Assembly (NCBI GenBank): GCA_964443495.1
Contig: CAYUCS010000001.1
Location: 405,496-469,495, forward strand
Direction: 5' to 3'
Length of the DNA stretch: 64,000 nucleotides
Origin: an uncultured Gammaproteobacteria bacterium
GTDB lineage: Bacteria; Patescibacteriota; Patescibacteriia; Patescibacteriales; GWE2-39-37
Numbering within the stretch: the stretch's first letter is position 1; each line of letters starts with the position of its first letter. Below, piece by piece: positions 1-64,000 of the stretch. The position numbers were made by a program, and so were the translations under genes. The notes below the pieces were generated by a model. That model was not told where the DNA came from and searched no databases. It saw nothing but the letters and a program-made list of their open reading frames with translations.

Positions 1-200
1 TCGGATTGTTTGTGGAAAGCGGCACGACTACGGCGCGCATTTTTCCGTTGAAGCAGAAACGAAGCGTACCTGAACTTATGGAAGGGGAAGAGAAGAACGC
101 TTTTTTGGTCAAAGTTAGCGAATGGTCAACTGCCGATGATGTCTTGAGGCAAAAGATAAGGTCAGGCATCCTGGCTTTAGACAAGCGAACCGAAAAATAG
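1..200 (+). CDS. 3' end of an unidentified CDS entering from upstream of the window
   Basis: Frame is open from the window edge to the TAG at 198-200. No recognisable motif in the visible 64 aa. Confidence 0.25.
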   Translation, partial: GLFVESGTTTARIFPLKQKRSVPELMEGEEKNAFLVKVSEWSTADDVLRQKIRSGILALDKRTEK

Positions 201-244
201 CGCGCCAGTCAGCGGGTTATTTTTAGTTTTTAGGCAAAACGTGC

Positions 245-250
245 TATAAT
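245..250 (+). promoter_or_regulatory. Candidate -10 hexamer (TATAAT) upstream of gap
   Basis: GTGCTATAAT at 241-250, 35 nt upstream of the gap ATG. The same xGxTATAAT form recurs upstream of several operons in this window. Confidence 0.35.
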
Positions 251-284
251 TATGAAACGATTATTAATCATTAGACAATAAATT

Positions 285-1292
285 ATGAATGTCGCCATCA
301 ATGGATTCGGCCGGATCGGCCGCGCCTCTTTCAAGGCTCTGCTTGAAAAAAAGAATATCAAAGTCGTTGCCATTAACGACTTGACCGACACCGAAACTTT
401 GGCTCATCTTTTGAAATATGATTCCTGCTATGGCATTTACGATAGGAAAGTCAGTCACACCAAGGATGCTATCTTGGTCGATGGCGTGCGCTACCCGGTT
501 TATGCCGTGAAGGACCCGACCCAGCTGCCCTGGAAAGCGTTGAAGGTCGATATGGTCATCGAATCCACTGGACGCTTCGTCAAGCAGGAGGAGGCGGGGA
601 TGCACCTGACCGCCGGTGCCAAGAAGGTCGTGATTTCCGCTCCGGCCAAAGGCGGCGACGTCAAGACGATCGTCTTGGGCGTGAATGAAGAGCAGCTGAC
701 CAAAGCTGATACGGTTTTCTCCATGGCTTCTTGCACCACCAACTGCCTAGCGCCGGTCACCTCGGTAATAGAGAAAGAGTTCGGCATCAAGAAGGCGATC
801 ATGACCACAGTCCATTCCTATACCGCCGACCAGAATCTGGTCGATGGGCCGCACAAGGACTTGCGCCGCGCCCGCGCCGCTGCCTTGAATATCGTCCCGA
901 CCTCGACCGGCGCAGCCATCGCCGTAGCCGAAACCATCCCCTCGCTCAAGGGCAACTTCGACGGCGGCGCTATGCGCGTCCCGACCCCGACTGGCTCGCT
1001 CTGCGACGTGGTCTATATCTTGAAGAAGAATGTCGATGCCGATATCGTGAATAAGGCAATCAAGGCCGCGACCAAATCACCGAAGCTCAAGAACGTCCTA
1101 GTGGCGACTGACGAGCCGATCGTCTCATCCGATATCGTCGGCAACCCGGCCAGCTCGATCGTCGACCTGTCCTTGACCAAGGTCCTGGGGGGCGACCTTC
1201 TGAAGATCGTTTCCTGGTACGACAACGAGTGGGGCTATTCCTGCCGCCTGGCCGATGTCTGCGAGATGGTGGGGAAGAAGAAATTAACATAG
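285..1292 (+). CDS. gap: Glyceraldehyde-3-phosphate dehydrogenase
   Basis: 335 aa. N-terminal NGFGRIGR dinucleotide-binding motif, catalytic ASCTTNCLAP motif and WYDNEWGYS near the C-terminus. Confidence 0.95.
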   Translation: MNVAINGFGRIGRASFKALLEKKNIKVVAINDLTDTETLAHLLKYDSCYGIYDRKVSHTKDAILVDGVRYPVYAVKDPTQLPWKALKVDMVIESTGRFVKQEEAGMHLTAGAKKVVISAPAKGGDVKTIVLGVNEEQLTKADTVFSMASCTTNCLAPVTSVIEKEFGIKKAIMTTVHSYTADQNLVDGPHKDLRRARAAALNIVPTSTGAAIAVAETIPSLKGNFDGGAMRVPTPTGSLCDVVYILKKNVDADIVNKAIKAATKSPKLKNVLVATDEPIVSSDIVGNPASSIVDLSLTKVLGGDLLKIVSWYDNEWGYSCRLADVCEMVGKKKLT

Positions 1293-1324
1293 TCCATCAC
1301 TCTGGTTGACGTTAAAATTGAAGC

Positions 1325-1630
1325 ATGGATAAAAATAAGTCACAAACAAAATTGTCACAAGTTGTTATTGCATCAATAATTTCGGCAATAGTTTTTGTTG
1401 CGTTAATGAGATGGTATATTTTATGGTTATTTGATGGGGTTCAGATTTACAGTGCTCTTGTCTTTATTTATCCTCGGGTCTGGGTGCCTCCATTGCTAAT
1501 GTTTATTTCGGTGCCAATTTCATTCGCCTCTATTTTTAAATGCAAGGATGAAACACTTAAAGTATTATCACTTCAATTATTGTTCGTTTCGTTGATGGTG
1601 GCCGGTGTTATTATTTTCAGCCCGTTCTAA
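1325..1630 (+). CDS. Small hypothetical membrane protein (3 predicted TM helices)
   Basis: 101-aa ORF with hydrophobic stretches, lying in a visibly AT-rich islet between gap and the hydrogenase operon. No recognisable motif. Confidence 0.4.
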   Translation: MDKNKSQTKLSQVVIASIISAIVFVALMRWYILWLFDGVQIYSALVFIYPRVWVPPLLMFISVPISFASIFKCKDETLKVLSLQLLFVSLMVAGVIIFSPF

Positions 1631-1652
1631 ATATATTAATTTTTGCATAGTA

Positions 1653-2705
1653 ATGGTAAGTATTATAGAAAAAATAAGAATAGCGAAATTGGTCGGACGG
1701 GGCGGCGCTGGGTTTCCAGTGGCTGATAAGTGGCAGATGGTATTCGATGCCAAGGGCGAGAAGAAATATGTGGTTTGCAATTGCTCTGAAGGTGAGCCTG
1801 GCCCGAAAAAGGATGGCTGGCTCATCTGGCATTACCCGGATCGGATCATCGACGGCATGCGTTTGGCGATCGAGTTTCTCGGGGCCGAGAAAGGTGTTTT
1901 TTATTTGAATCAGGAATACTACAAGAAGTATAAGAAGATATTGGAAGATGCGATTGCGGATAGCCGGGCGCCGATCGAGCTTTTTGCCAAGCCGCACGTA
2001 GCGGGCTATATCGGCGGGGAAGAAACCACAGTACTTAATGTCATTGAGGGCAAGCGAGCCGAGCCGCGCCTGCGTCCGCCATTTCCAGTGACTTCCGGAC
2101 TTTGGGACTGTCCGACTTTGGTGAACAATGTCGAAACTTTTTATAATGTCAGCTTGGTGGCGCGTGATGAGTTCAAGAATCTGCGCTATTACACCATCGG
2201 CGGCGACTGCCTGTACGAAGGAGTCTTCGGATTTCCGGCCGATATGAATGTGGGTGAGGTGCTTAAGCAGACTAATAATTATCCGAAGTACGATTTCTTC
2301 GTCCAGGTCGGAGGCGACGGCTCGGGCGAGGTCTGGTCGCAGAAGCAATTGGACAAGCCGGCTATCGGCGCCGGCTCCATCCGAGTCTATAGCCTTTCCA
2401 AATACAAGCCCAACGACCTTCTCAGGCAGTGGGTCAAATTTTTCAAGGACGAGTCTTGCGGCCAGTGCACCGCTTGCCGCGAGGGCACCTATCGGCTGGC
2501 AGAAATACTGGAAGAAGAGAAGCCTAATTGGCCGATGGTTGCCGATTTGCTGGCAAACCTGAACGACTCTGCTTTCTGCGGTCTGGGCAGTGCCGTGCCG
2601 ATTCCGGTGACGAGCTATATCAAGAATGTCCTGGCTGCCTATCCGGAGAGTAAGACCAATCTGCCGATGGGAGCCAAGAGGCTGATGACAAGCTGTTTTA
2701 ATTAA
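1653..2705 (+). CDS. NuoF/HoxF-like NAD(P)H-binding FMN/FeS flavoprotein (hydrogenase diaphorase subunit)
   Basis: Motifs: GRGGAGFP, CNCSEGEPGPKKDG, YIGGEETTVLNVIEG, ESCGQCTACREG plus FCGLG (N3-type 4Fe-4S). Start placed at the ATG at 1653 (MVSIIEK); the track start at 1605 would overlap the upstream ORF. Confidence 0.85.
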   Translation: MVSIIEKIRIAKLVGRGGAGFPVADKWQMVFDAKGEKKYVVCNCSEGEPGPKKDGWLIWHYPDRIIDGMRLAIEFLGAEKGVFYLNQEYYKKYKKILEDAIADSRAPIELFAKPHVAGYIGGEETTVLNVIEGKRAEPRLRPPFPVTSGLWDCPTLVNNVETFYNVSLVARDEFKNLRYYTIGGDCLYEGVFGFPADMNVGEVLKQTNNYPKYDFFVQVGGDGSGEVWSQKQLDKPAIGAGSIRVYSLSKYKPNDLLRQWVKFFKDESCGQCTACREGTYRLAEILEEEKPNWPMVADLLANLNDSAFCGLGSAVPIPVTSYIKNVLAAYPESKTNLPMGAKRLMTSCFN

Positions 2706-2714
2706 AATAATCAT

Positions 2715-3554
2715 ATGAGCCCAATTTATCGTCCTAAGACGCATCCTGTCAGGCGAGATGGCAAGCTGAGCGAATTCGAGCAGCTGCTCAAGGAATCGTT
2801 CAGGATTTACAAAGCAAAGTTCAACCTGGTCCTGCCGCTCGCTATCATCCTGATGATCAATTCATTGGTTCTGGCCGGCGCCAATTATTTCGTTTTCCGA
2901 GCGATCGGATTAAGGGCCGGGCTGAGCTCCGCCGCCGCCTTGCTTTTTTGGCTCGTCGTCGTGGCTTTGACCATATATGTATATTCGCTCTGCCAAGCCG
3001 CATTGTTGACAGCGCTCAGAGAGAAGGTTGCGCCGGAAATCAAGAAGCTGTTCAAGCACGCGAGAGTGATCGCGTTAGGTTATGCCAAGCTGTACGTTTA
3101 CGTACGCGCCTTGATCCTGATGTGGATGCTCCCGTTCATCGCCGCCATGGTCGCATTGCTGGCTAGGCATGGCCAGCCGTTCGGCTCTGACGCCGAGATA
3201 GTATCGACCGTTTCTTACGCGCTGCCATTGGCTATCCCGGGGCTCGTCTTCATCCTTCTTTATGCCTTTTCTTCATACGTCTTCGTATATGAAGGGGAGA
3301 CGATCGCTGAGTCGGTCAAGACGAGCAAGCGCATGGTCGGACGGTTTTTCTGGCCGCTCTTGGGCAAGTATTCCTTGCTGCTGCTTTTGAACTTGGCTGT
3401 CTATTACATCATCAATTGGGGAATCGGCTTCTTGCCGGGGGAGGCGGCCAAGCAGCTCTTGTCGCGCCTGTTCGACAGCTTGATCGGACCGGTCTACACG
3501 ATCTTCGGCTACCTATTGTATCAGGAAATCAAGGAAATTAAGACTGAAAAATAA
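2715..3554 (+). CDS. Hypothetical polytopic membrane protein embedded in the hydrogenase operon
   Basis: 279 aa with about 6 hydrophobic segments. Starts 10 nt after the previous stop, and its stop overlaps the next start (TAATG at 3552-3556). Confidence 0.6.
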   Translation: MSPIYRPKTHPVRRDGKLSEFEQLLKESFRIYKAKFNLVLPLAIILMINSLVLAGANYFVFRAIGLRAGLSSAAALLFWLVVVALTIYVYSLCQAALLTALREKVAPEIKKLFKHARVIALGYAKLYVYVRALILMWMLPFIAAMVALLARHGQPFGSDAEIVSTVSYALPLAIPGLVFILLYAFSSYVFVYEGETIAESVKTSKRMVGRFFWPLLGKYSLLLLLNLAVYYIINWGIGFLPGEAAKQLLSRLFDSLIGPVYTIFGYLLYQEIKEIKTEK

Positions 3555-5266
3555 TGCCTGAAAATAAGATCAATATCACGATTGATGGCAAGAAGGTCAG
3601 CTGCCTGCCGGGCCAGACCGTCCTTGAGGCGGCGGCGGCTAACGGCGTGGAAATCCCAAGCCTGTGCGAGCATCCTGATTTTCCGCACAAGGCAAATTGC
3701 CGGGTCTGCGTCGTGGAGGTCAAAGGACGGCGCAATCTCGCTACTTCGTGTTCGACGCCGGTGGCTGAGGGCATGGAAATCCAGACTAACTCTGACCGAG
3801 TCATCCGTTCCCGCAACCTTAATTTGGAGATGATTTTCGCCGAGCATATCGAGAAATGCGCGACCTGCGTCTGGCGTCTCAACTGCAAGCTTCTGGCCTA
3901 CTCGGCCAAGTACAAGATATTGTTGACGACCTTCAAGGATCGCAAGGCAAATCGGCTGACGTACAAGTTCGAGAATGCGGTCGAGCTGGACGGCGCTCAG
4001 TGCATCGATTGCCGCAACTGCGTCGATGCTTGTTCCAAGCTGCAGAAAATTAATTATCTCCAAGTCAAAGGCAAGGGCTCGGACCAGGAAATATGCCCGA
4101 CCGACGACAAGAATGTGGCTTGTATCCTGTGCGGCCAGTGCGCTGTGCATTGTCCGGTCAGTTCAGCTCAAGAGCAATATCATTATCAGGAAGTCCAGAA
4201 GATAATCAAGGAAGGGAAGAAGACGGTCGTCATCCAATTCGCCCCCTCGATCCGCGTTTCGATCGGCGAAGAGTTCAATTTGCCCTACGGCGCGATCGTG
4301 ACCGAGCAGATGGTCGAGGCGATGAAACTGCTGGGCTTCAATTATGTTTTTGATGTGAATTTCGCCGCCGACGTCACGACCATGGTCGAGGCGGGCGAGC
4401 TGATCGAGCGCATCAAGGATGGGGGCGCCATGCCGATGCTGACTTCGTGCTGCCCCGCTTGGGTGCGCTACGTCGAGTATTACCGCCCCGACTTGATTCC
4501 GAACTTGACTACTTCGCGTTCGCCGCAGATACACTTGGGCGGCATCATCAAGACTTTCTGGGCCGAACAGGCCAAGATAGATCCGAAAAATATCGTCGTC
4601 GTATCGGTCATGCCATGCACGGCCAAAAAATATGAAGCCGCCCGCGCTGAACTAAAGATCGGCGGCGACAACCCCGTCGATTACGTCCTGACCACGCGCG
4701 AGCTGGCATTCATGATCAAGACTGCCAATATCGATTTTTCCAAATTGAAAGGCGTCAAAGCCGACGAGCCTTTAGGCGAATACACTGGCGCGGCCGCGCT
4801 GTATGGAGGCTCTGGCGGCGTTATGGAATCGGCCTTGCGCACCGCCCAAGCCGTGATTTGCGGCGAGGACAGTCCGCTGTGCCATGACCGTCTGGAATTC
4901 TTGGACGCGCGCGGCCTCGATGGCATCAAAGAGGCGACGGTCGAGATGGGCCAACGCAAGCTGAGAGTAGCTGTCATCAATGGCATCGGCCATTGGAAGG
5001 ATTTCGAGCCGAGGCTCAAGGAGTTCGATTATATCGAGGTCATGTCGTGCCCGGGCGGCTGCATCGGCGGCGGCGGCGAGCCGATTCCGACGACCGATGC
5101 CATCCGCAAAGCACGAGCCCAGGCCCTGCTCAAGATCGATCGCGATATGCCGGTGCGCGAGGCGCACAAGAACCAAGGCGTCAAGAAAGTCCTGACCTGG
5201 CTCGAGCAGCGAGGCAAAAGCTTCGAGCACGGCGTCCTGCATACGAAATATATAAAAAGAAGATAG
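3554..5266 (+). CDS. hydA: [FeFe]-hydrogenase catalytic subunit with N-terminal 2Fe-2S and multiple 4Fe-4S domains
   Basis: H-cluster signatures TSCCPAW, MPCTAKKYE and EVMSCPGGCIGGGGEP. N-terminal plant-type ferredoxin-like domain, a HIEKCATCVWRLNC (NuoG/HoxU-like) motif, and two CxxCxxCxxxCP motifs. Confidence 0.9.
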   Translation: MPENKINITIDGKKVSCLPGQTVLEAAAANGVEIPSLCEHPDFPHKANCRVCVVEVKGRRNLATSCSTPVAEGMEIQTNSDRVIRSRNLNLEMIFAEHIEKCATCVWRLNCKLLAYSAKYKILLTTFKDRKANRLTYKFENAVELDGAQCIDCRNCVDACSKLQKINYLQVKGKGSDQEICPTDDKNVACILCGQCAVHCPVSSAQEQYHYQEVQKIIKEGKKTVVIQFAPSIRVSIGEEFNLPYGAIVTEQMVEAMKLLGFNYVFDVNFAADVTTMVEAGELIERIKDGGAMPMLTSCCPAWVRYVEYYRPDLIPNLTTSRSPQIHLGGIIKTFWAEQAKIDPKNIVVVSVMPCTAKKYEAARAELKIGGDNPVDYVLTTRELAFMIKTANIDFSKLKGVKADEPLGEYTGAAALYGGSGGVMESALRTAQAVICGEDSPLCHDRLEFLDARGLDGIKEATVEMGQRKLRVAVINGIGHWKDFEPRLKEFDYIEVMSCPGGCIGGGGEPIPTTDAIRKARAQALLKIDRDMPVREAHKNQGVKKVLTWLEQRGKSFEHGVLHTKYIKRR

Positions 5267-5267
5267 T

Positions 5268-5894
5268 ATGGATTATTTAAACGAAGAAGAGCCGGTTGGC
5301 AAGATCGGTGAAGATGAGCTTGAGGCCTTGGCCGAAGAGGAAGAGGCGTCTGGCGACGAGGGCGGAAGGGTCGAAGAGGAGGAGATGGAACGGGTAGATG
5401 CAAAAATCATGGCCTGGTTTCTGGGGTTATCGACAACTGCCATGTCCGTACCCTTGATCGTCCACCTGCAGCCGTTCAGCGGTCCCATCATCAATGCCGT
5501 CCTGATCCTGATACTGTTCATTGTCGGCATCCGCAGCGCTTTGGTCGTCGCTCTCATCCCTAGCCTGGTGGCCTTGGCCGGCGGTTTGCTGCCCGCCATT
5601 TTGGCACCGGCCGTACCGTTCATCATGCTCAGCAATGTGATATTCATAATTACCATCGATTGGTTCTATAATACGATCGTCGATCCGCAAAGGGGATATT
5701 GGACCGGAGTCCTGATCGGCGCTGGTCTGAAGTTCGCTTTCCTGCTAGCCTCGACTAGCGTCGTCTCGGGGTTGCTGCTTAAGCAGGAACTGGCGCCGAA
5801 GGTGGCGCAGATAATGAGCTGGCCGCAGTTCGCCACAGCCGTGGTCGGCGGCGCGATCGCTTGGATGGTCTTAAGATGGCTAAAGAAGATATAA
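5268..5894 (+). CDS. Hypothetical membrane protein with acidic N-terminal tail, embedded in the hydrogenase operon
   Basis: 208 aa with a highly acidic first ~45 aa (EEEPVGKIGEDELEALAEEEEASGDEG...) followed by about 5 TM segments. 1-nt gaps to both neighbouring genes. Confidence 0.6.
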   Translation: MDYLNEEEPVGKIGEDELEALAEEEEASGDEGGRVEEEEMERVDAKIMAWFLGLSTTAMSVPLIVHLQPFSGPIINAVLILILFIVGIRSALVVALIPSLVALAGGLLPAILAPAVPFIMLSNVIFIITIDWFYNTIVDPQRGYWTGVLIGAGLKFAFLLASTSVVSGLLLKQELAPKVAQIMSWPQFATAVVGGAIAWMVLRWLKKI

Positions 5895-5895
5895 T

Positions 5896-6366
5896 ATGGA
5901 TAATCAAAAGAAAAAAGTCGGAGTTTTTTCGATTACTTGCGACGAGGGCTGCAGCATCTATCTGATCGAGATTTTCAACAAGAAGCTGCTTGGGTGGTTG
6001 GAGAAGATGGAAATCAAGTACTTCCTGTCGATGAAGGACAAGGTCGAAATCAAGGATTTTGATATCGTGCTGATCGAAGGCGTCATATCCTCGGAGCGCG
6101 ACTTGCGCGAGGTAATAAAAATCCGCGAGAATACCAAGGTGTTGATCGCTATGGGCACCTGCGCCATGACCGCTTTCCCGTCGGGCCAGCGCAACAACTT
6201 CACTCCGGAGCAGCTTGAACGCATCCAGCCGAAGCTCAAGGAGTTCAGCTATTTGCCCAAGTGTTTGGCCCTGAAGGATGCGGTCAAGGTTGACGACAAC
6301 ATCCCGGGTTGCCCTATTGACGAGAAGAAATTCATCGAGGTATTCGAAAAATGGCTGAACATGTAG
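5896..6366 (+). CDS. [NiFe]-hydrogenase small subunit (group 3-like, NuoB/20-kDa fold)
   Basis: 156 aa. Cysteines sit in SITCDEGCS, MGTCAM and PGCP contexts typical of the proximal 4Fe-4S cluster of short group-3 small subunits. Lies directly upstream of the large subunit. Confidence 0.75.
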   Translation: MDNQKKKVGVFSITCDEGCSIYLIEIFNKKLLGWLEKMEIKYFLSMKDKVEIKDFDIVLIEGVISSERDLREVIKIRENTKVLIAMGTCAMTAFPSGQRNNFTPEQLERIQPKLKEFSYLPKCLALKDAVKVDDNIPGCPIDEKKFIEVFEKWLNM

Positions 6367-6386
6367 CGTGTAACACGTAACATGTA
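6360..6386. repeat. Left arm of ~27-bp imperfect inverted repeat flanking the four-helix-bundle cassette
   Basis: CATGTAGCGTGTAACACGTAACATGTA. It continues into three tandem YGTAACA heptamers (6369-6389) and pairs with the reverse complement of 6746-6772. Confidence 0.75.
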
Positions 6387-6393
6387 ACAATGT

Positions 6394-6738
6394 ATGAATA
6401 CTTATCATGATAAACTAAAGAAAATAATGGATGAATATGCTCATGGTGTTTATCGCGCAACAAAAACTTTTCCGAAAGAGGAGCTATTTGGGATAACTTC
6501 ACAAATTAGAAGATCGTCACTGTCTGTTGTGCTTAATTATGTTGAAGGTTATGCCAGAAGAAAGGGTGATAAGTGTAAGGTATATCAGAATTTTATGGAA
6601 ATTGCATACGGATCATTAAAAGAGTCAAAATATTTGTTGAATTTTTGTTTGGTTGAGGGATATATTAATAAAAATCAATTTGAACAGTTAAATGGTATGG
6701 CAGACCAAATCGGCGCCATGCTTTACAAAATTAATTAA
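6394..6738 (+). CDS. Four-helix-bundle protein (23S rRNA intervening-sequence protein family)
   Basis: 114 aa. The motifs ELFGITSQIRRSSLSVVLNYVEGYARR and AYGSLKESKYLLNF are characteristic of this family. The gene is markedly AT-richer than its flanks. Confidence 0.75.
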   Translation: MNTYHDKLKKIMDEYAHGVYRATKTFPKEELFGITSQIRRSSLSVVLNYVEGYARRKGDKCKVYQNFMEIAYGSLKESKYLLNFCLVEGYINKNQFEQLNGMADQIGAMLYKIN

Positions 6739-6745
6739 ATTTTGC

Positions 6746-6772
6746 TGCATGTTACACGTTACATGCTACATG
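6746..6772. repeat. Right arm of the inverted repeat flanking the four-helix-bundle cassette
   Basis: TGCATGTTACACGTTACATGCTACATG. Its reverse complement, CATGTAGCATGTAACGTGTAACATGCA, matches the left arm at about 24 of 27 positions. Confidence 0.75.
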
Positions 6773-6779
6773 AAATACT

Positions 6780-8075
6780 ATGCATACCTGTGATTTGAAC
6801 GTTAGCATCAACAAGCTTTCCAAGATAGAAGGCCATGCCGACCTGGATGTCGAAATCAAGGACGGCAAGGTGGTAAATGTCGATTTGCGCGTCATGGAGA
6901 ATCTGCGTTTTTTTGAGGAAGCCGTGAAGGGGCAATCGGCTTTGGCCGTGCCGACGCTCGTGTCTCGCATCTGCGGCACTTGCTCGATCGCCCACCTGAC
7001 TGCCTGCACTGAGGCGGTGGAAAAGACTCTGGGCATCAAGATTACGGAGCAGACGCTGGCGCTGCGCAAGCTGACCATGCACAGCCTGATGATCCGTGAC
7101 CATGCATTGCATCTGTATTTTTTCGTGGCGCCGGACCTGTTCGGCGTCGATTCAGCCCTAGACATTCCGGAGGAGCACAAGGAGCTGATCCATCAAGCGT
7201 TGCACATCAAGGAGGCGGGCAACAACCTTTCGACCTTGGTGGCCGGACGTTCGGTGCATGCGACTTACGAGATGGTCGGCGGCTTCAGCCACGTGCCGGA
7301 AAAGGAAAAGATCGCTCCGACCATCGAGGAGCTTCGAAGCATCCGGCCCATGGTCTTGGATCTCTGTGAGATTTTTTACAAATGCGACTGGGTGTTGAAG
7401 CGCAAGACCAATTTTGTCGCCTTGGCTACGGATGATTTCTCCTATCTCGAAGGCAGGATCAAGAGCTCGACCGGGGCCGTAATCGAGGAAAAGGATTATT
7501 GGGACCACTTGCACAAGGTGATCATTCCATATTCGCAGGCTTCGGGCTTCGAGTTCGAAGGCGAGGAATTCATGGTCGGCTCCCTGGCTCGGCTGAATCT
7601 GAACAAGGAGGCGCTCCATGCCGACACCAAGCGCGACGCCGCGAAATACCTGGAACTCTTTCCGTCTGATAATATTTATCACAACAACCTGGCCCAGGCC
7701 ATCGAGATACTGCATTCGATCGACCACTCGATCGAGCTCTTGCAGAAATACGATTTCAAGAAAGAGGAAATCGTCAAGCCGACCGTCATGGACGGCGAAG
7801 GCGTCGGCGTAATCGAAGCGCCTCGCGGGACGCTTTATTACTGGCTCGGAGTCAACGGCGGCAAAGTACGCTATGCCAATCTGATCATCCCGACGGCCCA
7901 GAACCTGGTGAATATGCGCGAAGACGTCCGCCAAGCCGTGATGAATATCTGCGCGATCGGGGGAGAGAAGGCGGAACTCGAAGAGCGTATCAGGAAGGAG
8001 ATGGAAAAGATGATCCGGGCTTACGACCCGTGCATGTCATGCGCTTCGCATTTCTTGAAAATCAATTGGAAATAA
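6780..8075 (+). CDS. [NiFe]-hydrogenase large subunit (group 3-like)
   Basis: 431 aa. N-terminal RICGTCSIAH and C-terminal DPCMSCASH nickel-binding cysteine pairs, with a short tail after the His consistent with endopeptidase processing. Confidence 0.9.
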   Translation: MHTCDLNVSINKLSKIEGHADLDVEIKDGKVVNVDLRVMENLRFFEEAVKGQSALAVPTLVSRICGTCSIAHLTACTEAVEKTLGIKITEQTLALRKLTMHSLMIRDHALHLYFFVAPDLFGVDSALDIPEEHKELIHQALHIKEAGNNLSTLVAGRSVHATYEMVGGFSHVPEKEKIAPTIEELRSIRPMVLDLCEIFYKCDWVLKRKTNFVALATDDFSYLEGRIKSSTGAVIEEKDYWDHLHKVIIPYSQASGFEFEGEEFMVGSLARLNLNKEALHADTKRDAAKYLELFPSDNIYHNNLAQAIEILHSIDHSIELLQKYDFKKEEIVKPTVMDGEGVGVIEAPRGTLYYWLGVNGGKVRYANLIIPTAQNLVNMREDVRQAVMNICAIGGEKAELEERIRKEMEKMIRAYDPCMSCASHFLKINWK

Positions 8076-8076
8076 G

Positions 8077-8104
8077 AAAACGCCCCGCTAGCCGGGGCGT
8101 TTTT
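8077..8104. terminator. Bidirectional rho-independent terminator between the hydrogenase operon and the convergent protease gene
   Basis: AAAA-CGCCCCG-CTAGC-CGGGGCG-TTTTT: a 7-bp GC stem flanked by an A-run and a T-run. Confidence 0.7.
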
Positions 8105-8489
8105 GTGAGAATTCTTTGATTTTCTTGGCTAACTGCTCGAAAACCTTGACGCTGTCGCCGCCGGCCGGCAGTCCGAAGATGGTAACTTTGTCGAGCAGCC
8201 CGATCTTGGAAAGGAGTTTCAGGTTGAAGCCGAGATCGAGGTCGTGCAGCGAGTAGTTGGGTGAACGCTCGATCTTGTCGAGGTCAGTCAGGACGACGAC
8301 TTCTTCCGGGCCGACTACGGTATCGATCAATATCAGCTCGCCGTTTTCCGGCCGGAGATTCTCGTTCGGATCCTGCCAGATGAAGTCGAATTGCGGAAAC
8401 GCCAGCTTCAAGGACGGCTCGAGGATCAGCGGCAGATTATCTTCAGCTAGAAGAGGGTTGCCAAAAAGATAAATGGTTGTTTTTTTCAT
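8088..8489 (-). CDS. Hydrogenase maturation endopeptidase (HycI/HoxW-like)
   Basis: 133 aa. Motifs FGNPLLAEDNLPL (GNxxxxDD-like), IDTV and SLHDLDL match the metal-ligand pattern of [NiFe] maturation proteases. Convergent with the large-subunit gene. Confidence 0.6.
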   Translation of the reverse strand: MKKTTIYLFGNPLLAEDNLPLILEPSLKLAFPQFDFIWQDPNENLRPENGELILIDTVVGPEEVVVLTDLDKIERSPNYSLHDLDLGFNLKLLSKIGLLDKVTIFGLPAGGDSVKVFEQLAKKIKEFSQKRPG

Positions 8490-8537
8490 AAGATAGTTGA
8501 AGGCTTTTGTGCGGTCGGAGTGCGTGCTGCTTGACCA

Positions 8538-8570
8538 TAAAAAACAAGGGCACTACGGTGGTAGCGCCCT
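8538..8570 (-). terminator. Rho-independent terminator (minus strand) after the 8584-8931 gene
   Basis: The minus strand reads AGGGCGCTACCACCGTAGTGCCCT followed by TGTTTTTTA. Confidence 0.6.
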
Positions 8571-8583
8571 CTGGGTGAGGATG

Positions 8584-8931
8584 TCAGGCAGCGAGCGCCT
8601 CCTCTTGGAACTTGATGCCGGGAAGCCCAGCTAGGCGGTTAAGCTCAAGAATCCTGTCTCGAAGCTTCACCTTGTCGCCGAAGAAATCCTCGATAACTTC
8701 CGAAGGTTCGGTCGAGGACGAAAAGGCGATGGCGTTGGAAAGCGTTTCCTTGAAAGCGTAAAAGCGCAACAGCCAGTTGTGTTCAGGGCTAAATGTTCCG
8801 GAGTTTGGAATGAGCGTTCCGTCAGGTCTGATAGAGACATCGAACGGGTAGAAGATGTGGCCAAGGGGCTTTCGAACGATGATTCCTCGATATGGGGTGC
8901 CTGCTAACAGCAAAGTACTTATTCTGCACAT
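8584..8931 (-). CDS. Hypothetical protein
   Basis: 115-aa ORF preceded on the minus strand by a strong Shine-Dalgarno (GGAGGAGGTGA, 6 nt before the ATG) and followed by its own terminator. No recognised motif. Confidence 0.55.
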   Translation of the reverse strand: MCRISTLLLAGTPYRGIIVRKPLGHIFYPFDVSIRPDGTLIPNSGTFSPEHNWLLRFYAFKETLSNAIAFSSSTEPSEVIEDFFGDKVKLRDRILELNRLAGLPGIKFQEEALAA

Positions 8932-9002
8932 GGGTGGTCACCTCCTCCTGGTGGATTTTCGTTAATCTTAACACGCTCTTAATCATTTGCCAATAAAGTG
9001 CT

Positions 9003-9031
9003 TTGACGGAACCGGTTTTATCCCTTATTAT
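9003..9031 (+). promoter_or_regulatory. Candidate sigma70-type promoter for cca
   Basis: TTGACG (9003-9008), 17-nt spacer, TATTAT (9026-9031). Confidence 0.4.
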
Positions 9032-9065
9032 AAGGTAGAAGGCCAGGTGACTGGCTAATATTAGT

Positions 9066-10541
9066 TTGAATATGGAAATACCTGGATTCGTCAGACAGAC
9101 GATCGGAAAATTGGAACAAGGCGGTTTCGAGGCTTATATAGTGGGCGGTTGCGTGCGTGATTTGCTACTGGGCAAGATACCGAAAGATTGGGACATTACG
9201 ACCAACGCGCGACCGGAACAAGTCTTGAACATCTTTGCCGACGGCAAGTATGAGAATGATTTCGGCACAGTCCTTTTGCCGATCAAGGATGAGAACGGGG
9301 AGACCTTGGAAGTCCTTGAAATTACGACATATCGGAGCGAGCAGGGCTATTCTGACAGGCGTCATCCGGACGAGGTGAGGTTCGAGGACGAGGTTGATAA
9401 GGATCTGGCGCGCCGCGATTTCACCATCAACGCGATGGCTCTTAAAATTTCAAATGGGAGCAAGGGTGCGGATTCTGAAGATGCTTATGAAGTGGTTGAT
9501 CTTTTCGGCGGCCAGAAGGATCTTGGCAAGCGGATAATCCGCGCGGTCGGCGAACCGGGCGATCGTTTCAGGGAGGATGCTTTGCGGCTGATGCGCGCGG
9601 TGAGATTCTCCTGCCAGCTCGGCTTCGCTATCGAGCCTAAGACGGAACGGGCCATGATCAAGATGGCGGGCGGCTTGAAGTTCATCGCCAACGAACGCAT
9701 CCATGATGAGCTGGTCAAGATCCTGGACTCGGACAGGCCTTACGAAGGCATAATGAAGCTTCATGAATTGAAAATGCTGCAATACGTCATGCCCGAGTTG
9801 GAGCGCGGCGTCGGCGTAGCTCAGAACAAGCACCACACTCACACCGTCTTTACCCACTGCGTCCTTTCATTGAAATATTGTCCTAGCAAGGATTGGCGCG
9901 TTCGTTTGGCGACTTTGCTGCATGACGTGGCCAAGCCGCAGACCAAGGCCATGAAGGACGGCGACGCCACTTTTTACAATCATGACTTCATCGGCGCCAA
10001 GGTGGTCAAGAAGATGATGTCCAGGTTGAAGTTTTCTAACGAAGATATCGAGAAAGTGACCAACCTGGTCAAGAATCACATGTTTTATTACAACGTCGAT
10101 GAGGTGACTGCAGCCGCGGTGCGCCGCTTGATCGTCAAGGTCGGCAAAGAGAACCTCAAGGATCTGATCGACCTGCGCATTGGCGATCGGCTCGGCTCCG
10201 GCGTTGCCAAAGCCAAGCCGTACAAGCTGCGGCACCTCGAGTATATGATCGAGAAAGTCAGCAATGATCCGATCTCTGTCAAGATGCTGAAGATTGACGG
10301 CAATGACCTGATGAACGACCTTGGCATCCCGCCTGGACCGAAAATCGGAGCGATTCTCGACACCCTGCTTTCAGAAGTCATCGAAGAGCCTGATCTTAAT
10401 ACCAAGGAATATCTGTCGTCGCGCAGCCATGAGTTATCGAAGCTTGATCTGGCTGAATTGCGCGAACGGGCCAAGGAAAAGATCGAAGAGAAGAAAATGG
10501 AAGACGATCAGGAGCTGAAAAAAGGATTCTGGGTCAAATAA
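9066..10541 (+). CDS. cca: CCA-adding tRNA nucleotidyltransferase with HD domain
   Basis: GGCVRDLLLG and DWDITT (class II nucleotidyltransferase head), RDFTINA, and an HD-domain LLHDVAKP. The start may instead be the ATG at 9072. Confidence 0.85.
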   Translation: MNMEIPGFVRQTIGKLEQGGFEAYIVGGCVRDLLLGKIPKDWDITTNARPEQVLNIFADGKYENDFGTVLLPIKDENGETLEVLEITTYRSEQGYSDRRHPDEVRFEDEVDKDLARRDFTINAMALKISNGSKGADSEDAYEVVDLFGGQKDLGKRIIRAVGEPGDRFREDALRLMRAVRFSCQLGFAIEPKTERAMIKMAGGLKFIANERIHDELVKILDSDRPYEGIMKLHELKMLQYVMPELERGVGVAQNKHHTHTVFTHCVLSLKYCPSKDWRVRLATLLHDVAKPQTKAMKDGDATFYNHDFIGAKVVKKMMSRLKFSNEDIEKVTNLVKNHMFYYNVDEVTAAAVRRLIVKVGKENLKDLIDLRIGDRLGSGVAKAKPYKLRHLEYMIEKVSNDPISVKMLKIDGNDLMNDLGIPPGPKIGAILDTLLSEVIEEPDLNTKEYLSSRSHELSKLDLAELRERAKEKIEEKKMEDDQELKKGFWVK

Positions 10542-10551
10542 CGATAATCAT

Positions 10552-11328
10552 ATGACAAAGAACATCAAGATTCTCGAACGCATCTATTTCGGCCTTCTGG
10601 TAATCATCTTGCTGTTGATTGTCTTTAATAGTTATTTCATCACCCATTCCTTTTCTCGTGAAACGATGACGAGCATCGTGCTGTCGCTCGGGCTATTCGC
10701 GGCCGCATATATCGTCTATAGCCTGTATCGCCGGGAAGTGTCCAAGAATCTTGAGGAGCTGGAGGTGCTTAAGATGGATAAGCTTGGCCTGGAAGAGAAG
10801 ATTGCCGAAGCCTTCCAATATATCGGGCAGCTGAATGTGCAGATCGAAGAAATCCGCTCGGTCTTCAGCGAGGTCAAGAAGTATCCAGAAAGCAAGAGCG
10901 AGTTGAAATATATCCTGGATTGGCTGGCGGATAAAGTCTTGGCCACTACGGATATACCTTGGATCTGCTTCAAGGTGGTGGAGCCGGCTGTTTCCAAGCT
11001 GTTGGCTGAGCACTGCAAGGTCAGGGGCAACAACCAGGGCCAATCTGCGCTGCGCCATGATGTCAATGTGCGCCAGCTGATTGACGGCACTTTGCCGGAG
11101 GGTTATACTTGTTTTGATTCCGGTCATGCGAATCTTGATTTCCGGGTGTACTGCGTGATGCCGAAACAGGAGCTGTCCAAAGAACAGCGGATGTTCATTA
11201 AGGCGATCATGAACCAGTTGGAAATGTTCTATCTGATTTTTACCAGCCTTACCCTTAACAAAAATCAGATTAACAAGCATGACGGCGGGCGAGCTGTCAG
11301 TCCTTCGCAGGAGCAAGAAGAGTCTTAG
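10552..11328 (+). CDS. Hypothetical membrane-anchored protein (two N-terminal TM helices, coiled coil)
   Basis: 258-aa ORF with normal coding composition. No recognised motif. Confidence 0.5.
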   Translation: MTKNIKILERIYFGLLVIILLLIVFNSYFITHSFSRETMTSIVLSLGLFAAAYIVYSLYRREVSKNLEELEVLKMDKLGLEEKIAEAFQYIGQLNVQIEEIRSVFSEVKKYPESKSELKYILDWLADKVLATTDIPWICFKVVEPAVSKLLAEHCKVRGNNQGQSALRHDVNVRQLIDGTLPEGYTCFDSGHANLDFRVYCVMPKQELSKEQRMFIKAIMNQLEMFYLIFTSLTLNKNQINKHDGGRAVSPSQEQEES

Positions 11329-11354
11329 TCCATATTAACTAAATAATATATAAT

Positions 11355-12044
11355 ATGCGGAAAATTTTTCCACTGTTAGTTTTGGCGCTGCTGGCAACTG
11401 CCGGTTGCAGTGCCGCCGATACTGCCACGACGCAGACCGACAACTATTATGCTGCCGATTCGGCGCCAGCCAAAGGCGCGGACACATCAAGCGATTCGCA
11501 AGAAATAATTAATGATACAACTATGGTTATCGATCGGACAAAATTTGAAGATCTGGCGAAAGAGTACAAGTATGCCGTACTCAAGACCAATCTGGGCGAC
11601 ATCGAAGTCGAGTTTTACGGCTCGGACTCGCCGAAGACCGTCAATAATTTCCTGAATCTGGCCAAGCTCGGCTTCTACGACGGCACCAAATTCCACCGCG
11701 TCATCAAGGATTTCATGATCCAGGGCGGCGATCCCAACTCCAAGTCGAGCGACTGGTCCACTCATGGAACCGGCGGACCTGATTACCGTTTCGAAGACGA
11801 GTTCAATAAGCATCCGCTGGTCCGCGGCAGCCTGGCTATGGCCAATGCCGGACCGAACACTAACGGCTCGCAATTCTTTATCGTGACCGCCCCCGCGACC
11901 TCCTGGTTGGATGGTAAGCACACTAATTTCGGCAAGATAACGAAAGGCATGGATGTCGTTGATAAGGTTGAGGGAGTCGAGACCAATCAGAACGATCATC
12001 CGCTGAGCGATGTCGTGATTGAAAAGATCGAACTGAAGAAATAA
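11355..12044 (+). CDS. Peptidyl-prolyl cis-trans isomerase, cyclophilin type, lipoprotein
   Basis: Lipobox LLATAGC. Cyclophilin motifs FHRVIKDFMIQGGDP and GSLAMANAGPNTNGSQFFI. Confidence 0.9.
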   Translation: MRKIFPLLVLALLATAGCSAADTATTQTDNYYAADSAPAKGADTSSDSQEIINDTTMVIDRTKFEDLAKEYKYAVLKTNLGDIEVEFYGSDSPKTVNNFLNLAKLGFYDGTKFHRVIKDFMIQGGDPNSKSSDWSTHGTGGPDYRFEDEFNKHPLVRGSLAMANAGPNTNGSQFFIVTAPATSWLDGKHTNFGKITKGMDVVDKVEGVETNQNDHPLSDVVIEKIELKK

Positions 12045-12061
12045 GCTTCGAGATAAAAAGA

Positions 12062-12094
12062 GCGGCCAGCCTCGTGATGAGGCTGGCCGTTTTG
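12062..12094. terminator. Bidirectional rho-independent terminator between convergent genes
   Basis: CGGCCAGCCTC-GTGAT-GAGGCTGGCCG followed by TTTTG and preceded by an A-run. Confidence 0.7.
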
Positions 12095-12096
12095 CG

Positions 12097-12444
12097 TTAG
12101 CGGCGAGGATCCATTATCCGCCGGTAGCTTCTTTCCATGAAGAAGAGCGCGGTCAACGCTGAGGGCAGTCCGTTTAGGAACCAACTGCTTGATTGTTCGG
12201 TCGTGATGTACTGGAGCACTTCCAGCTTTATGACAACCAAGGCGTTGATGATACCGAAGCAGGCGAAGCAAGCCACCATGCTCAAGAGCATACAGAAAAA
12301 AATTATCTTTTTCTTTTTCTTTGTCGCTCGGACAAGGCCGACGATCATGAACCTGACCGTCGCCGAGGCCATGAACCATCCGCCGAAAAAGGGCACTACT
12401 ATCAGTTTAAAGAACATCCACTTCGTCATTATCAGGTCGTTCAT
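12097..12444 (-). CDS. Hypothetical small membrane protein
   Basis: The minus-strand ORF is preferred over two overlapping plus-strand ORFs because AAGGAGGGG lies just upstream of the ATG at 12444 (MNDLIMTKW...). Hydrophobic segments plus a lysine-rich loop. Confidence 0.5.
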   Translation of the reverse strand: MNDLIMTKWMFFKLIVVPFFGGWFMASATVRFMIVGLVRATKKKKKIIFFCMLLSMVACFACFGIINALVVIKLEVLQYITTEQSSSWFLNGLPSALTALFFMERSYRRIMDPRR

Positions 12445-12608
12445 ATCCCCTCCTTGCTTGCTCGATTTCAATTGATGTGGTTGCTAGGATTAGCTATATT
12501 ATATTATTGCGAATTTGTCAAGGTATTTAATAATTTTTTTGCTAATATTAAATATATAATATTTATCCACTATTGCCTTAAAATCGATTAGGCTATAGAA
12601 TGTAAACC

Positions 12609-12953
12609 ATGGGAATAATTTTGAAATGGCTGACGCTGACAGCTTCCATAATGATTTCAGCTTACCTGATTCCGGGCGTGGTAATTGCCGGATTGTGGTC
12701 AGCTTTGATTCTGGCCGCAGTTTTGGGCTTGATCAATGTCCTGCTTAAGCCGATTTTGGTGGTCATTACTTTGCCGATCAATATTCTCACTCTGGGCCTG
12801 TTCACATTCGTGATCAATGCCTTGCTGATCCTCTTGGCGGGAACGATCGTCAAGGGCTTCGATGTCGGCGGATTCCTGAACGCCTTATTGTTCGGCATCT
12901 TGCTGTCAGTGGTGAACTTTATTCTCAGCAAGATTCTTGACCCTCTGAAATAA
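12609..12953 (+). CDS. Phage-holin-family-IV / DUF360-type small membrane protein
   Basis: 114 aa with 4 TM segments. LINVLLKPILVVITLPINILTLGLFTFVINALLI is typical of this family. Confidence 0.6.
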   Translation: MGIILKWLTLTASIMISAYLIPGVVIAGLWSALILAAVLGLINVLLKPILVVITLPINILTLGLFTFVINALLILLAGTIVKGFDVGGFLNALLFGILLSVVNFILSKILDPLK

Positions 12954-12959
12954 TTACCA

Positions 12960-13037
12960 CGGGCTGTGGTATAGTGGTATTACCTGCCTGCCGGCAGGCA
13001 GGCGCACGCGCGTGCGTTTCGATGGCGAGGGCCAGCA
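12960..13037 (+). pseudogene. Decayed tRNA-Pro copy: intact 5' half, 20-bp palindrome inserted, anticodon loop missing
   Basis: 12955-12983 is identical to 13061-13089, which covers the tRNA-Pro acceptor and D arm. After the palindrome comes GCACGCGCGTGCG (anticodon-stem halves with no loop) and a TTCGAT T-loop remnant. There is no matching 3' acceptor strand. Confidence 0.5.
12983..13002. repeat. Perfect 20-bp palindrome CCTGCCTGCCGGCAGGCAGG (copy 1)
   Basis: Exact self-complementary 20-mer, also present at 17782-17801. Immediately followed by a second perfect palindrome, CGCACGCGCGTGCG (13003-13016). Confidence 0.9.
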
Positions 13038-13065
13038 AATAGAAAAAGAAAATCAAAATCTACCA

Positions 13066-13136
13066 CGGGCTGTGGTATAGTGGTATTACGCACGCTTCGG
13101 GTGCGTGTAATCGCGGTTCGATTCCGCGCAGCCCGA
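13066..13136 (+). tRNA. tRNA-Pro (anticodon CGG)
   Basis: Manual cloverleaf: acceptor CGGGCTG/CAGCCCG, anticodon stem CACGC/GCGTG with loop TTCGGGT, T arm CGCGG-TTCGATT-CCGCG. No encoded CCA. Confidence 0.8.
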
Positions 13137-13137
13137 C

Positions 13138-14355
13138 ATGATAAGAAGATTTTGCGCGATAATATTTTTTTCGTCCAGCTTGATAGCGCCGCTTGCCGCG
13201 AGTGCCGATAGTTTGGCAACGCGTCTTTCGGGACGCATTCTCATCAATGTGCAAGGCAAGGGCGAGGCCTGGTATGTCAACCCGGCTGATTCGAAGCGCC
13301 ATTACCTTGGACGTCCGACCGACGCATTCAACGTCATGCGCCGTCTTGGCGTCGGTATCGCGGAAAATAATTTTCAGCAGATAGCGCAGGAGGGCATGCC
13401 GGTCGAGGGCAATAAAGAGCTTGCCAGGTCGCTTGCGGGCAAGATCGTTCTCCAAGTCGAACGCAACGGCGAGGCCTGGTACATCAATCCGGTCGATCTG
13501 AAGCGATATTATCTGGGTCGCCCGACTGACGCTTACGGCGTTATGCGGAAGCTGGGTTTGGGGGTCAGGCTCAAGGATCTCGCCTCCATACATAAGCAGG
13601 GCGCGAGCGAAGCGATCGACCGTTATTCGAACTATGAGCACAGGTCGGTCGCCTCCAAGAACGGCACCTTCCAGGCCGATATCGTTACGATCGACCTGGC
13701 GAACCCCGATTTGCGCATAGTTACGGACACCGCCGACAACTACAATTGCAAGACCGGTTGCAAGGCTAAGCCGCTCCTGGGATATGTCGAGAAACACCCG
13801 ACCGCCTTCGCTGCGGTCAATGGTACGTATTTCGACACGAGCGCCGAGAAGAAGAATTATTATTTTTTTCCGGTCTATAATACCGGTGAAGGAGTACTGA
13901 TCAATGATGATCAGCTGAAGTGGTGGACGACCGGACCGATGATGGCTTTCGATCAGAATAACAAGTTCTATTATTTCAAGGATAGCCGTGATTTCAAGAG
14001 CGTCGAATCGTTCGAATCGGCGTATGGCGTCAAGCTGCAGGCCGCCATCGGCAACAAGCCGCGCTTGATTGAGAATAAGATGAACGTCTTGATCGACTGG
14101 GAGGTTGATGCCAAGCAGCGTAATGGCCGCTCGACCAAGGGCGCGCTCGGCTACAAGGAAGGAAAGCTGTATGTGGTCAACGCTTATAAAGCTACGGTGC
14201 CGGATCTGGCCTGCGTCTTGCAGGCCTTGGGTATGGAGTATGCCATCAATCTTGACGGCGGCTATTCGACGGCACTGTTCTATAATGATGAGTTGATGGC
14301 CGGCCCGGGCCGTGACATTCCCAACGCGATCATATTTAAAACTAAGGATAAATGA
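13138..14355 (+). CDS. Secreted phosphodiester glycosidase-family (DUF2233/NAGPA-like) protein with two N-terminal ~55-aa repeats
   Basis: Signal peptide present. The C-terminal INLDGGYSTAL motif is typical of the family. The repeats are GEAWYVNPADSKRHYLGRPTDAFNVMRRLGVG and GEAWYINPVDLKRYYLGRPTDAYGVMRKLGLG. Confidence 0.55.
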   Translation: MIRRFCAIIFFSSSLIAPLAASADSLATRLSGRILINVQGKGEAWYVNPADSKRHYLGRPTDAFNVMRRLGVGIAENNFQQIAQEGMPVEGNKELARSLAGKIVLQVERNGEAWYINPVDLKRYYLGRPTDAYGVMRKLGLGVRLKDLASIHKQGASEAIDRYSNYEHRSVASKNGTFQADIVTIDLANPDLRIVTDTADNYNCKTGCKAKPLLGYVEKHPTAFAAVNGTYFDTSAEKKNYYFFPVYNTGEGVLINDDQLKWWTTGPMMAFDQNNKFYYFKDSRDFKSVESFESAYGVKLQAAIGNKPRLIENKMNVLIDWEVDAKQRNGRSTKGALGYKEGKLYVVNAYKATVPDLACVLQALGMEYAINLDGGYSTALFYNDELMAGPGRDIPNAIIFKTKDK

Positions 14356-14356
14356 A

Positions 14357-14647
14357 ATGTTTACCGAATTAGCCAAGGAGTTCAATGAGAAAGGGGAAGT
14401 CTATCTCCGTCTGAAAGTGCGGCCTGGCGCCCAGGCCACGGAGGCCCGTGGAGTGTTGGCTGGTGAAGATGGGGATACGATAAAGGTCGATGTTGCGGCC
14501 GCACCGGAGCAGGGCAAGGCTAATCTGGAATTGATCCGCTACTTGTCAGACTGGTTCGATGTCCGCAAGGAACAGGTCAAGGTCATCAGCGGGGCGGGGG
14601 ATAAATTAAAACTTGTTAAGATCTCAAAAGATCAAGTCAAAGGCTAA
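14357..14647 (+). CDS. DUF167 (YggU-like) protein
   Basis: LRLKVRPGA...KVDVAAAPEQGKANLELIRYLSDWF...VKVISGAGDKLKLVKI. Start taken at the ATG at 14357 to avoid overlap with the upstream gene. Confidence 0.7.
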   Translation: MFTELAKEFNEKGEVYLRLKVRPGAQATEARGVLAGEDGDTIKVDVAAAPEQGKANLELIRYLSDWFDVRKEQVKVISGAGDKLKLVKISKDQVKG

Positions 14648-14706
14648 ACTTGAATTACCAGGGCGATTAAATTTAAAATCAAAATCTAGTCTCTAGTTTC
14701 ATATAT

Positions 14707-15441
14707 ATGTTAGATTCTAAAAAAAATACGCAAAAAGTACCCGAACATGTCGCCATTATCATCGATGGCAACCGTCGTTGGGCCAAAGAACGGAACTTGC
14801 CGAGCTTCGAGGGGCACTACAAGGGCTATAAGAAAATGCAGGAAGCGCCCCAATGGTTTTTCAGCCGGGGCGTCAAGGTGCTGTCCATCTACGCCTTTTC
14901 GACCGAGAACTGGAATCGGGCAGCCGATGAGGTGAACTACCTGATGAAGCTCCTGAAGCAGGCCATCGAGGAGGAAATCGGCCTGGCCAACGAGCAAGGC
15001 TTCCGGATCGTCTTGTCCGGGCGCATCGCTGAGCTGCCAGGCGACCTGCCCGAGGCATGCCAAGAAGCGATGTCCAAGACCCAGGGCAACCGCAACGGAA
15101 CATTGAACATCTGTTTGAATTACGGCGGACGCCCGGAAATCATCGATGCTATCAAGAAGATGGTGCAGAACGGGGTGACTGAGGAACAGGTGCATGAAGG
15201 CATGCTCAAGAAATATTTCTACCAGCCGGACTTGCCTGATCCGGACATGATCGTCCGGACCTCGGGCGAGCAGCGCTTGTCCGGCTTCCTTTTGTGGCAG
15301 TCGGCCTACAGCGAGCTCGTCTTCCTTAAGAAATTTTGGCCGGATTTCGAGGAGCAGGACGCGGTCGGTTTGATAGAGGAATATAATAAGCGCGAACGTC
15401 GGTTCGGAGGCGACAGTACGCCAACGGCTACCAATGCCTGA
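14707..15441 (+). CDS. uppS: Undecaprenyl-diphosphate synthase (cis-isoprenyl transferase)
   Basis: HVAIIIDGNRRWA, FSTENWNR and RTSGEQRLSGFLLWQSAYSEL. Confidence 0.95.
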   Translation: MLDSKKNTQKVPEHVAIIIDGNRRWAKERNLPSFEGHYKGYKKMQEAPQWFFSRGVKVLSIYAFSTENWNRAADEVNYLMKLLKQAIEEEIGLANEQGFRIVLSGRIAELPGDLPEACQEAMSKTQGNRNGTLNICLNYGGRPEIIDAIKKMVQNGVTEEQVHEGMLKKYFYQPDLPDPDMIVRTSGEQRLSGFLLWQSAYSELVFLKKFWPDFEEQDAVGLIEEYNKRERRFGGDSTPTATNA

Positions 15442-16642
15442 ACATAATCAAAATTCACCGCTGGCTGACCGCATGCGACCGAAGACATTCGAGGGCTTCT
15501 TCGGGCAGGAGGACATAGTGGGCGAGGGCAAGCTCTTGAGGCAGGCGATCGAGACCGATCGGCTGCCTTCGATGATTTTCTGGGGTCCGCCCGGTTCGGG
15601 CAAGACCACGCTGGCTTATATCATCGCCCAGCAGACCAAGTCGCATTTCGTGCAGATCAGCGCCGTGACTAGCGGGGTCAAGGATTTGCGCCAGATCATC
15701 GAACAGGCGGCGGCAGATCGGGAAAAGGGAATCAGGACCATCCTCTTCATCGACGAGATCCATCGTTGGAACAAAGCGCAGCAGGACGGATTGCTGCCGC
15801 ACTTGGAAAAGGGCACGATCGTCCTGATCGGCGCCACGACCGAGAACCCGAGTTTCGAGGTGCGCGGCGCATTGCTGTCGCGCTGCCGCGTCTTCGTCCT
15901 GAAACAATTGGACGCGAACGATATCGCCGGCATAATCCGAGTCGCCCTGGCGGATAAAGAGCAGGGTTTGGGCAGGCAAAAAACAAGGATAAGCGACGAA
16001 GCTGTCTTGCGTATCGCCGAGCTGGCCAATGGCGACGCCCGCCGCGCCTTGAATGTGCTCGAGTACGCCGCAAGCGTCAGCAAGGATATCACGATCGAAA
16101 CGGTCAAAGAGGCCTTGCAGAAGTCCCATGTCTTTTACGACAAGAATGGAGAAGAGCACTACAACATAATTTCCGCGCTCCACAAATCGCTCAGGGGCTC
16201 TGATCCCGATGCCGCGCTTTATTGGCTGGCCCGGATGGTTGAGGCTGGCGAGGAGCCGCTTTACATCGCGCGGCGCTTGGTGCGTTTCGCCTCCGAAGAT
16301 GTCGGCTTGGCGAATTCGCGGGCGCTTGAGCAGGCGGTCGCAGCTTATCAGGCGTGCCATTTCATCGGCTTGCCGGAGTGCAACGTGATACTTGCGCAAG
16401 CGGTCGTATATCTGGCGAAGTGCCAGAAGTCGAACGAGCTATATGCCGCCTATAATCAGGCGGCAGCCGATGTGCGCCAGTATGGCAATCTGCCTGTGCC
16501 GCTGCACATCCGCAACGCCCCGACAAAACTGATGAAAGAATTGGATTACGGCAAGGGCTATAAGTATTCTCCTGATTACGGTTATAAGGAAGAGCAGGAG
16601 TATCTGCCGGACAAGTTGAAGGGCAGAAAATATCTGAAATAA
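15434..16642 (+). CDS. rarA: Replication-associated recombination protein A (AAA+ ATPase)
   Basis: Walker A GPPGSGKTTLA, Walker B ILFIDEIHRWNKAQQD, and the C-terminal MgsA-type region YDxxGEEHYNxISALHKSLRGSDPDAALYW. Confidence 0.9.
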   Translation: MPEHNQNSPLADRMRPKTFEGFFGQEDIVGEGKLLRQAIETDRLPSMIFWGPPGSGKTTLAYIIAQQTKSHFVQISAVTSGVKDLRQIIEQAAADREKGIRTILFIDEIHRWNKAQQDGLLPHLEKGTIVLIGATTENPSFEVRGALLSRCRVFVLKQLDANDIAGIIRVALADKEQGLGRQKTRISDEAVLRIAELANGDARRALNVLEYAASVSKDITIETVKEALQKSHVFYDKNGEEHYNIISALHKSLRGSDPDAALYWLARMVEAGEEPLYIARRLVRFASEDVGLANSRALEQAVAAYQACHFIGLPECNVILAQAVVYLAKCQKSNELYAAYNQAAADVRQYGNLPVPLHIRNAPTKLMKELDYGKGYKYSPDYGYKEEQEYLPDKLKGRKYLK

Positions 16643-16647
16643 AAAAA

Positions 16648-16676
16648 GCGCCGCCGGTTCGATACCGGCGGCTTTT
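16648..16676. terminator. Bidirectional rho-independent terminator
   Basis: A-run, then GCCGCCGGT-TCGAT-ACCGGCGGC, then TTTT, between the convergent rarA and DHDPS-family genes. Confidence 0.7.
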
Positions 16677-16684
16677 GATTGGTT

Positions 16685-17635
16685 TTAAATCAGGCAGTAG
16701 TGGCGGAGGATGAATTCGATCTGGAGGCGTTTTTCCGGCTCCATCGGGCAGAGCGGCGAGCGGAAACATTCGCTGAACTGGTTCGGGTAGATCATGGACA
16801 GGGCGGTCTTGAGCGGCAGAGGATTGATTTCGATCTCCATCGTCGCCATCAGCAGCTGCATCTCTTTGAAGGCTTTTTCTGCGTCGTCATAGCGCTCTTC
16901 GAGAAGCTGGGCGACCAGGTCTCTGATGCGCGGGAAAGCGAAATTGGCGATGACGGAGATGCCGCCGTCGGCACCGGCTCTCATGATGCGGTAGATGAAG
17001 CGGTCGTCACCGACCAGGACCGTAAAATCCGGCGGACGATCGGTGATGATTTTTTCGGCCTGGTCCGAATCGCCCGACGCCAGCTTGACCCCCTGGATAG
17101 TGCCTTCACGAGCCAGCTCCAGGATCGTTTCGGCATTGACATTGATGCCGGTGCGAGCGGGGTTGTCATACAGTATGATCGGGATTTCCTTCACTTCGCG
17201 CCTGATCGTGCGGTAGTGGTTCATGAGACCGCGCAGGGGCGGACGGATGTAATACGGCGTGACGACGAGCAACCCGTCGGCCTTGGCGAATTTGGCGGCG
17301 CGCGACAGCTCGATCGCTTCGATGGTGGAATTGGCCCCAGTGGCGGCCAAGACCGGAATCTTGCCTCCGGCGATCTTGACCGTTTCGGCGATCATTTTGA
17401 CATGTTCGGCGTAGTTGAGAGTCGGTGATTCTCCGGCCACATCGCAGGCGACCAGGAAATCAGGACCTTGTTCGACCAGACGTCGCAAATGGGTCTGGAA
17501 GGCGCTTAGGTTGATCTGCTCGGGGTACTCGATGGTGACTTTGCCCGGATCTGTCATGCGCTTGATCGGAGCGCCGCGATCGACGAACGGGGTGGGCAAG
17601 GTAACGCCAAGTCCTCGGAATTGTACTGTTTTCAT
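16685..17635 (-). CDS. Dihydrodipicolinate synthase/N-acetylneuraminate lyase-family class I aldolase
   Basis: 316 aa with GESPTL, TPYY and GVKLAS (Schiff-base lysine context). The overlapping plus-strand ORF 16679-17428 is treated as a shadow. Confidence 0.7.
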   Translation of the reverse strand: MKTVQFRGLGVTLPTPFVDRGAPIKRMTDPGKVTIEYPEQINLSAFQTHLRRLVEQGPDFLVACDVAGESPTLNYAEHVKMIAETVKIAGGKIPVLAATGANSTIEAIELSRAAKFAKADGLLVVTPYYIRPPLRGLMNHYRTIRREVKEIPIILYDNPARTGINVNAETILELAREGTIQGVKLASGDSDQAEKIITDRPPDFTVLVGDDRFIYRIMRAGADGGISVIANFAFPRIRDLVAQLLEERYDDAEKAFKEMQLLMATMEIEINPLPLKTALSMIYPNQFSECFRSPLCPMEPEKRLQIEFILRHYCLI

Positions 17636-17781
17636 GATGCCTCCTCGTGGCTTTTATAGTTTGCCTTTATTTTTACGGCTTGGTAAGGTACAATTAATAA
17701 TTGAAAGTCAAGATTAGCATATGGATATGTTTTAGGCAAGGCCTGATATTGGCCATTTTTCGAGAAATTTTCAATTTTCAA

Positions 17782-17801
17782 CCTGCCTGCCGGCAGGCAG
17801 G
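17782..17801. repeat. Perfect 20-bp palindrome CCTGCCTGCCGGCAGGCAGG (copy 2; palindrome extends to 24 bp, 17780-17803)
   Basis: Identical to 12983-13002. Sits in the 235-bp divergent intergenic region, flanked by AAATTTTCAAT at 17765-17775 and 17808-17818. Confidence 0.9.
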
Positions 17802-17870
17802 TTTCCTAAATTTTCAATGAAAATGCGATTCGGTTTGGAAATTAGAAGTTAGAAATTAAGAATAGATTTT

Positions 17871-19010
17871 ATGGATTACTATCAAAAATCGCTAGCGCTG
17901 CATAAGAAAAAGCGCGGCAAGATCGAAATAAGGTCCAAGGTGCCATTGAAAACCAAGGAGGATTTGTCCGTCGCCTACACGCCTGGCGTGGCTGAGGTCT
18001 GCCGGGCTATCGGCAAGGATGTGACCCAGTCCTGGCTTTTGACCAACCGTGCCAATCAGGTGGCCGTAGTATCTGACGGTACGGCCATTTTGGGATTGGG
18101 CGATCTTGGGCCCGAGGCGGCGATGCCGGTCATGGAGGGCAAGGCCATCATCTTCAAAGAGTTTGCCGGTATCGACGCGGTGCCGTTGTGCATCGATTCG
18201 ACCGTGCCGGAAGAAATAGTCAAATTCTGCAAGATGATCGCGCCAAGCTTTGCCGGAATCAATCTGGAAGACATCTCCGCACCGCGCTGCTTCGATATCC
18301 TGAAGCAGCTGGAAAAGGAATTGTCGATACCGGTATTCCATGACGATCAAGACGGGACGGCAATCGTCGTCTTGGCCGCCTTGATCAATGCCTGCCGCGT
18401 TACCGGCAAAGTAATGAAAGAATTGACCGTGGTGGTCAACGGCGCCGGTGCCGCGGGCATAGCCATCACCAAGCTGCTGCTGGAGCAGGGGGTCAAGGAT
18501 GCGATCCTGCTCGACTCTTCCGGCACCATCTATCGAGGCCGCCCGGGCATGAACGGCTTCAAGGTCGAGATTGCCAAGATTACCAACAGGAAAAAGGTCA
18601 AGGGCGGACTGAGCGAAGCCTTGGCCGGCGCCGATGTTTTTGTGGGCGTTTCAAAGGGCAATCTGGTTACCGAGAGCATGGTGCGAACCATGAATGAAAG
18701 CCCGATCATCTTCGCGATGGCTAATCCGGTTCCTGAAATAATGCCGGAGGCGGCCTATGCCGGAGGGGCCAGCATCGTCGGCACTGGACGCTCGGACCTG
18801 CCGAATCAGGTCAATAATGCTTTGGTCTTCCCAGGACTCTTTCGCGGCCTGCTCGACGGCAAGGCGCGAGGAGTTTCAACCAAGATGAAGCTGGCGGTCG
18901 CGGTCGCGGTCGCCTATACGGTCAAGCCGACCAAGGGCAAACTGCTGCCCGCCGTGACTGACAAGAAGGTGGTTAAGGCCATCCGTGACGTCGTAATAAA
19001 ATACAGCTGA
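17871..19010 (+). CDS. NAD(P)-dependent malic enzyme (short form)
   Basis: LSVAYTPGVAEVCRAI, VVSDGTAILGLGDLG, NLEDISAPRCF and VVNGAGAAG. Confidence 0.9.
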   Translation: MDYYQKSLALHKKKRGKIEIRSKVPLKTKEDLSVAYTPGVAEVCRAIGKDVTQSWLLTNRANQVAVVSDGTAILGLGDLGPEAAMPVMEGKAIIFKEFAGIDAVPLCIDSTVPEEIVKFCKMIAPSFAGINLEDISAPRCFDILKQLEKELSIPVFHDDQDGTAIVVLAALINACRVTGKVMKELTVVVNGAGAAGIAITKLLLEQGVKDAILLDSSGTIYRGRPGMNGFKVEIAKITNRKKVKGGLSEALAGADVFVGVSKGNLVTESMVRTMNESPIIFAMANPVPEIMPEAAYAGGASIVGTGRSDLPNQVNNALVFPGLFRGLLDGKARGVSTKMKLAVAVAVAYTVKPTKGKLLPAVTDKKVVKAIRDVVIKYS

Positions 19011-19012
19011 AT

Positions 19013-19555
19013 ATGAAAAAAATATTATTAATATTGCCGGCTGCGCTGATCGTCTTGGCTGGCTGCGGTTCTAACGGAAATAAGGAAGCAGCGGAGCAAG
19101 CGGCGCCAGTCAAGGTGTCCAAGCCGGTCGCGGTCGTGATAGCCCCATCGGACTTCGACGAGGCGGTTTTGGGCAAGGTCGAAGCACAACTGGCCCGTCA
19201 GAAGCTGGCTTATGAGCTGGTTACTATACAGGTCGGGAAATTCGTCGGACCGAACGGCCGAGAGGTCGAGGTCAAAAAAGCATCCTGGGAAGTCAAGCCG
19301 GATGATTACGGGGCGGTCGTATTCATCGGCGGCGCCGGCATGGGCGAGATTGCCAAGGATGATACTTTCGTATTCATGGCTCAGAAATTCGGCAAGTCCG
19401 GCAAGAAGCTGGTCGCTTTCGGCGAGGGCAACGAGGTGCTGCGCAACGCGGGCCTGCCCGACGCAGGACCCGCCCCCGAGCAGGCCCAATCTGCCGGCAG
19501 CCCGGGTAGCAGCGACTCTGAGATCTCGCAGATAATCGAATCGTTGACCGAATGA
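19013..19555 (+). CDS. Lipoprotein with weak DJ-1/PfpI-like features and no nucleophile cysteine
   Basis: Lipobox VLAGCG. AVVFIGGAGM resembles the DJ-1 motif, but the expected Cys position reads AFGEGNE. Confidence 0.3.
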   Translation: MKKILLILPAALIVLAGCGSNGNKEAAEQAAPVKVSKPVAVVIAPSDFDEAVLGKVEAQLARQKLAYELVTIQVGKFVGPNGREVEVKKASWEVKPDDYGAVVFIGGAGMGEIAKDDTFVFMAQKFGKSGKKLVAFGEGNEVLRNAGLPDAGPAPEQAQSAGSPGSSDSEISQIIESLTE

Positions 19556-20478
19556 GGCTGTTGCGCTGGGTAAAATTGCTCCACCTGGCTAGCTGGAGCC
19601 TTCTCGTCGCTAAGCTGCTGACCTCCGCCAGTCCAAGAATTCCGGATGTGGCCAGTTTCGCGTATGACGACAAGCTTGTTCACATGCTGCTGTTCGGCGG
19701 CTTGGTCTTTTTCTTGATCGAGGCGATCGAAGCCTGGTTCAGTCCACGCTATTGGCAGCTTGTCGGGCTGGCCTTGTCCTTCAGCATCGCATATGCGTTC
19801 TTGCTGGAGTACCTTCAGAATTTCATACCCGGAAGGACGGTTTCCGGATTCGACACCTTGGCAGGCGTTGCCGGTTCCGTGTTGGCTATCGTTGCCATAT
19901 ATTGGCTGGATTTCAGCGAGCTTCGCCGGCCGAAGCTGCTCTTGCAAGTCTGTTGCATCGGTTGCGGCGCTTATGTCTCGACCTTGCTGAAAAAAGATTA
20001 TCGCATCACTTTGTATTTCTATAATCCGAACATATACCCCGAAGCCGAATATCATAAGCGTTTGGCCGAGACTCGCAAGTTTGCCAGGAAGCTAGGCTTG
20101 AAATTGCTGGTCGGCAAGTACCATCACGCGCAGTGGCTGGAATCGGTCAAAGGTCATGAGATGGATCCCGAGAAAGGCGCCCGGTGCGTCATCTGCTATC
20201 GCGATCGTTTGACGGCAGCGGCCCAGGTGGCCAAACAGCTCAAGTTCCGATATTTCGCCTCGACCCTGACCATCAGCCCGCATAAGATGGCGTCCGCCAT
20301 CAGCCAGATCGGCAACGAACTCTCGAAAGAATATAAGGTCAAATTTTTGGACCGTGATTTCAAGAAGCAGGACGGCTTCAAAAAATCGGTCGAACTCTCG
20401 CGCGGCCTCGGGCTTTATAGGCAAGACTATTGCGGTTGCGAGTTCAGCCTGAGGGATCGTGATGCTCGAAAGGACTGA
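19552..20478 (+). CDS. queH: Fusion of a VanZ-like membrane domain with epoxyqueuosine reductase QueH (DUF208)
   Basis: N-terminal ~125 aa contain TM helices and DKLVHMLLFGGLVFF (VanZ-like). The C-terminal part has LLLQVCCIGCG, YFYNPNIYP, RCVICYRDRL and YRQDYCGCEFS (QueH). Confidence 0.8.
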   Translation: MRLLRWVKLLHLASWSLLVAKLLTSASPRIPDVASFAYDDKLVHMLLFGGLVFFLIEAIEAWFSPRYWQLVGLALSFSIAYAFLLEYLQNFIPGRTVSGFDTLAGVAGSVLAIVAIYWLDFSELRRPKLLLQVCCIGCGAYVSTLLKKDYRITLYFYNPNIYPEAEYHKRLAETRKFARKLGLKLLVGKYHHAQWLESVKGHEMDPEKGARCVICYRDRLTAAAQVAKQLKFRYFASTLTISPHKMASAISQIGNELSKEYKVKFLDRDFKKQDGFKKSVELSRGLGLYRQDYCGCEFSLRDRDARKD

Positions 20479-20479
20479 T

Positions 20480-20509
20480 TTGATATTGGGCACGCAATCG
20501 TGTTATAAT
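20480..20509 (+). promoter_or_regulatory. Candidate promoter
   Basis: TTGATA (20480-20485), 18-nt spacer, TG-T-TATAAT (20501-20509), about 30 nt upstream of the ATG at 20540. Confidence 0.4.
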
Positions 20510-20539
20510 AATATTGATTTAATCATTAGCGGGACAAAT

Positions 20540-20872
20540 ATGACCAAGGAACGATGGAATGATCTGGTCGGCCAGATCAAGGACAATTTCAGCGTCGAGG
20601 AAGAGGCTAAAGAGGAGCTGTCAGAGGAGGAGGGGGTCGGTAATCGCTATTTCGTGATTTTCAACGGCCCCTTGGGTCGTATGATGCTCGAGCTTATCGA
20701 ACGCCCGGTCATCTTGGATAAGAAGACCAAGTATTCGAACCGCATCGGTTCACAGACTCAAGTCGAGTATGTCTACAGCGAGGACGAGAACACCTACAAG
20801 ATGCACGCTTATCGCTGGGATGAGGCTGCTGATGATTGGCTGGAGATGGAAGCCGGTAAACTATCATTTTAA
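20540..20872 (+). CDS. Hypothetical acidic protein
   Basis: 110 aa counted from the internal ATG downstream of the candidate promoter. No recognised motif. Confidence 0.45.
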   Translation: MTKERWNDLVGQIKDNFSVEEEAKEELSEEEGVGNRYFVIFNGPLGRMMLELIERPVILDKKTKYSNRIGSQTQVEYVYSEDENTYKMHAYRWDEAADDWLEMEAGKLSF

Positions 20873-20891
20873 TAGCTCTTATCTTATCCTT

Positions 20892-23282
20892 ATGGACAAA
20901 GTCAAATCTTCATTCGTGAGCTGGCCAGCCTTGGTGTTGGCGCTTTTGTTTTTGGCTACCGGCTGCGCTTTGCCATGGGCGAAAAAGCCGCCCGTGGTCC
21001 AGCCACCCGCACCGAAAACCGAAAATAAGGCCACTACCACGGACATAGCGACCCAGTTGGCGGCACAGTCCAAGATCAAGAAATTCGCTAGCAAGGAAGA
21101 GCTCGTGGCTTTTCTTGAAGCCAGGCAGGACTCGCAGGCTTACAACGGCTTCAGCGGCGACATAATGATGAATCGCGGAGTCATGCGCGAATCGGCGACG
21201 GATCTGTTCGGCGGCAGCCCCGTCAAGTCCCTCGCCGCCCCGATGGCCAAATCGGATGCCGCCACCCAATCGTCAGGCGGCAGCGCCGATTATTCCAAAA
21301 CCAATATCCAGGTCGAGGGCGTAGATGAGGCCGACATCCTCAAGACCGACGGCCAGTACATCTATGCCTTGAATCGCCAGGAAATCGTTATTACCCTGGC
21401 CTATCCCGCGACCGACATCAAGGTAGTGAGCCGCCTCGCTTTCAAGGGACAGCCCCAGGAGCTCTACATCAGCGGCGATAAGCTGGTGGTTTTCGGCCAG
21501 TCATACGGCAACCAAGTAATGTCCGCACCGGCTGATTGCAAAGGGCAGGACTGCAAAGCGAGCGCCGAGATGCCGGATCGGACCATGCCAGTCATGCAGG
21601 GCCAGTTCACCTTCGTCAATGTTTACGATGTCAGCGACAAGGCCAAGCCGAAACTCGAGCGCGACATGGCGCTCGAGGGCTCATACGTCAACTCCCGCCT
21701 GATCGGTGATTATGTCTATCTGCTGACCAGCAAATACAGCTATGATTTTTCGCCGGAACCGCTGCCTCTGATCGTCCGTCAAGGCAAGGTTTCGCGCATG
21801 GAGATGCCCCCAGTCTATTATTTCGACATGCCCTATCAGTCATATAATTTCACCTCGGTTTCCGCAATCAACGTGAAGGACAGTTCGGCACAGGAGAAGA
21901 GCGAGATCTATCTCCTGTCCGGTACCCAGAATCTGTTCGTGTCGCAGGGTAATATCTATATAACTTACACCAAGTATTTGGACGAGAACCAGCTACGGAT
22001 GGAAGTAACGCGCGAGCTGCTGCTGCCCAAGCTGACCGAAACTGACCGGGGACGGATCGCCAAGATCGATGCGGCCGACGAGCAGGTGCTTTCCAAGCCG
22101 GAGAAGCTGAGCAAGGTCTATATGATCATCGCCCGCTATCTGATGTCGCTGGGGCAGAAGGAGCAGCAGCAGGTCGAAGAGCAGATTCAGCAAGCGGTCA
22201 AGAAGAAGTATGCCGATATCAGCAAGGAGCTTGAGAAGACGGTCATCCACAAGGTTGCCATCGCCGGAGACAAGATCGAGTATAAGACCGCAGCCGAAGT
22301 TCCTGGTTCGGTCCTGAACCAGTTCTCGATGGATGAACAGGACGGTTATTTCCGTATCGCCACTACCAAGAACCGCAATTGGTCCGGGCTGATTGAGGAA
22401 GAGGAAAGGGACTCTTACAGCAACCTGTACGTGCTCGACAAGGACATGAAACAGGTCGGATCGTTGGAGAATCTGGCTAAGGGCGAGCGCATCTATTCGG
22501 TCCGCTTCATGGGCAAGCGGGCCTATATGGTAACCTTCAAGCAGACCGACCCGCTGTTCGTAATCGACTTGTCGTCGCCGGCCGCGCCTAAGGTCTTGGG
22601 CGAATTGAAGATACCGGGCTTTTCAAACTATCTCCATCCGTACGACGAGAATACTTTGATCGGCTTCGGCAAGGATACGTCAGAAAATCAGTTCGGCGGC
22701 GTCATTGCCGGAGGGTTGAAGCTTTCGTTATTCGATGTCAGCCAAGTCGATAAGCCGGTCGAGTTGGATCACTATACGATGGGTGATCGCGGCAGCGATT
22801 CCATCGCCCTCAATGACCATCGCGCTTTCCTATTCTCTCGCGATAAGAATCTTTTAGTTGTCCCGGTTTCGCTCTATGAGTCGCCCAGCAAGATGGAGTG
22901 GGGCAAGTTCGTCTTCGGCGGCGTAGCCGTCTTCTCGATCGATGACAAGAAGTTCGTTCTTCGCGGCAAGATCGACCACTCCGACAAGGGCCAGCCTGGC
23001 GGCAATTATTATCTCGACGGCTATTCGTATTACGACAACAATGTCTTGCGGAGCCTCTATATCAAAGACGCGCTCTACACCTATTCGGCCCGGTACCTCA
23101 AGGCCAACAAATTGTCTGACTTGACTGAATTGAAGAAGCTGGGCTTCTCGCCTGAGAAGCCGGCAGTCGAGGCCACATCAACGGAAGCGGTGCCGCTGCC
23201 CGAAGACCAGGGCTTGCCTTTGGTTGCTCCTTCGGCTGGCCAGGGAAGCGTGCCCATGTTCAGAGGAAAACAAATTAAATAA
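20892..23282 (+). CDS. Secreted lipoprotein with beta-propeller domain (COG4880-like)
   Basis: Start placed at MDKVKSS... with lipobox LATGCA. TNIQVEGVDEADILKTDGQYIYAL, DPLFVIDLS and HPYDENTLIGFG are typical of this family. Confidence 0.6.
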   Translation: MDKVKSSFVSWPALVLALLFLATGCALPWAKKPPVVQPPAPKTENKATTTDIATQLAAQSKIKKFASKEELVAFLEARQDSQAYNGFSGDIMMNRGVMRESATDLFGGSPVKSLAAPMAKSDAATQSSGGSADYSKTNIQVEGVDEADILKTDGQYIYALNRQEIVITLAYPATDIKVVSRLAFKGQPQELYISGDKLVVFGQSYGNQVMSAPADCKGQDCKASAEMPDRTMPVMQGQFTFVNVYDVSDKAKPKLERDMALEGSYVNSRLIGDYVYLLTSKYSYDFSPEPLPLIVRQGKVSRMEMPPVYYFDMPYQSYNFTSVSAINVKDSSAQEKSEIYLLSGTQNLFVSQGNIYITYTKYLDENQLRMEVTRELLLPKLTETDRGRIAKIDAADEQVLSKPEKLSKVYMIIARYLMSLGQKEQQQVEEQIQQAVKKKYADISKELEKTVIHKVAIAGDKIEYKTAAEVPGSVLNQFSMDEQDGYFRIATTKNRNWSGLIEEEERDSYSNLYVLDKDMKQVGSLENLAKGERIYSVRFMGKRAYMVTFKQTDPLFVIDLSSPAAPKVLGELKIPGFSNYLHPYDENTLIGFGKDTSENQFGGVIAGGLKLSLFDVSQVDKPVELDHYTMGDRGSDSIALNDHRAFLFSRDKNLLVVPVSLYESPSKMEWGKFVFGGVAVFSIDDKKFVLRGKIDHSDKGQPGGNYYLDGYSYYDNNVLRSLYIKDALYTYSARYLKANKLSDLTELKKLGFSPEKPAVEATSTEAVPLPEDQGLPLVAPSAGQGSVPMFRGKQIK

Positions 23283-23287
23283 AACCT

Positions 23288-23704
23288 ATGTCTTCAAACG
23301 CAAAAATTTCAATCGCGACGATCCTGCTCATTTTCGCCTTCACTGGTTTGATTTCCTGGATCAGCTTCAATGCCCGGGCGCTCAATCAGATCGCCCGCGA
23401 CAATCAGCAAAAGAAGAGTCAGGTTGACCTGGTCAAGCTCGACGTCGAATACCGGCAGCATGCCAGGTCGATCGTCGCCAGATTGTCACAGATCGGCGAT
23501 AACGCAGCCGAACATCAAGTGGTTGAGCTCAGAAAGGAGCTTCTCGAGCTTTTCGTGCCTGGCAAATTCAAGCAGCTGCACGTCGAATTGGTATTCGCCA
23601 TGAATCAGCGCCTTGAGTCCATCCAGCGAGGCGATCAGGAGAAGAAGATGGCCAGTGAGAATGCGATTAATAAAGCGAAGACTGAATATTCCTGGCTGAA
23701 CTGA
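23288..23704 (+). CDS. Hypothetical N-terminally anchored protein
   Basis: 138-aa ORF with a single N-terminal TM helix and a helical remainder. Confidence 0.45.
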   Translation: MSSNAKISIATILLIFAFTGLISWISFNARALNQIARDNQQKKSQVDLVKLDVEYRQHARSIVARLSQIGDNAAEHQVVELRKELLELFVPGKFKQLHVELVFAMNQRLESIQRGDQEKKMASENAINKAKTEYSWLN

Positions 23705-23706
23705 CG

Positions 23707-24471
23707 ATGTACAACCGACTGCTCCCATTATTAGTATCATTAGCGGCTTTAGCTGGCCTAGAAACGCTGCTGGCTAATCACCGGCTGCTTTATGGCGCCG
23801 TAGCAGTTGTCAATATCGCCATGATCGCAGCCATCTGGCGCATGGCCAAAGACAGCTCGGTCAGCAAGGAGTGGTGGCATTTTTCGATAATGCCGGTGGT
23901 GTATTTTTCCAGCGTCGTGATGTACACGACCCTGCTCAGGTTGGAGGATCGCGTCCTGATCCAGTTCCTATATCTCTTTTCCGCGATGGTAATTTACCTG
24001 TATTTCCGCTTCAGTTACTATTTTCTTCTGCGCCCCATGGCCTACAAGGTTTCCTCGATCGAAAACTTGTCCAGTTACGCCAATTTTTTGAGCTTTTATT
24101 TCATTTCAGCCTCGCTATACGGTTTTCAGGCATTTTTGAAAATGTCGGCTTGGCCCCTCCTTTTAGGGCTGGCTGTCGCTTGCATTTTAATGATATATCA
24201 GCTATTCTGGGCTAGTAAAATAAGCTTCAAGTCTGGTGCTACTTATTTGTTCATAATCGCCGCTTGCCTGCTGGAATCGGCTTGGGCGCTTTCTTTTTGG
24301 CCCTTGAATTTCCACGTTGTCGGCTTAAGCCTGGCTATCGGCTATTATGTCTTGGCCAATCTGGCCCGTTTCAGCCTGTTGGGGCAGATTGATGGCCGTA
24401 GGATCAAATACAATCTCTGGTTTGCCGGTACGAGCTTGGCCCTGTTATGGCTCACTGCTCGCTGGCTCTAG
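23707..24471 (+). CDS. Hypothetical polytopic membrane protein
   Basis: 254 aa with about 8 hydrophobic segments. Starts 3 nt after the previous stop. Confidence 0.5.
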   Translation: MYNRLLPLLVSLAALAGLETLLANHRLLYGAVAVVNIAMIAAIWRMAKDSSVSKEWWHFSIMPVVYFSSVVMYTTLLRLEDRVLIQFLYLFSAMVIYLYFRFSYYFLLRPMAYKVSSIENLSSYANFLSFYFISASLYGFQAFLKMSAWPLLLGLAVACILMIYQLFWASKISFKSGATYLFIIAACLLESAWALSFWPLNFHVVGLSLAIGYYVLANLARFSLLGQIDGRRIKYNLWFAGTSLALLWLTARWL

Positions 24472-24492
24472 AAGCGGATAATTAGTAAATAA

Positions 24493-25620
24493 ATGAAAAT
24501 GGAAGGTACAAATTCAAAATCTTTGATGATCGCTGTCCTGATACTGGCGACCTTGCTAGGATTGGGTGGCGGAGTCGTGGGGCAATTGGTTTCACAATCA
24601 TATCTCATGGAATCTTACTTCGGCATCCCGGGAGTCAGCGAAATCAATTTTCCTAAGGACTCCCGTTCCAGCTTGGTCATCAGCGGGCCTAAAAAAGTGG
24701 TGGTGGAGCAGAATGACAAGGTTTACGAAACTGCCCAGTCGGTCAAGGGCAGTTTGGCCGGCATCTATTCTAAAAAAAGTTCGGACGCTCAAGCTTCGGT
24801 CATGGAGCAATATTATCGCCCCAGCGAATTGGCTGGCCAGGCGCTGGTCGTCAGTAGCGATGGCTGGCTGATTACCGATTTCAGGCCGGAAGGCGATGAT
24901 TGGGCCAAGTATGTGGTCGCAGCCAGCAATAAGGAGCTTTTTCAGCCTGATAAGCATATTTATGATAGCGTGTCGGGACTCACGTTCGTGCACGTTCCGG
25001 CCAAGAACCTCTCAGTCAGGAGCTTTGCCGACCCAGCCAATCTTCAAAGCGGCCAGATCGTGCTATCTGTCAATTGGCTGGGCGTAAATCAGGTCAACAT
25101 GATTTCCGATGTCCGCCGTTCTTCGGAGATTGTCAGCCAGACGGACAAATTCAATGAGGAGCTTGCATTGGCCGACAGGATAATCAAGGAAGCAGCCAGT
25201 CCGGTCGTGTTCAATCTAGCCGGTGAAATTGTCGGCTTCATCAATAACCAGGGCAAGGCTCTGCCGGCCACCCAGCTACGGAGCGCCGTTTCCAGCGTAC
25301 TCTTGAAGGGAAAGATCGAGAGGCCTTCGCTCGGCTTGTCATACATCAATTCCGGCAAGCTTATTCCTGATAAGTCCAAAGACTCGTTGCAGCGGCCCGC
25401 TCAGGGCGCGATCATCGTTAAGGGCAGCAATGAAGCTGAGCGTAAGATCGGCCTGAAGGAAGGTGATGTCATCACCCAGGCGGGTGCGGTGGTCATTTCC
25501 GATTCGATGCCGCTCAACGAAGCTTTGCAGTCCTTCAGGGTCGGCGACAAGATCGATCTGGTCTTCTGGCGTGACGGCAAACAGGATGAAGTATCCGTCA
25601 AGGCAAGTCTCTTGAAATAG
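24493..25620 (+). CDS. HtrA-like trypsin-fold plus PDZ protein that appears to lack the catalytic triad
   Basis: N-terminal anchor present. VVSSDGWLITDF occupies the place of SDGYIxTNxHV, PVVFNLAGEIVGF the place of GNSGGP, and the C-terminal region GLKEGDVITQAG...GDKIDLVFWRDGK is PDZ-like. Confidence 0.5.
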   Translation: MKMEGTNSKSLMIAVLILATLLGLGGGVVGQLVSQSYLMESYFGIPGVSEINFPKDSRSSLVISGPKKVVVEQNDKVYETAQSVKGSLAGIYSKKSSDAQASVMEQYYRPSELAGQALVVSSDGWLITDFRPEGDDWAKYVVAASNKELFQPDKHIYDSVSGLTFVHVPAKNLSVRSFADPANLQSGQIVLSVNWLGVNQVNMISDVRRSSEIVSQTDKFNEELALADRIIKEAASPVVFNLAGEIVGFINNQGKALPATQLRSAVSSVLLKGKIERPSLGLSYINSGKLIPDKSKDSLQRPAQGAIIVKGSNEAERKIGLKEGDVITQAGAVVISDSMPLNEALQSFRVGDKIDLVFWRDGKQDEVSVKASLLK

Positions 25621-25642
25621 CTAATCGTATGTCTGATATACG

Positions 25643-25668
25643 GAGGCGCCATCGTGGCGCCTCTTTTT
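25643..25668 (+). terminator. Rho-independent terminator
   Basis: GAGGCGCC-ATCGT-GGCGCCTC followed by TTTTT. Confidence 0.7.
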
Positions 25669-25684
25669 GTTTTGGCGGTAAATA

Positions 25685-25693
25685 TGGTATAAT
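25685..25693 (+). promoter_or_regulatory. Extended -10 element TGGTATAAT upstream of pgk
   Basis: Exact TGGTATAAT, 27 nt upstream of the pgk ATG. Confidence 0.45.
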
Positions 25694-25719
25694 AAGACCA
25701 TTAAATAATTTATACCCAT

Positions 25720-26907
25720 ATGCCGATCCGTTCTATGCGTCAGCTAAAAGATGTGGCTGGCAAAGTTGTTTTTTTACGCGTGGATTTCAACGTTCCTTTA
25801 GCTAACGGCAAGGTCAAGGAGGATTACAAGATAATTGCCGGATTGCCTACGATCAGGTTTTTGCTGAGATACAAAGCCAAGGTGGTGATTGCGACGCACC
25901 TCGGCGATCCTGGCGGCAAGAAGAGCAAAAAATTCACCACGGAGCCGGTGGCTAAAAGGCTGGAGAAACTTCTGGGACAGAAGGTCGTTTTCGTCAAAGA
26001 TTGCATCGGACCGAAAGTGGATAAGGCGGTTGCGGAACTCAAGCCGGGGCAGGTCGTATTCTTGGAGAATCTCCGTTATTATTCAGGCGAGGAAAAGGAT
26101 GACAGGCAATTCGCCAAGCAGCTCGCCCGTCCGGCAGACGTGTACATCAATAACGCTTTCGCCGTTTCTCATCGCGCCCATGCTTCAGTCAGCGCTATCA
26201 AGGCGCACCTGCCTTCGTATGCCGGTCTGCTGCTCGAACAGGAAGTCGCCAGTATCGAACGGGCTTTGAAGCCGAAAAAGCCGCTCGTAGTGGTTATCGG
26301 CGGCGCCAAGATCGGGACCAAGCTGCCGATCATCAAGAACTTTATTAAAAATGCATCTCAGATACTTGTCGGCGGGGCCGTGGCTAATGATTTCTTGCAA
26401 AGCCTAGGATATGAGGTCGGCAAATCGAAAGTTTCCGGCGATGCCAAGCTGGCTAAGCAGGCAATCTCCATGTACAAGAAGGCAGGGAATAAGAAGATTA
26501 TCTTGCCGCTCGACTTAGTGGTGTCAAAAAAGAAAGACGGCAAGGGGCATTTGGCAGTCAAAAGCGTCAGCATGGTGAGCAAGGATGATTATATTTACGA
26601 TATCGGGCCCAAGACGATCAGCTTTTATAGCCGCTATTTGAAACAGGCGAATACGATTGCTTGGAACGGTCCGATGGGCTGGTTCGAACAGGACAGCTTC
26701 AAGCATGGCACAGTCGCGCTTGCGCGAGTGATGGCTGCCAGGTCCAGCGGCCGCGCCTTCGGCGTCGTTGGCGGAGGTGAGACGGTCGAGGCTTTGAAGA
26801 TGGCCGGAATGTTCGACCAGGTCGATTGGGTTTCTACCGGCGGCGGCGCGATGCTCGATTTTTTGGCAGGCGAACCGATGCCCGGCCTGAAAGGATTAAT
26901 CAAATAG
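25720..26907 (+). CDS. pgk: Phosphoglycerate kinase
   Basis: RVDFNVPL, the ATHLGDP context, NAFAVSHRAHAS and STGGGAMLDFLAG. Confidence 0.95.
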   Translation: MPIRSMRQLKDVAGKVVFLRVDFNVPLANGKVKEDYKIIAGLPTIRFLLRYKAKVVIATHLGDPGGKKSKKFTTEPVAKRLEKLLGQKVVFVKDCIGPKVDKAVAELKPGQVVFLENLRYYSGEEKDDRQFAKQLARPADVYINNAFAVSHRAHASVSAIKAHLPSYAGLLLEQEVASIERALKPKKPLVVVIGGAKIGTKLPIIKNFIKNASQILVGGAVANDFLQSLGYEVGKSKVSGDAKLAKQAISMYKKAGNKKIILPLDLVVSKKKDGKGHLAVKSVSMVSKDDYIYDIGPKTISFYSRYLKQANTIAWNGPMGWFEQDSFKHGTVALARVMAARSSGRAFGVVGGGETVEALKMAGMFDQVDWVSTGGGAMLDFLAGEPMPGLKGLIK

Positions 26908-26913
26908 TCGGAT

Positions 26914-27459
26914 ATGTTCAATCTCCGCAACCAAAAATCAGGCTTCACTTTGATCGAGGTCTTGGTCGTTATCGCGATAATCGGTATCCTGTCCACTCTT
27001 GGCAACGCGGCATACTCCTATGCCAGGAACAAGGCCAAGTCGGTCAAGGCTGGTGCTGATGCGGAGCAGATAGAAAAGGCGATCAGCGTCATGGCCAACG
27101 ATACTTTGCTTTGGCCGGGCGGGCAAACGGTTGAAAAAGTCAATTTGGCGGCCGGTACGGAAATTTGTAATTATCCAGCCGATAATTGCGCGTATGATCT
27201 GGCTAATCCGTCTGCCGGACTGGTTGCCACAGACGGTTCATTCCTCGGATGGAACGGACCGTACATGTCCAGCATCCCCAAGGATCCTTGGGGCAACCAA
27301 TATTTTTTCGATACGCATTACCAGATCCAGCTCGACGGCTCGCCGTGTGACGGGGAGAGCACTTGCGTGCCGGCAGCAGTAGTCGGTTCTTACGGCCCGA
27401 ACGGTGTCGGCAACAGGCTGTATGATAGCGACGATATCATAAGGATAATGGCTAAATAA
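26914..27459 (+). CDS. Prepilin-type N-terminal domain protein, GspG-like pseudopilin/pilin
   Basis: Prepilin signal MFNLRNQKSG|FTLIEVLVVIAIIGIL with E at +5. PKDPWGNQYFF resembles the GspG signature. Confidence 0.8.
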   Translation: MFNLRNQKSGFTLIEVLVVIAIIGILSTLGNAAYSYARNKAKSVKAGADAEQIEKAISVMANDTLLWPGGQTVEKVNLAAGTEICNYPADNCAYDLANPSAGLVATDGSFLGWNGPYMSSIPKDPWGNQYFFDTHYQIQLDGSPCDGESTCVPAAVVGSYGPNGVGNRLYDSDDIIRIMAK

Positions 27460-27474
27460 ATAAATTCAATAATT

Positions 27475-28776
27475 ATGGCTAAAATCGATAAAATCCACGC
27501 CCGGGAGATATTGGATTCGCGCGGCAACCCAACGGTTGAAACCAAGGTCTATCTCTCTGACGGTACCGTAGCCAAGGCTAGCGTGCCTTCGGGCGCTTCT
27601 ACCGGGGTTCATGAAGCTTGGGAGCTGCGCGACGGTGATAAGCAGCGTTATGAAGGCCAGGGAGTTTTGCAGGCCGTGAAGAATGTAAATGAATCCATCA
27701 GCAAGGCCGTGATCGGGATGGAGGCCGATGATCAGGAGGCGCTCGATCACGCCATGATAAAATTAGATGGCACAGAGAATAAATCGAAGCTTGGCGCCAA
27801 CGCCATACTTAGCGTTTCCCTGGCTTGCGCCAGGGCAGCGGCAATGTCACGGAAGCAGGAACTCTATGCCTATCTGGCTGAAAGCTTCAGTTTTTCGAAG
27901 GATTACCGCCTGCCAACGCCGTCATTCAATATCTTTAACGGCGGCAAGCATGCCGATACCAACCTTGATTTCCAAGAGTTCATGATCCTTCCCTTGAGCC
28001 AGGTCAGTTTCAAGGAGAAAGTGAGGATGGGGTCGGAGATCTTCCATAGCCTGGGCCGCGTGCTTAAATCTGCCGGTTTCGATACCGATGTCGGCAACGA
28101 GGGCGGCTACGCCCCGGATATCGTTTCCAGCATCCAAGCCATCGAGTTGATCGTGGCTTCGATGATCAAAGCCGGGTACAAGCCGGGCAAAGAGATCGGA
28201 CTTGGCATCGATGTCGGTTCATCGCAACTATTCAATCCGGAGACGGGCAAATACATCTTCAAGCTGGACCAGGCGACTTTTTCCAATAGCACCTTGGTCG
28301 GCCTCTATCACGAGTGGTGGCGCAAGTTCCCGATAATCTCGATCGAGGACGGCTTGGCTGAAGACGATTGGGCTGGCTGGCGCGATCTGACCAAGGAGCT
28401 GGGCGGCGAAATGCTTCTGATCGGCGACGACTTGTTCGTGACCAATACGGCCCGTTTGCGCAAGGGCATCAAGGAAAAGGTGGCCAATGCTATCCTGATC
28501 AAAGTCAATCAGGTCGGCACCCTGACCGAAACCATCGAGTGCATCAAATTAGCCCAGAAGCATAAGTACAAGATCATGGTCTCGCACCGTTCCGGCGAGA
28601 CTTCGGACGATTTCATCGCCGACCTGGCGGTGGCGGTCGGAGCCGAATACATCAAGTCCGGCTCACTGTCTCGCAGCGAGCGTTTAGCCAAGTATAATCG
28701 TTTGATGGAAATCGAAGATATCATCGAATCGCAAACCAAACCAAAGACAAAACATGCAAAAGTTAAAAGTAAGTAA
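27475..28776 (+). CDS. eno: Enolase
   Basis: ILDSRGNPTVE, SGASTG, IKVNQVGTLTET and SHRSGETSD. Confidence 0.95.
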   Translation: MAKIDKIHAREILDSRGNPTVETKVYLSDGTVAKASVPSGASTGVHEAWELRDGDKQRYEGQGVLQAVKNVNESISKAVIGMEADDQEALDHAMIKLDGTENKSKLGANAILSVSLACARAAAMSRKQELYAYLAESFSFSKDYRLPTPSFNIFNGGKHADTNLDFQEFMILPLSQVSFKEKVRMGSEIFHSLGRVLKSAGFDTDVGNEGGYAPDIVSSIQAIELIVASMIKAGYKPGKEIGLGIDVGSSQLFNPETGKYIFKLDQATFSNSTLVGLYHEWWRKFPIISIEDGLAEDDWAGWRDLTKELGGEMLLIGDDLFVTNTARLRKGIKEKVANAILIKVNQVGTLTETIECIKLAQKHKYKIMVSHRSGETSDDFIADLAVAVGAEYIKSGSLSRSERLAKYNRLMEIEDIIESQTKPKTKHAKVKSK

Positions 28777-30334
28777 GCCGACTATTCTCGTCATACTTGA
28801 CGGCTGGGGTATTGATCAGGCGAATCGCGGAAACGCAATCACTTTGTCAAAGACTCCGAATCTTAATTACCTCTTAAAGAACTATCCCAGCACGCAGCTG
28901 GGCGCTTCGGGGCGTTTTGTCGGTCTGCCGAACGGCCAAGACGGCAACAGCGAGGCTGGCCACATGAACCTCGGGGCCGGTCGCATCGCCGAGCAGGATG
29001 CTGTCCGCATCAGCCGCAACATAACCAACGGCACTTTTTTCAAGAATCCGGCTTTTCTCGAAGCAGTCAATCACGCCAAGGAGAACGGCGGCAACGTCCA
29101 TCTGATGGGCATGCTCGGGAACAATATGACAGCTCACAGCGATCCTGATCACCTGCTGGCCCTGATTGCCTTCTTGAAAAAAGAGGGGGTGCAAAGGATC
29201 AATCTGCATCTTTTCACGGATGGCCGCGATTCGCCTAAGTATGCCGCCATAAAGCTGATGCGCCAGCTTGAGAAGTCATTTACCGGCGTTGAAACTATCA
29301 ATACGGTCATGGGCCGCTTTTACGCCATGGACCGCAAGAAAGTCTGGCAGCGGACCGAGATGGCGTACAATGTCTTGGTCGAAGGCGGCTGCGAGGCTGC
29401 TGAGTGCCGCTGGTCATTGAATCCGGAAGAGGCGATTACCGAAGCTTATAATCGCGGCGAGAGCGATGAATTCATCCTGCCGTACATCATCGGACGTCCA
29501 GGCAAGCCTTATCCTCGCATTGCTGACGGAGACAGCGTCATTTTCTTCAACTTGCGTTCCGACCGCGCTCGACAGCTGGCTAAAGCCTTCGTCCAGCCGA
29601 ATTTCAACGAGTTGAATCCGGGATCGTTCAAGCGGCGGGTCGTTTTCAAGAACTTGTGCTTCGTGGCCATGACCGACTTCGGTCCGGATTTGGATAGCAT
29701 TCTTTCGGCATTTCCGAGTCCTGACCTGACTGATACCTTGCCGATGCAGCTTAAGGAGAGAAGTCAGCTGTATATCGCTGAAACCGAAAAATATGCGCAC
29801 GTCACATACTTTTTCAATGGCGGATATTCCGATCCGGTCGCGGGTGAATCACGGATCCTGGTGCCGTCGCCGGATGTCCGGTCTTATGATGAAACGCCGG
29901 AAATGAGCTCAAAGGAGTTGGTCAAGGAAGTCGTCAGCAACCTGAAAAAGAAGAAATTCGATTTCACTGCCTTGAATTTCGCCGCACCGGACATGATCGG
30001 CCACACCGGAAATCTTGAGGCGGCGATCAAATGCTGCGAAGCCGTCGATGGCTATGTCGGCAAGCTGGTCGAGGCGTACCACAAAATCGGCGGCACGCTC
30101 ATTATTACGGCTGACCATGGCAATATCGAGCGCATGATCAATCTCCAGACCGGCGAGATAGACACCGAGCACACCACCAACCCCGTGCCGTTCATCTTGG
30201 TCAACCAAGAATTAAGGAATCGGGCAAAGCTTCGTAACGATGGCGTACTGGGCGATGTGGCTCCGACTATCCTGGACCTGTTCGGACTCCCGCTACCTAA
30301 GGCGATGGCCCGTAAAAGCTTATTGTTAAGATAA
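28754..30334 (+). CDS. gpmI: 2,3-bisphosphoglycerate-independent phosphoglycerate mutase, paralog 1 (more divergent)
   Basis: ILDGWG, GNSEAGHMNLGAGR, FTDGRDSP, TEKYAHVTYFFNGG, PDMIGHTG and TADHGN. Overlaps eno by 23 nt. Confidence 0.85.
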   Translation: MQKLKVSKPTILVILDGWGIDQANRGNAITLSKTPNLNYLLKNYPSTQLGASGRFVGLPNGQDGNSEAGHMNLGAGRIAEQDAVRISRNITNGTFFKNPAFLEAVNHAKENGGNVHLMGMLGNNMTAHSDPDHLLALIAFLKKEGVQRINLHLFTDGRDSPKYAAIKLMRQLEKSFTGVETINTVMGRFYAMDRKKVWQRTEMAYNVLVEGGCEAAECRWSLNPEEAITEAYNRGESDEFILPYIIGRPGKPYPRIADGDSVIFFNLRSDRARQLAKAFVQPNFNELNPGSFKRRVVFKNLCFVAMTDFGPDLDSILSAFPSPDLTDTLPMQLKERSQLYIAETEKYAHVTYFFNGGYSDPVAGESRILVPSPDVRSYDETPEMSSKELVKEVVSNLKKKKFDFTALNFAAPDMIGHTGNLEAAIKCCEAVDGYVGKLVEAYHKIGGTLIITADHGNIERMINLQTGEIDTEHTTNPVPFILVNQELRNRAKLRNDGVLGDVAPTILDLFGLPLPKAMARKSLLLR

Positions 30335-30337
30335 TAT

Positions 30338-31936
30338 ATGTTAAGCAAAGATCAGCAATTAAAGAAACCGAAACCCGTCGTCTTGGCCGTTCTTGACGGT
30401 TGGGGTATCGTGCAGCCTTACAGCGGCAACGCTATCAGCCAGGCTAACATTCCGACCATGAAGGAACTGATCGCCAAATATCCTGCCATGACCATCCGTG
30501 CCTCCGGCGAGGCGGTCGGATTGCCCTGGGGCAAGGATGGCAACAGCGAGGTCGGCCATCTGAATCTGGGCATGGGCCGGATCATGTATCAGGATCTGCC
30601 TAGGATCAATAAATCGATAAATGACAACAGTTTCTATCAGAATCAAGCCCTGATCGATGCGATCAAGCACGTCAAGAGCAATAGTTCCAAACTCCATGTC
30701 ATGGGACTGGTTTCGAACGGAGGCGTCCATGCCTCTATCGAGCATCTGCAGGCCTTGCTCGTACTGGCGAAGGAACAGGGAGTGGAGCAGGTTTATATCC
30801 ACGCCATCCTGGACGGCAGGGATACGCCCTATAACAGCGGTTTGAATTATCTTAAGGATATCACCCGCACGATCGCCGAATACGGTGTCGGCAAGATCGC
30901 TACCATATCCGGACGCTTCTACCCTATGGATCGAGACAATCATTGGGATCGCATCGAGAAAGCTTATCTCGCGATGACCGCGGGTCAGGGCAATAAGGCC
31001 AGTGATCCGGTCATGGCCATCGAGGATAGCTATGGCAAGAAAATATACGATGAGGAATTCGTGCCCACGGTTATCGAACAGGGAGGCAAGCCGGTCGGCT
31101 TGGTCGAGCAAGGCGATTCATTGATATTTTTCAATTACCGTCCCGATCGCGCCAGGCAGATTACTAAGGCCTTTGCCTTGCCGAGCTTCGACAAATTCAG
31201 CCGTCCCAAATATCTGACAGACCTGCTCTTCGTTTGCTTTACTGAGTATGAGAAAGATATTCCGGTCGAGGTAGCCTTTCCTCCTGAAGAGATCAAGGAT
31301 ACGTTGGGTGAAATCATTGCCAATGCCGGATTGAAACAGCTGCGAATCGCCGAAACCGAGAAGTACGCCCATGTCACATATTTTTTCAATGGCGGCAGGG
31401 AAACCAAATCGGAGGGCGAAACGCATGATCTCGTGCCTTCGCCGCCGGTGCCTAGTTATGACATGAAGCCGGAAATGTCGGCCTTCGAGGTGACTGACAA
31501 GCTTATCAAGGCTATCAATGAAGATCTCTATGATTTCATCCTGGTAAACTTTGCTAACGCTGACATGGTCGGGCATACTGGAAATATCCGAGCCACAAGT
31601 CAGGCATGCGAGGCGGTCGATAAATGCGTCAAGCGCCTGGTCGATGCCGTGCTGCCGAAGGGCGGAGTGATAATGATTACGGCTGATCACGGCAACGCCG
31701 AGGCCAAGTTTAACATGCAGACTGGCAGCATCTCGAAAGAACATACCGCCAACCCCGTTCCATTCATTATCGTGGGCAAAGAATTCGAGGGCCGACGGAT
31801 CGGCGGCCAAGACGCGTTCGGCGGCGACTTAAGCCTTGTCCAGCCGCAGGGAATCCTGTCCGACGTCGCTCCGACCGTCTTGCGCATATTGGGATTAGAG
31901 AAGCCAGAAGCGATGACCGGCAGGTCACTGGTCTGA
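30338..31936 (+). CDS. gpmI: 2,3-bisphosphoglycerate-independent phosphoglycerate mutase, paralog 2
   Basis: VLDGWG, GNSEVGHLNLGMGR, NGGVHAS, ILDGRDTP, TEKYAHVTYFFNGG, NFANADMVGHTG and TADHGN. Confidence 0.9.
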   Translation: MLSKDQQLKKPKPVVLAVLDGWGIVQPYSGNAISQANIPTMKELIAKYPAMTIRASGEAVGLPWGKDGNSEVGHLNLGMGRIMYQDLPRINKSINDNSFYQNQALIDAIKHVKSNSSKLHVMGLVSNGGVHASIEHLQALLVLAKEQGVEQVYIHAILDGRDTPYNSGLNYLKDITRTIAEYGVGKIATISGRFYPMDRDNHWDRIEKAYLAMTAGQGNKASDPVMAIEDSYGKKIYDEEFVPTVIEQGGKPVGLVEQGDSLIFFNYRPDRARQITKAFALPSFDKFSRPKYLTDLLFVCFTEYEKDIPVEVAFPPEEIKDTLGEIIANAGLKQLRIAETEKYAHVTYFFNGGRETKSEGETHDLVPSPPVPSYDMKPEMSAFEVTDKLIKAINEDLYDFILVNFANADMVGHTGNIRATSQACEAVDKCVKRLVDAVLPKGGVIMITADHGNAEAKFNMQTGSISKEHTANPVPFIIVGKEFEGRRIGGQDAFGGDLSLVQPQGILSDVAPTVLRILGLEKPEAMTGRSLV

Positions 31937-31941
31937 CATTT

Positions 31942-34900
31942 TTGCATAAATATTTTATGACTAGCAAAGCGGAAAAATTATTCATCCTCCCGGTTACGGC
32001 CTTGTTAGCCCTCTGCATCGGCTGGGCCATCGCCGCCCCTTCGCCGGACGCCATCGGCGTCCGCGTCGCCCCTAACCCCAAGCATTACTCCGCCGCCCGC
32101 TGGTACCAGACCCAGGGGTTCAAAGGCTCCCCTCAGGCCCTCATCGTCGACGGCTACGAAGCCATCCGCGACGGCCGCACCGTCTACATCGACGTGGCCA
32201 ACGTGGTCGAGGCGGCCCCGGCCAACAACGAGCTCTCGACCAACGACCAATTCTTCACCAATATCTTCATCATCTCCTACAACCAGGACGCCGAGAAGGC
32301 CACCGAGGACATCTTCGGCCAGATCCTGGCCAATTGGAAGTTCAACAACAACATCCTCAAGGCCGGCGCCTGCAGCCAGACGGCCACCCAATCCTGCACC
32401 TATCCCCCTGCCTGCATCGCTCCCGACTGCCCGACCTGCGCCAAGGACGAATACTGCGTCAGCTCCCATGAGGTCTCGGTCCGCGACACCAAGCGCCTCG
32501 CCGACCTCGCCGACCTGAACGACCTGCTCGATGCCTACAAGGCCAAGAACGGCGGCCTCTGTCCCAAGCTCGAATCCGGCTCCTACCTCCCGAACAAATC
32601 CGTCTCCACCTGGCCCTCCTGGCAGGAGACCCTAGGCAAGGCCCTGGGCGCCAACCTGCCGTTCGACCCCATCAACAAGATGGGCGCCTGCGCCGGGTTC
32701 AACGCCAAGACCTGCTGGAACGAGGCCACCCGCGCCTTCGCCGATCCCACCCCGGCCGACGCCAACTTCGACCTGCCTGACGGCAGCCGGGCGTATGTCT
32801 ACATGTCCAGTCCCGACGGCAGAAGCTGCGGCTTTTTCGTCACTACCGAGTCCGGCCTCATCTGTAATGCCGCGGGCACTTGCACGGTCGGGAATAATCT
32901 GGGGACGCCTAATCCTTTTTCCGTTTTGCCTGGCGCGATCGTTTCCGTCGGCGGCGCTACGAATACTCCGCCAACCCTCGTTTGCGGCAGCATGTCTTCT
33001 TTTCCCAAGGATCCATTTGGCGGCTTCGTTTCCGCTTTTGATATCGATCGCGATCCGATCAGCGGCTGGCAGGTCGAGCCGCTTGCGCCGGCTAATTGGG
33101 CCGCCTGGCAGGCGGCAGGCTGGGTTTGGCAGGGCGGACAAACAGGTTTGGTCTTTGCCAATACGGCCGTAGCCAATCAGAAAAAGCTTACGGCCCAGCA
33201 AGGAGGAAACACCGGCAATTATCAAGTCCGTGTCACCGTGTCGGATGGCAGCGCGACTTCAAGCAAGATATGCAACGTTTCCATGGGCGCCTCCTTGCCC
33301 ATAATCCAGGCCTTGAACGTCAAGGTCAAGGCTGGAAATATGGCCACGACTACGATTTTCGGTTACGAGACCAACAAGAACTACGGCCTATCATTTACAT
33401 TCACTGGCGATAGCGGCGGAGGGCCGATCGCCAATTTCTTGACATGCACCTCAACTAGCCCGATCCTGGGCGAACCTGACGGAAAATACAATTGCTACAT
33501 CAACCAGAAAATAACCTATCAGCCGGGGGTCTATAACGTGACAGTAACTGGCATCGACACTCAGGGGGATACGGCCATGACCAGTTTCATTTTCGATATT
33601 ACGAACACGCCGCCCCGGGTTGACGCCGTGGTTTGTGATCCGGTCATACGCGCGTTAGGTGGCTACTCTTGTACTATCACCGGCGTTGATGATGAGGGCA
33701 ACGCGATTACTAACTATTCGGTGGTCAATCTGCCTCCTGGACTGGCCGTCTCCACCGCCGGAAATGTCGGCACCATCAGCGGCATTCCAGCCCTTGTCGG
33801 CGCCGGTCCGCATAATCTGTCGATTACTGCAACCGACGAATATGGCTTCACCGGTCCTGCCACTACTTTCAACTTGCAAGTCAATAATTTCTGCGGCGAT
33901 AATGTCCGCCAGCAGCCAAACACCGAAGGAGCAGGCGGCTCGCCTGCCGGAACGGAGCAATGCGACGGTACGGACGGAGTGGCGGCCAACCCGCCGCTGA
34001 GCAATGCCGGGCGCCAGTATGGCTGCACCACCGTCGGCACCAACGTCCAATTGACCGGCAACCAATTCACCGGAACCGATGCCTCTTGCGGCCTTGCCGG
34101 ACCGAATGTCACCGGATCATGCAACGGGGCCTTTTGGACCTATAATTTAGTCACGCCCGCCGTCAGCCAATTTTATCTCACGGTTGAAACCAGCAATTGG
34201 GGCACCTCGCCTTACGGTTCGCTCGAGGCTTTCGCGCCTGCCGGCGGCGAGGAAAACGTCTGCCCGCAGGCAGGCGTCCAGCATCATGTCCGCGTGCTGG
34301 TAGACGGCAATTACAAGGGCGAGTTCTGCGCCAATGCCGTCGCCCCAGGCGGCGCCAATGTCTTCAGCAATGTCGCCCTCGGGGCCCTGTTCGGCGGCAA
34401 TCATGTCTTGCGCCTCGAATGGGACAACGACTGGACGTACAACCCGGATGCTATTTGGGGAACGGCCGATGATGCTGATTCGAATATTAAGATTTATACT
34501 ATCAAAGCCGAGGACAAGCCATGTCCTGAGGGCGGCAACTGCGCCGGAACCTGCATGCAGTTCGGCGGCTATTGCGGCGACGGCATCGTCCAGGCCGAAT
34601 ACAACGAGAACTGCGAGGATGCGATCACCGATTCGGCGCAGCGATGCGGCATCCTGAATTCGAACACTATCCTTGACTCGGATGGCAGCGCTTTCGATTG
34701 CACGACCCTGTCGAACAACACTATCGGCCAGACAGGCATCGACAGCCTTTATACTGCTCTTTGCGACTCCTGCCAGATCGGCTGCCAAGCCGACCCGAAC
34801 AGGAACAAGTTGGGCATGGGCTGCTATCTGGGACAAGCCAGCCCGAACGCAGCCCCGCCGGCCGGCTCGTGCCAGAAGGGCGTCTGGGTCTGCCAAGCCA

Positions 34901-35409
34901 ATGCGATGATATGTCAGGACGTCTTTCCGTCGCCTAAATTCGATTATTGCTGCGCGGGCCAGGATAACCTTATCAAGACCAATGCTATCGGGCCCTTCAC
35001 GATCGTCAGGGCGGATGCCAGTGATTTGACCGTGCCTTCGTTCACGGGCGTATATGCGAACGTGGGCACCACCTTCAATTATTATAATTGCGACCAAGTC
35101 TGCCAAAAGGTGGGCAAGGTCTGCATCGGCGTCGGCTTGAATGACCACACCGCCAATGCCTGCAAATCGATAGTGCATGATGTCGGCGGCGCTTGCAGCT
35201 GTTCTAACGGCATCAACCAATACGATGACGATTGCAAGTCTAAGTTCAGTCTGGCCGGCGCCAGTACGGTCGTGTCGTTAGCCGCCGCTGACTGGGGTTA
35301 TGCCTGGGACTGGGTGTTCGGTTACTTGGGCGTCTGCAATGACTGCTCAGCCATCGGCGGATTGAGCCAGTGGTATCATGTGGGCGAAACGGCCTGTTAT
35401 TGCCAATAG
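31942..35409 (+). CDS. Large secreted cysteine-rich surface protein (Ig-like and cysteine-rich repeat regions)
   Basis: 1155 aa with a signal peptide. Contains a putative Ig-like segment (VVNLPPGLAVSTAGNVGTISGIP...LSITATDEYG) and CGDN.../CGDGIVQAEYNENCED cysteine-rich repeats. Minus-strand ORFs over it are shadows. Confidence 0.7.
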   Translation: MHKYFMTSKAEKLFILPVTALLALCIGWAIAAPSPDAIGVRVAPNPKHYSAARWYQTQGFKGSPQALIVDGYEAIRDGRTVYIDVANVVEAAPANNELSTNDQFFTNIFIISYNQDAEKATEDIFGQILANWKFNNNILKAGACSQTATQSCTYPPACIAPDCPTCAKDEYCVSSHEVSVRDTKRLADLADLNDLLDAYKAKNGGLCPKLESGSYLPNKSVSTWPSWQETLGKALGANLPFDPINKMGACAGFNAKTCWNEATRAFADPTPADANFDLPDGSRAYVYMSSPDGRSCGFFVTTESGLICNAAGTCTVGNNLGTPNPFSVLPGAIVSVGGATNTPPTLVCGSMSSFPKDPFGGFVSAFDIDRDPISGWQVEPLAPANWAAWQAAGWVWQGGQTGLVFANTAVANQKKLTAQQGGNTGNYQVRVTVSDGSATSSKICNVSMGASLPIIQALNVKVKAGNMATTTIFGYETNKNYGLSFTFTGDSGGGPIANFLTCTSTSPILGEPDGKYNCYINQKITYQPGVYNVTVTGIDTQGDTAMTSFIFDITNTPPRVDAVVCDPVIRALGGYSCTITGVDDEGNAITNYSVVNLPPGLAVSTAGNVGTISGIPALVGAGPHNLSITATDEYGFTGPATTFNLQVNNFCGDNVRQQPNTEGAGGSPAGTEQCDGTDGVAANPPLSNAGRQYGCTTVGTNVQLTGNQFTGTDASCGLAGPNVTGSCNGAFWTYNLVTPAVSQFYLTVETSNWGTSPYGSLEAFAPAGGEENVCPQAGVQHHVRVLVDGNYKGEFCANAVAPGGANVFSNVALGALFGGNHVLRLEWDNDWTYNPDAIWGTADDADSNIKIYTIKAEDKPCPEGGNCAGTCMQFGGYCGDGIVQAEYNENCEDAITDSAQRCGILNSNTILDSDGSAFDCTTLSNNTIGQTGIDSLYTALCDSCQIGCQADPNRNKLGMGCYLGQASPNAAPPAGSCQKGVWVCQANAMICQDVFPSPKFDYCCAGQDNLIKTNAIGPFTIVRADASDLTVPSFTGVYANVGTTFNYYNCDQVCQKVGKVCIGVGLNDHTANACKSIVHDVGGACSCSNGINQYDDDCKSKFSLAGASTVVSLAAADWGYAWDWVFGYLGVCNDCSAIGGLSQWYHVGETACYCQ
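32005..32820 (+). other. Intragenic high-GC3 segment (compositional outlier) in the 5' quarter of the 31942-35409 gene
   Basis: By eye, about nine codons in ten end in C or G: aac/gac/ttc/atc/tac are used almost to the exclusion of aat/gat/ttt/att/tat. Usage reverts abruptly near 32815. Confidence 0.7.
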
Positions 35410-35415
35410 AAATAT

Positions 35416-37059
35416 ATGGAAAAAAATAAGAAAATCATAATTGCCGGGTCGGTCGCGGTCGTCGTGCTCCTGGCTTGGCTTACTTATTATCTTGCCAGCC
35501 ATAATGCGCCGGAAGGGGCCGTTGTGCCGCCGGCCGGCACCTCCACGCCGCCGACAGCCGTCGTGCCGCTGACGAAGCCGGCGAAAGTGCCGATCCAGAT
35601 GGCTGAAGCGAAGCAGCCGTCTCTGGAAGATTGTGCCAAACTTGACGACAAAGCCAAGCAGGATTGCGTCAACAGATTCCGCGCCAGCCAAGCCTTCCTC
35701 TCTCGCGACCCTCGCAAGTGCCTCGAAGTCGATGATTATACGTTGCGCAACCAATGCCTTTACAACAGCCTGGCGCCCCTCAAGAAGGCGGATGATTGCG
35801 AGCGAATCGCAGACAAGAACTTCCGCGAACGCTGCGAGGAGGACATCGGCATGACGGTCCAGGGGGCTGATTATTGCAATAATTTCGATGATGAACCGAG
35901 CGAGAAACAGGAATGCGTCGATCGCGTGACGGCCATCGAAGCCTCCAAGCGGGGCGATATCCAGGCGTGCGCGGGCATCAAGACTCTTGAGTACAGCTTT
36001 TTGTGCGAGATAAATTCGATGAGACGCAACGGCAATGTTTGCGAGGAAATAAAGGACATGAAAAAGAAGAATTTGTGCATTTCCCGAGTGGACTTTTCCA
36101 AGGCGAAGACCAAGGATGATTGCGACAAGCTGCCGGATGAAACGTACAAGAAGGTCTGCAATAACGTCCTCGGAACCACCTTGGATGACAAGACGCCTTT
36201 CGATTCCGACGGCGACGGACTCAATGATTACCGCGAGCTTTGGATCAGTACCGATCCGTTCAATCCGGATTCCGACGGCGACGGCCTCAATGATAATGCC
36301 GAGTACAACGTCAATTTTACCGATCCAGCCGATCCTGACTCGGATGATGACGGAATCAAGGATGGCGCCGAGATCGCGAGGGGGACCAATCCGAAAATAC
36401 CCAATGCGCTTACTGCCAATAAGGTCGACACGGATGAGGACGGCCTGTTGAACAAGGACGAAGTCCGGTGGGGCACCAATGCCGCGAATGCGGACACCGA
36501 CGGTGATGGCGTCATGGACGGGACCGAGATCGGCGATGCGACCGACCCGCTGGGGCCGGGCTGGAAGCAGGATTCCGACAAGGATGGCCTTATAGATGCC
36601 GATGAGAAATTTTACAAGACAGATCCGCTCAATGCCGATTCCGATGGCGACAAGGCTAAGGACGGCAGCGAAGTCAAGTCCGGCAGCGATCCGCTCGGCA
36701 AGGGCTTGATGGATTTCGATCAGGACGGTTTGAGCGACGGCGAAGAGGCGAAGAAAGGTACCAATCCGGCGCTGAAAGACAGCAACGGCGATGGCATCAG
36801 CGATTCCGAGTCGCTGCGCCGGAAAATCGATCCGATCAGCGATGATCCTGATAAGGACGGCCTTTCGAACGCCTTTGAAATAAAAATCAAGACCGACCCC
36901 TTCAGTCCTGATTCCGATAAGGATGGACTGAATGATTTTGACGAGGCGGAAAAATATCACACCGACCCGCTTAAGAGAGATACTGACGGCGACGGCTTCG
37001 GCGATCATGATGAGATAAAGAAAGGGTTCAATCCGCTTTCGAAGATAAATAAGAAATAA
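35416..37059 (+). CDS. Membrane-anchored protein with an array of thrombospondin-type-3-like calcium-binding repeats
   Basis: N-terminal TM helix. About 12 or more motifs of the DSDGDGLND / DTDGDGVMD / DSDKDGLID type lie between roughly 36190 and 37010. The 553-aa minus-strand ORF is a shadow of the GAY-rich repeats. Confidence 0.75.
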   Translation: MEKNKKIIIAGSVAVVVLLAWLTYYLASHNAPEGAVVPPAGTSTPPTAVVPLTKPAKVPIQMAEAKQPSLEDCAKLDDKAKQDCVNRFRASQAFLSRDPRKCLEVDDYTLRNQCLYNSLAPLKKADDCERIADKNFRERCEEDIGMTVQGADYCNNFDDEPSEKQECVDRVTAIEASKRGDIQACAGIKTLEYSFLCEINSMRRNGNVCEEIKDMKKKNLCISRVDFSKAKTKDDCDKLPDETYKKVCNNVLGTTLDDKTPFDSDGDGLNDYRELWISTDPFNPDSDGDGLNDNAEYNVNFTDPADPDSDDDGIKDGAEIARGTNPKIPNALTANKVDTDEDGLLNKDEVRWGTNAANADTDGDGVMDGTEIGDATDPLGPGWKQDSDKDGLIDADEKFYKTDPLNADSDGDKAKDGSEVKSGSDPLGKGLMDFDQDGLSDGEEAKKGTNPALKDSNGDGISDSESLRRKIDPISDDPDKDGLSNAFEIKIKTDPFSPDSDKDGLNDFDEAEKYHTDPLKRDTDGDGFGDHDEIKKGFNPLSKINKK

Positions 37060-37107
37060 TCAGATCGGAGGGGGTGGGGCGTTGCCATCTGAGAATTAGC
37101 TAAAATT

Positions 37108-37995
37108 ATGCCTGAATTGCCAGAAGTCGAAACTATCGCCAGGGATCTGGATGGTTTTTTGGACGGGCTTACGATAATCGGATTCGACATCAAAAATCCT
37201 TTGGCTGGCCGTGAAAACGGTCAGCTGAATTTGCCGTTGGCGACGTTCAGGCAAAGGATCGTCGGCCAAACAGTCAAGGCAGTTCGCCGCCGCGCCAAAA
37301 CCATAGTTTTAGAGCTCGATCGTGATTTTTTGCTGATACACCTGAAAATGACCGGGCAGCTGGTTTACCGGTCTTGTCATGACGCAGCCTGCGATACGGT
37401 GGCTGGCGGCCACCCGATTATCGGGGTGGGCAATGAATTGCCAAATAAGTTCACCAGGGCGGTCTTCGCTTTTGCAGGCGGCTCGCACCTTTATTTCAAT
37501 GACGTGCGACGTTTCGGTTGGCTGAAGCTCTTGACACCGCAAGAGCAGGCAGCTTACGAGAGCGCCTTGGGGAGAGAACCATTGGGCAAGGATTTCACTC
37601 TCGATTATTTCGCCAGCTCGATAGGCAAAAAAAAGAACTCGACTATCAAGCAAGCCATCTTGGAGCAGAAATATTTTGTCGGCATCGGTAATATCTATGC
37701 CGACGAGTCTTTGTTTGCGGCCAAGATAAAGCCTGGCCGCAAGGTGTCCAGCCTGAAAGACGCGGAAGTCGGTCTGCTGTGGCAGGAAGTCATAAAGGTG
37801 TTGAAGCTGGCCATCAAGCATCGCGGAACGTCGTTCAATGATTATCGTGACGCCAAGGGCGACCGGGGCAATTTCGTGAAGCTGCTCAAGGCTTATGGCC
37901 GAGCCGGCCAGCCTTGCCTGACCTGCGGCCGCCCGCTTTCCAAAACCAGGATCGGCGGACGGGGCACGGTCTGGTGCGACCATTGCCAGAAGTGA
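37108..37995 (+). CDS. mutM: Formamidopyrimidine-DNA glycosylase
   Basis: N-terminal MPELPEVE, an H2TH region, and the C-terminal zinc finger CLTCGRPL...WCDHCQ. Confidence 0.9.
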   Translation: MPELPEVETIARDLDGFLDGLTIIGFDIKNPLAGRENGQLNLPLATFRQRIVGQTVKAVRRRAKTIVLELDRDFLLIHLKMTGQLVYRSCHDAACDTVAGGHPIIGVGNELPNKFTRAVFAFAGGSHLYFNDVRRFGWLKLLTPQEQAAYESALGREPLGKDFTLDYFASSIGKKKNSTIKQAILEQKYFVGIGNIYADESLFAAKIKPGRKVSSLKDAEVGLLWQEVIKVLKLAIKHRGTSFNDYRDAKGDRGNFVKLLKAYGRAGQPCLTCGRPLSKTRIGGRGTVWCDHCQK

Positions 37996-37997
37996 TT

Positions 37998-38025
37998 TTG
38001 CCTGTCAGGTCAAACGTGGTATAAT
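37998..38025 (+). promoter_or_regulatory. Candidate promoter of the signalling block
   Basis: TTGCCT (37998-38003), 16-nt spacer, TATAAT (38020-38025) with an upstream TGG. Only about 10 nt before the first ATG, so a very short leader is implied. Confidence 0.45.
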
Positions 38026-38035
38026 AATATTGATT

Positions 38036-39916
38036 ATGCCATCAAACAAGGAGCGGAAAAAAAATTTCTGTTGCGACTACTCACAGCTGATCAGCTCTGC
38101 AGCTGTGATTTTTGTAGTTTTGGATCGCAATGCCAGAGTCGTCGAACTAAATCAGTTCGCGCGCAGCTTCCTGGGGTACGAAAACGATGAAATTCTGGGG
38201 CTCGATTGGTTCGAAACCTGCGTGCCCGATAGCAAGGAAATCAAGAAGGATTTCAAAGCCATTGTCGGCGGCAAGTCCGCTCCGCCTCCGTTTTTCAAGG
38301 GCAAGGTGGTCGCGAAAGACGGCCGCGTGAGAACGGTCAGCTGGGTGACAACTTTCATCAAGGACTCGAGCGGACGGATCGAATATGATATCAATCTCGG
38401 CTATGACGTAACTGAAGCGGAGGCCGAGGAGAGGCGCCATATCGCCACGACCCGGCTGATGGACTCCATTTTTCACACCTCGCCTCAGGCTATCATGTCA
38501 ATCGATCGGAATATTGTCGTAGATAACTGGAACGAGTCGGCCGAACGGATTTTCGGCTATTCCAGGAAGGAGGTCTTAGGCAAGATTTCCCCCACCGTCC
38601 CCAAGGGTTCATATGAGGCGGTCAAAAAGATGTATGCCAAGGTCTTTGACAAGGGCGAAAGCCTGAGTTATGAGGGGTTGCGCAAGCGGCGGGACGGCAC
38701 TGATGTGCATGTCGCAGCTTATGCCGGGCCGATCAGGGATGACTCCGGCAAAGTGATCGGCGCGATGGTTCTGGTCGAAGATATCACTAAGCACAAGCAA
38801 ATCGAGAAGACCAATGCATATTTGCGCCAGGGCATCGAGAAATCGGACAGCGCCATCTTTCTGACCGACAATCAAGGAAAAATCACTTACGTCAATCCCG
38901 CTTTCGAAGCGCTTTACGGCTATAGCTCTTCGGAGGCGGTCGGCAAGACATCGAGATTCATCAAATCTGACAGGCAGAGCGATAAGGAATATGATGCCCG
39001 CTGGCGCTCGCTCATGTCGGGGAAGAATGTCGCCGGAGAGATATATAATAAGGCTAAAGACGGCCGAGAGGTCATTGTCGCCAATTCGACCAACGCTGTC
39101 ATTGACGATTACGGCAGTATCATCGGATTCATTGCCATTCAGCACGACATGACAGATGACGTCAACAGTAAGAAGAAGTTGGTTGAGCTGACCGAATTGA
39201 ATCAGCGAATCATCGATAGTTCGCCCTTGGGCATATTCATCCTTGATCGGGATGGCGTAATCGAGTATGTGAACGATAAGATGCTCGAGATTTCCGCCAG
39301 TCCCAAGGAAAAGCTGATCGGCTACAACTTGCTGAGTAACGAGAATTACATCCGACTCGGCTTGAGCCGGCGGATCATGGACTCCATCCATCAAGGAACT
39401 TCTTTCGAAACGGAGCCGATGAAATATCGCTCGCTTTTCGGCAAGAAAGAGACGTACCGCATCTTTTCCGGAGCTCCGATCAAGTCTTCAGACGGAAAAT
39501 CAAGCAAGGTTCTGATTACTATCAGGGATGTCTCTGAGTTGGTCAGCCACAATGAGGAACTCGAACGGTTCAATAGTTTGATGGTGGGCAGGGAACTCAA
39601 GATGGTGGAATTGAAAAGCCAGGTCCATCAGCTCAAGAGCCGGCTGGCCAGCATTGAATCGAAGAAAAAGCAGGAGTTTGTCTTGCCGTCGTTCGTCTCT
39701 GACGAAACTGCCGCCGTGCAGCTCGACGAGCTCGTGCAGGCCATCGATCGTGTTATTGGCGACTACGGAAAATTCTTTTCCGCGGACTTGCCTGAGTCGG
39801 AGCTCTGGTTCTTGGAGAAATACCAGATCCGCCATTCGATCAGGAATTTGATCAATATGAATATCGAATCGAAAAAATCATTAGCAAGTTTGGTAAAAAA
39901 GCATGAAAGATCATAA
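38036..39916 (+). CDS. Four-PAS-domain sensor protein with C-terminal coiled coil and no recognisable output domain
   Basis: Four PAS-like cores (VLDRNARVVELNQFARSFLGY, SIDRNIVVDNWNESAERIFGY, LTDNQGKITYVNPAFEALYGY, ILDRDGVIEYVNDKMLEISAS), then GRELKMVELK. No HisKA, GGDEF or HTH motif. Alternative TTG start at 38030. Confidence 0.75.
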   Translation: MPSNKERKKNFCCDYSQLISSAAVIFVVLDRNARVVELNQFARSFLGYENDEILGLDWFETCVPDSKEIKKDFKAIVGGKSAPPPFFKGKVVAKDGRVRTVSWVTTFIKDSSGRIEYDINLGYDVTEAEAEERRHIATTRLMDSIFHTSPQAIMSIDRNIVVDNWNESAERIFGYSRKEVLGKISPTVPKGSYEAVKKMYAKVFDKGESLSYEGLRKRRDGTDVHVAAYAGPIRDDSGKVIGAMVLVEDITKHKQIEKTNAYLRQGIEKSDSAIFLTDNQGKITYVNPAFEALYGYSSSEAVGKTSRFIKSDRQSDKEYDARWRSLMSGKNVAGEIYNKAKDGREVIVANSTNAVIDDYGSIIGFIAIQHDMTDDVNSKKKLVELTELNQRIIDSSPLGIFILDRDGVIEYVNDKMLEISASPKEKLIGYNLLSNENYIRLGLSRRIMDSIHQGTSFETEPMKYRSLFGKKETYRIFSGAPIKSSDGKSSKVLITIRDVSELVSHNEELERFNSLMVGRELKMVELKSQVHQLKSRLASIESKKKQEFVLPSFVSDETAAVQLDELVQAIDRVIGDYGKFFSADLPESELWFLEKYQIRHSIRNLINMNIESKKSLASLVKKHERS

Positions 39917-40091
39917 TCTGGCCGACGCTGTCGGCAAGCTGATCCAGTCGGAGAAAGACATCCGTTCCAAATGCCAACGGTTGCTCGCATCAAGCAATGA
40001 CGAGTCGGAAATCTCGGCTTACGAGGCGGTCATAAGGTCTAAGGATCGGTGCATCTTGGAGTTGAACAAGATTTTTGAGCTGCTGAGTTAA
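39903..40091 (+). CDS. Small hypothetical helical protein
   Basis: 62-aa ORF overlapping the PAS gene end by 14 nt. No motif. Confidence 0.3.
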   Translation: MKDHNLADAVGKLIQSEKDIRSKCQRLLASSNDESEISAYEAVIRSKDRCILELNKIFELLS

Positions 40092-40103
40092 TAAATAAAA
40101 GAT

Positions 40104-41324
40104 ATGAAGAAAATTTTGCTGGGAATCATGGCGCTAGGGGCGATTATCGTAAGCTTGTTTTATCTGGCTTTGTTTTTCGGCGGTTCCTTGTCGGAGACAG
40201 CGATTGAAACGCCAGGAGTCAGCGACACGGCCATCATGATCGGCACTTCGTTGCCGATGACCGGACACGTCAGCTTCTTCTCCGAGTATTATTTCGGCGG
40301 ACAGGCTTTTTTCGACAAGGTGAACGATGAGGGCGGGGTCCATGGTCGCAAGATCAGGGTCAAGGTCTATGACGACCAGTATGACCCGGCCAAAACCGTG
40401 GCCAACACCCAGCGCCTGATAAGCCAGGATAAGGTTTTTGCATTATTCAATTACGTCGGCACGCCGACTGGCATCAAGGCTTTGCCATTGATTAATGAGG
40501 CTAAGATACCCTTGGTCGGCATTGGCACGGGGGCGGACGTTTTTCGCAATCCGGTCCAGCCTTATGTCTTCAATCTGAGGGCGTCATACCACCAAGAGGC
40601 GGGGGCGTTCATTAAGGGCGTGGTTGAAGATCTTAAGATGACCAAGGTGGCGGTTTTCTACCAGTTCGATGACTACGGCTTCGACGGCCTGAAGGGCGCT
40701 GAGATCGCCTTGGCCGGATACGGCCTGAAGCCGGTCGTCACTGCCAGCTACCAACGCGGCAGCCTGGATGTCGAAGCTGCTGCCGAGGCTGTTAGAAAAT
40801 CCGGCGCCGAGGCTGTTTTTATGGTCAGCGTCTACGCTCCAGCCAGCAAGTTCATCAAGCTTGTCAGGTCCAAGGATTATAATCCGATTTTCGGGAACCT
40901 GTCTTTCGTGGGTTCGGAGGCCTTGGCAAAGGAACTGGGGACTGCCGGCGACGGGGTGGTGGTGACGCAAGTCGTGCCGCCTCAAGCGGACAAGAACATC
41001 CTGGTTGGCGTCGATGAATATGTCGCGGTCTTGAAGAAATATTACCCGGAAAAGACACCTACCTTCAGCGGACTTGAAGGGTATCTAGACGCCGAAATAA
41101 TGACCGAGGGGTTGGAGCGTGCCGGGCCTGACTTGACGCGGGGGAAATTCATCCGATCGCTGGAGTCGATCCGCAAGTATTCCCTGAATATCGCCTCGAC
41201 GGTCAATTTCAGCGAAAAGAACCACCAAGGAATGAGTCGGATTTACCTGACTTATATCAAGGATGGCAAGTTCGTCCTGTTCACGGATTGGCAGGAGGCC
41301 TTGAACGAAAAAGATTCAAAATAA
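40104..41324 (+). CDS. Periplasmic-binding-protein type I solute-binding protein (branched-chain amino acid/LivK-like)
   Basis: N-terminal anchor present. IGTSLPMTGHVSFFSEYYFGGQAFFDKVNDEGGVHGRKI, YDDQYDP and FNYVGTPT match the family pattern. Confidence 0.75.
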   Translation: MKKILLGIMALGAIIVSLFYLALFFGGSLSETAIETPGVSDTAIMIGTSLPMTGHVSFFSEYYFGGQAFFDKVNDEGGVHGRKIRVKVYDDQYDPAKTVANTQRLISQDKVFALFNYVGTPTGIKALPLINEAKIPLVGIGTGADVFRNPVQPYVFNLRASYHQEAGAFIKGVVEDLKMTKVAVFYQFDDYGFDGLKGAEIALAGYGLKPVVTASYQRGSLDVEAAAEAVRKSGAEAVFMVSVYAPASKFIKLVRSKDYNPIFGNLSFVGSEALAKELGTAGDGVVVTQVVPPQADKNILVGVDEYVAVLKKYYPEKTPTFSGLEGYLDAEIMTEGLERAGPDLTRGKFIRSLESIRKYSLNIASTVNFSEKNHQGMSRIYLTYIKDGKFVLFTDWQEALNEKDSK

Positions 41325-42271
41325 TGCACTCACTCAAAGACAAGATACTGCTTTATATACTCTTGCCGGTAGCCTTGGTGTTCGTCGGATTCCTGTTTTT
41401 CAATTTGAGCATCAAATCAGTGATCGATAACCATTTCAGGGAGCACGCCGATGAAGAGGCCTTGAAGATGGCCCACCTGGCAAAGGACGCGATTTTGCTC
41501 GGCGACAAGGATAAGCTTTTGCAGATCATCTTCGACGAGAAGTATCTGACCAAGGGCATCTCCTATTTTGCGGTGTATGACAAGGAGGGCAAGCTTTTGG
41601 CAGACACGAGCTTGGGCCGAGAGGCGACGAACCCGGTCTTTTTCCAGCCGGTCGATACCTCGCACGTTCCGGCTTATCGCAAGGACGGCAAAGTCATTTA
41701 CATCGACAAGCGCGACACGCAATTGGGCCAAGGCATCGTCGTTCAACCCGAGGGTAAGATAGAGTACGTGAAGCAGCAGCGTTATATCGAAGATAGCGGA
41801 GATTACCGCTATTATCTGACCGACATCCCGGTCCATGCCGGCCTTTACGACATCGGGATGATCAGGATCATATTCAATTTCAGCGAATTGACAGATGAAT
41901 TGGGCGGCATGAACAAACTGGTCTTCATTTTCGGTATCGTTTTCTTCGTGGTCTTGATTTATCTGTCGGGACACTTATCCAGATCGCTTCTTGCTCCTAT
42001 CAAGAGCCTGACTAGAGTCGCCCAGGAATATGCCACCGGCAATTTCGACTCCTTCGTCCAGGTCTCGACCCTGGATGAGGTCGGTGATTTGGCGGTCACT
42101 TTCAATATGATGAAAAGCAATCTTGAGGAGAGCCGCAAAAAACTGTTGGATGAGAAAAAGGCCGTCGAGGCCAAGGCGAACGAGCTCGAGGCCTGGCAGA
42201 AGACGGCCGTGGCACGCGAGCTCAAAATGGTCGAGCTCAAGAACAGGATCAAAGAGCTTGAGTCAAAATAA
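41324..42271 (+). CDS. Membrane sensor with extracytoplasmic domain and HAMP domain, ending in a coiled coil with no kinase domain
   Basis: Start overlaps the solute-binding-protein stop (TAATG). Two TM helices. HAMP region LAPIKSLTRVAQEYATGNFDSFVQVSTLDEVGDLAVTFNMM. C-terminal ARELKMVELK motif. Confidence 0.7.
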   Translation: MHSLKDKILLYILLPVALVFVGFLFFNLSIKSVIDNHFREHADEEALKMAHLAKDAILLGDKDKLLQIIFDEKYLTKGISYFAVYDKEGKLLADTSLGREATNPVFFQPVDTSHVPAYRKDGKVIYIDKRDTQLGQGIVVQPEGKIEYVKQQRYIEDSGDYRYYLTDIPVHAGLYDIGMIRIIFNFSELTDELGGMNKLVFIFGIVFFVVLIYLSGHLSRSLLAPIKSLTRVAQEYATGNFDSFVQVSTLDEVGDLAVTFNMMKSNLEESRKKLLDEKKAVEAKANELEAWQKTAVARELKMVELKNRIKELESK

Positions 42272-42293
42272 CTAATCATTAAATACAAAAAAC

Positions 42294-42788
42294 ATGCAGA
42301 GCTTAAGCGAAAAGCTTATCTGGCCCGTCCTAAGGATCGTCTTGGGGTGGTATTTTTTCTGGCCTTTCATTGACAAGGTTTTCGGCCTCGGATTCAACAC
42401 CCCTGCTGGCAAGGCCTGGATCGACGGAGTTTCGCCGACGTACGGCTTCTTGGCCAAGGCGACCAAGGGGCCGTTCGCCTCGTATTTCCAGGCTATGGCC
42501 GGCAGTCATTTTGTCGAGTGGCTATTCATGATCGGCTTGCTACTGATCGGTCTCAGCCTGATGTTGGGCGTGGCAATGCGCCTGGCCTGCTTTTCCGGCG
42601 CGACGATGATGGCGCTGATGTATCTGGCCGGTTCGATCTGGCCTCTGCATAATCCGTTCTTGGATGAGCACATCGTCAATGGCCTGCTGCTGATCGGCTT
42701 GTCCGGTACCGGAGCCAATATGCGTTTCGGCCTGGGCGCCGCTTGGTCAAAGGTCGGCCTGGTCAAGAGATTCCCATTCCTGCAATAA
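42294..42788 (+). CDS. DoxX-family membrane protein
   Basis: 164 aa with 4 TM segments and an RIVLGWYFFWPFIDKVFG-type N-terminus. Confidence 0.5.
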   Translation: MQSLSEKLIWPVLRIVLGWYFFWPFIDKVFGLGFNTPAGKAWIDGVSPTYGFLAKATKGPFASYFQAMAGSHFVEWLFMIGLLLIGLSLMLGVAMRLACFSGATMMALMYLAGSIWPLHNPFLDEHIVNGLLLIGLSGTGANMRFGLGAAWSKVGLVKRFPFLQ

Positions 42789-42799
42789 CATAACCTTTC

Positions 42800-44716
42800 A
42801 TGGACTTGGCGGAAATAACACAAAAGATCAGACGTAGGATATTCCCGGGTGAAAATTTACGGGAGATAGCCAATAATGAGATCCGGGATTTTTTCTTCTC
42901 GGGGCTTTATCGGTTGGAATTCTTCCTGATGGGGGGCTTCGCATTTGTCATGCTTTTTTGCACTTATTTGATGACCGTGAACGGTTTTCTGGGGACTAAT
43001 GACAATGGGGCCATTACGGCGCTTTATACTTTTTTTGCCCTCCTTGGCATCTACTTTTTCTGCAGCGACTTCGTCAAGCGCAAGCGGCTAGTGCCAGCCA
43101 AGATCCATTTTGTGATCGATTCGGTCGTCTTCTATCTGATGATGACCGGCATCGTCTTCTTGTCCGGTGGAATCCAGTCGCCGTTTGCCTTTCCGATGCT
43201 TTTTTTGATGGCCATTTCCGCGCCACTGTACGGCAACATGAAGTACGCTATCATTTTCGTGACTATTTCCTCGGGCACGTACCTTTGGTGGGCAGTGACC
43301 GGCGACGAGGTCGCGTCTGAGTTCTATGAGCACATTCTTGAGGCTGTTTCCTTGCTGACAGCGACAGTGGTTATAAAGAGCGAGATTAACCGCTTTTCCA
43401 GAAAAGCCGACGAGTACAAGCACCTGTCTAAAAGCAACGACGACTTGCTCGTCAAGATGAAAAACTACAGCATCTCGCTCGAGGCGACAGTCAAAAGCAA
43501 GACCGCCGAACTGTCCGACAGCCTTAAATTCGTCGAAGCGTCCAAAAGGGAGCTCGAAAACCAGCGCGCTGCTACCATGAATATACTCGATGACATAATC
43601 GAGGAAAGAAATGCTACCTCCTTTGAAAAAGACAAGCTTGGCGCAATCTTACAGAGCATCGGTGACGGCGTCATGGTCGTTGATGATAAAGGGGAAGTGA
43701 CCATCTGCAACAGGATAGCCGAGAAGATTACCGGCTATTCTTATGATGAGGTGGCCGGCAAGCATTATAATGATTTTTTCAAGCTCGTTTATGAGAAGGA
43801 TGGCAAACCGAATGACATAATCGCCAGGGTTTTCAAGACTAAGCGGATTGAAGAGTTGACTGATCACACCGTCCTGATCAAGAAGGACGGCAGCAAGGTT
43901 CCGGTCGCTGACTCGGCCGCGCCAATATTCAATAAGGCTGGCGATGTCGTCGGCTGCATCATTGTCTATCGCGACGTTACCCGCGATCGGGAAATCGACC
44001 GCCAGAAGTCCGAGTTCGTCTCAGTGGCTTCGCATCAGCTCCGTACGCCGCTGACCAGCATCAAGTGGTTCCTGGAAATGATGCTCGACGGCGATGCCGG
44101 CGTAGTGTCGGAAGAGCAGAAAGAGCTTTTGGAGCAGGTGTCGGAATCGACTGAGCGCATGATCGGCTTGGTAAATACCTTGCTTAACATCTCCCGTATC
44201 GAATCAGGGCGCGTCAAGGTCGATCCGCAACCGACCGACCTGAACCACTTGATCGAGGGTATCGTCCAGGAACAGTTGCCGATCGCTACTCAAAGGGGGG
44301 TTAGTTTGAAGGTGACCAAGCCCGAGCTGCCGACCATAAGCATCGATCAGAAATTGGTCCAGGAGGTTTTTGCCAATCTTCTGTCCAATGCTATAAAATA
44401 CACCCCGACCAAGGGCAAGGTCGCGCTCAAAGCCAAGATTGACGGGGAATATATCCAGTTCGCCATTTCCGATACCGGCATGGGCATCCCGGAAAAGGAC
44501 AAGGAGAAGATGTTCCATAAGTTCTTCCGTGCCGAGAATGCCGTGGTTCGGGAAACCGAGGGCAACGGCATGGGTCTTTACGTCTGCAAATCGATCGTCG
44601 AGCTTTCCGGCGGCCGGATCTGGTATGATTCGGTCGAGAACAAAGGCACGACTTTCTATTTTACCTTGCCTTTAAAAGGTAGTATAATGAGAGAAGGCGA
44701 AAAATCATTAGTTTAA
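42800..44716 (+). CDS. Sensor histidine kinase (polytopic N-terminus, PAS, HisKA, HATPase_c)
   Basis: About 6 TM segments. PAS core VVDDKGEVTICNRIAEKITGY, H-box SEFVSVASHQLRTPLTSI, N-box LLSNAIKYT, G-boxes DTGMGIP and GNGMGLY. Confidence 0.9.
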   Translation: MDLAEITQKIRRRIFPGENLREIANNEIRDFFFSGLYRLEFFLMGGFAFVMLFCTYLMTVNGFLGTNDNGAITALYTFFALLGIYFFCSDFVKRKRLVPAKIHFVIDSVVFYLMMTGIVFLSGGIQSPFAFPMLFLMAISAPLYGNMKYAIIFVTISSGTYLWWAVTGDEVASEFYEHILEAVSLLTATVVIKSEINRFSRKADEYKHLSKSNDDLLVKMKNYSISLEATVKSKTAELSDSLKFVEASKRELENQRAATMNILDDIIEERNATSFEKDKLGAILQSIGDGVMVVDDKGEVTICNRIAEKITGYSYDEVAGKHYNDFFKLVYEKDGKPNDIIARVFKTKRIEELTDHTVLIKKDGSKVPVADSAAPIFNKAGDVVGCIIVYRDVTRDREIDRQKSEFVSVASHQLRTPLTSIKWFLEMMLDGDAGVVSEEQKELLEQVSESTERMIGLVNTLLNISRIESGRVKVDPQPTDLNHLIEGIVQEQLPIATQRGVSLKVTKPELPTISIDQKLVQEVFANLLSNAIKYTPTKGKVALKAKIDGEYIQFAISDTGMGIPEKDKEKMFHKFFRAENAVVRETEGNGMGLYVCKSIVELSGGRIWYDSVENKGTTFYFTLPLKGSIMREGEKSLV

Positions 44717-44727
44717 ACGCATATTCC

Positions 44728-45105
44728 ATGAAAAAAACCATTTTGATCGTTGAAGACGAGAAGTCATTGCAACGCATTCTTTTCAAAAAGCTCCAGCAGG
44801 TCGAGAATTGGGATATTTTGCAAGCCTTCAATGGGCAGGAGGCCCTGGACTTGATCAAGAGGCGGAAAGTTGACCTGGTATTGCTTGATATTGTCATGCC
44901 AGTCATGGATGGCTTGACGTTGCTTCAGGAATTGAAGCAGTTGGACGAGTTGAGCAATAAGAAGGTTATCGTCCTGACCAATTCGGCCTCATTTGAGCAG
45001 GTTTTCCAAGAGAACGGCGTCAAATACCTGGTGAAGAGCAATCACACCCTGGATGACCTGATCACCCGCATTAGCGAAGAGATGGAGGAAATCGCTGAAA
45101 AATAA
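44728..45105 (+). CDS. Single-domain response regulator (CheY-like receiver)
   Basis: ILIVEDE, DLVLLDIVMPVMDG, VLTN and YLVKS. Confidence 0.85.
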   Translation: MKKTILIVEDEKSLQRILFKKLQQVENWDILQAFNGQEALDLIKRRKVDLVLLDIVMPVMDGLTLLQELKQLDELSNKKVIVLTNSASFEQVFQENGVKYLVKSNHTLDDLITRISEEMEEIAEK

Positions 45106-45133
45106 TAAAGCAAAGGGGGAGTAAATCACATCT

Positions 45134-45508
45134 ATGGAAACAATGAAGAAAATTGCTGTCGTCGAGGACGATAAGTTTTTGCGCAAGGTCTATGAAAGCA
45201 AATTGCCCAAGGAAGGCTTTTTAGTGGTTTCCGCCGGTGATGGCAAGTCCGGGCTTGAGCTCATTCGGAAGGAGAAGCCAGATTTGGTGCTTCTGGATTT
45301 GATCATGCCGATTATGACCGGATTCGAGGTGCTCGAGTCATTGAAGGCAGACACCAAATCGAAGATGCCGAAAGTGGTTGTCTTATCGAATCTGGGTCAG
45401 GACGAAGACATTGCTCGTTCCAAAGAGCTCGGTGCCTCCGATTTCCTGATCAAATCCAACCTGTCCATCAAAGAAATCGTAGAGAAGATCAAGCAATACT
45501 TAGCTTAA
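45134..45508 (+). CDS. Single-domain response regulator (CheY-like receiver)
   Basis: IAVVEDD, DLVLLDLIMPIMTG, VLSN and FLIKS. Confidence 0.85.
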   Translation: METMKKIAVVEDDKFLRKVYESKLPKEGFLVVSAGDGKSGLELIRKEKPDLVLLDLIMPIMTGFEVLESLKADTKSKMPKVVVLSNLGQDEDIARSKELGASDFLIKSNLSIKEIVEKIKQYLA

Positions 45509-45512
45509 GCCT

Positions 45513-45540
45513 TTGAGGTTTTGGCGTTTTGTGGTATAAT
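45513..45540 (+). promoter_or_regulatory. Candidate promoter of the major pilin gene
   Basis: TTGAGG (45513-45518), 16-nt spacer, TATAAT (45535-45540) preceded by TGTGG. Confidence 0.45.
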
Positions 45541-45584
45541 GTTGATAACTTATTTTATTTAAAATAACATTAACTCGCACAATT

Positions 45585-46283
45585 ATGAACAAACGTAACC
45601 GCACCCAAGGTTTTACGTTGCTTGAGCTCTTGATTGTCATTGCCATCATCGCCATCCTTTCGGTGATCCTGGTCTTGGTCTTGAACCCGGCAGAAACCTT
45701 GAAGAAATCGCGCGATGCCCAGCGTATCTCGGATTTGAACACTTTGAAGACGGCCATCGGCTTGGTAGTTACTGCCAGTACGACACCGTATCTTTCATCA
45801 GGAAACGCCAATTGTTTTGGTGCGGCGACACCGAAGGTTTTTTATAGCTCATCGGCTAACTTTGCTTGCGGTGCTGTGCCCGCAAACGTGCAGGGCATAG
45901 ATGCATCAACCACCCCGGCCTTGTCTGCCAACACTTGGTGTGCCACCACAACTGCTGCCAGTCTCGCTAATATTGACGGTACCGGTTGGATTCCATTGGC
46001 TTTCTCCTGGCTGCCGGGCGGTTCTCCGATTTCCAATCTGCCGCTCGACCCTTCGAACACGGTTACGGCCGCTGGTCCGGTCAATGCCGACTTGGTTTAC
46101 CGTTATGCCTGCCAGGCTGGCGTAATTTCAGCAAAGCCTAGTTACGTCTTTGAAATCGATGCGGCTCTGGAAAGCGCGGCATACACTTCCGATGACGATA
46201 AGCGCATCAAGGATGGCGGAGATAATGCCAGCCTGTACGAGGTTGGCACTGATTTGAAGCTGCTCGGATCTGGTATTTTCTAA
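45585..46283 (+). CDS. Type IV pilin (candidate major pilin)
   Basis: Prepilin signal MNKRNRTQG|FTLLELLIVIAIIAIL with E at +5. Has its own promoter and a strong terminator, consistent with a highly expressed monocistron. Confidence 0.85.
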   Translation: MNKRNRTQGFTLLELLIVIAIIAILSVILVLVLNPAETLKKSRDAQRISDLNTLKTAIGLVVTASTTPYLSSGNANCFGAATPKVFYSSSANFACGAVPANVQGIDASTTPALSANTWCATTTAASLANIDGTGWIPLAFSWLPGGSPISNLPLDPSNTVTAAGPVNADLVYRYACQAGVISAKPSYVFEIDAALESAAYTSDDDKRIKDGGDNASLYEVGTDLKLLGSGIF

Positions 46284-46295
46284 GGCATTTATTAA

Positions 46296-46325
46296 TAGCC
46301 CCCTCGAAAGAGGGGGCTATTTTTG
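46296..46325 (+). terminator. Rho-independent terminator after the pilin gene
   Basis: TAGCCCCCTC-GAAA-GAGGGGGCTA followed by TTTTT. Confidence 0.8.
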
Positions 46326-46332
46326 TTATAAT
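46324..46332 (+). promoter_or_regulatory. Extended -10 (TGTTATAAT) placed for a leaderless transcript
   Basis: TATAAT ends at 46332 and the A of the ATG is at 46339, 7 nt downstream. Confidence 0.4.
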
Positions 46333-46338
46333 TACCCT

Positions 46339-46989
46339 ATGCGAATATTGCTTGGGCAAGCACCCGTGTGGCTATTCTTTGTTTTGGAACTGGCATCATT
46401 GATGGTGGCAGGTTTTTATTATGCGAAGAGCCGGAGCGACCTAAAAGCGGTTTTTTACCGCCTGTTCTGGATCGTTTTAGCGCTTAAGCTATTAAAGCCG
46501 GCATTTTTTACTTGGTCGCAATGGTATGTCTGGCACGTTTCCAATCCTGATTTTTTATTGGCGCCATTGTCGCCGAATCTTAAGTTGCTTGGCTGGCTCG
46601 ATATCTTTTCTTTTCTCAAGGACGTTTCCGGCGGATATTTCATCTTTTATTCTTTCGGTCGCTTCTGGTTCGGCGTTTTGATCGCTTTGGCCGCAGCCAC
46701 CCTGTGGTGGCTGGTGCTTAAGCTTTTGGCCAAGAGGCGCCCAGAAGCGATGCGGCCAGAGGAGTTATCACTGGCTTGGATTACTGCAGCGATCGCAGGC
46801 TGGCCGGGATTCATCCTGTATGTCCCGATGTCATTGGGCTTCGCTGTTGCCGGCGTTCTTTATCTTACGGCGCGGAAAATCGACTCAAGACTGCCTATTG
46901 GTTGGCCCATGATAGCCGCCTCATTTTTAGTCGCAGTCGCCGGCACATTCCTGATCGGGCTGCTCGGGTTATCCGTGTATAAAATCTGA
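46339..46989 (+). CDS. Hypothetical polytopic membrane protein in the pilus cluster
   Basis: 216 aa with about 6 TM segments. Sits where a prepilin peptidase might be expected, but no GxGD or paired-Asp motifs were recognised. Confidence 0.5.
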   Translation: MRILLGQAPVWLFFVLELASLMVAGFYYAKSRSDLKAVFYRLFWIVLALKLLKPAFFTWSQWYVWHVSNPDFLLAPLSPNLKLLGWLDIFSFLKDVSGGYFIFYSFGRFWFGVLIALAAATLWWLVLKLLAKRRPEAMRPEELSLAWITAAIAGWPGFILYVPMSLGFAVAGVLYLTARKIDSRLPIGWPMIAASFLVAVAGTFLIGLLGLSVYKI

Positions 46990-47113
46990 AACTCCGCATG
47001 CGGCTTCATCGGAATTTGGCTGACATTCAAGTTTTTGCAATAGATATCCCCAGTATGGCTGGGATTAAGATTTTTGAATAGATATTTGCGCCAATAGCTG
47101 AGTTTTTTGATTT

Positions 47114-47141
47114 AAAACTGCTTGGTGGACAAGCAGTTTTT
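47114..47141 (+). terminator. Rho-independent terminator
   Basis: AAAACTGCTTG-GTGGA-CAAGCAGTTTT followed by T. Confidence 0.65.
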
Positions 47142-47145
47142 ATGT

Positions 47146-47151
47146 TATAAT
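47146..47151 (+). promoter_or_regulatory. Candidate -10 (TATAAT, preceded by TGT) for the pilB operon
   Basis: ATGTTATAAT at 47142-47151, immediately after the terminator. Confidence 0.4.
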
Positions 47152-47219
47152 GATACTAAGTTTTGACTTTTGGATTTTGATTTTTGACTTGAAACATCGT
47201 GCACATCAAGGAGGAAAAT

Positions 47220-48917
47220 TTGAAGCAGATCCTGCTCGATTCGGGGTTAGTCGATGAGGCCGCCTGGAAGAGCGCCAAGGAGGAGGCTGACAATGCCGGC
47301 CAACCGGTCGAGAGCGTCTTGATCAGCCGCGAGCTGGTTACCGACGATTATTTGACCGAGCTTTTAGAGCCATATTTCGGCGTGCCGTTGGCAAACCTGA
47401 AAAAGCAGAATATCGCCCAGGAAACGCTCAATCTGTTGCCGGAAAATTTCGCCAAGTCCCATGCTGTAGTCCTGTTTGACATCGACCGCGCAGCGGGCGT
47501 AGCCAAATTGGCCATGCGCGACCCGTTGGATTTCGACACGATCGGATTCGTTCGACTAAAGCTTGATTGCTGGGTCGAGCCGTACCTTGCCTCGCAGTCC
47601 GGAATCTCTTTCGGATTGCGCCAGTATAAGAAACAAGGCGGGCAGAATTTTTCCCAAGTCATCGAACAGAGCCTCAAGGAGGCTAATTCCTTGGCCGGAG
47701 ATACGGATGTCGGCAAGAAGGCGGAGGCGGTGCCGATCATTACCATTCTGGACAGCGTGCTGGAGAATGCAGCCGTTTCCGGAGCTTCTGACATCCACTT
47801 CGAGCCGATGGCCAAGAAGTTTCTGGTCCGCTATCGCGTCGATGGCGTGATGCAGGAAATTTTAAGCCTGCCTAAAGCGATGGCGCCGATACTTGTGGCG
47901 CGCGTAAAGATTCTGGCAGGCATGCAGATAGATGAGCACCGCACCCCTCAGGACGGGCGCTTCCGCTTCGAGCTCGAGAGCGGCGCCAAGGTGGATGTCC
48001 GCGTCAATTGCATGCCGATCCTTAACGGTGAGAAAGTCGAGATGCGCCTTCTGAAAAGCTCGACTAAGCCGTTGTCGCTCGGCGAGCTGGGGTTCAGCGA
48101 AGGCGATATTGCCACCATTGAAGACGAGATCAAGAAGACTCATGGCATGATCCTGGTTACCGGTCCGACCGGGCACGGCAAGACGACTACGCTTTATTCC
48201 ATCTTGCATATTCTCAATACGCCGAAAGTCAATATTACGACCATCGAGGACCCGATCGAATACGAGGTGGCGCGCTTGAACCAAACCCAGGTGAACGCCA
48301 AAGCGGGCATCACTTTTGCCAACGGCCTGCGCGCCCTCCTGCGCCAGAACCCGGACATCATCATGATCGGCGAGATCCGCGACAATGAAACTGTCGATAT
48401 CGCCATCCATTCCGCCTTGACCGGGCACCTGGTGCTTTCGACCATCCACACCAACGATGCGCCGTCGGCCATCCCTCGTTTGGCCGATATGGGCGCGGAA
48501 AATTTCCTTTTGGCCTCGACTTTGAACCTGGTCATCGCGCAGCGTTTAGTGCGTCGTATCTGCATTTCCTGCATCGAGTCGTACAAGCCGTCGCCGTCGG
48601 TCAAGAAGATGATTTCTGATCAGCTGGTCTCGCTTCATGGCAAGAAGATCGACAAGGAGATGATTCCCGATTCTATTTTCCGCGGCAAAGGCTGCAAAGT
48701 CTGCGGCGGTTCCGGTTTCACCGGCCAAGTCGGCATCTATGAAGTTCTTAAAGTCAATGAGGATATCCGCAAGCTGATCACGGACAAGGGTTCGTTGGAT
48801 GAGGTTAGGAAAGAGGCTGTAAGCCAGGGCATGGTCACCATGTTCGAGGACGGGCTGAAGAAAGTCGAGCAGGGAATCACTACTATCGAAGAGGTGCTGC
48901 GCGTCGTGCGCGAGTAA
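47220..48917 (+). CDS. pilB: Type IV pilus assembly ATPase PilB (GspE family)
   Basis: Walker A GPTGHGKTTT, Walker B DIIMIGEIRD, a His box, and the tetracysteine CISC...CKVCGGSG. Start moved to the TTG at 47220 because AAGGAGG (47208-47214) lies inside the track's GTG-started ORF (47199). Confidence 0.9.
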   Translation: MKQILLDSGLVDEAAWKSAKEEADNAGQPVESVLISRELVTDDYLTELLEPYFGVPLANLKKQNIAQETLNLLPENFAKSHAVVLFDIDRAAGVAKLAMRDPLDFDTIGFVRLKLDCWVEPYLASQSGISFGLRQYKKQGGQNFSQVIEQSLKEANSLAGDTDVGKKAEAVPIITILDSVLENAAVSGASDIHFEPMAKKFLVRYRVDGVMQEILSLPKAMAPILVARVKILAGMQIDEHRTPQDGRFRFELESGAKVDVRVNCMPILNGEKVEMRLLKSSTKPLSLGELGFSEGDIATIEDEIKKTHGMILVTGPTGHGKTTTLYSILHILNTPKVNITTIEDPIEYEVARLNQTQVNAKAGITFANGLRALLRQNPDIIMIGEIRDNETVDIAIHSALTGHLVLSTIHTNDAPSAIPRLADMGAENFLLASTLNLVIAQRLVRRICISCIESYKPSPSVKKMISDQLVSLHGKKIDKEMIPDSIFRGKGCKVCGGSGFTGQVGIYEVLKVNEDIRKLITDKGSLDEVRKEAVSQGMVTMFEDGLKKVEQGITTIEEVLRVVRE

Positions 48918-48921
48918 ACAT

Positions 48922-50139
48922 ATGGCTAGCTATATATACGAAGTCATCGATAAGAACGGCAAGACGATCAAGGGCGAATTGATCGCCGCTTCGCGCGACG
49001 AAGCCCTCGGCATGCTCGAGCGCCGGCACATGATGCCGGTAGAAGTTACGGAGAAGGGGGGTGTCGGGCGCAGCCTGTCGACAATCAATATCGGTTTTGA
49101 ACGCTTTGGCGCTTTGGACCGGATCATCTTGGTGCGCAACCTTTCGGTTACTCTCAAGGCCGGGCTGAGCCTGCTTGAGTCGATTGAAATACTGATTGCC
49201 GACTCGACCAAGAAGAAAACGCTAGATATTCTGTTGACTGCCAAGGCGTATTTGCAGAACGGACAAGACTTGTCGGCGGCTTTGGCCAAGTATCCTCGAT
49301 ATTTTCCGGCCATGTTCATCGGCATGGTCAGGGCGGGCGAGCTGTCAGGTCAGCTCGACAAGTCATTGGAAGAATTGTCGCAGCAGCTCTCGAAGGAATA
49401 CAGCTTGGCCAAGAAGGTGAAATCCGCCTTAGCCTACCCCATGATCCTCCTTGCCGCCTCGGCCGGCATCGTGGTCATGCTCATGACTTTCGTCCTGCCG
49501 CGTCTGGCTAAGACTTTTTCCCAGAGCCAGGTCAAGCTGCCGTGGCTGACCAGCGCTTTGATGTCGCTCAGCAAATTCATTACGTCGCATGTGTTCGTTG
49601 ATATCGCCTTTCTTGCGTTTCTCGGCTGGCTTTGGTGGTTCGTGCGCCAGACTGATCGTGGTCGCAATCTGCTCGCTGAGATCCTGTTTTCCATTCCGGC
49701 GGCCCGCAATCTGGTCAAGAAGATCATCCTGGTCAGGCTTACCAGGACGCTTGGCAGCTTGCTTTCAAGCGCTATGTCGATTACCGAATCGTTGGAGCTC
49801 GTTTCCAAAGTCATCAATAATCGGCGCTATCAGTCGGCGCTGGATAAGGCCTTGCAGGATGTCAAGAACGGCAGCCCGATTTCCAATGTTTTTCGAGACC
49901 ATGCCGAGCTGTTCCCGCGATTCCTGACCAGCCTGGTAACGGTCGGGGAAAAGACCGGTACCATCGACCAGGTATTGAAGACCTTCGCCGACTTCTATGA
50001 CGAAGAAGTTGACAATGCCTTGAAGGATCTAGCTACCTTCCTTGAACCGGTCCTGCTGTTGCTGATGGGCATCATCGTCGGCGTGATCGCCCTAGCCATC
50101 CTGTTGCCGATTTATCAACTGGTGGGTAATTTCGTCTGA
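48922..50139 (+). CDS. pilC: Type IV pilus platform protein PilC (GspF family)
   Basis: 405 aa with two GspF-type repeats, 3 TM segments and the C-terminal LEPVLLLLMGIIVG motif. Confidence 0.9.
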   Translation: MASYIYEVIDKNGKTIKGELIAASRDEALGMLERRHMMPVEVTEKGGVGRSLSTINIGFERFGALDRIILVRNLSVTLKAGLSLLESIEILIADSTKKKTLDILLTAKAYLQNGQDLSAALAKYPRYFPAMFIGMVRAGELSGQLDKSLEELSQQLSKEYSLAKKVKSALAYPMILLAASAGIVVMLMTFVLPRLAKTFSQSQVKLPWLTSALMSLSKFITSHVFVDIAFLAFLGWLWWFVRQTDRGRNLLAEILFSIPAARNLVKKIILVRLTRTLGSLLSSAMSITESLELVSKVINNRRYQSALDKALQDVKNGSPISNVFRDHAELFPRFLTSLVTVGEKTGTIDQVLKTFADFYDEEVDNALKDLATFLEPVLLLLMGIIVGVIALAILLPIYQLVGNFV

Positions 50140-50140
50140 T

Positions 50141-50614
50141 ATGCCGGAATACCAAGCGTCGCAAAGAGGTTTTACCTTGTTGGAACTGCTGTTAGCGATA
50201 GCAGTTTTATTGCTTTTGACGGTGGCAGCGAGGGAGTTGTTCGCTGGCTATATCAGGAACAACGACCTTGACTCGTCGGCCAGGGCGCTGGCTTCGGACC
50301 TGGCATACGCCCGCGACAGGGCAATGGCCGGTGGCAATGATTACAATTGGGGCGTGCGCTTAGTCAACCAGGCTGCAGCGCCCGATTATTACGAGATATT
50401 CGCCAGTCCATCCGATTATTCAAGCGCCAGCACGAGCATCAAGAAGAGTGTTTATTTTCCTAACGCGGTCGGTTTCAGCGATCCAGCCAGCGGAGCCAGC
50501 AAAGATGTGATTTTTTCCCGTCTTGTCGGCACGACCACTGCCACAACTACGTCATTGGCCAACCTGACATCGTCCATGACGATTTCCGTCAGCCCTAACG
50601 GCCTTGTCTATTGA
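50141..50614 (+). CDS. Minor pilin / pseudopilin (prepilin-type N-terminus)
   Basis: MPEYQASQRG|FTLLELLLAIAVLLLL with E at +5. Confidence 0.75.
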   Translation: MPEYQASQRGFTLLELLLAIAVLLLLTVAARELFAGYIRNNDLDSSARALASDLAYARDRAMAGGNDYNWGVRLVNQAAAPDYYEIFASPSDYSSASTSIKKSVYFPNAVGFSDPASGASKDVIFSRLVGTTTATTTSLANLTSSMTISVSPNGLVY

Positions 50615-50618
50615 ATAT

Positions 50619-51272
50619 ATGGGAATGAAGATGATAAAAATGCCGATCGATCTGCGTGACCAGCGAGGACAGCTCCTTCTCGAGATGCTCTTGCTGATCG
50701 GGGTTATCGTGATGGTTGGCGGCCTGGTTTCGCAAATAACGTATGCCAGCCTAACGGCCAACAAGTCATCAAGCCTTAAGAGCGCAGCCGAAGGATTGGC
50801 TGATGAGGAGTTTGCCGGCGTGACGGCTGCCACGTACGCCAAGTGGCACAACCTGTATAACCTGACCAAGTCTTCCAGTAGCCATTATTATGTTTCCCAG
50901 GTGGCTGGCGCTTGGCAGATAAATTCAGGCGACGAGACGCTGAGCCTTAATGGAACTACGTTTACAAGGTATTTTTATATATCGAACGTTTGTCGCGATG
51001 ACGCGACGAAAGCTATCGTGGCAACATCCGGAGTGCCGCCATGCACGGCAGGCAATAGCGATGACCCTTCGACGCAGAAGGTTACGGTCCATGTCGGCTG
51101 GGACGGCGGCACGATCTCAAAAAGCGAACATCTGACGCGTTGGCGAAACCTGTTGTGCCAGCAGTCGAGCTGGTCAGCGACGTCATCCGCCACTTCCACT
51201 TGCGCCGGCACGGATTACGGTTCAAGCACGAACATTGAGGCGTCGAGCAGCATTATCCTGCAATCTAATTGA
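50619..51272 (+). CDS. Minor pilin-like protein with atypical prepilin signal
   Basis: ...DLRDQRG|QLLLEMLLLIGVIV with Q at +1 and E at +5. Start set at the first ATG (50619); the track's TTG at 50604 is an alternative. Confidence 0.6.
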   Translation: MGMKMIKMPIDLRDQRGQLLLEMLLLIGVIVMVGGLVSQITYASLTANKSSSLKSAAEGLADEEFAGVTAATYAKWHNLYNLTKSSSSHYYVSQVAGAWQINSGDETLSLNGTTFTRYFYISNVCRDDATKAIVATSGVPPCTAGNSDDPSTQKVTVHVGWDGGTISKSEHLTRWRNLLCQQSSWSATSSATSTCAGTDYGSSTNIEASSSIILQSN

Positions 51273-51275
51273 TAT

Positions 51276-52199
51276 ATGGCTAACGACAAGAAAACAAAAG
51301 GCAGAATCACCATGGCGGCGGCTTTTTTGCTAGTGTCCGCCATCTCGGCATTCGCCGGGTGGTCCTTTGCCGCGCAAAAGCCCGCTGCCAAGACTCAGCA
51401 GGGTGCTTACCTCAGCCCGATAAATAATTTCATCGACAAGGGCGACTTGATAGTCAACATCCAGCCCCTTCGTGACAAGATGCAGGAAATAGGCGCAGAT
51501 CCGAACATTTCGGTGTATTTCGAGTTTCTGAACACGGGTGCCAATATCGCCGTGAACAAGGACACCGAATTCTGGCCGGCCAGCTTGATGAAAATCCCGA
51601 TAGCCATGGCCGTAATGAAGAAGATCGAGAACGGGGAATGGAGGATGTCCAATGAACTGATCCTGCTCGAGCAGGACAAGGACAGCCACTTCGGCGATCT
51701 TTACAAGTCATCGGCTAACAGCCGCTTCACGATCGAGAAGCTGCTTGACGAGATGCTTATCGAATCGGACAACACGGCTCGGACGATATTCATGCGCAAT
51801 CTGGAAAAAAGCGATATCGAAGAAGTCTTGAACCATCTGGGCATCGAGGACATCTTCAATACCGACCAGCAGGTCAGCACGAAAAAGTATTCGATATTTT
51901 GGCGTGCACTCTACACATCGAGCTATCTGTCGCCGGAGCATTCCGATCGGCTCATAAGAATCATGGCCAAGTCCGTCTCCAGCGAATATCTCGCTAGTGG
52001 CCTGCCTCAAGAAACCGAATTCAGCCATAAGATCGGAGTAATATACGATAGCAAGATCTATGCCGACTCCGGCATCGTTTACCTTCCCAAGCGCCCATAC
52101 ATCCTGACAGTGATGGTTAACGGCAAGGATAAGGAAGCGGCTGAAAAAATAATGTCTGACATATCGAAGACGGTGTATGAATATATTGCCAGCTACTAA
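51276..52199 (+). CDS. Class A beta-lactamase-like serine hydrolase (membrane anchored)
   Basis: SxxK as ASLMK, SDN as ESDNTA, and a KTG-like HKIG. N-terminal anchor present. Confidence 0.6.
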   Translation: MANDKKTKGRITMAAAFLLVSAISAFAGWSFAAQKPAAKTQQGAYLSPINNFIDKGDLIVNIQPLRDKMQEIGADPNISVYFEFLNTGANIAVNKDTEFWPASLMKIPIAMAVMKKIENGEWRMSNELILLEQDKDSHFGDLYKSSANSRFTIEKLLDEMLIESDNTARTIFMRNLEKSDIEEVLNHLGIEDIFNTDQQVSTKKYSIFWRALYTSSYLSPEHSDRLIRIMAKSVSSEYLASGLPQETEFSHKIGVIYDSKIYADSGIVYLPKRPYILTVMVNGKDKEAAEKIMSDISKTVYEYIASY

Positions 52200-55100
52200 C
52201 AATCGGAAACGCAAGCTAAGGATCGGGCTGCTGCTTTTTTCGCTGCTTTTTTCGCTTTTGCCTTTCGATGCCTTGGTGCGAGTGATCAAGGATAGCAATG
52301 TCGTCGATGTGTCATACGTCGGCAAGCGCGCCGAAACGGCTCTTACCGGACTTGAAACCAAGAACGCCGAGGCCGCCCTCCCCCAATTCACCCCCACTTC
52401 CGGCTGGGTGGCGACCGGCACGGCCGTGGCCAATTCCGCCACCAACGTCGGCTCATATCGCGGCGCCGTGGCTTCGGATAACGTTTTCTGGTCACTCAAC
52501 AGCACGGCGGTCGGTCTCAACTTCGGCGTCAATGTCGGCAATTTCGCCCTGAACAACGCCAACAAGATAATTGTCACTACGGAGACGGCCAATGTGACTA
52601 CCGCAAGGCAATACTATATCCAAGTCTGCGATTGGACCAGCTCGATCGGGGTCAATAATGCCGCCGATGCCAACTGTACCGGTGGCGGCTGGCGCACCAT
52701 CAATAATCCGAAAGGCACCGCCTTTGCCGAGACGGCTGACACCTCGCGCACCTTCGAGCTGTTCAACGGCTATTTCTCGACCGGCACGGCATCGGGCACG
52801 CCGATCGATACGCCGCTATCAAACTTCGCCACCAGCTCGGTCGGACTGAGATTGCGTTTCTATTCGACCTCGACCGCGGTCGTCCAGTTCAACCTGGATC
52901 GCGTCCAAGTCGAATCCGCCATAGATCCGGTGTATTATCCTGCCGGCACCAACAATATCGCGCCATTCAACGGCGCGCATACGGGGGTTTATGCCGACAC
53001 CTTCGCCAATCAAAATGGCACCGTACGCCATCGCGTGACCAACACGGCCGGCAACGCCCTTAATTTCTACTATTCCTTCAAGGATGTCCGCACCTACGAA
53101 GGGGCCAACACGCTTTTCGTCAATTATCTCGGCGGCTACGTTTCTGCCACGACCCTGACTTACAATCTCGGCATCTACAATTTCCAGACCACGACCTGGG
53201 AGCCGCTCAGCCCTAACGCCATCACCGCTTCCGGAGCCAATGCCGACCAGACCAATTATTTTGCCAAGAACTCAAATACCATCAGCGACTATATTTCCGG
53301 CGGGGAAGTACGCATCCGCATCTATTCTGCCGTGACCGGCACCCAGACGTTGAGCACTAACACGATATACGTGACGCTTGGATCGACTAACACTGATGTG
53401 GCCCTGTCCGAGGTCTCTTTCGGACAGAATGTCGCCACGACCAGCGCCACCTCGACCGCCACCATCCTGGCTACCACCACCGCCTCCAACATTGACAGCT
53501 GGAAGCAGCTGACCTGCCTGAACAACACCGCCCCTTGCGCCACCACGCCTTACGCCTCTGATTGGGCCGGTACTTGGAATACGAACTATTCGGCCGCCGC
53601 TAATGTCTCGGTGCCGATCACGCCGCCGGCCAACGCCCAGGTGACCGGCATCCGTTACGCCGCCCGCTTCCGCAGCAACGTCACGACCAATACCGTACAG
53701 CTCGGCCTTAGGGATTTTTCCGGATTGACCGGCACGACCGGCGGCTGGATCGGCGTCGGTTCGACCAACGCCTTGACTACTTTCACTTTCACCGAAGGCA
53801 TCTACCAGACCAATCCCGACGATTATATCGATACTACCAACAACATCGCTAATATGCGCCTCCGCACCTCGGCCTCGACTGTCACCAGCGCCGTCACCCG
53901 CGATTGGGACTTCGCTTTTTTGAGTATCAGGTGGGTGGAGAAGACTAATGATACAGTGACAATCATGCCCCAATTCACCCCCACTTCCGGCTGGGTGGCG
54001 ACCGGCACGGCCGTGGCCAATTCCGCCACCAACGTCGGCTCATATCGCGGCGCCGTGGCTTCGGATAACGTTTTCTGGTCACTCAACAGCACGGCGGTCG
54101 GTCTCAACTTCGGCGTCAATGTCGGCAATTTCGCCCTGAACAACGCCAACAAGATAATTGTCACTACGGAGACGGCCAATGTGACTACCGCAAGGCAATA
54201 CTATATCCAAGTCTGCGATTGGACCAGCTCGATCGGGGTCAATAATGCCGCCGATGCCAACTGTACCGGTGGCGGCTGGCGCACCATCAATAATCCGAAA
54301 GGCACCGCCTTTGCCGAGACGGCTGACACCTCGCGCACCTTCGAGCTGTTCAACGGCTATTTCTCGACCGGCACGGCATCGGGCACGCCGATCGATACGC
54401 CGCTATCAAACTTCGCCACCAGCTCGGTCGGACTGAGATTGCGTTTCTATTCGACCTCGACCGCGGTCGTCCAGTTCAACCTGGATCGCGTCCAAGTCGA
54501 ATCCGCCATAGATCCGGTGTATTATCCTGCCGGCACCAACAATATCGCGCCATTCAACGGCGCGCATACGGGGGTTTATGCCGACACCTTCGCCAATCAA
54601 AATGGCACCGTACGCCATCGCGTGACCAACACGGCCGGCAACGCCCTTAATTTCTACTATTCCTTCAAGGATGTCCGCACCTACGAAGGGGCCAACACGC
54701 TTTTCGTCAATTATCTCGGCGGCTACGTTTCTGCCACGACCCTGACTTACAATCTCGGCATCTACAATTTCCAGACCACGACCTGGGAGCCGCTCAGCCC
54801 TAACGCCATCACCGCTTCCGGAGCCAATGCCGACCAGACCAATTATTTTGCCAAGAACTCAAATACCATCAGCGACTATATTTCCGGCGGGGAAGTACGC
54901 ATCCGCATCTATTCTGCCGTGACCGGCACCCAGACGTTGAGCACTAACACGATATACGTGACGCTTGGATCGACTAACACTGATGTGGCCCTGTCCGAGG
55001 TCTCTTTCGGACAGAATGTCGCCACGACCAGCGCCACCTCGACCGCCACCATCCTGGCTACCACCACCGCCTCCAACATTGACAGCTGGAAGCAGCTGAC

Positions 55101-57654
55101 CTGCCTGAACAACACCGCCCCTTGCGCCACCACGCCTTACGCCTCTGATTGGGCCGGTACTTGGAATACGAACTATTCGGCCGCCGCTAATGTCTCGGTG
55201 CCGATCACGCCGCCGGCCAACGCCCAGGTGACCGGCATCCGTTACGCCGCCCGCTTCCGCAGCAACGTCACGACCAATACCGTACAGCTCGGCCTTAGGG
55301 ATTTTTCCGGATTGACCGGCACGACCGGCGGCTGGATCGGCGTCGGTTCGACCAACGCCTTGACTACTTTCACTTTCACCGAAGGCATCTACCAGACCAA
55401 TCCCGACGATTATATCGATACTACCAACAACATCGCTAATATGCGCCTCCGCACCTCGGCCTCGACTGTCACCAGCGCCGTCACCCGCGATTGGGACTTC
55501 GCTTTTTTGAGTATCAGGTGGGTGGAAAATGGCGGCGGTGCGGCAGCTCCGTCTATTTCCGGGTATACCAACTCTACGGAATCGGCCTTGAATTATTCCG
55601 CCTCTTGTACTGATTGCGGCGCTCGCATCGGTCCTGGCGCCACATATCTGCAGACCATCGTTATTACTGGAACGGGCTTCGGCGCTGATCCTGGTGCTGG
55701 TAACCGCGACTCCGCTACGAATCGGATCGAAATCGTCGGACCTACCTCGACCACATTGATTGCTGATGGCAACGTAACCGCTTGGTCTGACACTTCGATA
55801 ACGATTACGACGGATACTTCGGTTACGGGCAATGCAGATGCTGATTGGGGCGAAAATTTCGGCGGTTCTAGCGCTTTGCGGATAACGGCCGGAGGTCAGG
55901 CCAGCAATGCTTTGAATTTTTATATTTTCCCGCAAGTTACTACCTTGACTGCGCCGACAGCGGTCGCTGATGCCGCCAGGGAATATGCTCCCGGCGATTC
56001 CGACGGCGTAATCACTTTGAATGGGACCCGTTTCGGCTCAAGTTCGGTCGGTGGCTGGGTGCGCGTCCTTGGGTGCGATGCTTCTACCTGTTCCAGCCCT
56101 TCGGGCTCAGCTACTACGACTGCCTGGTCCAATACTTCGATTACCGTCCAGATTCCGACAATTATCGCTGACAACGCATATACCGGCAGTGTCGTCATGC
56201 AGCAGGGCGAAGGCGGCGTAGGGCTTCAGCATATTTATACCGCTTCGGGTTTCCGCATCCTGCCACGCGTATCCGGCTTTAATCCGTCAAGCGGGGCTGT
56301 CGGCGATGCGGTTACGGCTAATGGAAATCATCTTTGCCAGAATGGCGGCAGTTGCCCCGCCGCTTTCGGTGCAAGCGACAAGATTGTCTTCACATCCGGT
56401 GTCGATGCTACGGTATTTACCAGTTGGTCCGATACGGCAATCCAGACAGCTGTCCCTGCCGGCGCCGCAACCGGCATGGCCACTACGACCTCGAACGGTT
56501 ATGCTTCGAACGCAATGAGTTTTACGGTCGTAACTTCGACACCAAGCGACCCTTCAGGCCTTGGCCAGTTCAAGGATTCAGGATTGACTGAAAATATCGG
56601 CGTCGGCGGCATTGCCAGCGCCACGCCTGTTTACCTGGTTATGTCGATGCAAGCTGCGGTCTCTGGCGGCACGCTTTATCCTCAAATCGAGTACAAAGCT
56701 GTCGGTTCCGCCTTTGTCTGCGGCGCGGGAGCTTGCGGTAGCGCTACCGAAGGCACTGGCGTAGCCGGTCCGGGGCCGGTCGATTGCGGTCAGACAGGAA
56801 ATAATTGCGCCATCGCTTTGTCATTGGCTGATAATAACTATCACTGGCAAGCCAGGGTGCGTCACCGCAAAAACGGCGTCGACTACTATAGCGCCTGGGT
56901 CAGCTTCGGCGGCAACGCGGAATCAGCCAATGACTTCGTCATCCACGTGACGGCACCGGTCATCAGCGCTGTCGCCTCTTCCACTACTGCCAATTCGGCG
57001 ACCGTCACATGGACAACCGACGAACTCGCCACTAGCCGGGTTCAGTATAATCTGACCGGTTCGTTCGTCAGCGATTGCGCGACTAACAATGACTGCACCG
57101 CGCTTGATGCCAGCCTGGTCACCAATCATTCGGTTGATGTAAGCGGTCTTGCATCGACTACTCCGTATTATTTCCGCGTTCGCTCGATCGATTCGGCCGG
57201 AAACGAATCCATCTCTTCTAATTACATCCTTACTACCGGCGGCGCAGCCCAAGTGGCGGTAAGCGGCGATCTTATCTCGGCGGTTTTTGACACCGCCAGC
57301 TCGTCCGATGGTCCGGCATATAATTCCATAATGTGGCAAGGAGTGCTGGCAGGGGCGGGCCAGAATGAAGGCAAGGTCAGGTTCCAGCTAGCAGCATCGG
57401 ATTGTTCTAACGGCGCTACGAATTACCCGACCTGTTCGGTCGGGTCATGGTCATACATCGGCGGCACCACCTGCGCGGCCGGAGATTGGTATGATCCGGG
57501 CGGGCCGGATATTCCGGCAGAAATCGGCTGCTTCGCGAGTTTCAATAACAAACGTTATTATCGCTATAAGCTGCAGATCTGTTCCGGAGATTGCGCCGCA
57601 AGAGGAACATCTTCCCCTCGTGTCGATGAGGTGGTCGTAAACTATAGCCCATAA
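52177..57654 (+). CDS. Giant surface protein (candidate adhesin) with duplicated 529-aa module, IPT/TIG-like repeats and an Fn3-like domain
   Basis: 1825 aa with an N-terminal signal/anchor and Thr/Asn/Ser/Ala-rich modules. C-terminal region has ITGTGFG... and VITLNGTRFG... (IPT-like) and SATVTWTTDELATSRVQY...YYFRVRSIDSAGNES (Fn3-like). Confidence 0.8.
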   Translation: MNILPATNNRKRKLRIGLLLFSLLFSLLPFDALVRVIKDSNVVDVSYVGKRAETALTGLETKNAEAALPQFTPTSGWVATGTAVANSATNVGSYRGAVASDNVFWSLNSTAVGLNFGVNVGNFALNNANKIIVTTETANVTTARQYYIQVCDWTSSIGVNNAADANCTGGGWRTINNPKGTAFAETADTSRTFELFNGYFSTGTASGTPIDTPLSNFATSSVGLRLRFYSTSTAVVQFNLDRVQVESAIDPVYYPAGTNNIAPFNGAHTGVYADTFANQNGTVRHRVTNTAGNALNFYYSFKDVRTYEGANTLFVNYLGGYVSATTLTYNLGIYNFQTTTWEPLSPNAITASGANADQTNYFAKNSNTISDYISGGEVRIRIYSAVTGTQTLSTNTIYVTLGSTNTDVALSEVSFGQNVATTSATSTATILATTTASNIDSWKQLTCLNNTAPCATTPYASDWAGTWNTNYSAAANVSVPITPPANAQVTGIRYAARFRSNVTTNTVQLGLRDFSGLTGTTGGWIGVGSTNALTTFTFTEGIYQTNPDDYIDTTNNIANMRLRTSASTVTSAVTRDWDFAFLSIRWVEKTNDTVTIMPQFTPTSGWVATGTAVANSATNVGSYRGAVASDNVFWSLNSTAVGLNFGVNVGNFALNNANKIIVTTETANVTTARQYYIQVCDWTSSIGVNNAADANCTGGGWRTINNPKGTAFAETADTSRTFELFNGYFSTGTASGTPIDTPLSNFATSSVGLRLRFYSTSTAVVQFNLDRVQVESAIDPVYYPAGTNNIAPFNGAHTGVYADTFANQNGTVRHRVTNTAGNALNFYYSFKDVRTYEGANTLFVNYLGGYVSATTLTYNLGIYNFQTTTWEPLSPNAITASGANADQTNYFAKNSNTISDYISGGEVRIRIYSAVTGTQTLSTNTIYVTLGSTNTDVALSEVSFGQNVATTSATSTATILATTTASNIDSWKQLTCLNNTAPCATTPYASDWAGTWNTNYSAAANVSVPITPPANAQVTGIRYAARFRSNVTTNTVQLGLRDFSGLTGTTGGWIGVGSTNALTTFTFTEGIYQTNPDDYIDTTNNIANMRLRTSASTVTSAVTRDWDFAFLSIRWVENGGGAAAPSISGYTNSTESALNYSASCTDCGARIGPGATYLQTIVITGTGFGADPGAGNRDSATNRIEIVGPTSTTLIADGNVTAWSDTSITITTDTSVTGNADADWGENFGGSSALRITAGGQASNALNFYIFPQVTTLTAPTAVADAAREYAPGDSDGVITLNGTRFGSSSVGGWVRVLGCDASTCSSPSGSATTTAWSNTSITVQIPTIIADNAYTGSVVMQQGEGGVGLQHIYTASGFRILPRVSGFNPSSGAVGDAVTANGNHLCQNGGSCPAAFGASDKIVFTSGVDATVFTSWSDTAIQTAVPAGAATGMATTTSNGYASNAMSFTVVTSTPSDPSGLGQFKDSGLTENIGVGGIASATPVYLVMSMQAAVSGGTLYPQIEYKAVGSAFVCGAGACGSATEGTGVAGPGPVDCGQTGNNCAIALSLADNNYHWQARVRHRKNGVDYYSAWVSFGGNAESANDFVIHVTAPVISAVASSTTANSATVTWTTDELATSRVQYNLTGSFVSDCATNNDCTALDASLVTNHSVDVSGLASTTPYYFRVRSIDSAGNESISSNYILTTGGAAQVAVSGDLISAVFDTASSSDGPAYNSIMWQGVLAGAGQNEGKVRFQLAASDCSNGATNYPTCSVGSWSYIGGTTCAAGDWYDPGGPDIPAEIGCFASFNNKRYYRYKLQICSGDCAARGTSSPRVDEVVVNYSP
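52381..53939 (+). repeat. Tandem duplication, copy 1 (1559 bp)
   Basis: Identical to 53968-55526 (offset 1587 bp) as far as I can read. The main-frame translation and three off-frame ORF pairs are identical at this offset. Confidence 0.9.
53968..55526 (+). repeat. Tandem duplication, copy 2 (1559 bp)
   Basis: See copy 1. The copies are joined by a 28-bp linker (53940-53967) that keeps the reading frame. Confidence 0.9.
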
Positions 57655-57658
57655 AATT

Positions 57659-58327
57659 ATGCAGAAAATCAAGATAAAAAAACTGTTGGCCATCTTGGCG
57701 GCGATACTTTTCCTGGCCGGCGTTCTAGTGTTCGTTCAGAGCCGCACGTTCAGGCGCCTTGCGCCCATGTTGACAGGAGGTAGGGTCATCGAAGAGGACT
57801 TGTCGATTCCCGACCTTAAGAACGCCAATGGAATCGATGGACGATCGCTGAATGCAAGTCCTTATCTGACCCCGTTGGCGCCTAAGTCTGCCAGCGAGAG
57901 GGTTGTCATTCCTTTGGCAAAGCTGACGCTGAAACAGGGCTTGCTTCTGTCGCAAGCAAATGCCGGCAATTGGTCAAGCGATGCAAAATTGATTTATGCC
58001 AAATCGTTCGGCGCCGTGACGCTAGATGGCAAATCCAGTCAGTGGCTTTATGTTTTCGGCTCAGAAAGGAAGGAGTCTGCTTCAGGAATCGTGGTCAGGG
58101 GTGACAAGGTGATTGCGGAGTTGGAGCTAGCGACTAGCGAATACGGGCACGAGCTTCCTAGAGAGTGGCTCGATGCCAAAGAGCATATATCGAGCTTGGC
58201 CGCTTCTCCTGATTTTGCCGAGCGGTCTATCGGGGGCTTGTCGCTTTATTATAATGAGGATAGCGGCGCTTGGTCTTTCGGCATCGCCTTGGATAAGGGG
58301 CAGAGCGTTTCAGCGCCATTGAAATGA
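57659..58327 (+). CDS. Hypothetical N-terminally anchored protein in the pilus cluster
   Basis: 222-aa ORF with a single TM helix. No motif. Confidence 0.5.
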   Translation: MQKIKIKKLLAILAAILFLAGVLVFVQSRTFRRLAPMLTGGRVIEEDLSIPDLKNANGIDGRSLNASPYLTPLAPKSASERVVIPLAKLTLKQGLLLSQANAGNWSSDAKLIYAKSFGAVTLDGKSSQWLYVFGSERKESASGIVVRGDKVIAELELATSEYGHELPREWLDAKEHISSLAASPDFAERSIGGLSLYYNEDSGAWSFGIALDKGQSVSAPLK

Positions 58328-58863
58328 TGAGCAAATACCATTTGAAAAAAAACGAAGGATTCACGCTTCTCGAAGTGCTTGTCTATACCGCGCTTCTTGC
58401 CGGCGTGGCCACGATCTTAACTAACGCAATCTTGATGTTGTCGCGCAGCCGCGGTCAAACCATCGCGAAAACGGAAACCAACCAGAATCTGAGATTCGCG
58501 GTCGAGAAGATTGAGCGCGACATTTCGGCATCTTCCACCTTGGTTACCCCAGCCTCTGCCGGAGCTACGAGCAGTTCATTGGTCTTGGCAAATTCGGGCA
58601 CGAACATAACCTATTGCGTTGCTGGAAGCCGTTTAAGGCGGCAGGCTGGAGGAGCGTGCGACGATGCGTCAGAACCGATAACCGGAAGCTCGACCAGCAT
58701 GACTTCCGCGCTTTTCACCCGGCTAGAGAATAGCAGCGCTGATTTCGGCAAGAAGATAATATCGCTTGAAGTCAGGCTCAGCGCTAGCTCGACCAGCGTT
58801 TCTCCTGATTGGCAGTATGGCCAAAGCATCAGGACTTCCTTTGATTTTCACCAGGATTTTTAG
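58324..58863 (+). CDS. Minor pilin (prepilin-type N-terminus)
   Basis: MMSKYHLKKNEG|FTLLEVLVYTALLAGV with E at +5. 4-nt overlap with the upstream gene. Confidence 0.75.
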   Translation: MMSKYHLKKNEGFTLLEVLVYTALLAGVATILTNAILMLSRSRGQTIAKTETNQNLRFAVEKIERDISASSTLVTPASAGATSSSLVLANSGTNITYCVAGSRLRRQAGGACDDASEPITGSSTSMTSALFTRLENSSADFGKKIISLEVRLSASSTSVSPDWQYGQSIRTSFDFHQDF

Positions 58864-58865
58864 CT

Positions 58866-59282
58866 ATGAAAATAATCAAACAACAATCCGGAGTCGCGGC
58901 CATGCCAGTAATTTTCGCCATGCTCGTGCTTATCATAGGCTTGAGCCTCCTTACGGCCAGTTTGAGCGGCAATGAACAAGTCTCAAGCGCTGATGCTGCC
59001 GAGTCCGATCGGGCCCTTGCCGCGGCCGAATTCGGCGCCAAAGATGCCTTGTTGAGGGTGGCGAGGAATAAGGGGTATTCAGCGTCATATTCGGTATCGG
59101 TTACAGATAACGGCTGTATCGCGCCGATCAGGGGTTGCGCGACGATAACGATAGATGATCAGTCCAATCCCAAGACCATCGATTCTGTCGGGCAAGTCGG
59201 AGAATTGATCCGCAAGATCGTGGTCAAGGCTTACCTTGATAGCAATGGCAAAATTCTTAATTATAGTTGGCAGGACAACTAA
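58866..59282 (+). CDS. PilX-like minor pilin candidate
   Basis: The N-terminus QQSG|VAAMPVIFAMLVLIIGLSLL resembles PilX N-terminal domains; it lacks E at +5. Confidence 0.4.
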   Translation: MKIIKQQSGVAAMPVIFAMLVLIIGLSLLTASLSGNEQVSSADAAESDRALAAAEFGAKDALLRVARNKGYSASYSVSVTDNGCIAPIRGCATITIDDQSNPKTIDSVGQVGELIRKIVVKAYLDSNGKILNYSWQDN

Positions 59283-59286
59283 CCAG

Positions 59287-59328
59287 CACACTAAAAAAGC
59301 CGCGCACTGGCGCGGCTTTTTTAGTGTG
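59287..59328. terminator. Bidirectional terminator (42-bp near-perfect palindrome) where the two arms of the pilus cluster converge
   Basis: CACACTAAAAAAGCCGCGC-ACTG-GCGCGGCTTTTTTAGTGTG. Confidence 0.8.
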
Positions 59329-59333
59329 AAGCA

Positions 59334-59972
59334 TTATCTTTCCCCGATAATTATTTCGATGTCATAAGCGCTGGTAACGGCAGCTGCTTCAGTTAGCGGG
59401 TCGTATCGGGCAGAAACGGCTTGTTTGATCGACTCGATCAAGCCGGGGTCGAGCGAATCCTTGTATCGGATGATCGTCTGCTTTAGGGGCGGCGGCAGGT
59501 TGCCTGTCTTGTAGTCCGCGGCGACCACGGACGAAAGGGAAGCTTTCAGTTTTCCTGCCAGTCCGGCCTTTTTCGTGCTATTGGCTATCATGATGATGGG
59601 TTGCCGGTCGGGTTGTGCCGAGATGTCGGAATGCGTCGTGGAGGCAGCAGCAGTCGAAGTCGGTGCGGCATCGTTAGCCGGCGTCGTAATGATGGCAGGC
59701 GGCGTATTTGAAGCGTTTTCGGTGTCAGGCGTAGAAGTGGCGAGCTTAAGTTTTCCAGCTAGGCGTTGGTAGGCTGCCAGATCCAATGACGTAGTAACGC
59801 TTTCAGTTTCTGGCGAAGCCTGACCGAAGCTCCGGTTTATTTCCTTGGCCAGGAATTTGCTTACGGAAATGAAAACGAGCAAGGAGGCCAACGCGTATAC
59901 GCTGAAAATAAGCGCGTAGCGCCAGTGCCAAAGCGAGCTGTTCTTTAATTTATTCAACTCTATTTTCTGCAT
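59334..59972 (-). CDS. Hypothetical membrane-anchored protein with possible LytR_C-like C-terminal domain
   Basis: 212 aa with one TM helix and a low-complexity T/A/P linker. The C-terminal IMIANSTKKAGLAGKLKASL...IIRYKD resembles LytR C-terminal domains. Confidence 0.35.
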   Translation of the reverse strand: MQKIELNKLKNSSLWHWRYALIFSVYALASLLVFISVSKFLAKEINRSFGQASPETESVTTSLDLAAYQRLAGKLKLATSTPDTENASNTPPAIITTPANDAAPTSTAAASTTHSDISAQPDRQPIIMIANSTKKAGLAGKLKASLSSVVAADYKTGNLPPPLKQTIIRYKDSLDPGLIESIKQAVSARYDPLTEAAAVTSAYDIEIIIGER

Positions 59973-60519
59973 AAAAATGACCGTTCAAGGTGATAGATGA
60001 GTTATCGTTCCAACCGCTGCCGGAAGCGCTTTTGAAGGAAAAGCCGTCAACGCTGAAAAAATATGGCAGAGCTTCAAGTTCAGCCAAGAATTTTTGGAAA
60101 TTGCCGATGGTGGCGTTGCCAAGGTCGGCTTTCAGGTCGATGCGGTAGAGCGGCGAAGCGTAAAGCGTCTTGTCGGTCGGCTGAGGGCCGGAAACGGTGA
60201 TGGATGATGATATTCCGTATTTCTGCGCCGCGCTGCTGATAGCGTCGGTTACCGGAGCAAGGTTGCTGGCCGCAGGAATCGCTTCTTTTAGTTCGGCATC
60301 GAAATTCTTGACCTGGCTGATCTGGGCCGCAAGCCTGCTCTCGGAATCAGATTGCGCCTTCAAAAGCGTGAGCATCATTTTTTTCTGCTCGTTGTCATTG
60401 TTGATCTTTTTTATCTTGCCGGCGTAGCTGTTCCCGATCAGGAAGGAAGCGATAACCAAGGGCGATAGCCAGGCTAAGCTTAGGAGCAGCTGTTTTTGTA
60501 TGGGTGTGAGTTTTTTCAT
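59950..60519 (-). CDS. PilO-like pilus assembly protein
   Basis: 189 aa: N-terminal TM helix, coiled coil, then an alpha/beta C-terminal domain. Positioned directly after the PilM/N gene with a 4-nt overlap. Confidence 0.5.
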   Translation of the reverse strand: MKKLTPIQKQLLLSLAWLSPLVIASFLIGNSYAGKIKKINNDNEQKKMMLTLLKAQSDSESRLAAQISQVKNFDAELKEAIPAASNLAPVTDAISSAAQKYGISSSITVSGPQPTDKTLYASPLYRIDLKADLGNATIGNFQKFLAELEALPYFFSVDGFSFKSASGSGWNDNSSITLNGHFYAENRVE

Positions 60520-61967
60520 CGTTTTGCGTAAGGCGTCGGATCCGTCAACGTAAGGGGAAAATTGAAGGGTATGTCGGTCCGTTTAGCCAAGTTGTCCAGC
60601 GGCAATGGCGTTGGCGCGAACATGCCTGATTCGTTCAAGGTTCTGATGAAGGCGTTCAGGTCGCCGCGGGTCTTGGCAGTGCCGATAAGCCCGATCGGCT
60701 GATTGGTCGTGGCAATCGCAAGGGAAGAGATGGTGATGCCTTGCGGAATGATTTTCTCTATGTCGCTCACAAGGCGGCTGTAGTCAGTCTGCTCTTGGAT
60801 CATGGCGTCGGTCTGGGTTAAGGCTTGGTTAAGCTCCCTGGCACGGTTTTGCATCTCGAATACGCTGTCGCGGCCGGCTTGGCCGGCATACGTCTCGACC
60901 TGCTGCCCGGTGATGGCCTGCAGGCGGTTCATCAGCATCCAGGCACCGAAGAAGACCGCTATGAAAAATACCGACAACGCGGCTGTAAGCTTGGTTAGGA
61001 ACGATATGAATGAAATAGCCTTCTGATGCTCGTAGATGTCTTCGGTGCCGAGAGCCATCAGGCTGACCTGCTTGTCATTTTCTCGTGGCACCAGCCCTCT
61101 TTGGGCGGCCCCGATAGCAGCGGCCCATTCCGGGGCAGCTGTGAGCTGCTCCGCTCCGATGATCGATGAAAGGGTGATGGCGGTGTTTTGCAAGCCGGTC
61201 TTGTAGCTTTCAGCGGCGTCGCCGATGACAGCCAGTTGCTTGACATCATAGCGTTCGGTTCGGGCATAGTCGGCAAAATGCTTGATTGCGGATTCGATTC
61301 CCGCCTTATTCCTTGAAGCTTCCGGCTCAGAATACGACGTGACCGGGGTGCCGTTGTCGACCAGCGAAACCGTGAAGCCATGTTGGCCGATGTCGGCCAG
61401 GATGTAGGCTTGATCAACCTGTCCTGACAAGAAACGGCTGGCCGAAAGCTGATGGAATTCGACAGCTACCAGTTCGATGCCAGCTCTGGCAAAGAGCGCT
61501 ATGATATTATCGATTTTGTCTTTGGCTGTGGCCACGACCAGGACTCGTCGCTTGGCCGAGCCATCCTGCTTGGGCAGCGGCTGCCAGTCGTAGTATGACT
61601 GTTCCGGCGGCAACGGCAACTGGAAATGCGCCATCAGATCGATCGATTCCTCGATCTTGTATTCTTCAAGGTCGGCAGGGAACTCGATAATCTTGTAGTA
61701 AAGGAAGTCCGAAGGCAGAGTAAGGATGGCCAATTGGGTCAGCTTGCGGGTTTTTGCCGCCAGATTGGCGATACTCTGCGCCAGCCCGTCAGGATTGTTT
61801 ATCTTGCTGCCGGCAAGATCGCCCTGGGCAAGCGGTTCAAGCAGCGCCCGGTTGAGCGCTACGGATGATTTTTTGCCTTGCTTAAGCAAAACGAAACGCA
61901 AAGCCGCATCCGAAAGTTCGATACCGGCGATGGGTTCAGGCTTGATTAGGATATTGGGCCAATGCAT
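60516..61967 (-). CDS. PilM-PilN fusion (actin-like ATPase fold, TM helix, PilN-like region)
   Basis: 483 aa. The N-terminal ~320 aa have PilM-like blocks (IAGIELSDAALRFVLL, LTLPSDFLYYKIIEFP, ILADIGQHGFTVSLV), followed by TM helix LSVFFIAVFFGAWMLM and a coiled coil. Confidence 0.55.
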   Translation of the reverse strand: MHWPNILIKPEPIAGIELSDAALRFVLLKQGKKSSVALNRALLEPLAQGDLAGSKINNPDGLAQSIANLAAKTRKLTQLAILTLPSDFLYYKIIEFPADLEEYKIEESIDLMAHFQLPLPPEQSYYDWQPLPKQDGSAKRRVLVVATAKDKIDNIIALFARAGIELVAVEFHQLSASRFLSGQVDQAYILADIGQHGFTVSLVDNGTPVTSYSEPEASRNKAGIESAIKHFADYARTERYDVKQLAVIGDAAESYKTGLQNTAITLSSIIGAEQLTAAPEWAAAIGAAQRGLVPRENDKQVSLMALGTEDIYEHQKAISFISFLTKLTAALSVFFIAVFFGAWMLMNRLQAITGQQVETYAGQAGRDSVFEMQNRARELNQALTQTDAMIQEQTDYSRLVSDIEKIIPQGITISSLAIATTNQPIGLIGTAKTRGDLNAFIRTLNESGMFAPTPLPLDNLAKRTDIPFNFPLTLTDPTPYAKR

Positions 61968-61994
61968 TGATTGCTGATTGTGAATAGTTATTAT

Positions 61995-62003
61995 ATTATA
62001 CCA
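61995..62003 (-). promoter_or_regulatory. Extended -10 TGGTATAAT (minus strand) for the pilM/N-pilO unit
   Basis: The reverse complement of 61995-62003 reads TGGTATAAT, about 28 nt upstream of the pilM/N ATG. Confidence 0.45.
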
Positions 62004-62037
62004 TAAAAATAACCGATCGTGCTAGAATCGGTTATTT
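62003..62037 (-). terminator. Terminator-like hairpin (minus strand) after the DUF212 gene
   Basis: AAATAACCGAT, a 9-nt loop, then ATCGGTTATTT: an 11-bp stem with a U-rich 3' side on the minus strand. Confidence 0.5.
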
Positions 62038-62046
62038 CGAATAAAT

Positions 62047-62056
62047 GTGGTATAAT
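62047..62056 (+). promoter_or_regulatory. Consensus-looking extended -10 (TGTGGTATAAT) on the plus strand, pointing antisense into the DUF212 gene
   Basis: Same TGGTATAAT form as the other operon promoters in the window, but no plus-strand gene starts until uppP at 62511. Confidence 0.3.
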
Positions 62057-62061
62057 TACGC

Positions 62062-62496
62062 CTAGGCGACAAGGTAGTGGCTCAGCAAGCTGACCGATAG
62101 TCCGATCAAGCTGCCGACAGCCACCTGGGCCGGGGTGTGGCCGATTTTTTCCAAGAGTTCGGGATATTTGTAATCCAGCACCTTGTCGTCTTTCAGGTCC
62201 TTGACTAAGATGTTCAATACTTTGCCATGTTGGCCGAGATACCGCCTGATGCCGACCGCATCTCGGAGTACCAGGATCGTCAAGACGACGCAAACGGCGA
62301 AAAGGGGATCTTGGATGCCGAGTTCGAGTCCGACAGTGGTCATGAGGGAGACCATCAGGGCGGAATGACCAGAGGGCATGCCTGAGTAGGCTACCATGTT
62401 GGTGACGCCGGCCTTGAGGTGGTTGGCGCTGATGAAAAATTTGGACGCTTGGGCGATAGCTGCTGCGACCAATGGGGTGAGCAGGATTTGATACAT
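62062..62496 (-). CDS. Divergent PAP2-family protein (DUF212, acid phosphatase/vanadium haloperoxidase-related)
   Basis: 144 aa with AAAIAQASKF and SGMPSGHSALMVSL motifs. Confidence 0.8.
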   Translation of the reverse strand: MYQILLTPLVAAAIAQASKFFISANHLKAGVTNMVAYSGMPSGHSALMVSLMTTVGLELGIQDPLFAVCVVLTILVLRDAVGIRRYLGQHGKVLNILVKDLKDDKVLDYKYPELLEKIGHTPAQVAVGSLIGLSVSLLSHYLVA

Positions 62497-62510
62497 AATA
62501 ATTATTTTAT

Positions 62511-63329
62511 ATGGAATATTTTAGCGCGATTATTTTCGGCGTGGTCCAGGGAGTGACGGAGTTCTTGCCAGTCTCAAGCTCCGGCCACCTCTTGATCCTT
62601 CATCGACTGCTGGTTTTGCCGGTGCAAGACGAAATCGCCTTCGATGTGGCTTTGCACCTGGCTACGTTCGTGGCGGTGTTGTGGTTCTTTCGCAAGGATG
62701 TAGCTTCCTTGGCCTGGCGCTGGCTGCGAAGCTTCCGTTATTTGCCGGGCAGCCTGACCGACCTGAGCTGGTTGATCATTTTCGCCACCATTCCCGCCGG
62801 TTTGGCCGGGGTGCTTTGGGAGGATACGATAGAAACGACTTTTCGCTCGCCTTTGCTGGTCGCGTTCATGCTGGTATTGGTGGGCGTCCTATTCATCGTG
62901 GTCGAACGCGTGGGCAAGCAATCGCAGGAACTGAGCCAGCTTACCTTCCGGCAAGCCATGATAATCGGACTATCGCAGGCAATCGCCCTTATTCCCGGGA
63001 CATCGAGAAGCGGTATTACCACTATATCAGGAATGGGCTTGAATTTGAAGAGAACCGCCGCGATACGTTTCTCCTTCCTCCTTTCTTTGCCGATTATCGC
63101 GGGCGCTGCCATCAAGAAGATTCCTTATCTTTTCGAGGCGGACTTGCAGCCGCATGAGTGGGCCGTTACGGGCTTGGCCTTCGCTGCCGCTGCCGCTTCC
63201 GGGTGGCTGGCCATCGCCGTACTCCTGCGCTTTACCCAGAAGCATAGCTTGCGCGCCTTCGCTTATTATCGTTTTGCCTTGGCCTTTGTCATTTTGGCCC
63301 TGATTATGCTATCGAATGTCTTTAATTAG
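62511..63329 (+). CDS. uppP: Undecaprenyl-diphosphate phosphatase
   Basis: GVVQGVTEFLPVSSSGHL and PGTSRSGITI-type (PGTSRSGITT) motifs. Confidence 0.95.
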   Translation: MEYFSAIIFGVVQGVTEFLPVSSSGHLLILHRLLVLPVQDEIAFDVALHLATFVAVLWFFRKDVASLAWRWLRSFRYLPGSLTDLSWLIIFATIPAGLAGVLWEDTIETTFRSPLLVAFMLVLVGVLFIVVERVGKQSQELSQLTFRQAMIIGLSQAIALIPGTSRSGITTISGMGLNLKRTAAIRFSFLLSLPIIAGAAIKKIPYLFEADLQPHEWAVTGLAFAAAAASGWLAIAVLLRFTQKHSLRAFAYYRFALAFVILALIMLSNVFN

Positions 63330-63942
63330 CCGCTTAATCGAAGACGATACTTTGCGCAGCCCGGCGATAATCGCGGCGATGCGAAAGATCCGGCGTGAGG
63401 ATTTTTTGCCCGCAGCGAACAGGCACATGGCTGAAATAGACCAGGCACTGCCCATCGGCTTCAATCAGACGAACTCCCAGCCCACGACGGTTGCCATCAT
63501 GCTCGAGCTTCTGCAACCAGCTCCGGGCGACCGGGTGCTGGACGTCGGCAGCGGTTCGGGTTGGACCGCCGCTTTGCTGGCGGAATTGGCCAAGCCTGGC
63601 CGAGTTCTGGGCGTGGAAATCATCCCGGAGTTAGCCAGAACAGCCCAGGAAAACGTCTCGAAATATCATTCGGAAGAAAGCGTTCGGATAATATGCGCCG
63701 ACGTCAACTCCGGTTTGCCCGAAGGTGCTGTTTTTGATAAGATTATGATAGCGGCAGCCGCGCCGGAGGTGCCGGCGGCCATATTGGACCGCCTTGCGCC
63801 GAACGGCTGGCTGGTAGCGCCAGTCGGCCGCATCGATGCCGACCAGGACCTTGTCCTGATCGAAAAGAAACTTGATGGTACCTATGCTGAACGGCGTTGG
63901 CCGGGCTTCCGTTTCGTACCGCTAATAAATCCAAAATCATGA
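63316..63942 (+). CDS. pcm: Protein-L-isoaspartate O-methyltransferase
   Basis: RREDFLP, the SAM-binding motif VLDVGSGSGWTAALLAEL, and LVAPVG. Confidence 0.85.
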   Translation: MSLISRLIEDDTLRSPAIIAAMRKIRREDFLPAANRHMAEIDQALPIGFNQTNSQPTTVAIMLELLQPAPGDRVLDVGSGSGWTAALLAELAKPGRVLGVEIIPELARTAQENVSKYHSEESVRIICADVNSGLPEGAVFDKIMIAAAAPEVPAAILDRLAPNGWLVAPVGRIDADQDLVLIEKKLDGTYAERRWPGFRFVPLINPKS

Positions 63943-64000
63943 AATTAATCATCCTCGCCGGCGGTTCAGGCACGCGCCTGTGGCCGCTTTCAAAAAAGAA
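63939..64000 (+). CDS. 5' end of a sugar-phosphate nucleotidyltransferase (ManC/RmlA-type), truncated by the window edge
   Basis: MKLIILAGGSGTRLWPLSKK. ATGA overlap with the pcm stop. Confidence 0.6.
   Translation, partial: MKLIILAGGSGTRLWPLSKK

Follow-up and report, generated by a model that had tools for sequence, protein, structure and literature searches.

The window is a 64 kb stretch of DNA that carries a sensory block of eight genes (38036-45508) directly upstream of type IV pilus genes, all on the forward strand. A promoter-like site just 5' of the block (37998-38025; TTGCCT-16-TATAAT with an extended -10, a consensus match only) is a possible start of a sensory operon, and a promoter/terminator scan found no strong terminator-like sites inside 38036-45508. 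The first gene (38036-39916) encodes a cytoplasmic PAS sensor in which Pfam recognizes four PAS stretches, nothing beyond approximately residue 517, and no catalytic or DNA-binding domain. Translation could begin at 38030 or 38036; the ATG at 38036, also chosen in the preliminary description, is most likely. The protein includes a lineage-specific extension of ~90 aa, and the segment best conserved in its orthologues from three relatives (L001-L003; 54-60% identity) is the tail module described below. The next ORF (39903-40091; 62 aa) shares its first 14 nt with the end of the PAS gene. It is kept in four relatives (42-60% identity in L001-L003), lacks Pfam and NCBIfam matches as well as homologues in the other 200 loci, and is confined to this lineage.

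A LivK-type solute-binding protein follows (40104-41324; Peripla_BP_6, Pfam E=2e-61), then a membrane sensor (41324-42271) that has no kinase domain and whose sole Pfam match is HAMP (E=1e-11). Downstream lies a 164-aa small membrane protein (42294-42788). It had been called DoxX; the protein is there, but its scores fall below the Pfam cut-offs (DoxD, 22.1 vs 22.7 bits; DoxX, 19.2 vs 23.6), and we refer to it as DoxX/DoxD-like. This accessory gene is retained immediately 5' of the kinase in this lineage, occupying the same position in L001-L004, and in L025 and L091 its counterparts lie directly 5' of kinases that carry the BOX motif introduced below. The block ends with a polytopic PAS-HisKA-HATPase_c histidine kinase (42800-44716; Pfam and hydropathy) and two single-domain receivers (receiver 1, 44728-45105, Response_reg E=4.5e-20; receiver 2, 45134-45508, E=1.4e-22). 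Beyond it, the pilin gene (45585-46283; N_methyl motif) forms a unit at 45513-46321 with its own promoter-like site (45513-45540) and terminator-like hairpin (46294-46321), and is followed by genes for the PilB ATPase (T2SSE with an MshEN N-domain) and the PilC platform protein (47199-50139; Pfam). The block as a whole is retained in L001-L004. Pfam annotation agrees with the gene order and domains given in the preliminary description, and its statement that the block lacks a DNA-binding output domain holds for all eight proteins in Pfam/NCBIfam domain searches.

Two sensors of the block, the cytoplasmic four-PAS protein and the membrane HAMP protein, thus lack an enzymatic output. The HAMP sensor is predicted to comprise a first transmembrane helix, an extracytoplasmic alpha/beta domain, a second transmembrane helix, HAMP, and one long helix with the tail at its end; its AF2 model places transmembrane helices at residues 5-60 and 187-238, with a beta-rich domain between them (63-186) and an unbroken helix at 253-315. 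Its ATG overlaps the stop of the solute-binding protein gene (TAATG, 41322-41326), and approximately 15 of 19 genes directly 5' of HAMP sensors at other loci also encode solute-binding proteins, of varied families. The binding protein is membrane-anchored, with a hydrophobic N-terminal segment, and the whole 64 kb lacks an ABC ATPase signature. It likely binds ligand on behalf of the HAMP sensor instead of serving in transport.

Both sensors contain the nonapeptide RELKMVELK, at 39590-39616 in the PAS protein and 42215-42241 in the HAMP protein. In the HAMP protein the surrounding module (ELEAWQKTAVARELKMVELKNRIKELESK, then stop; 42182-42268) leaves 9 aa between nonapeptide and C-terminus; in the PAS protein the module (ELERFNSLMVGRELKMVELKSQVHQLKSRL, 39557-39646) is atypically internal, the nonapeptide lying 99 aa before the stop. 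BLASTP aligns the two proteins over 29 positions, 15 of them identical (ELE-x-F/W...V-G/A-RELKMVELK...L; E=2e-5), and nowhere outside this stretch. Because the nonapeptide codons differ between the two genes, the shared segment is not a recent DNA copy. These coordinates, codon differences, and protein-level conservation all bear out what had been read from the sequence. RELKM[VI]ELK is likewise invariant in HAMP sensor homologues of 290-322 aa from CPR bacteria and Thermoplasmata archaea.

The shared segment belongs to a widespread tail of ~30 aa with the consensus ELERFNKLAVGRELKM[IV]ELKKRIKELE and RELKMVELK as its core. A profile search for the motif in other proteins, as had been suggested, matched 12,127 representative proteins at E<=1e-3 and 306 at E<=1e-10; in the matches inspected, the motif is 6-31 aa from the stop, on proteins that have input domains only (PAS, HAMP, GAF, Cache, REC). 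Among 146 new best matches, RE..M.EL[KR] is exact in 139 and one residue off in the other seven, and all but three carry it no more than 31 aa from the stop; in 100 tail genes taken from GTDB genomes, the distance is 6-31 aa in every case. Pfam assigns HAMP (47), PAS (~40), dCache (11), GAF (5), and PocR (4) to 101 best matches of at least 150 aa, and PAS (~58), HAMP (18), GAF (11), dCache (7), and REC (6) to the 100 tail genes; HisKA, HATPase, GGDEF, EAL, MCPsignal, and HTH are absent from the 25 commonest families of both sets. A few Thermoplasmata proteins (L005_9, L071_2) are exceptions that combine a kinase core with the tail. Across CPR bacteria, DPANN and other archaea, and many bacterial phyla, the signature hardly varies.

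Both window segments show a heptad-like pattern with many Glu, Lys, and Leu residues, and low-complexity coiled coils often match spuriously, which could make the nonapeptide a chance or generic coiled-coil similarity devoid of specific function. We give this reading practically no weight: near-invariance across phyla, fixed C-terminal position, restriction to sensors, linkage to kinases, and the differing codons in the window refute it, and the motif is not the indiscriminate generic heptad that the preliminary description had allowed for. On sequence grounds, the tail is a C-terminal module conserved among sensor-only proteins rather than a generic coiled coil.

Tail genes occur in clusters of one to four, commonly two to four in tandem, ahead of kinase and receiver genes. 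Kinases lie preferentially downstream (+1 in 26/100, -1 in 9/84; +2 in 15/88, -2 in 4/71), within three genes for 39 of 86 clusters, and receivers peak at +2 and +3. Approximately half of the clusters lack a kinase within three genes downstream, and many contigs are short. About 32 of the 38 kinases downstream of tail genes (33 matches, one false) carry a second motif, the BOX (A-x-L-N-[IM]-[LM]-E-D-x-[DE]-E), which matched 6 of 785 non-kinase proteins, mostly cut-off sensor or kinase fragments. Reciprocally, in 120 metagenome loci chosen by BOX DNA pattern alone, 98 of 99 called BOX genes are kinases, and of 56 BOX genes preceded by 1.5 kb or more of DNA, 44 have a tail gene among the three genes before them; roughly 20% of BOX kinases with upstream DNA have none nearby. 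These neighborhoods indicate that tail genes and BOX kinases are reciprocally linked across bacteria and archaea. Neither tail nor BOX has a match in Pfam, NCBIfam, PDB, or the literature. An ERT-containing helix lies just upstream of the tail or BOX in many tail proteins and BOX kinases.

The window contains exactly two tails and one BOX, all inside the block. The BOX of the window kinase, AATMNILDD (residues 257-265 within ENQRAATMNILDDIIEERNATS; 43568-43594), is the sole match in six frames and is invariant in L001-L004. It sits on an 80-residue stalk helix that links the membrane domain to the PAS/catalytic core, modeled by AF2 as a single helix over residues 191-272 (pLDDT 86-97). The BOX behaves as a portable module, because its distance to the H-box is variable and BOX kinases differ in H-box type. 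In some kinases of 334-378 aa, HisKA and HATPase are accompanied by nothing but three to five 21-aa BOX repeats in tandem, and directly upstream of each such kinase lies a tail-bearing protein.

We propose that the block encodes a multi-input two-component system with its sensing modules on separate proteins, in which the BOX is bound by the tails and receivers signal to the pilus; we consider this the best explanation and a reasonably probable one. The adjacent solute-binding protein would feed the membrane HAMP sensor, and the basic tails would dock on the acidic BOX helix of the kinase, probably as a heteromeric helical bundle. Docking would pass each sensor's state to the kinase core, so that several signals would converge on one kinase, which would phosphorylate the two single-domain receivers. 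Comparative evidence strongly supports docking of the free-standing sensors through the shared motif, and AATMNILDD is the proposed docking site for the two window tails. The preliminary description had suggested docking through the shared motif, either between the sensors or to the kinase; the comparisons favor a kinase-linked module, and the contact itself is our deduction. Over 20 residues, the tail averages a net charge of +1.9 and the BOX one of -3.6; both lie on long confident helices in AF2 models, and in our own reading of the heptad register conserved residues include positions beyond the a/d core. The internal tail of the PAS protein, unlike nearly all others, counts against docking. 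Tail and BOX also occur on one helix, 29 residues apart, in some proteins (L060_11, L119_3, L140_1), an arrangement compatible with daisy-chaining that nonetheless complicates a simple tail-on-BOX view. If correct, the tail/BOX pairing is an apparently undescribed way to plug separate sensors into one kinase.

The tail could instead be an oligomerization or docking element for another partner, such as a sensor, a receiver domain, or the DHp/catalytic core, with the BOX an unrelated, co-travelling feature of the kinase lineage. Several tail genes per locus would suit sensor-sensor hetero-oligomers too, receivers always accompany the kinases, and covariation across 76 tail/BOX pairs gave no clear compensatory pattern. 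We nevertheless regard this reading as unlikely: the BOX occurs with different H-box types, at variable positions, and in arrays that form the whole N-terminus of sensor-less kinases, a pattern difficult to account for if input did not arrive at the BOX itself. The reciprocal linkage (79% in one direction, ~84% in the other) is specific to BOX kinases, whereas BOX-less kinases are common at the same loci (24/37).

Tail proteins could also be remnants of histidine kinases, truncated behind a DHp helix 1 without its His (VGRELKM for VSHELRT), that act as dominant-negative or modulating subunits through mixed bundles with the DHp domain of the neighboring kinase. The tail opens with ELE-x-F, resembling the helix into many H-boxes, it takes the position of DHp helix 1 in the proteins with both BOX and tail, and hhalign places VgRELKM on SHELRT. 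That profile-profile match, however, falls short of significance (probability 0.7%, P=0.08) and requires shifting the register by one residue, Pfam HisKA matches no tail, and the retention of the BOX in partner kinases is left unexplained, making this origin improbable. Non-enzymatic kinase-like proteins of the 'HisKA, no HATPase' type are already known from archaea (Galperin et al. 2018, PMC5847659), and 'split histidine kinases' place DHp and CA on separate proteins (PMC3591291). These resemble the tail proteins in having sensor domains followed by a C-terminal helical element without an ATPase, and in dividing functions between polypeptides; they differ in their recognizable HisKA and conserved His, as the tail is a single helix that lacks the His and is unmatched by HisKA. 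In contrast to split kinases, the window kinase has both DHp and CA.

The docking system we propose also invites comparison with three-component systems, in which auxiliary proteins control a histidine kinase (e.g., LiaF-LiaSR, VraT-VraSR, QseG-QseE). There too, a separate non-enzymatic protein encoded beside the kinase conveys or gates the signal, and output runs through a HisKA kinase and a receiver. Their partners, however, are system-specific and share no common motif, whereas here one putative docking helix is common to thousands of unrelated sensor architectures, kinases carry a matching BOX, one kinase may have several sensors, and the pairing is found in both bacteria and archaea. In LuxP-LuxQ and TorT-TorS, a sensor kinase depends on a solute-binding protein. 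CuaD and its kinase are a further example (PMC10384115). As in these systems, a periplasmic-type binding protein beside a membrane sensor (here Peripla_BP_6 with the HAMP sensor) would give ligand recognition; their membrane partner is the kinase, whereas here it has HAMP and tail only, with a third protein as the kinase. RetS and GacS, each a full kinase, contact each other through DHp and catalytic regions. They form a kinase-kinase heteromer (PMC5992135). In our system, too, signals would be integrated where the cytoplasmic helical regions of separate sensors touch directly, but RetS-GacS is not known to have a portable tail/BOX pair. The signaling helix (S-helix), reportedly described by Anantharaman, Balaji and Aravind in 2006 as a linker of sensor proteins, is likewise a conserved coiled-coil segment after HAMP or PAS domains; it joins two domains in one protein, whereas the tail stands at a terminus, bears another signature, and has its paired motif on a separate protein.

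On the output side, receiver 1 has the phospho-acceptor Asp and the conserved Thr and Lys (80-86% identity in relatives), and receiver 2 is the most conserved block protein (89-93%, compared with only 41-71% for the HAMP sensors). Both had been called CheY-like; they are single-domain, but no CheY, PilG, or PilH model stands out. We suggest that, in this CPR lineage, receiver 2 probably exerts its effect on the neighboring type IV pilus machinery through protein-protein contact, with PilB the most likely target; receiver 2 is thus a candidate output and PilB/PilC the putative target machinery. Chemosensory control of type IV pili is known from the Pil-Chp system (PilJ, ChpA, PilG, PilH), where single-domain receivers are likewise found beside pilus genes and output is presumably by protein-protein contact on the pilus motor. 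The suggestion that the block is an alternative to a Chp/Che pathway is no more than an analogy: Pfam finds no CheA-type kinase, CheW, MCP signaling domain, CheR, or CheB in the block, and its kinase is of the ordinary HisKA type.

Pilus control by the single-domain receivers, as proposed earlier, is suggested only by gene linkage: block-to-pilin order is kept in four relatives, and tail genes have PilB no more than 6 kb away in 7 of 21 CPR loci, but in none of 58 non-CPR loci, where the cassettes are not pilus-linked. It is quite conceivable, if somewhat less so than the contrary, that the sensory block is unrelated to pili, its receivers being phosphate sinks or regulators of another process and its adjacency to the pilin gene reflecting a small genome and gene order conserved among close relatives. 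L001-L004 are indeed collinear with the window well past the block, including the upstream Fpg and TSP3 protein genes, and the 14 remaining CPR loci, like all non-CPR loci, have no PilB within 6 kb; the small genomes of CPR bacteria also often contain pilus genes. Against this, a nearby PilB gene is seen repeatedly in distinct CPR classes (Parcubacteria, Falkowbacteria, Nealsonbacteria, Staskawiczbacteria, Saccharibacteria). In three independent CPR lineages (L048, L050, L066), PilB comes immediately after a receiver gene, and the closest matches of receiver 2 outside its family include these PilB-adjoining receivers and that of L153.

The window comes from a CPR bacterium, with nearly all of its genes on the + strand and with a 71%-identical homologue of its HAMP protein named Candidatus Falkowbacteria. 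Open reading frames and Pfam bear out the gene order and domains that the preliminary description gave for the sensory block, all on the + strand. The PAS protein (38036-39916), in which Pfam finds four PAS domains but no output domain, overlaps by 14 nt a 62-aa ORF (39903-40091). A Peripla_BP_6 (LivK-type) solute-binding protein follows (40104-41324), whose stop indeed shares TAATG with the ATG of a HAMP-only membrane protein that has TM plus HAMP and no kinase domain (41324-42271). Then come a small DoxD/DoxX-like membrane protein (42294-42788), a polytopic PAS-HisKA-HATPase kinase (42800-44716; Pfam HisKA 1.6e-19, HATPase_c 1.3e-29) and two single-domain receivers (receiver 1, 44728-45105, Response_reg 4.5e-20; receiver 2, 45134-45508, Response_reg 1.4e-22). 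Downstream of the receivers, a pilin gene is flanked by a promoter-like site and a terminator-like hairpin of its own, with PilB and PilC next. The name DoxX given earlier to 42294-42788 overstates a sub-threshold Pfam similarity (DoxD 22.1 vs 22.7 bits, DoxX 19.2 vs 23.6, both below the Pfam gathering thresholds), and "DoxX-like" is the most that its sequence allows. Both receivers (124-125 aa) consist of the receiver domain only, with the phospho-acceptor Asp, Thr/Ser and Lys visible in the sequence. A HisKA plus HATPase_c kinase and receivers with that Asp are what the block shares with classical two-component systems. As the description had also held, a Pfam/NCBIfam scan finds no DNA-binding output domain on either receiver or in any other block protein.

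We identify the nonapeptide RELKMVELK, present at 39590-39616 and 42215-42241 in the different codons originally reported, as the core of a longer conserved basic helix, here called the tail. The PAS and HAMP proteins are similar over 29 residues around it (BLASTP E=2e-5) and show no other similarity to each other. Both carry the signature RE[LM][KR]M[VI]ELK after ELE-x-[FWY], which ends 9 aa from the C-terminus in the HAMP protein and 99 aa from it in the PAS protein, whose extension is kept in three close relatives of the window (loci L001-L003). HAMP-protein homologues of 290-322 aa from other CPR bacteria and Thermoplasmata archaea have extracytoplasmic parts that cannot be aligned, and RELKM[VI]ELK is invariant at the end of all of them. 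The ~90-aa extension past the tail of the PAS protein (39647-39916) sets it apart from almost all other tail proteins; like the 62-aa ORF (39903-40091), it occurs only in the lineage of L001-L003 and matches no known family.

A tail profile of 51 positions, searched against 1.84 billion representative proteins, returns 12,127 matches at E<=1e-3 and 306 at E<=1e-10, a frequency of about 7 per million. Among the best 146 new matches, 139 contain RE..M.EL[KR] and the other 7 differ from it by one residue; the motif lies <=31 residues from the C-terminus in all but three, and an internal signature is found in those 3/146 and in 0/100 examples from genomes. The consensus reads ...(ERT)KELE-K--ELERFNKLAVGRELKM[IV]ELKKRIKELE-K-stop, with a longer variant ending ...EIN-L---LG--PPY. 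A scan of species-representative genomes gives at least 600 matching stretches, and the matches listed include CPR, DPANN, Thermoplasmata, methanogens, Desulfobacterota and Omnitrophota, together with Planctomycetota, Nitrospirota, Chloroflexota, Elusimicrobiota and Proteobacteria. Neither Pfam nor NCBIfam has a model over the tail. A tblastn search of plasmids with the consensus gave no match, possibly because of low-complexity masking. All proteins returned for a tail profile built from 53 sequences are <=101 aa long, and most appear to be fragments. These very short tail proteins, P0110 and P0191 among them, could be decayed sensors or functional mini-regulators; one of them (locus L208, 5001-5258, 85 aa) comprises a last PAS strand plus tail and overlaps the start of one of the BOX-repeat kinases described below.

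Proteins that carry the tail are built from input domains. In the window, the PAS protein has its four PAS domains and the HAMP protein a TM-plus-HAMP architecture, and neither has a catalytic or DNA-binding domain. Pfam assigns HAMP (47), PAS (about 40), dCache (11), GAF (5) and PocR (4) to the 101 best matches of >=150 aa. For 100 tail genes from species-representative genomes it assigns PAS (about 58), HAMP (18), GAF (11), dCache (7), REC (6), HisKA_7TM (5), MEDS (3) and CHASE4 (3), the receiver domain thus occurring in six tail proteins. Kinase, cyclase, phosphodiesterase, MCP-signalling and DNA-binding families are absent from the 25 most frequent families of both sets, and source annotations of tail proteins give sensor-domain names only, such as "PAS domain S-box protein" and "HAMP domain-containing protein". 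In Thermoplasmata, a few proteins (L005_9 and L071_2, the suffix being the gene number within the locus) combine a kinase core, PAS domains and a tail.

Tail genes are linked to histidine kinase genes. Genes in 79 genome loci were predicted with a purpose-written ORF script, and HMMs seeded with window sequences located their kinase cores, receivers and HAMP domains. The typical order is one or more tail genes, a kinase and one or more receivers; a kinase occupies position +1 in 26/100 cases vs 9/84 at -1, and +2 in 15/88 vs 4/71 at -2. Among tail clusters, 39/86 have a kinase within three genes downstream, and tandem runs of two to four tail genes are common (for example L040, L078, L043 and L022). 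The kinases in turn share an acidic motif, here called the BOX, with the consensus A-x-L-N-[IM]-[LM]-E-D-x-[DE]-E (ATLNIMEDFQE and AVLNILEDLDE, for example). The motif occurs in 33/38 kinases downstream of tails, one of these being a false match in the HisKA region, and in 13/37 other kinases of the same loci, most of them also near tails; 6/785 non-kinase proteins contain it, mostly cut-off sensor or kinase fragments. The window conforms to this cassette, with a HisKA kinase bearing A-x-L-N-[IM]-[LM]-[ED]-D a few genes downstream of the tails and receivers beyond: one gene separates the kinase from the HAMP sensor, and the two receiver genes follow. Its BOX (ENQRAATMNILDDIIEERNATS, AATMNILDD, aa 257-265, nt 43568-43594) is invariant in four relatives and is the only one in the window.

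The linkage holds in the reciprocal direction. Metagenome contigs were scanned with a degenerate DNA pattern encoding the BOX only, which gave 120 loci; 98/99 called BOX genes are kinases, and where at least 1.5 kb of upstream DNA is available, a tail gene lies on the same strand <=3 genes upstream in 44/56 (79%). Because tail proteins make up only about 7 per million representative proteins, this association is not chance. The distance from BOX to H-box ranges from 20 to more than 300 residues, in kinases of different H-box types; the BOX therefore behaves as a portable module rather than a lineage marker. A generic coiled coil, found indiscriminately, or plain coincidence had stood as the alternative account of the shared nonapeptide. 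When the motif is followed into other proteins, it adjoins input domains, sits near the C-terminus and has kinase neighbours; this conservation, C-terminal position, sensor-only context and kinase linkage rule that alternative out, and the tail is, judged by its sequence, a conserved C-terminal module.

What lies between sensor and kinase differs from one lineage to another, and often there is no gene at all, which rules out the DoxX-like gene as a general third component; we find it there in the window lineage plus L025 and L091. In some CPR-like loci its place between HAMP-tail gene and BOX kinase is taken by a helical protein of 136-143 aa (...LENDVFY...; L089 4759-5169, L125 1970-2401, L153 2887-3315 on the - strand). 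In one metagenome group, the gene that separates the tail sensor from a HAMP-BOX hybrid kinase encodes a strongly conserved, Cys-rich protein of ~175 aa (genes of 175-182 aa; ...YDEGFISGLL...DCWCSGDRVCRF), which by eye we take to resemble a V4R-type small-molecule-binding domain (L087, L095, L108, L113, L115, L116, L121, L139, L147, L150, L152, L161, L168, L172, L182, L183 and L185).

We infer most strongly from one class of kinase that the BOX is where input arrives. Short kinases of 334-378 aa lack any sensor domain: BOX repeats, three to five in tandem at a period of exactly 21 residues, fill the whole N-terminus and are followed by HisKA and HATPase only. In each case a PAS-tail gene lies directly upstream: L074_4 (4346-5482, with a neighbour at 2307-4349 carrying five PAS domains plus tail), L106_1 (804-1847), L131_2 (1294-2298, - strand), L144_4 (3846-4949), L205_3 (2629-3645, - strand) and the L208 kinase (5255-6271). 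Such pairs amount to sensor kinases split into a tail-sensor and a BOX-kinase. Three further proteins carry BOX and tail on one helix, with 29 residues from BOX Asn to tail Arg (L060_11, 9010-9762; L119_3, 1807-3099; L140_1, 378-1112, - strand), and may act as adaptors that take up one docking helix and present another. Together with the kinase-core-plus-tail and receiver-plus-tail variants, they suggest that such proteins can assemble into chains or networks.

The preliminary description had the sensing modules docking through the shared motif, and the reciprocal linkage both supports this and sharpens it, with the BOX as the putative partner; physical binding and the direction of signalling are what we infer from these data. 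Mean net charge over 20 residues is +1.9 for the tail and -3.6 for the BOX. AF2 predicts the last 63 residues of the HAMP protein as one helix continuous with HAMP (pLDDT 74-81), and kinase residues 191-272, including the BOX, also as one helix (pLDDT 86-97). With the heptad register read from residue frequencies, both motifs have invariant residues outside the a/d core (E, L, [IV] and E in the tail; L, N, L, E and D in the BOX), which would fit surfaces for a higher-order helical bundle. Mutual information over 76 tail/BOX pairs, which is confounded by phylogeny, gives no clear compensatory pair. By hhalign, the tail shows no significant homology to DHp helix 1 (P=0.08), and neither the tail nor the BOX profile significantly matches a PDB sequence.

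In about 15/19 cases, the gene immediately preceding a sensor with a HAMP domain (tail protein or kinase) encodes a solute-binding protein, with many families represented, and no ABC ATPase signature is found within the 64-kb window. For these two reasons the LivK-type protein most likely serves the HAMP protein as a dedicated ligand sensor.

Control of the adjacent type IV pilus by the receivers had been suggested as the output; it remains plausible in CPR by gene association. The order of block, pilin, PilB and PilC is kept in L001-L003 (the L004 contig ends after the receivers), which says little by itself because L001-L004 are collinear with the window well beyond the block. Across the wider set, PilB homologues (E<1e-70) lie <=6 kb from a tail gene in 7/21 CPR-labelled loci and in 0/58 others, and a pilus output is, on this linkage, not general to tail/BOX cassettes. 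PilB directly follows a receiver gene in L048, L050 and L066, and L153 has the order receiver, PilB, PilC, HAMP-tail, small gene, BOX kinase, receiver. Within the block, conservation is highest for receiver 2 (89-93% identity, compared with 41-71% in the HAMP sensor and 54-60% in the PAS sensor), and its closest relatives outside the family include the PilB-adjacent receivers of these four loci.

Several observations concern the pilus genes themselves. PilB (47199-48917) has an N-terminal MshEN domain (E=5e-9), a domain that binds c-di-GMP in other bacteria; no GGDEF/EAL protein occurs among the block and flanking ORFs scanned. Between pilin and PilB, a 216-aa polytopic membrane protein (46339-46989) without a family match is kept in L001 and L002, and its position would fit a divergent prepilin peptidase or other pilus accessory protein. 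In the Thermoplasmata locus L005, a kinase-PAS-tail gene (6227-9982), a HAMP-tail gene (10001-10957), a binding protein and a dCache-HAMP-BOX kinase lie ~5 kb upstream of T2SSE, T2SSF and Pilin_N genes (16146-20957), an arrangement that echoes the one in CPR.

We tentatively propose, as a reading that may well fall short, that tail and BOX form a portable docking code across bacteria and archaea, prominent in small-genome CPR and DPANN, which in Parcubacteria-type CPR wires sensing to the pilus. Free-standing modules made of PAS, HAMP, GAF, Cache or REC plus a tail would plug into histidine kinases in trans, either alone, several at once or in a daisy chain of BOX-plus-tail adaptors. In Parcubacteria-type CPR, nutrient and cytoplasmic sensing would then pass to a highly conserved single-domain receiver and on to the type IV pilus. 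A two-component system is normally understood as a single sensor-kinase with a single regulator, and sensor-domain proteins without output are otherwise ignored beyond their domain names. A docking code would give thousands of orphan sensors a predicted partner and function, explain how kinases made of BOX repeats and core receive input without a sensor domain of their own, let sensors be matched by a simple sequence rule to the kinase they feed, and supply a compact natural helix pair for rewiring sensors and kinases in synthetic biology. In CPR bacteria, where regulators are few and pili are needed to attach to hosts and take up DNA, the block would offer a specific and testable path by which environmental signals reach the type IV pilus.

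In function, the block can be likened to three-component systems with auxiliary proteins, to solute-binding-protein-dependent kinases and to kinase-kinase heteromers. Systems of the LuxPQ/TorTS type share the binding-protein gene adjoining a membrane sensor gene, but the HAMP sensor of the window ends 9 aa past the tail signature, without HisKA or HATPase. Classical two-component systems differ in that the block receivers lack a DNA-binding output domain, and proteins with HisKA and no HATPase differ in that the block sensors have no HisKA match and the tails no His. The block had also been cast as an alternative to a Chp/Che pathway, which is an analogy, and it is not itself a Chp/Che system: by Pfam it has no CheA-type kinase (Hpt, P5, CheW-like), CheW or MCPsignal receptor, its kinase is of the HisKA type, and any likeness to Pil-Chp is confined to the last step. 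"Split histidine kinase" in the literature denotes a DHp/CA split (PMC3591291), whereas the split in the block falls between sensor and kinase. In the literature, concept searches turned up only accessory proteins of other kinds or split kinases, the motif strings of tail and BOX retrieved nothing relevant, and no description of tail, BOX or their pairing was found. We likewise know of no description of the pairing.

On either side of the block and pilus genes, 31942-37059 and 52177-57654 encode three very large probable surface proteins in stretches with G+C of 0.55-0.60: a 1155-aa Cys-rich protein with a He_PIG Ig domain, a 547-aa TSP3-repeat protein and a 1825-aa protein with fn3 and Kelch-like matches. 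Two of these raised-G+C stretches have a GC skew inverted relative to the rest of the window.
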